Below, one piece after another: positions 1 to 24,000 of a DNA stretch of 24,000 nt. Within the stretch, counting starts at the first letter, position 1. Each line of letters starts with the position of its first letter. The translations under genes were made by a program, and so were the position numbers. The notes under the pieces are model-generated. The model did not search any database and was not told the DNA's origin. It saw only the letters and a program-made list of their open reading frames with translations. The DNA comes from Halobacterium rubrum (GTDB taxonomy: Archaea; Halobacteriota; Halobacteria; Halobacteriales; Halobacteriaceae), in NCBI RefSeq assembly GCF_029872365.1, contig NZ_JARXOF010000001.1; one strand, 5' to 3'.

Positions 1-1029
1 CACATGCTGCGGGTGGCGGCCGGACTCGAGTCGCTCGTGGTCGGCGAGGACCAGATCCTCGGCCAGCTCCGGGACGCCTACGACGCCGCGAAGGACGCCG
101 GCGGCATCGACCGCGTGTTCCGGGAGGCCGTGACGAAGGCGATGCACGTCGGCGAGCGCGCCCGCACCGAAACCGCCATCAACGAGGGTGCGACCTCGCT
201 GGGCACGGCGGCGGTGCGGCTCGCCGAGCGGAAGACCCGCCTCGAGGATGCTCGCGCGCTGGTCGTCGGTGCCGGCGAGATGGGGGCGCTGGCGGCGAAG
301 GCGTTCGCGAGCGCGGACGTGGCGGAAGTCGTGGTGGCGAACCGGACGCCGGAGCGCGCCGACCGGGTCGCCGAGGGCGTGGACGCGCGGACCGAGACGA
401 CAGACCTCGCCGACGCTCGCGGCCGTCTGGACGCGGCCGACGTGGTGGTGGCGGCGACCAGCAGCCCCGAGCACGTGCTGCCGGCGAGCGCGTTCGCGGA
501 CGCGGGCGAGACCGTCGTCGTCGACCTCGCACAGCCCCGGGACGTCGCGCCGGCCGCGGGCACGCACGACGCGGTCTCGATCCACGACCTCGACGACCTC
601 GAGGCGGTGACGGCGGCCACCCGGGAGCGCCGCGAGGACGCCGCTCGTGAGGTCGAAGCGATGATCGAAGAGGAGTTCGAGCGGCTGCTCGCGCAGTACA
701 AGCGCAAGCGCGCCGACGAGGTCATCGCCCGGATGTACGAGAGCGCCGACCGCCTGAAGAGCCGGGAGGTACAGACCGCGGTCCAGCGCCTGGAGGCCGA
801 ACGCGGCGAAGACCTCTCGGAAGACGACCGCGAGGTCCTGGAGTCGATGGCGGACGCGCTGGTGAGCCAGCTGCTGGCGGCGCCGACGCGCAGCCTGCGT
901 GACGCCGCCGCCGAGGACGACTGGTCGACCATCGCGACCGCACTGGAGCTGTTCGACCCGGACTTCGAGGACGGGATGCCGTTCGACGTGCCGCCGAGCG
1001 AGCCGGCGTCCGCCGAGTCCGAGGACTGA
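1..1029 (+). CDS. hemA: Glutamyl-tRNA reductase, C-terminal ~340 aa (5' end truncated by the window edge)
   Basis: The reading frame is open from base 1. The translation LRVAAGLESLVVGEDQILGQLRDAY...VVGAGEMG (Rossmann motif)...ANRT matches the HemA family. The acidic C-terminal tail is typical of halophiles. Confidence 0.9.
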   Translation, partial: HMLRVAAGLESLVVGEDQILGQLRDAYDAAKDAGGIDRVFREAVTKAMHVGERARTETAINEGATSLGTAAVRLAERKTRLEDARALVVGAGEMGALAAKAFASADVAEVVVANRTPERADRVAEGVDARTETTDLADARGRLDAADVVVAATSSPEHVLPASAFADAGETVVVDLAQPRDVAPAAGTHDAVSIHDLDDLEAVTAATRERREDAAREVEAMIEEEFERLLAQYKRKRADEVIARMYESADRLKSREVQTAVQRLEAERGEDLSEDDREVLESMADALVSQLLAAPTRSLRDAAAEDDWSTIATALELFDPDFEDGMPFDVPPSEPASAESED

Positions 1030-1160
1030 CGCCGCCGCGTCTCGCGTTCTGCCGTGCTACAGTCGCCGTCGAGTAGCGTCGCCGCTGTGGGTGCCCGCAG
1101 CGGGCTGCCGTGGGGTGGCTGGCGACTAGGATTATGAGGCTGGCCGCCCTCGCCCGTAGT

Positions 1161-1436
1161 ATGTCCGAGGTTCTGGACGACGACACCATCGAGTCCCGGC
1201 TGCCCGAACACTGGTCGCTGGACGGCGAGGAGATCGTCCGCGTCTACGAGTTCGACGACTACCTGACGGGCGTGGCGTTCGCGTCCGAGGTCGGGGAACT
1301 CGCCGACGAACAGTTCCACCACCCCGAGATCCGGGTCCGGTACGACGAGGTCGAAGTGCGGTTCACGAACCACGAGGCCGGGGGCGTCACCGAGCAGGAC
1401 GTCGAGATGGCCGAGCGAACCGACGCGCTCCGGTAG
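1161..1436 (+). CDS. Pterin-4-alpha-carbinolamine dehydratase (PCD/DCoH family)
   Basis: Translation is MSEVLDDDTIESRLPEHWSLDG...YEFDDYLTGVAFASEVGELADEQFHHPEIRVRYDEVEVRFTNHEAGGVT, with the HHP motif and family length. The track ORF begins at 1110, but I prefer the ATG at 1161 because the upstream part is basic and hydrophobic and not protein-like. Confidence 0.8.
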   Translation: MSEVLDDDTIESRLPEHWSLDGEEIVRVYEFDDYLTGVAFASEVGELADEQFHHPEIRVRYDEVEVRFTNHEAGGVTEQDVEMAERTDALR

Positions 1437-1439
1437 GCG

Positions 1440-1808
1440 ATGGAGGCGGCGTACGTGTTCGCGGTGCGGTTCCGGCTCGACCCCGGGATGGGTGTGTCGG
1501 TGAGCCCGGCGGCGTTCGAGACGCGGCTCCGCCGGCCTGCCGACGAGCCCGGGGAGCCGGGCTGGCTGTTCTTCCGGGACAACCTCTGGCGGGGCGACCT
1601 CGCGGACCCGGAGGGGTTCCGGGAGCTGACGGCGGACGCTCTCGGGGTCCCGGTCGAGTCCGTCGAATACCGCGCGCTGGAGACCGACCGCGAGTACTAC
1701 GACGCGCTCAAGTCGGCCATCGGCGACGACCTCGCGGCGTTCAACGCCGACGGCGTCGACGAAGTGCTCTCGAAGTACCTCGGGAGCTCCGTGGAAGTCA
1801 CCGGCTAA
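1440..1808 (+). CDS. Small acidic hypothetical protein (122 aa), probably co-transcribed with the PCD gene
   Basis: The ATG lies 3 nt after the upstream stop. Codon third positions are strongly G/C and the composition is acidic. I recognise no family. Confidence 0.6.
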   Translation: MEAAYVFAVRFRLDPGMGVSVSPAAFETRLRRPADEPGEPGWLFFRDNLWRGDLADPEGFRELTADALGVPVESVEYRALETDREYYDALKSAIGDDLAAFNADGVDEVLSKYLGSSVEVTG

Positions 1809-1853
1809 CCCCGCAAAATTCTTGCCCGACCCGCCCTTACTCGTCGTTCCCCC

Positions 1854-2504
1854 ATGTCCCCGCCCGCCGACTACGACGTCTGGCTGTTCGACTTCGACGG
1901 GACGCTCGTGGACACCGAGTGGGCCTACACCCGGGAGGTGTTCGACCGGGTCGGCGACCGGCTCGGCCGCGAGTTCGCCGACCGCGAGGCCGAAATCCTC
2001 TGGCACGGCCTCGGCGGCAGCCGCGACGTCCACCTCCGGAACTGGGGCGTCGACCCCGAGTCGTTCTGGCCGGCGTTCCACGCCGTCGAAGACCCGACCG
2101 AGCGCGCCGAAGCCACCTACCTCTACGACGACGCCGCTCGCGTCGCCGACCTCGACGAGCCGACCGGCGTCGTCACGCACTGCGCGGAGTTCCTCGCCGA
2201 CCCCATCATCGACCACCTCGACGTCGGCGACTGGTTCGACGTCGTCCTGTGCTGTGACGACGACACCGGCTGGAAGCCCGACCCGCGCCCCATCGAACTC
2301 GCGCTCGCCGACGTCGGCGCCGCCCCCGGCGCTCGCGGCGTGTACGCGGGCGACGCAGCCAGCGACGTCGGCGCCGCGAAGAACGCCGGGCTGGACGCCG
2401 TCCACGTCGAGCGCCACGACCCCGCGAAGCGGGGCCAGTGCGTGCTCGGCGACCACCGCGTCACCTCCTTCGACGGCCTCTTCGACGGCGGGGTCTCCCG
2501 CTAA
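1854..2504 (+). CDS. HAD-superfamily hydrolase (phosphoglycolate phosphatase-like)
   Basis: HAD motif I is present as LFDFDGTLVDT, and there is a C-terminal GDAASDVGAAKNAG motif. Length is 216 aa. Confidence 0.8.
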   Translation: MSPPADYDVWLFDFDGTLVDTEWAYTREVFDRVGDRLGREFADREAEILWHGLGGSRDVHLRNWGVDPESFWPAFHAVEDPTERAEATYLYDDAARVADLDEPTGVVTHCAEFLADPIIDHLDVGDWFDVVLCCDDDTGWKPDPRPIELALADVGAAPGARGVYAGDAASDVGAAKNAGLDAVHVERHDPAKRGQCVLGDHRVTSFDGLFDGGVSR

Positions 2505-2846
2505 CTGGCGTTAATCGGGGTGAATCCGGCGTCAGGGAGTCGGCCGTTCAATACCCTGGCGGTCCTCGACTGATTCGGCGGCGAACGACTCGCCGCCTGT
2601 CAGGGCACAGGGCTACGGGCGCATCCGGTCGGGGCTGCTCCCCTCCAGCCGCCGACTACCGGGCCGCGCGTCACCGGGCTCCGAGCGGGCGCGCGGCCTC
2701 GTCTCTCCGGTGGGTCCGCGGGCACGCCACACTCCTTCCCGCATCTCTCCCACTCCACGTTCCACCCCTTCCGCTGTATCTCACCGCTGACCGCCGCCCC
2801 GGCCCTCGCCGGGTCACGGACGGCGGCCCGTGCCGGGACCACCGGC

Positions 2847-2851
2847 TTTAA
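2847..2851 (+). promoter_or_regulatory. TATA-like box (TTTAA) about 27-30 nt upstream of the hsp20 ATG, implying a leaderless or near-leaderless mRNA
   Basis: It is the only A/T element in an otherwise GC-rich spacer. The spacing to the ATG at 2878 fits haloarchaeal promoters. Confidence 0.4.
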
Positions 2852-2877
2852 CGCTCCGCCGTCCCAACTGGCGGTAC

Positions 2878-3228
2878 ATGTCCCGCTTGCGCGAAGCGCT
2901 GGGGAACTTGCCCGACGCCGTGTTCGTCGACGTCCACGAGCGTGACGACGCCTACCTGTACGTCGTCGACGTCGCCGGCGTCACGCCCGCCGACGTGGAC
3001 GTGCGCGTGACCGGGCGATCGGTCGTCGTCGACGCCCACCGCCGGAAGTCGGTTCCGGACGGTTTCGACTACCGCCGAGAGGACCGGTCGCTGTTCCTCG
3101 ACATCGAGTTGCCGCTCCCGATGGACGCCACAGACGACGGCGCGGAAGCGTCGGTCGCCGACGGCGTCCTGGAAGTGCGACTCCCGAAGCACAGCGGCCC
3201 CGGGAAGCGCGTGCCGGTCGAGGGGTGA
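2878..3228 (+). CDS. Small heat shock protein, Hsp20/alpha-crystallin family
   Basis: Translation is MSRLREALGNLPD...DDAYLYVVDVAGVTPADVDVRVTGRSVVVDAHRR...ASVADGVLEVRLPK, an alpha-crystallin domain signature. The internal ATG at 2878 is preferred over the track start at 2830. Confidence 0.8.
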   Translation: MSRLREALGNLPDAVFVDVHERDDAYLYVVDVAGVTPADVDVRVTGRSVVVDAHRRKSVPDGFDYRREDRSLFLDIELPLPMDATDDGAEASVADGVLEVRLPKHSGPGKRVPVEG

Positions 3229-3231
3229 CCG

Positions 3232-4899
3232 GTGGCGGTACTCAGGTCGTACCGGCGGTTCGTCGTCGTCGTCTGGCAGTTCCTCCCGCTGCTGTGGGGG
3301 TGGGCGCGTGACCGGCGTCGCTTCCTGCTGTTCGGCGGGAGCCGCAGCGTCACCACTGACGTCCGCCGGGAGCGCGCGCAGATCCTGCTCGAGTCACTGC
3401 TGACGCTCGGCCCGACGTTCATCAAGCTCGGGCAGCTGCTGTCGACGCGCCCCGACGTGCTGCCGCCGGAGTACATCGAGGTGCTGACGGAGCTCCAGGA
3501 CCGCGTGCCACCGGCGGACTGGGACGAGGCGAAGACGGTCATCGAGGACGAACTCGGGCCGGTCGACGAGGTGTTCGACGACTTCGACCGGGAGTCCATC
3601 AGCGGCGCGAGCCTCGGCCAGGTGTACACGGCCGAGGTCGACGGCGAACCGGTCGCCGTGAAGATCCGGCGGCCGGGCATCGAGGAGCTCGTGGAGGCGG
3701 ACCTCCGGGTCATCCGGTGGTCGATACCCATCGTCGTGCGGTTCGTCGGCGAAGGCCAGGCGTTCAGCCTCGGGAACCTCGCCGACGAGTTCTCGAAGAC
3801 CATCCGGGAGGAGATGGACTACGCCCGCGAGGGCCGGATGCTCCAGGAGATTCGAGGGAACTTCGCCGACAATTCCGACATCGTGATTCCCCGCGTGTAC
3901 GAGGACTACTCGGACGCTCGCGTGCTCACGATGCAGTACATCGCCGGGACGAAGATCTCGAACGTCTCGGAGCTCGAGGAACGCGACATCGACCGCTCGG
4001 AGGTCGCCGAGACCCTCGAACGGGCGTACCTCCAGATGATCATCGAGGACGGCGTGTTCCACGCGGACCCGCACCCGGGGAACCTCGCCGTGCAGGACGA
4101 CGGCAGCATCGTGTTCTACGACTTCGGGATGAGCGGCCGCGTGGACTCGTTCATCCAGGACAAGATCGTGGACTTCTACATCGGCGTGGCGAACCAGGAC
4201 ATCGACGGGATTCTGGACGCGCTCATCGAGATGGGGACGCTGTCCCCGGAGGCCGACCGCGCAGTGATGGCGGACGTGATGGAGCTGGCCATCCAGGACG
4301 CCCGCGGCGAGGACATCGAGACGTACCGCGTCCAGCAGATCATCGGCAAAGTCGAGGACACCATCTACGAGTTCCCGCTGCGGCTGCCCCCGAACCTCGC
4401 GCTCGTGTTGCGCGTCGCGACGGTCGTCGAGGGCGTCTGTGTCACCCTCGACCCGGACTTCGACTTCATCACGGTCGCGACGGACTACCTCACGGAGCAG
4501 GGGTACCGCGAGGAGTCCATCCGGCAGTTCGTGCAGGGGACCGCCGAGGACTTCCAGGCGGCGGCGACGTCGGCCGTCCGGGTGCCGCCGAAACTGGAGA
4601 GCGCGCTGGACAGAGTGGAGCGCGAGGACCTCCACGTGCGGGCGGACCTCGAGGACAGCAACCACGTCATCGACAAGCTGGGCCGTCGGGTCGTGCTCGG
4701 GCTGGTGCTGGCGACGAGCGTGCCGACGACGGCGTTCCTCTACGTGTCCGCGGACCTCGCGGCCACTGGCGTGTCGGCGGCGTTCACGACTTCTATCGCG
4801 CTGGCGCTGTACCGGTCGTTCCGCGAGAAGAAGAGTCTGCAGGCGAGCCCGCAGTTCACGCGCCAGAACCTCCGGGAGCGAGAGGGCGGCCCGGAGTGA
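3232..4899 (+). CDS. ABC1/UbiB-family atypical protein kinase with C-terminal TM segment(s)
   Basis: Motifs LGPTFIKLGQLLSTRPDVLPPEY, ASLGQVY...VAVKIRRPG and FHADPHPGNL are present. The GTG start lies 3 nt after the hsp20 stop. The exact start codon is uncertain. Confidence 0.88.
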   Translation: MAVLRSYRRFVVVVWQFLPLLWGWARDRRRFLLFGGSRSVTTDVRRERAQILLESLLTLGPTFIKLGQLLSTRPDVLPPEYIEVLTELQDRVPPADWDEAKTVIEDELGPVDEVFDDFDRESISGASLGQVYTAEVDGEPVAVKIRRPGIEELVEADLRVIRWSIPIVVRFVGEGQAFSLGNLADEFSKTIREEMDYAREGRMLQEIRGNFADNSDIVIPRVYEDYSDARVLTMQYIAGTKISNVSELEERDIDRSEVAETLERAYLQMIIEDGVFHADPHPGNLAVQDDGSIVFYDFGMSGRVDSFIQDKIVDFYIGVANQDIDGILDALIEMGTLSPEADRAVMADVMELAIQDARGEDIETYRVQQIIGKVEDTIYEFPLRLPPNLALVLRVATVVEGVCVTLDPDFDFITVATDYLTEQGYREESIRQFVQGTAEDFQAAATSAVRVPPKLESALDRVEREDLHVRADLEDSNHVIDKLGRRVVLGLVLATSVPTTAFLYVSADLAATGVSAAFTTSIALALYRSFREKKSLQASPQFTRQNLREREGGPE

Positions 4900-4961
4900 C
4901 CGGCGCCGCCGACACCGCCGGTAGCGCTGGATTCTTGCCCGACGGGGCCCGCCAGTGACCC

Positions 4962-5732
4962 ATGTACCTCGCCGACGAAGCGTGGCCCGAACTTGGTGAG
5001 TACTTCGCCGAGGAGTCGCTGGCGCTCGTGCCGCTGGGGTCGACCGAGCAGCACGGCCCCCACCTGCCGGAGTCCACCGACCACCGCATCGCCGAGGCGT
5101 TCGCCCGCGAAGCCGCCGACCGCACCGGCTTCCTCTGCACGCCGACCGTCAACGTCGGCGTCAGTCCTCACCACCGCCAGTTCCCGGGGACGATGTCGGT
5201 CGACCCGCCAGAGTTCCGGGACTACGTGGAGTCGTTCACGCGGAACCTCGCGTCCCACGGCGTCGACCGCGTCGTGTACGTGAACGCCCACGGGGGGAAC
5301 GTCCAGCACCTCCGCGAGGTCGGGCGGCGGCTGCGGGACGACGGCACCCTCTACGCCGTCGAGTGGATGTGGGACGAGTCCATCCCGGAGCTCGTCGACG
5401 ACCTCTTCGCGCAGAACGGCCCGCACGGCGGCCCGAAGGAGACGTCGATGATGCAGTACCTCGACGGCGAGCACGTCCACGACGACCGCCTCGAAGAAGC
5501 GAGAGACGGCGGCGTGGCCAGCGTGGCGGACGCCGACACCGTCAAGCACGGCGCCCGGACCTTCTACGACGCCATCGACAACACGGACAACGGCGTGCTC
5601 GGCGACCAGACCGACGCCACCGCCGAGAAGGGCGAGCAGCTGTTCGAGGCCGCCAGCGACCAGCTCGTCCAGCTCTGCGAGTGGCTCGACGCCCAGGCGT
5701 TCGAGGACCTGCTGCCGAAAGAGCACGTGTAG
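4962..5732 (+). CDS. Creatininase-family amidohydrolase (creatininase/ArfB-like)
   Basis: The metal-binding signature LVPLGSTEQHGPHLP is present, followed later by VNAHGGN. Length is 256 aa. Confidence 0.85.
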   Translation: MYLADEAWPELGEYFAEESLALVPLGSTEQHGPHLPESTDHRIAEAFAREAADRTGFLCTPTVNVGVSPHHRQFPGTMSVDPPEFRDYVESFTRNLASHGVDRVVYVNAHGGNVQHLREVGRRLRDDGTLYAVEWMWDESIPELVDDLFAQNGPHGGPKETSMMQYLDGEHVHDDRLEEARDGGVASVADADTVKHGARTFYDAIDNTDNGVLGDQTDATAEKGEQLFEAASDQLVQLCEWLDAQAFEDLLPKEHV

Positions 5733-5814
5733 CTGGGGGACTGGCCGTCGTCGACAGTGGCACCCGGACTGCCGGCGGCGTCCGAGTTATCCCGACCGGG
5801 CGCGAACCCGGCGT

Positions 5815-6888
5815 ATGGACGCTCCCACCTTCGAGCTAGAGCGGTGGTTCGCCGAGGTCGAGGCCGGCGCGGACGTGATGCTCGCGGAGAGCGGCGTGCG
5901 CAGCCTGCCGGCGAGCGACTTCGACACCGACCCCGGAGAACTGGGGTACGTAATTCCGACGAACGGCGAGCCGGCTCTGCGGGCGGCCATCGGCGAGCGC
6001 TACGGCCGCTCGGCCGACGAGGTGGTGACCACGGTGGGGACCCAAGAGGCGAACTTCCTCGCGTTCCAGTCGCTGTTGTCGGCCGACAGCCACGCCGTCG
6101 TCGTCACGCCGACCTACGAGAGCCTGCACGCGATTCCCGACGCAATCTGCGACGTGACGCGGGTCGAACTCCAGGCGCCGGACTGGACGCTGAACGTCGA
6201 CGCCGTCGCCGACGCAATCCGGCCGGACACCGACCTCGTCGTGCTGAACAACCCGAACAACCCGACGGGCCGCCAGCACGACGCGGCGACCGTCGAAGCG
6301 GTCTACGACCTCGCGGCGGACGCCGACGCCTACCTGCTCGGCGACGAGGTCTACCGACAGCTCTGCCCGGACCCCACGCCCGCCGTGGCGAGCCTCGGCG
6401 AGCACGGCATCAGCACCGCCGGGCTGTCGAAGTCCTACGGGCTGGCCGGCTGCCGCTTCGGCTGGCTCGCCGGCGCCGAGGACGTGGTCGAGGACGTCGA
6501 GGCGTGGAAAGACTACACGACCATCTCCCCCGGGAAGTTCGGCCACCACGTCGCCGAGCAGGTGTTCGGTGTCGGTGACTTCGAGTCTCGGGCGGGCGAG
6601 CTCCGGCAGGCGGCACTGGACCACGTCGCGACGAACGCCGAGATTACTGCGGAGTGGGCCGACGAGCACGGTCTCGGCTGGGACGACCCCGTGGGCTGCA
6701 ACGTCCTGCTCGACGTTCCCGATGGCTTCGACGACTCGCGGGCGTTCTGCCGGGCGGTCGTCGACGAGGCGTCGGTCGTGCTCGCACCGGGGGCCTGCTT
6801 CGGGGTCGAGGGAACGTTCCGGCTCGGATTCGGACTGCCGACCGGGGAGCTCCGCGAGGGGCTGGAACGCGTGGGAGCCGTGCTCTAG
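5815..6888 (+). CDS. Pyridoxal-phosphate-dependent aminotransferase, class I/II
   Basis: Motifs LNNPNNPTG and SKSYGLAGCRFGW (PLP lysine in the SKS context) are present. Length is 357 aa. Confidence 0.85.
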   Translation: MDAPTFELERWFAEVEAGADVMLAESGVRSLPASDFDTDPGELGYVIPTNGEPALRAAIGERYGRSADEVVTTVGTQEANFLAFQSLLSADSHAVVVTPTYESLHAIPDAICDVTRVELQAPDWTLNVDAVADAIRPDTDLVVLNNPNNPTGRQHDAATVEAVYDLAADADAYLLGDEVYRQLCPDPTPAVASLGEHGISTAGLSKSYGLAGCRFGWLAGAEDVVEDVEAWKDYTTISPGKFGHHVAEQVFGVGDFESRAGELRQAALDHVATNAEITAEWADEHGLGWDDPVGCNVLLDVPDGFDDSRAFCRAVVDEASVVLAPGACFGVEGTFRLGFGLPTGELREGLERVGAVL

Positions 6889-6939
6889 CGCCGAGTCCGT
6901 TCCAAGAGGTTTATACTACGTAGGCGAGAATCCGGGAGC

Positions 6940-7323
6940 ATGGCGAAAGAGCAGAAGGAAGTGCGTGACCTGCAGGAAGGCAACTACGTGATGATGGAGG
7001 ACGCCGCCTGCCAGATCAACGCGTACAGCACCGCGAAGCCCGGCAAACACGGCAGTGCGAAGGCCCGAATCGAGGCCGAGGGCGTCTTCGACGGCAAGAA
7101 GCGGTCGCTCAGCCAGCCGGTCGACCAGAAGATCTACGTCCCGATCGTCGACCGCAAGCAGGGCCAGATCGTCTCGAAGGAGTCCGAGACCGTCGCGCAG
7201 GTCATGGACCTCGACACGTACGAGACGGTGACGATGCAGATCCCCGCCGAACTCGACATCCAGGCCGACGAGAACATCGAGTTCCTCGAGTTCGAGGGCC
7301 AGCGGAAGATCCTCCGGGACTGA
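6940..7323 (+). CDS. eif5a: Translation initiation factor 5A (aIF5A)
   Basis: Translation is [21 protein letters not shown]...[26 protein letters not shown]. The hypusine-site lysine (K36, codon AAA at 7045-7047) sits in the conserved KPGKHG loop. Confidence 0.95.
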
Positions 7324-7326
7324 TCG

Positions 7327-8145
7327 ATGTTCCCCGGCGCCCGCGACGCCGACTCGGCGGACCCGGGGTCGGCCGCCGACTACGTGGTCGTGGGCGCGCC
7401 ACTCGACGTCTCTACCTCCTTCCAGCCGGGGACGCGGTTCGGCCCCGGTGAAGTCCGCACACACGCCGGGACCTTCGAAGACTACGACCCGGCGACGCGC
7501 ACGCACTTCTCCGAACACGCTGTGGCCGACTACGGTGACGTGCGTGCGTGGAACGACGCCGCGGAGTACCTCGAGTACCTCGAGGGCGTCGTCACTGACG
7601 TCCACTGGAACGATGCCGTGCCGCTGCTCGTCGGCGGCGAGCACACCGTCTCGGTTGCGGCGGTTCGCGCGCTCGACCCGGACGTGTTCGTGGCGCTCGA
7701 CGCCCATCTCGACCTCCGGGAGGACCTCGACGGCGACCCCCTGAGTCACTCGACGGTCACCCGGCACGCCCTCGACGTCGCCGACGAAGCAGTCGTCGTG
7801 GGCGCGCGGTCGGGCAACGAGCACGAGTGGGAGCGCGCCAGCGAGGGCGACGTGACCGTCGTGGCGCCCGAGAACGCCGCGGACTGGACGCCCGAATTCG
7901 ACGACGACACCGACGTCTACCTGAGCGTGGATATCGACGCCGCCGACCCCGGATTCGCGCCCGGCACCGGCACTCTCGAACCGTTCGGCCTCCAGCCCCG
8001 GGAGCTGCGGGACGCCGTCCGCGCGGTGGCGCCCCAGGCCGTCGGGTTCGACGTCGTCGAGGTGAACGACCGCGACGACGGGCAGGCGGCGACGCTCGCG
8101 GCGAAACTCCTCCGGGAGTTCGTCTACCACCACGCCACTGCCTGA
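7327..8145 (+). CDS. speB: Agmatinase (arginase/ureohydrolase family)
   Basis: Mn-binding motifs [15 protein letters not shown] and [17 protein letters not shown] are present. The ATG lies 3 nt after the aIF5A stop. Confidence 0.9.
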
Positions 8146-8227
8146 CCGCAGGCGCCGCCCGGCTGCTACCGGCTCCCAGCGCTCTCCCGCCGACGCCTAG
8201 AAGGGGGCGGCGGTCTCTCGTTCTCGT

Positions 8228-8989
8228 ATGGACGTCTCCGACATCGCCCAGCAGTACGACGAGCGGCTTCGCGTCGACGACTACGAGGACGCGGCGACGA
8301 ACGGCCTCCAGGTCGGGCCGGCCGACCGGGCGGTCGACCGGGTCGCGTTCGCCGTGGACGCCGTCGTCGAGACCATCGACGCCGCCGTCGAGTGGGGCGC
8401 AGACCTGCTCGTCACCCACCACGGCGTCGTCTGGGGCGGCCTCGACTCGGTCACGGGCCGCGAGTACGACCGGGTCGGGCGGCTCGTCGACGGCGACTGC
8501 GCGCTGTACAGCGCCCACCTGCCGCTGGACGGGCATCCGGAGCTCGGGAACGCGGCGCAGCTCGCGGACGCCCTCGGCGTGGCGGACCGCGCGCCGTTCG
8601 GCGAGCACGCGGGCGAACACCTCGGCGTCCGGGGGACGTTCCGGGAGCCGACGACCGGCGACGAGCTGTCGTCGACGCTGCAGGCGGAACTGGACACGGC
8701 GGGCCGGCCGGTGCCGGTGCTGGACTTCGGACCGGACGAGCTGTCGGATGTCGCCGTGCTCACGGGCAACGGCGCCGACTGGCTGCGGGAGGCCGAGGCC
8801 GCCGGCGTCGACGCGTTCGTCACGGGCGAGGGCAAGGGCAAGCTCTACCACGAGGCCCGGGAGGCCGGCGTGTCCGTGTTCCTCGCCGGCCACTACGCTA
8901 CGGAGACGTTCGGCGTGCGAGCGCTCCGAGACGTCGCCGTCGACTGGGACGTCGAGACGCGGTTCCTCTCGCACCCGACTGGGCTCTGA
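8228..8989 (+). CDS. NIF3-family dinuclear-metal-centre protein (GTP cyclohydrolase I type 2 homologue)
   Basis: Features are N-terminal ...ATNGLQVG, then [10 protein letters not shown], and C-terminal [12 protein letters not shown]. Length is 253 aa. Confidence 0.8.
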
Positions 8990-9045
8990 GGGTCCGGTAG
9001 GCGCCGCCGATAGCGGTATCACTGGTGAAAATCGGGTGCGAACCC

Positions 9046-9052
9046 TTTTTAA
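9046..9052 (+). promoter_or_regulatory. TATA box (TTTTTAA) for the htrII-sopII operon
   Basis: This A/T heptamer is centred about 29 nt upstream of the ATG at 9078, which is consistent with a leaderless transcript. Confidence 0.45.
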
Positions 9053-9077
9053 GGGGGGTGCCGTACGTCGGTTCTAC

Positions 9078-11369
9078 ATGGGGTCCGGATTACTCACACG
9101 CGTACGGGGGAGCTACGGGACGAAGCTCGCCCTCGCTCTGGTCGTCGTCGTCGCGCTCTCTGTCGGCGTCGGCGCGCTGGTCTACCAGCAGACCACCGAC
9201 CAGCTCGAGGGCGACGTCCGCGCCGACCTGACCGGGTCGGCGGACGCCCGAGCGGACCACCTCGACGCCTGGCTCTCGAACGTTCGCGGACAGACAATGC
9301 TGGCGTCCAGTCAGCCGGCCCTCGCCTCCGGCGACGAGGCCGAGGTCGAAGCGTCCCTCGACAGGCTCGCCGGCAGCGACGAACTACCAGACGGCGTCGT
9401 CGCCGCCCACTACTACGACGGCCCGTCGACGACCATCGAAATCAGCTCGAACGACGACTTCGCCGGCGTGAACCCCGCCGAGCAGGGCGCGCCGTTCGCC
9501 ACCGACCCGCCGACGTTCGACGGCGCCGACGACGTCGCGGTCACGAAGCCGTTCACGGTGCCGGTCGCGGACTTCCCGGTGCTCTCGGTCGTCTCGCCGA
9601 TCGAGGGCGCCGAGGGCAAGTTCCTCATCTACATGGTGAACGTCAACGAGCTCACCGCCGACTTCGACCAGGCAGTCGACGGGAGCAGCACCGTCGTCGT
9701 CGCCGAGGACGGGACGTACGTCGCGCACCCGGACCAGTCGCGGGTGCTGACCGAGCACGACGGCGCCGAGGGGATGCTCGAGCAGTCGCTGTCCGAGTCG
9801 ACGTTCATGCAACACGACGGCATGGTGATGGCGGCGTCGCCCGTCGACGGCGCGCCGTGGACCGTGATGGTGCACGCGCAGCAGAGCGAGGCGTTCGCGC
9901 TCGGTGACTTCGTCGCGTCCAGCCTGATGGGGCTCGTGCTCATCACGGTCGTGAGCCTCTCGCTGGTCGGCGTGACGGTCGGGTCGACGACCGTCACGTC
10001 TCTCCAGCACCTCTCGCGGCGCGCCGACGAGATGGCCGAGGGGAACCTCGACGCGGACATCGACACCGGCCGGAGCGACGAATTCGGGACGCTCGCTGGC
10101 TCCTTCCGGGAGATGCGGGACTCTCTGTCGACGTCGCTGTCCGAAGCCGAGACCGCCGAGGCCGAAGCCCAGCAGGCTCGCGCGGAGGCCGAACAGCAGC
10201 GACAGGAGGCCGAACAGGCGCGCGAGAGCGCCGAGGAAGCCCGCCGCGAGGCCCAGGAGACCGCCCGCGAGCTCGAGGCCGCGGCGACCGACTACGAGGA
10301 CGCGCTGACGGCCGTCGCGGACGGCGACCTGACGCGTCGCGTGGACGCCGACCGCGACCACGACGCGATGGCGCGCGTCGGCCGCGCGGTCAACCAGATG
10401 CTCGACGACATCGAGACGAGCGTCGCCGCGGCGTCCGCGTTCGCCGACCACGTCTCCGACGCCGCCGTCCGCGTCGAAGGCGGCGCCACCGACGCGATGG
10501 ACGCCGGCTCCGACGTCTCCACGGCCGTCGACGAGATCTCGGACGGCGCTACCGAGCAGACCGACCGGCTCCACGAGGTCGCGGGCGAGGTCGACGACCT
10601 CTCCGCCAGCGCCGAGGAGGTCGCGAAGACCGTGGCGTCGCTTGCCGACACCGCCGGGCAGGCCGCCGACGCGGTCGAGGACGGCCGCGAGGCGACCGAC
10701 GAAGCGGTCGCGACGATGGACGACGTCGCCGACGACGCCGAGGCGGCCGCCGACGCGATGGACGCCCTCGACAGCGAGATGGAGGACATCGGGGAGATCG
10801 TCGACGTCATCGCCGACATCGCCGAGCAGACGAACATGCTGGCGCTGAACGCGTCCATCGAGGCCGCTCGCACGGGCGCCGACGGCGACGGGTTCGCCGT
10901 GGTCGCCGACGAGGTCAAGGGCCTCGCCGAGGAGTCGCGGGACGCAGCCGAGGACATCGAGGAACGACTCCTCGACCTCCAGGGCCAGGTCAGCGACGTC
11001 GCAGACGAGATGCGCGACACCAGCGAGAACGTCGCCGACGGCCGGACGACCGTGGGAGACGCCGCGACCGCGCTGGACGACGTCGTGGAGTTCGTCGCCG
11101 AGACGGACTCCGCAGCGGGCGAGATCCGGGACGCGACCGACCGGCAGGCCGAAGCCGCCTCCCGGGTGGCCGGCGCCGTCGACGAGGTCGCCGGTATCAG
11201 CGAGGAGACGGCCGCCCAGGCGACCGACGTCGCCGAGTCGGCCGACGAACAGACCGAGACGCTCTCGACGGTCGGGGACGCCGCCGCCGACCTCGCGGAG
11301 CGCGCCGCGACCCTCGACGACCTGCTCGCGGACTTCGACGCGCGCGGCGGCGACGAGGAGGTGAACTGA
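9078..11369 (+). CDS. htrII: Methyl-accepting phototaxis/chemotaxis transducer, HtrII-like (763 aa)
   Basis: TM1 ([22 protein letters not shown]) is followed by a ~250-aa extracellular domain and TM2 ([20 protein letters not shown]). Then come two HAMP-like segments and the invariant MCP hairpin [48 protein letters not shown]. The stop lies 1 nt before the sopII ATG. The track ORF (7827..) is an artefactual upstream extension. Confidence 0.9.
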
Positions 11370-11370
11370 C

Positions 11371-12120
11371 ATGGCACTCGAGACGTGGTTCTGGGTCGGT
11401 ACGGTCGGCATGATCGCCGGCACGCTGCTGCCGCTCCGGGACATGATCCGCTACCCGTCGCATCGCCGCTACGACCTCGTGCTGGCGGGCATCACGGGGC
11501 TCGCCGCCATCGCGTACGCAACCATGGGGCTCGGTCTGACGGCGACGACCGTCGGCGAGCACACGGTGTACATCGCGCGGTACGTCGACTGGCTGGTGAC
11601 GACGCCGCTCATCGTGCTGTACCTCGCGATGCTCGCGAAGCCGTCCCGCCGGACCTACGTCTGGCTGCTGCTCGCCGACGTGTTCGTCATCGGCGCCGGC
11701 ATCGCCGCCGCACTCAACCCCGGGTCCCAGCGCTGGCTGTTCTTCGCCGCCGGCGCCGTCGGCTACGTCGTGTTGCTGTACGGCCTGCTGCGGACGCTGC
11801 CGCGCGCTCTGGGCGACGACCCCGACCCGCGCGTCTGGTCGCTGTTCGTGACGCTGCGCAACATCACGGTCGTGCTCTGGACGCTGTACCCCGTCGTCTG
11901 GATGCTCGCGCCCGCCGGCGTCGGCATCCTCCAGACGGAGATGTACACCATCGTCGTTGTCTACCTCGACTTCATCTCGAAGGTAGCGTTCGTCGCGTTC
12001 GCCGCGCTCGGCGCGGACGCCGTCGACCGTCTCGTCACTGCGACGGCCACCGGCTCCTCGGCGTCGATGCCGGACCCGATGGAGACGCCGGCCGCGACTG
12101 ACGCCGGCGACGACGACTGA
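11371..12120 (+). CDS. sopII: Sensory rhodopsin II (phoborhodopsin), type-1 microbial rhodopsin
   Basis: The ORF has 7 TM segments and the helix C motif ARYVDWLVTTPLIV (counterion Asp73). Helix G is VVYLDFISKVAF with the Schiff-base Lys204 (AAG at 11980-11982). From memory it is nearly collinear with H. salinarum SopII (MAL.TWFWVG.VGM..GT.LP.RD.IR.PSHRRYDLVLAGITGLAAIAY). Confidence 0.93.
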   Translation: MALETWFWVGTVGMIAGTLLPLRDMIRYPSHRRYDLVLAGITGLAAIAYATMGLGLTATTVGEHTVYIARYVDWLVTTPLIVLYLAMLAKPSRRTYVWLLLADVFVIGAGIAAALNPGSQRWLFFAAGAVGYVVLLYGLLRTLPRALGDDPDPRVWSLFVTLRNITVVLWTLYPVVWMLAPAGVGILQTEMYTIVVVYLDFISKVAFVAFAALGADAVDRLVTATATGSSASMPDPMETPAATDAGDDD

Positions 12121-12380
12121 CCGCCAGCGTCTTTTCGCTACTGCCCGTAGCCCCGGACGGCCGATGACGACGCAACCGGGCCGACCCGGGGTGGCTCCTG
12201 CGGGACGACGAGCCCTATGAGTGCCGAGGCCAACTGCCGATCCGTTCCCGTTCGACGGTATCTCACAGACGTGGTTCGCTATTCACCGGACGCGACTCGT
12301 CGTGACTCCCGAGCGCTACACGTGGCGATTGCCTCGGCCTGGGGCCCGTTCTGCCGGTGGACGGGAAATCCACCCTAAAC

Positions 12381-12397
12381 TATTATGATAATATAGC
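12381..12397 (+). promoter_or_regulatory. Strikingly AT-rich promoter block (TATTATGATAATATAGC) upstream of the protease gene
   Basis: The AT-rich block 12376-12411 ends at the ATG at 12412. A TATA-like core lies about 27 nt upstream, suggesting a leaderless mRNA. Confidence 0.45.
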
Positions 12398-12411
12398 AAT
12401 CATGTAACAAC

Positions 12412-13761
12412 ATGGTACGCAGTACCAGACGAGAGGTTCTCAAGGTGAGCGGCGCACTGCTCGGCGGGATTGCGGCCGGAACCACGGTCACGGCGGCGAC
12501 GTCGACGGACCGGTACATCGTCCAGACCAGGGGGCGCGGGCTCCCCGACGGCGTCGACGTCGTCCACGAGATGCCGGGGACCAATCTGGCCGTCGTAACC
12601 GGGGACGAGAGCGCGTTGCAGGCGGCGAAGGGCGTGCGCGAGTTCGCGCCGGACATCGAGCTCGAACTGAACGAGCCGGCGACGAACGCGGACGTCCCTT
12701 CGTTCGACGCCTCGGAGTACGAGGGCCAGCCCGGGGACTTCCTGCAGTGGGACAAGGCCGACCTGGACGTGCCAGCGGCCCACGAGACCACAGAGGGCGA
12801 GGGCACGCGCGTCGCCGTCATCGACTCCGGTGTGCTGGAGACGCACCCCGACCTCGCGGGCCCACTGAACGTCGACCTCTCGCGGAACTTCACCGACGAC
12901 GGCGGTGACCACAACCCCGTCGGCGGCGACGACCACGGCACCCACGTCGCCGGCATCGTCGCGGCGGACAACGGGGGCGGTATCGGCGTCAACGGCACTG
13001 CGCCGGAGACCGACCTCGTCGATTGCCGGGTGTTCTCCGAGGGCGGCGGCGCGTCGTTCGCGGACATCCTCGCGGCCGTGGTCTACAGCGCGAACGTCGA
13101 CGCCGACGTGGCGAACCTCTCGCTGGGGGCGTACCCGGTTCCGCGGCAGACTAACGGCCAGTTCTACGGCAAGGTCCTCAACAGCGCGATGACGTACGCG
13201 AACAAGGAGGGGACTCTGCTCGTCATCGCGGCCGGCAACGACAGCGCCGACCTCCAGCACGACAGGAACTTCGTCAGCCTGCCGAACGAGGGTGCACAGG
13301 CGCTCTCGGTGTCGGCGACCGGACCCATCGGGTACGGCTGGGACGCCGACGGCGACGGCGATGCGACGGACCTCGCCGACCCGCCGGAGAGCCCGGCGTT
13401 CTACACGAACTACGGCACGAACGCCGTCACGCTCGGCGCGCCGGGCGGCGACGCCGACCCAGCCGCCATCGGCACTGACGTCCCGTGGTTCAACGACCTC
13501 GTGTTCAACACGGTGTTCAGCTACGAGGACACCGACGGCGACGGCGAACCCGATACACAGGTCCCCGGCTACGGCTGGAAGGCCGGCACCTCGATGGCCG
13601 CGCCGAACGTCGCCGGCGCCGCCGCGCTGGTCAAGAGCGCGAACCCGGACTACAACGCCAACCAGGTGGAGGCCGCACTCAAGAACGCGGCCGACGTGCC
13701 CGACGGCTACGACAAGGCGTTCTACGGCAGCGGCTACCTCAACATCCTCGACGCACTGTAG
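12412..13761 (+). CDS. Tat-secreted subtilisin-like serine protease (peptidase S8, halolysin-like) with an N-terminal propeptide
   Basis: A twin-arginine signal is present (MVRSTRREVLKVSGALLGGIAAGTTVTAA). The catalytic triad motifs are RVAVIDSGV (Asp), HGTHVAGIVAA (His) and GTSMAAPNVAGAAAL (Ser), with the oxyanion Asn in AAGND. Confidence 0.9.
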   Translation: MVRSTRREVLKVSGALLGGIAAGTTVTAATSTDRYIVQTRGRGLPDGVDVVHEMPGTNLAVVTGDESALQAAKGVREFAPDIELELNEPATNADVPSFDASEYEGQPGDFLQWDKADLDVPAAHETTEGEGTRVAVIDSGVLETHPDLAGPLNVDLSRNFTDDGGDHNPVGGDDHGTHVAGIVAADNGGGIGVNGTAPETDLVDCRVFSEGGGASFADILAAVVYSANVDADVANLSLGAYPVPRQTNGQFYGKVLNSAMTYANKEGTLLVIAAGNDSADLQHDRNFVSLPNEGAQALSVSATGPIGYGWDADGDGDATDLADPPESPAFYTNYGTNAVTLGAPGGDADPAAIGTDVPWFNDLVFNTVFSYEDTDGDGEPDTQVPGYGWKAGTSMAAPNVAGAAALVKSANPDYNANQVEAALKNAADVPDGYDKAFYGSGYLNILDAL

Positions 13762-13770
13762 GGAGAACGG

Positions 13771-13807
13771 CGACGCGCGTTGGGGACCGCGTCGACGACC
13801 ACCTTTT
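13771..13807 (+). terminator. Hairpin (CGACGCG...CGCGTCG) followed by a TTTT tract downstream of the protease stop
   Basis: A 7-bp inverted repeat lies at 13771-13777 and 13788-13794. An oligo-T run follows at 13804-13807. Confidence 0.35.
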
Positions 13808-14080
13808 CTCGACGGCGCCGTCCCAGTTCCGGATCTGCCGCTCGAAGAGTAGTAAGAGAGAGAGTGGGCGAATTTCGGATTGAGCGGCGTCTATAGCCGT
13901 TCTAAACCTATTCTCTCTGGATAGATTGTGAGTCGTGAGTGCCGAGGCCGACTTTTCGCGCACACGCAACTGGCGGACCGCTGGTGCTGGCAGTCTCACT
14001 CTCTCTGGCTGCCCACTGCACTCCAGTCGACCGTCGTCCGTGCCCCCTTCCTACTTGGTGGCTCGCGTCGTCACACCTGT

Positions 14081-14923
14081 ATGCCAGCGTCAGAGACGCC
14101 GACCGCCGATTCGGTCACCGGGTCACAGACAGCAACTGGCGCCACGCCACCCAGCGACGCCCCTCGCTATCGCCGCCTCCGTCGGTGGAACGCGGTGATG
14201 GCGGTCCTGCACTTCGTGCAGGGCGCGCTGATGGTGTGGCTGGCCGAAGACGTGCGGTGGCCGATTACGCGGACGCGCTACGAGTTCGACGTCGCGACGG
14301 AGTCCATCGCGCCGGTGAGCGTGCCCTGGGTGGACGTGACGCTCCCGCTGCTGGTCGCGGGGTTCCTCTTCGTCTCCGCGCTCGCACACGCCGTCATCGC
14401 CACCGCCCGGTACGAGCAGTACGTCGCGTACCTCGAGCGCGGGATGAACCCCTACCGGTGGTACGAGTACTCGGTGAGCGCGTCGCTGATGATCGTCGTC
14501 ATCGGGATGCTGGCGGGCGTCTGGGACCTCGGGACGTTGCTGGCGCTGTTCGGACTGGTCGCGGTGATGAACCTCTGCGGGCTGTTGATGGAGCAGCGCA
14601 ACGAGACCACCGAGACGACCGACTGGACGCCGTACTGGGTGGGCACGTTCGCCGGCCTGATTCCCTGGGTCGTCATCGCGGTGACGTTCGTCGGGACGGT
14701 GACCGCCGCCGCCGGCGAGTTCCCCGAGTTCGTCATCTACATCTACGTCTCCATCTTCGCGTTCTTCAACCTCTTCGCGGTGAACATGGCGTTGCAGTAC
14801 CGGGAGACCTGGCGGTGGAGCGACTACCTCTTCGGCGAGAAGGCGTACGTCGCGTTGAGCCTCGTCGCGAAGTCCCTGCTGGCGTGGCAGGTGTACTTCG
14901 GGACGCTGAACTCCCCCATCTGA
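14081..14923 (+). CDS. Heliorhodopsin (280 aa, 7-TM retinal protein of the inverted-topology HeR family)
   Basis: Seven hydrophobic segments are present. TM7 is GEKAYVALSLVAKSLLAWQVYFGTL (Lys264, AAG at 14870-14872) and TM3 is NPYRWYEYSVSASLMIVVIGM (Glu129). TM1 contains VLHFVQ (His44) and TM2 contains SALAHAV (His103). From memory of HeR 48C12 these align with GERAYIVLSLVAKSALAWQIFSGTL, FRWVEYSLSSSVMIVLIA, GVFHLLQ and SALFHFIV. The start is set at ATG 14081; the track start at 13928 adds a W/C/R-rich, non-halophilic extension. Confidence 0.85.
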   Translation: MPASETPTADSVTGSQTATGATPPSDAPRYRRLRRWNAVMAVLHFVQGALMVWLAEDVRWPITRTRYEFDVATESIAPVSVPWVDVTLPLLVAGFLFVSALAHAVIATARYEQYVAYLERGMNPYRWYEYSVSASLMIVVIGMLAGVWDLGTLLALFGLVAVMNLCGLLMEQRNETTETTDWTPYWVGTFAGLIPWVVIAVTFVGTVTAAAGEFPEFVIYIYVSIFAFFNLFAVNMALQYRETWRWSDYLFGEKAYVALSLVAKSLLAWQVYFGTLNSPI

Positions 14924-14986
14924 GGCGGCTGCTGGGAGACCCCCTCCGCTGCAGCTTCGATGCTCGCCGTCCGCAGGCTGCCCGCG

Positions 14987-15688
14987 TCACTCCTCGCTTG
15001 TCGTGACGTCCTCGTAGGTGACTTCGGTGCCGGAGGCGACCGGCTGCAGGAGGTACGACCCGGTCTGGCCGCGCTTGACCGGCGTGAAGTCCGCGACGAA
15101 GCTCGTGCGCTGGTCCTCGCGCACCTCGAACGGCTCCTTGAACTGGAGCGGCGCGTTCCCGGGCGTGCCGACGTCGGCGTCGCCGCCGCCGTCCGCGAGC
15201 GGCGCCGAGACGCCCGAAACGTCCAGCTGGAGGAACGCGTAGCTCCCCGTCTCGACCTCGCGGTCGTCGACGAGCGCGCTGTCGCCGTCCTGCAACTCCA
15301 CGAGGTCGGCCTCCTGGGCCTCGTCGAACTCGTGGTACTCGCGGCCGTCGCTCTCGTCGACGTCCTCGGCGTCCTGCTCCTCGACTACCGCCGTGGTGGC
15401 GTCCGACCCGGCGTCGTCGGTCTCCGTCTCGTCTTCTGTCGCCGTCGCGTCCGCGGCGTCCCCGCTCTCACTGTCCTTCAGCCAGATGCCCTCGATGGTG
15501 ACCACGCACGTCTCGAAGTCGGCGATGTCGCCGGGTGCGTCTTTCACCGTCGTGGACAGCGTACCCGTACTCGACCCGCTGCCACCGGTACAGCCCGCGA
15601 GGCCAGCGAGGCCGGCCGCGCCGAGCGCGCCGGCCGCCTTCAGGTAGTCGCGTCGGGATGCTGTCGTGTCGGCGAACTTGTCTCGCAT
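14987..15688 (-). CDS. Tat-dependent lipoprotein, DUF4382-like
   Basis: The N-terminus MRDKFADTTASRRDYLKAAGALGAAGLAGLAGCTGG has a twin-Arg motif and a lipobox Cys. The body matches my recollection of DUF4382 (VKDAPGDIADFE..VTIEGIWL, DLVELQDG, ETGSYAFLQLDVSG, SYLLQPV). The internal ATG at 15688 is preferred and sits 29 nt from a TATA-like GATATA. Confidence 0.7.
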   Translation of the reverse strand: MRDKFADTTASRRDYLKAAGALGAAGLAGLAGCTGGSGSSTGTLSTTVKDAPGDIADFETCVVTIEGIWLKDSESGDAADATATEDETETDDAGSDATTAVVEEQDAEDVDESDGREYHEFDEAQEADLVELQDGDSALVDDREVETGSYAFLQLDVSGVSAPLADGGGDADVGTPGNAPLQFKEPFEVREDQRTSFVADFTPVKRGQTGSYLLQPVASGTEVTYEDVTTSEE

Positions 15689-15826
15689 ACACGTATCCGG
15701 GGAGCGCGAGCCGGATATACCGAGCACACGCGGAGCCCGAATTTGCCCGAGTTGGGTCGAGTAGGCGTCGGTTGTGGCGAGAAGGTGTCGGGTGGCTTGC
15801 CACGTCGCCGCGACCACCGGTAGCCG

Positions 15827-17956
15827 TCAGAGTTTGTCGGCGTTCTTCGCCTGGTCGCTGCGACGGCGGGCCTGATCGAGGCGGTTGTCTGCCGCGTTCG
15901 CGAGCCCGGACGGGAGTGAGTCGCGCGCCTCGGAGAGTCTCGTGGAAACCTGGTCGAGGCGGTTCTGGACGGTCTCGAGTTTCTGGTCGGCGTTCCCTCG
16001 GTCGCCGGCTTCGGCGCGCTCCGCGGCACGGCGGGCGGCCTCGGCGACGGCGTCGAGTGCGTTCGCCAGCCCGTTCACGGCGTTCTCCTGCCCGCCACCA
16101 CCCCCGTTGCCCCGGTCGTCGTCGGTGTCGTCGGAGTCGCCGCCCCCTTCGACGGCGGCGACCTCGTCCCGGGTCTCCGCGGCGATGTCGGCGAGGTAGC
16201 TGGCGAGTGACGCCTTCCCGGTCTGGGGGTTCTCGACCCGGACACTGTCTGCGTCCCCACCGGGATTGACGCGGTCGGCACCGATCGCGTCGTCGCTGTC
16301 CCGTACCTCGGTCGTGAACGCGCCGCCCCGGTGGACGTAGACGGCGTCCGGCCCCGCCAGCGGCGCGTCGTACAGCCGGCCGGCGAAGTCGTCCTCGACG
16401 GCGAGGTCGGTGAGGTCGGCGTCCACCTCGCTCGGGTCGACCTCGAGTTTCACGCTGTGCTCGCGGGCGACCACCGGGATTTCGCCGTCGACGCCGGCGG
16501 CCGTGACGCTGCCGTCGCCGCCGCTATCGCTGCTGTCGTCGCCGCCCACGGCGACCGTCTCGCTGTGGGGTTCGACGCCCGCGCCGTTGACGGTGAGCCT
16601 GTGCTCGCCCTCGGTGACGCCCTGCACGACGGCGATGCCGTTGAACGTCGGGACGGCCTCCGGCTCGCTCTGCAGCAACGCGACCAGTTCGAGGGACGAC
16701 GACTCGGTCGTCAACCCCTCGTTCTCGGGGGCGTCGTCGCTCGTGATGGCGTTTGTCACGCCCGCGACCACCTGATTGACGGGGGACGGGTCCCCGATGG
16801 CGTCGTAGCGCTCGGCCAGCGCCTGCCGGTGGCGCGCCTCGCTGATGTCCGCCGCCGGGTTCGTGTACCGGGGGCTCTGCCAGGGGACGCCGGTCGTCGT
16901 GATGTGACCGGCGACGGCGTCCTCGACGAAGTCGGGGATGGCGAACTCGAAGCTCAACTGGGGACCGACGAAGTCCGCGACGTGCTCGAGGTCGGTCGTC
17001 GGCCGGAGTTCGTACTCGACGTCCGGGTCGGCGTCGCTGGCGCCCGCGAAGTCGAACTGGAGCCCGGTCTCGCGCTCGGGGAGGTCCGGCGGGGACTCCA
17101 GCGCGTCGAACGACCGCACGGTCAGCGACTCGTCGACGAGGTCCTCGGCGCCGACCGCCGGCAGGTCGTCGTGGTCGTACAGCGGCTCGCCGTCCAGCTC
17201 GGGGACGCTGTACGGCAGCGCGAACTGTTCGTCGCGCGGCAGCCCGTACGCCAGCGGGATGGCGGCGATGGCCTCGACGCCCTCGAGGACGCTGTTCGTG
17301 ACGTCGGCGACGCTGCCGTCCAGCGGCAGACGCTGGAACTTGTCGGCGTCCTCGTTCACCGAGAGGCCACTGGAGTGCGAGCCCAGTTCCGTGAGGATGC
17401 GGGGGCGGCGGCTGCCGTCCGGGTCGAGGAACTCGTTGTTCGGGACTTTCCGGGAGTGCGAGCTCGCCACGTACAGCTGTGGCTCCCCGGTCTCGGTGTC
17501 CACGAACACGTGCAGGACCTCCCAGTCGTGCCAGTGGAAGTTCGTGGCGAACTGGTCGAACGCCGAGTAGAACCAGAACTGGACGACCGCAAGCGGCGAC
17601 GCCTCGTACTCGACGACGTTGAAGAACGACACGGGGTCGACCGGGTCGCCGTCGTCGCCGCTGCGCTCCGCGTAGCCGTTCAGCGCCTCGAAGCCGTCGA
17701 CGACCGTCTCCCCGTCGCGCTCGACCTCGTAGGGCTGGGGGTCCGTCGGGAACCACTGCTCGTGCTCGTCGAAGTACAGCGTCGGCGCGAACTGCTCGGC
17801 GAGCGACCGCGCGCGGTCCGCGTCCTCGACGACCGACGCGTCCCCGTCGTCGCTGGTCTCGAACAGTGAGCAGCCCGCGAGCGCCGACGTGGCGCCTGCT
17901 GCGATGCCGCCGAGCACGGTGCGCCGGTTCACCGCCTGCGAGCGCTCTCCCGTCAT
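15827..17956 (-). CDS. Large Tat-dependent lipoprotein (709 aa) with a Vps62/DUF946-like N-domain, an Ig/CarboxypepD_reg-like middle region and a Gly-rich/coiled-coil C-terminus; function unknown
   Basis: The N-terminus MTGERSQAVNRRTVLGGIAAGATSALAGCSL has a twin-Arg motif and a lipobox. FAPTLYFDEHEQWFPTDP and NFHWHDWEVLHVFVD resemble the Vps62-family YAP..Y...E...P and H.GDWE motifs. GC3 is strong throughout and the composition is acidic. Confidence 0.75.
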   Translation of the reverse strand: MTGERSQAVNRRTVLGGIAAGATSALAGCSLFETSDDGDASVVEDADRARSLAEQFAPTLYFDEHEQWFPTDPQPYEVERDGETVVDGFEALNGYAERSGDDGDPVDPVSFFNVVEYEASPLAVVQFWFYSAFDQFATNFHWHDWEVLHVFVDTETGEPQLYVASSHSRKVPNNEFLDPDGSRRPRILTELGSHSSGLSVNEDADKFQRLPLDGSVADVTNSVLEGVEAIAAIPLAYGLPRDEQFALPYSVPELDGEPLYDHDDLPAVGAEDLVDESLTVRSFDALESPPDLPERETGLQFDFAGASDADPDVEYELRPTTDLEHVADFVGPQLSFEFAIPDFVEDAVAGHITTTGVPWQSPRYTNPAADISEARHRQALAERYDAIGDPSPVNQVVAGVTNAITSDDAPENEGLTTESSSLELVALLQSEPEAVPTFNGIAVVQGVTEGEHRLTVNGAGVEPHSETVAVGGDDSSDSGGDGSVTAAGVDGEIPVVAREHSVKLEVDPSEVDADLTDLAVEDDFAGRLYDAPLAGPDAVYVHRGGAFTTEVRDSDDAIGADRVNPGGDADSVRVENPQTGKASLASYLADIAAETRDEVAAVEGGGDSDDTDDDRGNGGGGGQENAVNGLANALDAVAEAARRAAERAEAGDRGNADQKLETVQNRLDQVSTRLSEARDSLPSGLANAADNRLDQARRRSDQAKNADKL

Positions 17957-18243
17957 CGTTGCCGCCCTGTCGCCGACGGCCGGCGCACGGCGGTCGCCTG
18001 ACTACCGGTGTTCCCGAGCAATTTCGAACCTATACACGACGCCCGCGAATAGACCTTCTGGTGGTCCCCGGTACGGCGTCGGCGCGTCGTCGTCCGTCGC
18101 GGACGACCGAGCTCACGGCCGTAGCGCGAACAGCGCGAGGTGGCCGAGGACCGCTGTGCTCTCCGGCCCGCCGGCGAGTGCGCCCGACAGCACGCCGATG
18201 GTGCTGACGAACGCGCTGGGCGGCAGCGAGCGCGGGTAACTTC

Positions 18244-19335
18244 TCAGCTATCCTTGAGCGAACGGGCGCGGTACCGGTCGCGGGCCGCCTCGAACAGCGG
18301 CCACACGACTGGGTTCTGCCCCTTCTCCCAGTGCAACAGCGGCACTGCCTCGGCGCCGTACTTCGACTTGAACCGGAAGACGGAGTTGTCGAAGTGCGCA
18401 CCGGTCCTGTCGAAGCTGTACGCGTCGAAGCCCTCCGCGATGCCCCACTCGATTGCCGCGGCGTGCATGAGCTCGGAGGGCATCGACTCGTAGCAGGACT
18501 CGTCGGGGATGGCCGACAGCCAGTGGACGAGCACGGACTGTTCGGCGTCCAGCAGGTAGACGTACCGGCCGACCACGTCGCCGTCGACCCGCGCGGTGAA
18601 CACGCGAGTGCGGTCCGCGAGGTGGTCGGCGACCGCTTCCAGCAGCGACTTCGGGAATGCGTTGCCGTCGACGCGCCGGACGTTCCGCCGGTACAGCTCG
18701 TACGTCCGGTCGAGGTCGTCGCCGAGCACGCCGACCTCGACGGCGTACTCCTGCTCGCGGGCGTCTCGAATCGCTTTCCGGCGTTCCTTGTCCATGTCGG
18801 CGAGCACGCGCTCCCACGACCGGTCGATGTCGAGGACGAGCACCGCGAGGTCGGTCGACAGCTCGTACCCCCGGTTGGCGAGGTACTGGCCGTAGCGCAC
18901 CAGGCCGAGGTCGTGGCTGGCGATGCGGTGGTACAGCACCGGGCCGCCGCCGGTAGCGTCCAGCGCGTCGAACAGCCGGTCGACGTTCGCCGCCTCGTCG
19001 CCCGCCACGACCGGGCCGCCGTAGCCCGGTTCGCCGGACAGCAGCGCGGTGACACCGAGCGCGTCTGCGACCGCGTCCGCCGCGTCGTGGGGGAGGTCGA
19101 GGTCGGCAGCGAACACCGGGAGGACGGCCACCGGGTTCCCGTCCTTGGCGACGAGCGCGTGCCGCGGCCGGTAGTCGAGGCCCGCCTCGACCGCTGCGAG
19201 CCACTCGTGGCGGTGGAAGAGGCTGCCGCGGTCGGCCTGCGTGACGAGGTTGTTCCACTGGTTCCGGTCGACGTCGTGGACGCTCGCCAGCAGCGTGGCC
19301 GTGACCCCGTCGTCGACGGTGTCTGCCCGTGCCAT
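18244..19335 (-). CDS. FemAB-like / GNAT-fold acyltransferase (Acetyltransf_6-type, 363 aa)
   Basis: The N-terminus reads DVDRNQWNNLV...SLFHRHEWLAAVEAG. The C-terminus reads FDAYSFDRTGAHFDNSVFRFKSKYGAEAVPL, resembling the FemAB/BioF2-like family ending ...G...FK..(W/F)GA. The start is set at ATG 19335 because third-position G/C drops sharply in the upstream in-frame extension (19336-19638). Confidence 0.7.
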   Translation of the reverse strand: MARADTVDDGVTATLLASVHDVDRNQWNNLVTQADRGSLFHRHEWLAAVEAGLDYRPRHALVAKDGNPVAVLPVFAADLDLPHDAADAVADALGVTALLSGEPGYGGPVVAGDEAANVDRLFDALDATGGGPVLYHRIASHDLGLVRYGQYLANRGYELSTDLAVLVLDIDRSWERVLADMDKERRKAIRDAREQEYAVEVGVLGDDLDRTYELYRRNVRRVDGNAFPKSLLEAVADHLADRTRVFTARVDGDVVGRYVYLLDAEQSVLVHWLSAIPDESCYESMPSELMHAAAIEWGIAEGFDAYSFDRTGAHFDNSVFRFKSKYGAEAVPLLHWEKGQNPVVWPLFEAARDRYRARSLKDS

Positions 19336-19770
19336 AGCCCCGGAAAGACTGCTGACGTCCTTCGTTATCCACACCTGTCCGCGGCAGGGGCTGCCGGCAC
19401 TCGCGTCGACGTGGCGACGTCCGACTGACCGGGTGCGGAGTAGCGTCTCAGCCACCTGTAAGGCCTCCTTACGCGTCCCTGCGGCGCGAAGCACTCGACT
19501 AGTAAGCTCGGCGTTCGCTCGTTTGCCGTGCGCTGCTCCCCCGGCCGCAGTCGAGTACACGACGCCGGCGCCGTCGCCGTCGGGAACTGCTGGTGCCGTC
19601 GAAACGACGATCGTTTCTGTGGTATCTAGTACTTCCACCGCTGTGAGCCGACCATTCAGTGACGAAATGATGGCAGAACGGCGGCATAGCGAACATTTGT
19701 TTTTATTCTCGCCGTTCTGGCCGACGGATGCGGTACTCTTATGCGTAGAACGGGCGTGTGTTCAGTCGCA

Positions 19771-19965
19771 ATGGCAGAAGGTCAGGTCGACTTCTTCAAC
19801 GACACGGGCGGCTACGGTTTCATCGAGACTGAGGACGCGGACGAGGACGTTTTCTTCCACATGGAGGACGTCGGCGGCGAAGATCTCACTGAAGGCACCG
19901 AAATCGAGTTCGACATCGAGCAGGCTCCCAAGGGCCCGCGCGCGAAGAACGTCGTTCGCGTATAA
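19771..19965 (+). CDS. Cold-shock domain protein (CspA family, 64 aa)
   Basis: Translation is MAEGQVDFFNDTGGYGFIETEDADEDVFFHMEDVGG...GPRAKNVVRV, containing the RNP1-like GYGFI and RNP2-like VFFH motifs. A TTTTTATT block at 19700-19707 is a plausible TATA box and implies a ~40-nt leader. Confidence 0.9.
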   Translation: MAEGQVDFFNDTGGYGFIETEDADEDVFFHMEDVGGEDLTEGTEIEFDIEQAPKGPRAKNVVRV

Positions 19966-20158
19966 CTCGGACTCTCTACGACGAACGAACCGCAGATTTT
20001 TCGGCGACGCTACCCGCCCAGCAGTGCGTTCGTCGTACTGGACGCTCGCACAGGCGTTCCCGGTAAGTCTCTGGATTCGCAGCGCCGTCGCCGAAACCGC
20101 CGCTGCTGGCGCTACACAGTGAAAGAACGGCCGCTAGCGCGCTGTACCGCGGGGCGGA

Positions 20159-20443
20159 TTACTCGATGTGGCCTTCGGCGCGCAGCTGGTCGGCGTCCTG
20201 GTCGGAGTACCGCCACTCGACGTTCGCCTTCTCGTCCTGCCAGTCCCACGGCTCGGCGAGGACGACGTCGCCCTCGTTGATCCAGGTGCGGTACTTCATT
20301 CGGCCGGGGATACGGCCCATGCGTTCTTCGCCGTCCTCGCACTGCAGCGTTACGTGGTTCCCGCCGTCGTGTCGCTTGACGACCGCAAACACTTCGTCGT
20401 CGTTGGGCATCCGGAGGTTCCGGCGCCCGCTGTCGTCGCTCAC
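20159..20443 (-). CDS. eif1a: Translation initiation factor 1A (aIF1A)
   Basis: Translation is (GTG)[21 protein letters not shown]...[36 protein letters not shown], the S1-like aIF1A signature. A TATA-like TTTTAC lies about 26 nt upstream on the minus strand. Confidence 0.9.
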
Positions 20444-20740
20444 ACCTCGTCTACGAACCCACCACAGTAAAAGGACGTGGTACTCGTGGTACCTCGCGAC
20501 ACGCCGTCCAGGTCTCGGATTTCGGGCAAGGCGGCTCTTCTTCTGGGCGACTGGGCGCTGTGTCTGGCGGTTCGAGTGGGCGTCACGTGGTTCCGACGGC
20601 GATTTTGGATTCTACATGAACGTTTATGATGTATGGGGGCGACGGTCGGGACGCCCGATGCACCGGCCCACGTCCGACCAGGCGACGCCGACACCGATTG
20701 ACCGACTCCCGACCACGCCGACCACAGCCACACGCTACTC

Positions 20741-20932
20741 GTGAAGACAGCCACCGAACCCCGAGCAGAGGCACCGAGTCTCCCGGCCATCGACTCAAGC
20801 GAGGGCGCCGACCCGCCGAGCACCGACACCTCGTGGGTCGACCGCTGCCAGCGGCAGTTCACCACCGACGACGACCGCCGCCTCCACAACCTCGTCGACG
20901 ACGAGAACTGCGTCGTCTACGACGGCGTGTAG
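20741..20932 (+). CDS. Small hypothetical protein (63 aa), start uncertain
   Basis: Third-position G/C is close to 100% from about 20800 onward and the C-terminus is acidic (WVDRCQRQFTTDDDRRLHNLVDDENCVVYDGV). The GTG start overlaps (GTGA) the stop of a possible 28-codon upstream ORF (20658-20744). I recognise no family. Confidence 0.4.
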   Translation: MKTATEPRAEAPSLPAIDSSEGADPPSTDTSWVDRCQRQFTTDDDRRLHNLVDDENCVVYDGV

Positions 20933-21050
20933 GACAGCCTAATTCTCCCTGTCCCCTCCCACTGTCGGCACTCCCCGACACTGCACGCAAAGAAACAGCA
21001 GCGGCCACGTACCGCCGGGGTCCCGGAGTCGCCCGGGCCGCGCCGCGGCG

Positions 21051-22868
21051 TTACGTGTCGGTCTCGTTCTCGGGCGCTGCCGCCGTCTCGTTCAGCACGA
21101 CGGTGACGTTCGCGTCGGCCGTCACCGCGACCCCGTCAGCGACGAACGGGCCGTCGTCGAGGCCGTCCGTGGCGACGAAGTCGTAGGTTTCGTTGCCGCT
21201 GTTCTCGACGTGCGGCATGGCGATGAGCGTCTGGTTCTCGATGAGCGTCTGGTTCTCGGCGAAGTCGGCCCCGGAGACGTTGAACAGTTCGACGGTGAGG
21301 TTCTCGTAGTCGCCGGCTTCGAGGTACTCCGAGACGCCGACGACGCTAGCCGTCACATCTCCCTCGAGGAGGGAGTCGTTGTGGATGGCGACGTAGCCGT
21401 CCTCGGGCAGCGAGACGGCCGAGACGTTGACGGCGGTCCCGTTCGAGGTCTGGTCCTCGAAGGTCACCGACGCCATCGCGGTCTCGTTCTCCTCGGTCTC
21501 GTTGCCGTCGGTCGGCTCTTCGGTCGTCGTCGGTTCCTCGGTCGTCTCGTTGCCGGTGTCCGTCTCGTTGTCCATCGCCGTCTCGTCCAGTTCGACGGTG
21601 ACGTTCGCGTCGGCCGTCACCGCCGCGCCGTCAGCGACGAACGGGCCGTCGTCGAGGCCGTCCGTGGCGACGAAGTCGTAGGTTTCGTTGCCGCTGTCTT
21701 CGACGTGCGGCATGGCGATGAGCGTCTGGTTCTCGGTCAGCGTCTGGTTCTCGGCGAAGTCGGCCCCGGAGACGTTGAACAGTTCGACGGTGAGGTTCTC
21801 GTAGTCGCCGGCTTCGAGGTACTCCGAGACGCCGACGACGCTAGCCGTCACATCTCCCTCGAGGAGGGAGTCGTTGTGGATGGCGACGTAGCCGTCCTCG
21901 GGCAGCGAGACGGCCGAGACGTTGACGGCGGTCCCGTTCGAGGTCTGGTCCTCGAAGGTCACCGACGCCATCGCGGTCTCGTTATCGTCGGTCTCGTTGC
22001 CGTCGGTCGGCTCTTCGGTGGTGGTGGGTGCCTCGGTGGTGGTGGGTGCCTCGGTAGTGGTGGGTGCCTCGGTGGTGGTGGGTGCTTCAGTCGTGGTTGG
22101 TGCCTCGGTGGTGGTGGGTGCTTCAGTCGTGGTTGGTGCCTCGGTGGTGGTGGGTGCTTCAGTCGTGGTGGGTGCCTCGGTGGTGGTTGGCGCTTCAGTC
22201 GTGGTTGGTGCCTCGGTGGTGGTTGGCGCTTCAGTCGTCGTCGGTTCTTCGGTCGGTTCTTCGGTCGGTTCTTCGGTCGGTTCTTCGGTCGGTTCTTCGG
22301 TCGGTTCTTCAGTCGGCTCTTCGTCCGGCGGGCCCGCCTCGGCCGCTTCGACCGAGAGCGTGCCGACGCTGAGGCCCTCGACGGTTAGCGACCCGAAGCT
22401 CAGGCCGCCGCCCGCGAGCATGCCCTGCGCAACGTCACCGTTCGAGCGGTCCCACGTGACGGTGTCAGCCTCGACGTCCTCCAGCATGATGGAGTCGACC
22501 TCGGCGTCGACGGTCACGGTGTTGTTCTCGATGGTGATGGACGCCGAGTCGATGTTCTCGATCTGGACGGCTCCGGCCTCGAAGCCCTCGACGTTGTCAC
22601 CGAGGGCCGACCCGAACGCGCTCCGCAGCGCGTCCTCGGTGCCACCGATCTCGCCCAGTTGGAACGTCAGCCCCTCGACTTCGACGTCCTCCATCTGGAC
22701 GCGATCGGCTGTCACGTCCTCGGCTGTGGCTGTCGAGCCGGCCGCTCCGGCCTGCTGTGCTGGTGTGCCCGGCGACGTGGTGGCGACCGCCGCGCCGGCC
22801 GACAGCGCGACTGTCAGTGCCATCAGTACGGCCCCGATCTTGAGTCTCCGCGTGCTTGTGCCTGTCAT
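21051..22868 (-). CDS. Secreted, heavily glycosylatable surface/extracellular protein with Thr/Pro/Glu linkers and two tandem ~165-aa domains (resembling the haloarchaeal DUF7282-type domain)
   Basis: A signal peptide is present (MTGTSTRRLKIGAVLMALTVALSAGAAVA). Then come a repetitive beta-rich N-domain, (PTEE)n and (TTTEAP)n tracts, and two near-identical domains (VTFEDQTSNGTAVNVSAVSLPEDGYVAIHNDSLL...ENQTLIAMPHVE.SGNETYDFV). The ATG at 22868 is preferred over the GTG at 22874. There is no C-terminal TM or PGF-CTERM anchor. Confidence 0.85.
   Translation of the reverse strand: MTGTSTRRLKIGAVLMALTVALSAGAAVATTSPGTPAQQAGAAGSTATAEDVTADRVQMEDVEVEGLTFQLGEIGGTEDALRSAFGSALGDNVEGFEAGAVQIENIDSASITIENNTVTVDAEVDSIMLEDVEADTVTWDRSNGDVAQGMLAGGGLSFGSLTVEGLSVGTLSVEAAEAGPPDEEPTEEPTEEPTEEPTEEPTEEPTEEPTTTEAPTTTEAPTTTEAPTTTEAPTTTEAPTTTEAPTTTEAPTTTEAPTTTEAPTTTEAPTTTEAPTTTEAPTTTEEPTDGNETDDNETAMASVTFEDQTSNGTAVNVSAVSLPEDGYVAIHNDSLLEGDVTASVVGVSEYLEAGDYENLTVELFNVSGADFAENQTLTENQTLIAMPHVEDSGNETYDFVATDGLDDGPFVADGAAVTADANVTVELDETAMDNETDTGNETTEEPTTTEEPTDGNETEENETAMASVTFEDQTSNGTAVNVSAVSLPEDGYVAIHNDSLLEGDVTASVVGVSEYLEAGDYENLTVELFNVSGADFAENQTLIENQTLIAMPHVENSGNETYDFVATDGLDDGPFVADGVAVTADANVTVVLNETAAAPENETDT
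21081..22022. repeat. Tandem direct duplication, period 495 bp (copy A 21081-21527, copy B 21576-22022), roughly 98% identical
   Basis: Aligning the two copies by eye shows only about ten substitutions over ~445 nt. The duplication lies inside the glycoprotein CDS. Confidence 0.9.
22017..22250. repeat. Thirteen tandem 18-nt units (GGTGGTGGTGGGTGCCTC-like) encoding (TTTEAP)n on the minus strand, with a 36-nt higher-order alternation
   Basis: Units were counted directly. Units alternate between GGTGGTGG(T/G)... and AGTCGTGG... variants. Confidence 0.9.
22251..22322. repeat. Six tandem 12-nt units (GGTCGGTTCTTC) encoding (PTEE)n on the minus strand
   Basis: Counted directly. Five units are perfect and one is a variant (AGTCGGCTCTTC). 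Confidence 0.9.
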
Positions 22869-23208
22869 GCCCACTAGATGACTCGGCGGCCAACCGCATT
22901 GTTATACTCTGGCTCGAATCACCAAACGGCGTGCTACTCACGACTTCTCTAACCCTACCTGTTAGCCGGTCGTTGCGGTTTCCTGCGGGACGGACGGGTG
23001 CGATTCGAAAGCCGGCGTTACGCCACGAACTCGTCGCAGTCACCTCGTTCTGGTGTCCCGCGCCGGCAGCCGGCGCGCGCTCGGGCCAGTTGTACACTCG
23101 GCTTATCAGCGCGGTCCCAGCCGGGACGCAACGCACCCCGCTTCGGAGTGCCGGCAGGCGACGTGGGGACGGCTGGTGTTTTTGTCGCCGGCGTGCCAAC
23201 ACCCACGC

Positions 23209-24000
23209 ATGCAGGGGAGTCTCCCCGGGGAACGTGACGTGACTGTCGTCGGCGGCGGCTTCGGTGGCCTCGCCGCGACGGCGTACCTGGCGCGCGCCGG
23301 CGCCGACGTGACGCTGCTCGAACGACACGACGCGGTCGGCGGCCGCGCCGGCGTCCTCGAACGCGACGGCTTCCGGTTCGACACCGGGCCGTCCTGGTAC
23401 CTGATGCCGGACGTCTTCGAGCGGTTCTTCGACCACTTCGACCGAGAGCCGGAGGATTACTACGACCTCGAACGGCTCGACCCCCAGTACAGGGTGTTCT
23501 GGAAGGACGGCGACTCGGCGACGATCGAACCGCACCGCCGGAACGCCCACGAGCTGTTCGAGTCCTACGAGGACGGCGCCGGCGACGCCCTCGAGGCGTA
23601 CCTCTCGCGGACCGCGCGGAACTACGAACTCGCGATGAACCGCGTGGTCTACCCGGACCGCACGAGCTTCCGGGACTACGCCAGCACGGAGATGCTGCCG
23701 CTGGCGCCCAGATTCCGGCTGTTCGGGAACATGGACGACTACGTCTCGCGGTTCTTCGACCACCCGAAGCTCCGCCAGCTCCTGGAGTACACGCTCGTGT
23801 TCCTCGGCGGCGCCCCCCACAACACGCCGGCGCTGTACTCCATCATGAGCCACGTCGACTTCGACGGGAACGTCTTCTACCCCGAGGGCGGCATCGCGGG
23901 CGTCGTGGACGCGCTCGCGGACCTCGCCGTCGAGCAGGGCGCGACCATCGAGACGGGCGTCGAAGTCGAGGGTATCCGGGGCGAGCGGGGCGAGTTCACG
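23209..24000 (+). CDS. crtI: Phytoene desaturase/dehydrogenase (CrtI family), N-terminal ~264 aa, 3' end truncated by the window edge
   Basis: This ORF is absent from the ORF track because it has no stop inside the window. My translation is MQGSLPGERDVTVVGGGFGGLAATAYLARAGADVTLLERHDAVGGRAGVLERDGFRFDTGPSWYLMPDVFERFF...PALYSIMSHVDF...FYPEGGI. It carries the FAD-binding GxGxxG fold and CrtI signature segments. A T-rich TATA-like TTTTTG at 23181-23186 lies about 26 nt upstream. Confidence 0.9.
   Translation, partial: MQGSLPGERDVTVVGGGFGGLAATAYLARAGADVTLLERHDAVGGRAGVLERDGFRFDTGPSWYLMPDVFERFFDHFDREPEDYYDLERLDPQYRVFWKDGDSATIEPHRRNAHELFESYEDGAGDALEAYLSRTARNYELAMNRVVYPDRTSFRDYASTEMLPLAPRFRLFGNMDDYVSRFFDHPKLRQLLEYTLVFLGGAPHNTPALYSIMSHVDFDGNVFYPEGGIAGVVDALADLAVEQGATIETGVEVEGIRGERGEFT

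Follow-up and report, generated by a model that had tools for sequence, protein, structure and literature searches.

The main finding of this work was that the 24,000-nucleotide stretch of Halobacterium rubrum DNA analyzed here (the window) carries a real and intact heliorhodopsin (HeR) gene at 14081..14923 on the plus strand, for which family membership, conservation of the catalytic and cavity residues, fold, codon usage and purifying selection were all demonstrated. The gene is not new, as it is already named in RefSeq and has relatives in dozens of haloarchaea. We consider it quite probable that the H. rubrum HeR is a functional, N-in, slow light sensor that stands alone, with its partner encoded elsewhere, and that it is an old gene which was lost in H. 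salinarum.

As proposed in the initial annotation, the encoded protein belongs to the HeR family. Both family profiles were matched over their full length and above the curated cut-offs: PF18761 (E 6.6e-96, 320.8 bits against a cutoff of 26.7, residues 33-276 on model positions 1-242/242) and the NCBIfam equivalog NF038020 'HeR' (350.8 bits, cutoff 100, E 3.9e-105, model positions 1-244/244). Matches to PDB sequences included TaHeR of Thermoplasmatales archaeon SG8-52-1 (PDB 6IS6, 7U55, 7CLJ; E 2.6e-78 with 6is6), with 50% identity over 249 residues, and 48C12 from a freshwater actinobacterial fosmid (PDB 6SU3, 6UH3, 9LJJ; about 1e-49), with 39% identity. The absence of type-1 signatures also held true: neither RYxDW nor DxxxK occurs, helix C reading RWYEYS and helix G SxxxK (SLVAK), and PF01036 (Bac_rhodopsin) gave no match to the 280-aa protein even at E<=1, so that by these three measures the protein is not a type-1 microbial rhodopsin.

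All the motifs quoted previously were found (SLVAKSLLAWQ with Lys264, RWYEYSVS with Glu129, His44, His103 and the loop PITRTRYEFDVATESIAPVSVPWVDV), and the four residues occupy the positions assigned to them. Lys264 (codon 14870..14872, plus strand), the predicted retinal Schiff-base lysine of TM7 within the motif S260-xxx-K264, corresponds to K238 in TaHeR and K241 in 48C12, and S260 to S234 and S237, respectively. Glu129 (14465..14467, plus strand), the predicted Schiff-base counterion in TM3, has E108 (TaHeR) and E107 (48C12) as its counterparts; S133 and S99 correspond to S111 and S76, the serines that stabilize the counterion in 48C12. The two conserved HeR histidines are His44 in TM1 (14210..14212, plus strand), aligned with H23 of both TaHeR and 48C12, and His103 in TM2 (14387..14389, plus strand), aligned with H82 of TaHeR and H80 of 48C12. 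Lys264, Glu129, His44 and His103 are invariant in 66 haloarchaeal homologues, and the invariant positions of the family, more than 80, are all kept in the H. rubrum protein. When 36 positions of 48C12, including the key ones listed by Kovalev et al. (PMC7049168), were mapped onto the HeR, most were conserved, namely N37, H44, Q47, P61, S99, H103, Y114, N123, R126, W127, E129, Y130, S133, E171, P195, W196, Q239, Y249, E253, S260, K264, W269 and Q270. The Schiff-base cavity of 48C12 is thereby kept, since H44, H103, N37, N123, R126, Y130, Y114 and E253 align with its cytoplasmic cavity residues. The retinal pocket differs from that of 48C12, a member of another subfamily, at N138, I142 and Q213, which become V160, N164 and M236; these variants (N164 with V160, plus M236) are common to TaHeR and the H. 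rubrum HeR. The dimer-interface residue Y179 of 48C12 is also changed, to T202. The H. rubrum HeR, from a halophile, is distinguished from TaHeR by an N-terminal tail of 28 residues and by an EF loop that is five residues longer. In the extracellular half, V92, L96, I138, I225 and L276 are all hydrophobic, and the equivalent positions are charged only in atypical HeR subfamilies (Kovalev et al., PMC7049168).

The AlphaFold model (mean pLDDT 84) contains seven helices and an AB beta-hairpin, in line with the seven TM segments and the long, HeR-like TM1-TM2 loop described earlier. This loop (residues 59-87, 14255..14341, plus strand) is predicted to be an extracellular beta-hairpin with strands at 59-70 and 75-87 and a block pLDDT of about 89; it contains three Arg and, at Pro61, the counterpart of a conserved proline of 48C12, Pro40. 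A Foldseek search with the model returned TaHeR at E 2e-20 (TM 0.81) and 48C12 at E 2e-13, the best type-1 rhodopsin reaching E 0.056; thus, the predicted structure superposes best on HeRs and matches only HeR structures strongly, with type-1 rhodopsins at E>=0.05. The inverted, N-in topology would follow from the characterized homologues TaHeR and 48C12, and the charge bias is compatible with it: the predicted cytoplasmic segments contain 11 Lys and Arg residues and the outside ones 3, and five Arg immediately precede TM1. No fused domain was found on the HeR, as had been stated. The haloarchaeal envelope consists of one membrane and an S-layer. HeRs have been described as restricted to monoderm organisms (PMC8612252), and H. 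rubrum is a monoderm host.

The 280-aa reading frame was confirmed as intact, from the ATG at 14081 to the stop codon at 14921-14923. The same ATG starts the RefSeq entry WP_272904605.1 / MDH5019469.1, 'heliorhodopsin HeR [Halobacterium rubrum]' (MULTISPECIES: Halobacterium), which is identical in sequence and was named through automatic annotation by an equivalog model; literature searches retrieved no experimental work on WP_272904605.1. Two other starts were rejected. A 331-aa ORF from an upstream GTG at 13928 was discarded on the GC3 of its 51-codon extension (0.67 vs. 0.94 in the gene), which is basic, Cys/Trp-rich and of a composition unlike haloarchaeal proteins. The Met40 start chosen by several metagenome gene callers (241 aa) cuts into TM1 and would drop residues aligned with TM1 of TaHeR, from position 29 on. 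A length of 280 aa is common among the HeR homologues, whose N-terminal tail is variable in sequence and similar in length. In H. rubrum this tail (residues 1-28, 14081..14164, plus strand) is acidic and Thr/Ala/Pro-rich and is predicted to be disordered and cytoplasmic, with pLDDT <50 for residues 1-20 in the AlphaFold model. The GC3 of the gene (0.94) compares with 0.88-0.96 in the flanking genes and its dN/dS against four homologues is 0.11-0.14, the values of a host-adapted gene under purifying selection. The host-like GC3 and the low dN/dS, together with an intact SRII gene in the same genome, which implies a supply of retinal, indicate that the HeR gene is native and functional.

HeRs of the class Halobacteria were described in 2021 (bioRxiv 10.1101/2021.02.01.429150 = PMC8612252). 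We found HeRs 61-86% identical to that of H. rubrum in more than 50 haloarchaeal species, with immediate neighbors that differ in nearly every genome. Those annotated by NCBI in other genera (e.g., Halosimplex salinum, Salinibaculum litoreum, Halapricum, Salinarchaeum, Halovivax, Halorubrum, Halorubellus) share with it the length class, the variable N-terminal tail and the invariant key residues; no biochemically characterized haloarchaeal HeR was found in the literature searches. The protein is most likely a light sensor that cycles slowly and does not pump, with its partner encoded elsewhere, and retinal binding, a slow photocycle and the absence of ion transport would be shared with TaHeR and 48C12, on homology at 39-50% identity. 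According to this proposal, all-trans-retinal would be bound as a protonated Schiff base on Lys264 in TM7, with Glu129 in TM3 as counterion, and would isomerize upon illumination. The Schiff-base proton would then pass to a water-filled cytoplasmic cavity formed by His44, His103, Asn37, Asn123 and Glu253 and later return, and nothing would cross the membrane because hydrophobic residues would seal the extracellular half. The long-lived intermediate may be the signaling state, which would modulate a partner protein through direct contact. Previous studies describe such partners: for AbHeR, light-dependent partner binding was proposed and glutamine synthetase is regulated (PMC9529153), and for OcHeR the ABC exporter OmrDE is regulated, with light-dependent binding as the proposed mode (PMC11109279). 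Both belong to the same family as the H. rubrum HeR, but their partners are encoded in the same operon. None of the ten partner groups of PMC11109279 (GS, NAD+ synthetase, photolyase, MerR, TerC, ABC transporter, SDR, alpha/beta hydrolase, DUF2177 and DUF2238) adjoins the HeR gene or turned up in the scan of window ORFs, which leaves the signaling step without a candidate target. In 10 other haloarchaeal loci, ABC exporters are encoded no more than 5 kb from HeR.

The genes around the HeR are those named in the initial annotation. The HeR lies 1.96 kb downstream of the HtrII-SRII operon, which ends at 12120. The operon consists of the HtrII transducer gene (9078..11369, plus strand, start approximate), whose stop lies 1 nt before the sopII start, and the SRII gene sopII (11371..12120, plus strand; PF01036 E 1.3e-61, best PDB matches NpSRII chains). 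Compared with the SRII proteins of H. rubrum and H. salinarum, that of the window shows 100% and 81% identity, respectively, and HtrII, with HAMP, MCPsignal and a weak dCache_1 below cutoff, is 77% identical to H. salinarum HtrII. SRII resembles the HeR in being a seven-helix retinal protein with a helix G lysine and a presumed sensory role, but the HeR has no PF01036 match, the predicted opposite membrane orientation and no cognate Htr transducer. Upstream and co-directional with the HeR is the gene of an S8 (subtilisin-like) Tat-signal protease (12412..13761, plus strand; PF00082 E 9.8e-45, N-terminus MVRSTRREVLK). Downstream and convergent are two Tat lipoprotein genes on the minus strand, one with DUF4382 (14987..15817; PF14321 E 9.3e-19, signal RRDYLK...LAGC), whose start is uncertain and which a public gene call (L082) places at 14987..15688, and one encoding a 709-aa protein of unassigned function, which belongs to no Pfam or NCBIfam family (15827..17956). 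The latter has 877 homologues across Halobacteria, in many genera absent from the HeR hits (e.g., Haloarcula, Haloferax), and with homologues so widespread a phyletic coupling with HeR was rejected.

A gap of 319 nt (13762..14080, plus strand) separates the S8 stop from the HeR ATG and presumably holds the HeR's own promoter. An Rfam search of this upstream region gave no match at E<=10, a sigma-70 promoter scan, whose model is not applicable to archaea, gave 0 matches, and an intrinsic terminator scan, uninformative for an archaeon, gave a single terminator-like site inside coding sequence. In aligned upstream regions, three other genera have the motif CTTCCCACAGATGTATG in common, which the window matches only loosely. 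All-vs-all clustering of the ORFs within 5 kb in 54 haloarchaeal HeR loci, with a Pfam census of the 148 close neighbors, revealed no dominant operon partner: the neighbors fall into 168 Pfam families, of which MatE (7) and ABC (5) are the commonest. Considering the 319-nt gap, the convergent downstream gene and the absence of a dominant neighbor family, the HeR is most likely a single-gene unit with a promoter of its own, and its partner is not identifiable from its neighbors. As for signs of a mobile island, no integrase was recognized among the window ORFs scanned, the tRNAs lie at distances of 12 kb and 9 kb, and an 18-nt repeat around the S8 gene (see below) was the sole feature detected. 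In PLSDB, no HeR was found on a haloarchaeal plasmid, the matches coming only from Chloroflexota and Lactococcus; a Halosimplex sp. TS25 plasmid in a GTDB record carries one.

Comparison with H. salinarum points to the history of the locus. Its genome is collinear with the window through sR-tMet, a C/D-box sRNA gene just after sopII (12159..12231, plus strand; Rfam RF02163, 63.8 bits vs. a gathering score of 50), the blastn alignment ending at 12232, and no HeR occurs within the 10 kb compared downstream of this syntenic sopII/sR-tMet site. Of the 54 loci, 12, from at least eight genera, have sR-tMet no more than 10 kb from HeR, and in four genera the two are within 330 nt of each other, which suggests that the linkage of sR-tMet and HeR is old and that H. 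salinarum lost the HeR. From this comparative genomics, with the 10-kb flank, we infer an old haloarchaeal gene at the locus, lost by H. salinarum, and no recent insertion. An 18-nt copy of the sR-tMet 3' end (TGAGTGCCGAGGCCGACT) at 13936..13953 (plus strand) is a direct repeat of 12218-12235 and lies 127 nt upstream of the HeR ATG; two matches occurred in 0 of 100 shuffles. The 3' flank of the copy resembles that of the genuine sR-tMet of Natronoarchaeum, which lies 329 nt upstream of HeR in that genus. The S8 gene, bracketed by this direct repeat, looks like a secondary insertion.

The neighboring genes had been taken, in hedged terms, as a hint of an envelope-related role, and this found little support. 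In its explicit form, HeR light sensing would control the S8 protease, the Tat lipoproteins or both, so that proteolysis outside the cell or remodeling of the envelope would depend on light, a reading we hold to be very unlikely. Natronoarchaeum, three Halorubellus species and Halovenus halobia do carry an S8 orthologue (59-84% identical) no more than 5 kb from HeR, so that, with H. rubrum, the association has persisted through repeated rearrangement in six genomes from four genera; four of the five other S8-bearing genomes also have, near HeR, an orthologue (60-63%) of the 709-aa lipoprotein, and the long AB hairpin and the C-terminus of the HeR are predicted to face outward. However, the order, the orientation and the distance of S8 and HeR (127 nt to 4.3 kb) differ per genus and never form an obvious operon, S8 proteases are only 2 of the 148 close neighbors, which are very heterogeneous, and the S8 gene of the window is flanked by the 18-nt repeat as if inserted secondarily. 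Moreover, a PAS histidine kinase is encoded upstream of the closest HeR relative (89%), where the S8, DUF4382 and 709-aa genes are absent, and the 709-aa protein has widespread homologues in genera outside the HeR lists, including Haloarcula and Haloferax. The broader idea that in some haloarchaea, H. rubrum among them, HeR is a light switch for proteolysis outside the cell or for envelope remodeling, acting on, or co-regulating, the orthologous Tat-secreted S8 protease, appears to us just as improbable. Even less credible is a contribution of HeR to SRII/HtrII phototaxis in which the position 2 kb from sopII is functional. Both genes occur in one region in two Halobacterium genomes and a type-1 rhodopsin gene is immediately upstream of HeR in one Halobacteriales MAG (L008), but in the nearest relative sopII and HeR are 12.4 kb apart with unrelated genes between, and tblastn of the window SRII and HtrII against the loci found relatives next to HeR only in L008 (a weak, SRII-like match) and L001 (a different Htr, 34% identity). 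The real anchor common to sopII and HeR is sR-tMet; in addition, since the HeR is probably inverted relative to SRII, an SRII-type helix F/G contact with the TM helices of HtrII would not be expected.

Haloarchaeal membranes are rich in carotenoids, which counts in favor of a mainly carotenoid-binding, 'two-antenna' rhodopsin, with a xanthophyll or bacterioruberin at the lateral fenestration, besides or instead of signaling; this we regard as unlikely, though with some chance of being right. The proposal was made for the HeR family in a 2025 preprint (bioRxiv 10.1101/2025.11.27.691015), and the TaHeR fenestration residues Y164, N204 and A207 are Y185, N230 and A233 in the H. rubrum HeR, while G171, F203 and C168 of TaHeR, deduced from the spacing in Cv06, correspond to G192, F229 and T189, so that only C168 differs. 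On the other side, it was built on structures and docking, without demonstrated binding or energy transfer (bioRxiv 10.1101/2025.11.27.691015), it is silent on the use of the absorbed energy, and nothing in the window bears on carotenoid binding. Ion transport driven or gated by light, as reported for the viral V2HeR3, is a still fainter prospect: some viral HeRs, V2HeR3 among them, are reported as proton transporters (PMC12873467), but the five hydrophobic residues V92, L96, I138, I225 and L276 stand where atypical subfamilies are charged, P195 is retained, and the closest characterized homologues, TaHeR and 48C12, show no transport (PMC7049168). Least probable of all is a decaying or non-functional remnant, for which it can be said that H. 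salinarum does without a HeR in the 10 kb compared and that no partner is evident, and against which stand the intact frame, the retention of the more than 80 invariant positions, the dN/dS of 0.11-0.14 and the host-like GC3.

A HeR beside a canonical SRII/HtrII pair had been called unexpected. H. salinarum does lack a HeR in the 10-kb flank, but the significance of the finding was overstated, as HeRs are common in Halobacteria, and with a RefSeq name in existence and halobacterial HeRs in the literature since at least 2021, the discovery value is small. The practical value is modest but real, because cultured aerobes from genera with established genetics are rare among HeR hosts. H. rubrum has its HeR next to the canonical SRII/HtrII pair, and H. 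salinarum, a close relative, offers a natural comparison without a HeR at this locus. For the haloarchaea, the sR-tMet-HeR linkage offers a simple marker for tracing the gain and loss of HeR.

The open reading frame running on the + strand from the ATG at 14081 to the stop codon at 14921-14923 encodes a 280-aa heliorhodopsin (HeR), as the initial annotation had proposed from sequence motifs. The protein matches the Pfam model PF18761 (Heliorhodopsin) over its full length (E 6.6e-96; 320.8 bits, cutoff 26.7) and also matches the NCBIfam equivalog NF038020, 'heliorhodopsin HeR' (350.8 bits, cutoff 100), and the Pfam search gave no match to type-1 Bac_rhodopsin even at E<=1. The solved structures that matched best were those of archaeal TaHeR (6IS6/7U55), at 50% identity across 249 residues (E 2.6e-78); bacterial 48C12, at 39% identity (E about 1e-49), was also recovered. 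Both the family models and the two reference proteins bear out the identification. The motifs quoted in that annotation were all found with their residue numbers (SLVAKSLLAWQ with Lys264, RWYEYSVS with Glu129, His44 and His103), and the 26-residue stretch PITRTRYEFDVATESIAPVSVPWVDV lies between hydrophobic segments 1 and 2. Position by position in the HMMER alignments, His44 corresponds to H23 of both TaHeR and 48C12, His103 to H82 and H80, Glu129 to E108 and E107, Ser260 to S234 and S237, and Lys264 to K238 and K241, respectively, which places the lysine, the glutamate and both histidines at HeR hallmark positions. From the list of Schiff-base cavity and hydrophobic-barrier residues of Kovalev et al. 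(PMC7049168), N37, L33, S99, Y114, L118, N123, R126, W127, Y130, S133, E171, P195, Q239, Y249, L250 and E253 are conserved as well. The retinal pocket is of the TaHeR type (Asn164 with Val160 and Met236), unlike that of 48C12, and V92, L96, I138, I225 and L276 are hydrophobic at positions that are charged in atypical, possibly transporting subfamilies.

An AlphaFold2 model computed from an alignment of 66 haloarchaeal sequences (mean pLDDT 84, pTM 0.75) comprises seven helices and, at residues 59-87, a hairpin of two strands; residues 1-20 form a disordered tail. When this model was compared with the PDB using Foldseek, strong scores were restricted to heliorhodopsins (TaHeR, E 2e-20, TM 0.81 normalised to the target; 48C12, E 2e-13), whereas bacteriorhodopsin, halorhodopsin and SRII reached only E>=0.05; the predicted structure thus agrees with the proposed HeR fold, hairpin included. 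With helix limits taken from the model, 11 Lys and Arg residues fall in predicted cytoplasmic segments against 3 outside, a bias that, as a proxy only, would fit the N-in orientation of the family.

The ATG at 14081 is also the start used by RefSeq, and a length of 280 aa is common to the close homologues, in which the N-terminal tail is variable in sequence and similar in length. A longer frame, open from a GTG at 13928, was rejected, since the extension has a GC3 of 0.67 against 0.94 in the gene and 0.88-0.96 in neighbouring genes, and a basic, Cys/Trp-rich composition foreign to haloarchaeal proteins. In many public gene calls from metagenomes and Logan, haloarchaeal HeRs begin instead at Met40 (241 aa, with the first half of TM1 lost), as in a public contig covering this region (L082, 3308..4033) and in protein clusters P0018-P0027 and P0036-P0040; because these calls begin at an internal methionine, exact-sequence lookups of the true 280-aa protein fail on them. 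The sequence is identical to WP_272904605.1 / MDH5019469.1, named 'heliorhodopsin HeR [Halobacterium rubrum]' and 'MULTISPECIES: heliorhodopsin HeR [Halobacterium]', and the Logan contig DRR723649_66 is 100% identical to positions 10891-19818. The dN/dS (Nei-Gojobori, residues 29-280) was 0.12-0.14 in comparisons with Halosimplex, Halapricum and Salinibaculum and 0.11 with the closest relative, which is a metagenomic Halobacterium-like contig; more than 80 positions, including all key residues named here, are invariant among 66 homologues. Together with a GC3 that matches the host, these values indicate that the gene is maintained by selection.

More than 4000 homologues were found, of which the best 120 are 67-89% identical; the named entries among these 120 all belong to the class Halobacteria (Halosimplex, Salinarchaeum, Halovivax, Halorubrum, Halapricum, Natronoarchaeum, Salinibaculum, Halolamina, Halobaculum, Halosegnis, Halorubellus, Halovenus and Halodesulfurarchaeum), and the NCBI entries among them are mostly labelled HeR. 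At one genome per species, 52 haloarchaeal loci carry a HeR 61-86% identical to ours. Bulzu et al. had already put the 'aerobic Halobacterota' in HeR cluster C12, with a supplementary figure on the class Halobacteria (bioRxiv 10.1101/2021.02.01.429150; PMC8612252). The identification therefore stands, and our protein, annotated in RefSeq under the same name, is an ordinary representative of a family already known; only by comparison with the classical set of H. salinarum is the gene unexpected, as was first thought. A HeR 61% identical to it lies at 10001..10774 of the 160-kb plasmid unnamed1 of Halosimplex sp. TS25 (L050, NZ_CP180413.1), and some copies thus reside on mobile replicons; no haloarchaeal plasmid with HeR was found in PLSDB (2024). 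In a Halobacteriales MAG (L008), a type-1 rhodopsin gene (1000..1815, +; PF01036, E 6.9e-48) ends about 190 nt upstream of HeR (2002..2820) on the same strand, the sole such pairing among 54 loci.

The sopII locus of H. salinarum is collinear with positions 1 to 12232, both sharing the order HAD hydrolase, HSP20, ABC1 kinase, creatininase, IF5A, arginase, NIF3, HtrII and SRII, the SRII here being 100% identical to 'sensory rhodopsin II [Halobacterium rubrum]' and 81% to that of H. salinarum. The single exception is a class I/II aminotransferase gene (5815..6888, +; segment 5716..6868) between creatininase and IF5A, for which H. salinarum has no counterpart at this position. Collinearity ends exactly at the 3' end of the C/D-box sRNA sR-tMet (12159..12231, +; Rfam RF02163, 63.8 bits), which starts 38 nt past the sopII stop, and the next 10 kb of H. 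salinarum contain no homologues of the S8 protease, HeR, DUF4382 or 709-aa lipoprotein genes. An 18-nt direct repeat, TGAGTGCCGAGGCC(A/G)ACT, occurs at the sR-tMet 3' end (12218-12235) and a second time at 13936-13953 (+), where 127 nt separate it from the HeR ATG downstream, so that the two copies bracket the S8 gene (12412..13761); two matches were seen in 0 of 100 shuffles. The repeat looks like an att-type duplication from insertion at the sR-tMet 3' end. Sequence flanking the second copy is similar to the flank of the genuine sR-tMet in Natronoarchaeum, and a 17-mer of the repeat also adjoins HeR in Natronoarchaeum, Halostella and Halolamina; in one Halostella locus (L022) this 17-nt remnant stands alone, 150 nt downstream of HeR. 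The window also contains tRNA-Ser(CGA) at 1445..1534 (+) and tRNA-Ala(GGC) at 23307..23397 (+), both called by ARAGORN, the latter unusually long at 91 nt, which may reflect an intron or a miscall, and a secreted protein (21051..22874, -) in which long Pro/Thr-rich repeats, (EPTE)n and then about 12 copies of APTTTE, precede and separate two DUF7282 domains.

A profile built from six sR-tMet genes placed this sRNA no more than 10 kb from HeR in 12 (22%) of the 54 haloarchaeal loci, and these 12 come from at least eight genera. In four genera the distance is below 330 nt, namely in Halolamina (20 nt), Halosimplex carlsbadense (113 nt), Halapricum hydrolyticum (323 nt) and Natronoarchaeum (329 nt) (with HeR at about 10001, hits include L015 9600-9672, L018 9589-9678, L024 9817-9888 and L051 10791-10863; further loci are L016, L023, L028, L032, L034, L039 and L041). 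A back-of-envelope estimate for a gene of ~73 nt, assumed single-copy in a genome of 3-4 Mb, puts it by chance within 10 kb of any given gene in about 0.6% of cases, and the recurrence therefore suggests an ancient neighbourhood. In the closest relative, contig NODE_582 (HeR and SRII each 89% identical to ours), sR-tMet lies about 0.9 kb past HtrII and SRII. Between it and HeR are about 11 kb of unrelated genes, the last of them a divergent PAS histidine kinase gene, and HeR is followed by a cold-shock gene and eIF-1A. The HeR to CSD-eIF1A arrangement is shared, but here a 4.8-kb block (DUF4382, 709-aa lipoprotein and FemAB-like acetyltransferase) is inserted after HeR. Since sopII and HeR are 1.96 kb apart here and 12.4 kb apart in NODE_582, their proximity reflects a shared chromosomal region and no operon. 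The most economical reading, drawn from 10-kb flanks and not whole genomes, is that HeR stood beside sR-tMet in an early haloarchaeon, that sopII was placed on the other side of sR-tMet in Halobacterium, that H. rubrum would have gained the S8 cassette at the sR-tMet 3' end with the att-like duplication, and that H. salinarum probably lost or replaced the HeR side. The genome comparison proposed initially thus shows no HeR in the 10 kb compared downstream of H. salinarum sopII and sR-tMet, and points to a probable loss or replacement there, with HeR itself probably no recent insert.

The neighbours had also been read as a possible hint at an envelope-related role, in which HeR would be functionally coupled to the S8 protease and the Tat lipoproteins. 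Natronoarchaeum, Halovenus halobia and three Halorubellus species do have S8 orthologues (59-84% identical) less than 5 kb from HeR, and four of these genomes also carry orthologues of the 709-aa lipoprotein (60-63%) nearby; however, order, strand and distance of S8 and HeR differ from genus to genus, S8, DUF4382 (14987..15817, -) and the 709-aa gene (15827..17956, -) are all absent at the NODE_582 locus, the S8 gene looks secondarily inserted between the 18-nt repeats, and the 709-aa family, with 877 homologues, extends to genera outside the HeR lists (Haloarcula, Haloferax, Halorussus, H. hubeiense). We therefore consider such coupling very improbable, and read the recurrence of these genes as residual synteny. 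Loci with S8 and/or 709-aa orthologues near HeR are L015, L028, L032, L034 and L042, and in Halorubellus the S8 protein is closer to ours (84%) than HeR is (68-70%). The 709-aa protein matches no Pfam or NCBIfam family, and its homologues (62-77% identity among the best 120 of 877, from many haloarchaeal genera) carry the label hypothetical without exception; the protein is a large envelope protein conserved among haloarchaea, with no assigned function.

When every ORF lying up to 5 kb from HeR in the 54 loci was clustered, the classes that recurred were ABC exporters of the MDR type (10 loci), PAS histidine kinases (8), S8 proteases (8) and MATE transporters (6), as well as Usp, CSD and eIF-1A, with no class general. 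Pfam assigned 168 families to 148 first and second neighbours (gene calls filtered by GC1>GC2 and GC3>=0.8), most commonly MatE (7), ABC_tran (5), DUF429 (4) and methyltransferases (4). The survey echoes proposals of ABC exporter and histidine kinase association (PMC11109279; PMC8612252); neither adjoins HeR here. A conserved motif, CTTCCCACAGATGTATG, with an AT-rich stretch after it, precedes the HeR start codon by about 30-45 nt in Natronoarchaeum (L015), Halapricum (L018) and Halosimplex (L024). It may be a promoter or regulatory element, and has only a loose match here (CTTCCTAC...CACCTGTATG).

The Schiff-base set of solved HeRs is complete (K264, E129, S99, S133, S260), and the sequence predicts the histidine- and water-lined cytoplasmic cavity, the proton acceptor in solved HeRs, with a sealed hydrophobic extracellular half. 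By analogy with TaHeR and 48C12 (PMC7049168; summarised in bioRxiv 10.1101/2025.11.27.691015), light would isomerise the retinal, the Schiff-base proton would be parked in the cytoplasmic cavity and then returned, no ion would cross the membrane, and a seconds-long O-like state would be the signalling form. The signal may be handed on by direct binding to another protein, as in AbHeR-GS (PMC9529153) and OcHeR-OmrDE (PMC11109279); the gene neighbourhood offered no credible partner candidate. The residues of a proposed carotenoid-antenna fenestration map to Y185, G192, F229, N230, A233 and, as the sole difference, Thr189 where TaHeR has Cys168, three of the TaHeR positions being deduced by us from Cv06 spacing and not stated in the source; a two-antenna rhodopsin, unproven even for the reference proteins, nonetheless seems unlikely here. 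The practical value of the finding is that a cultured Halobacterium host, together with a HeR-less sister species, provides a setting where HeR physiology could be tested.
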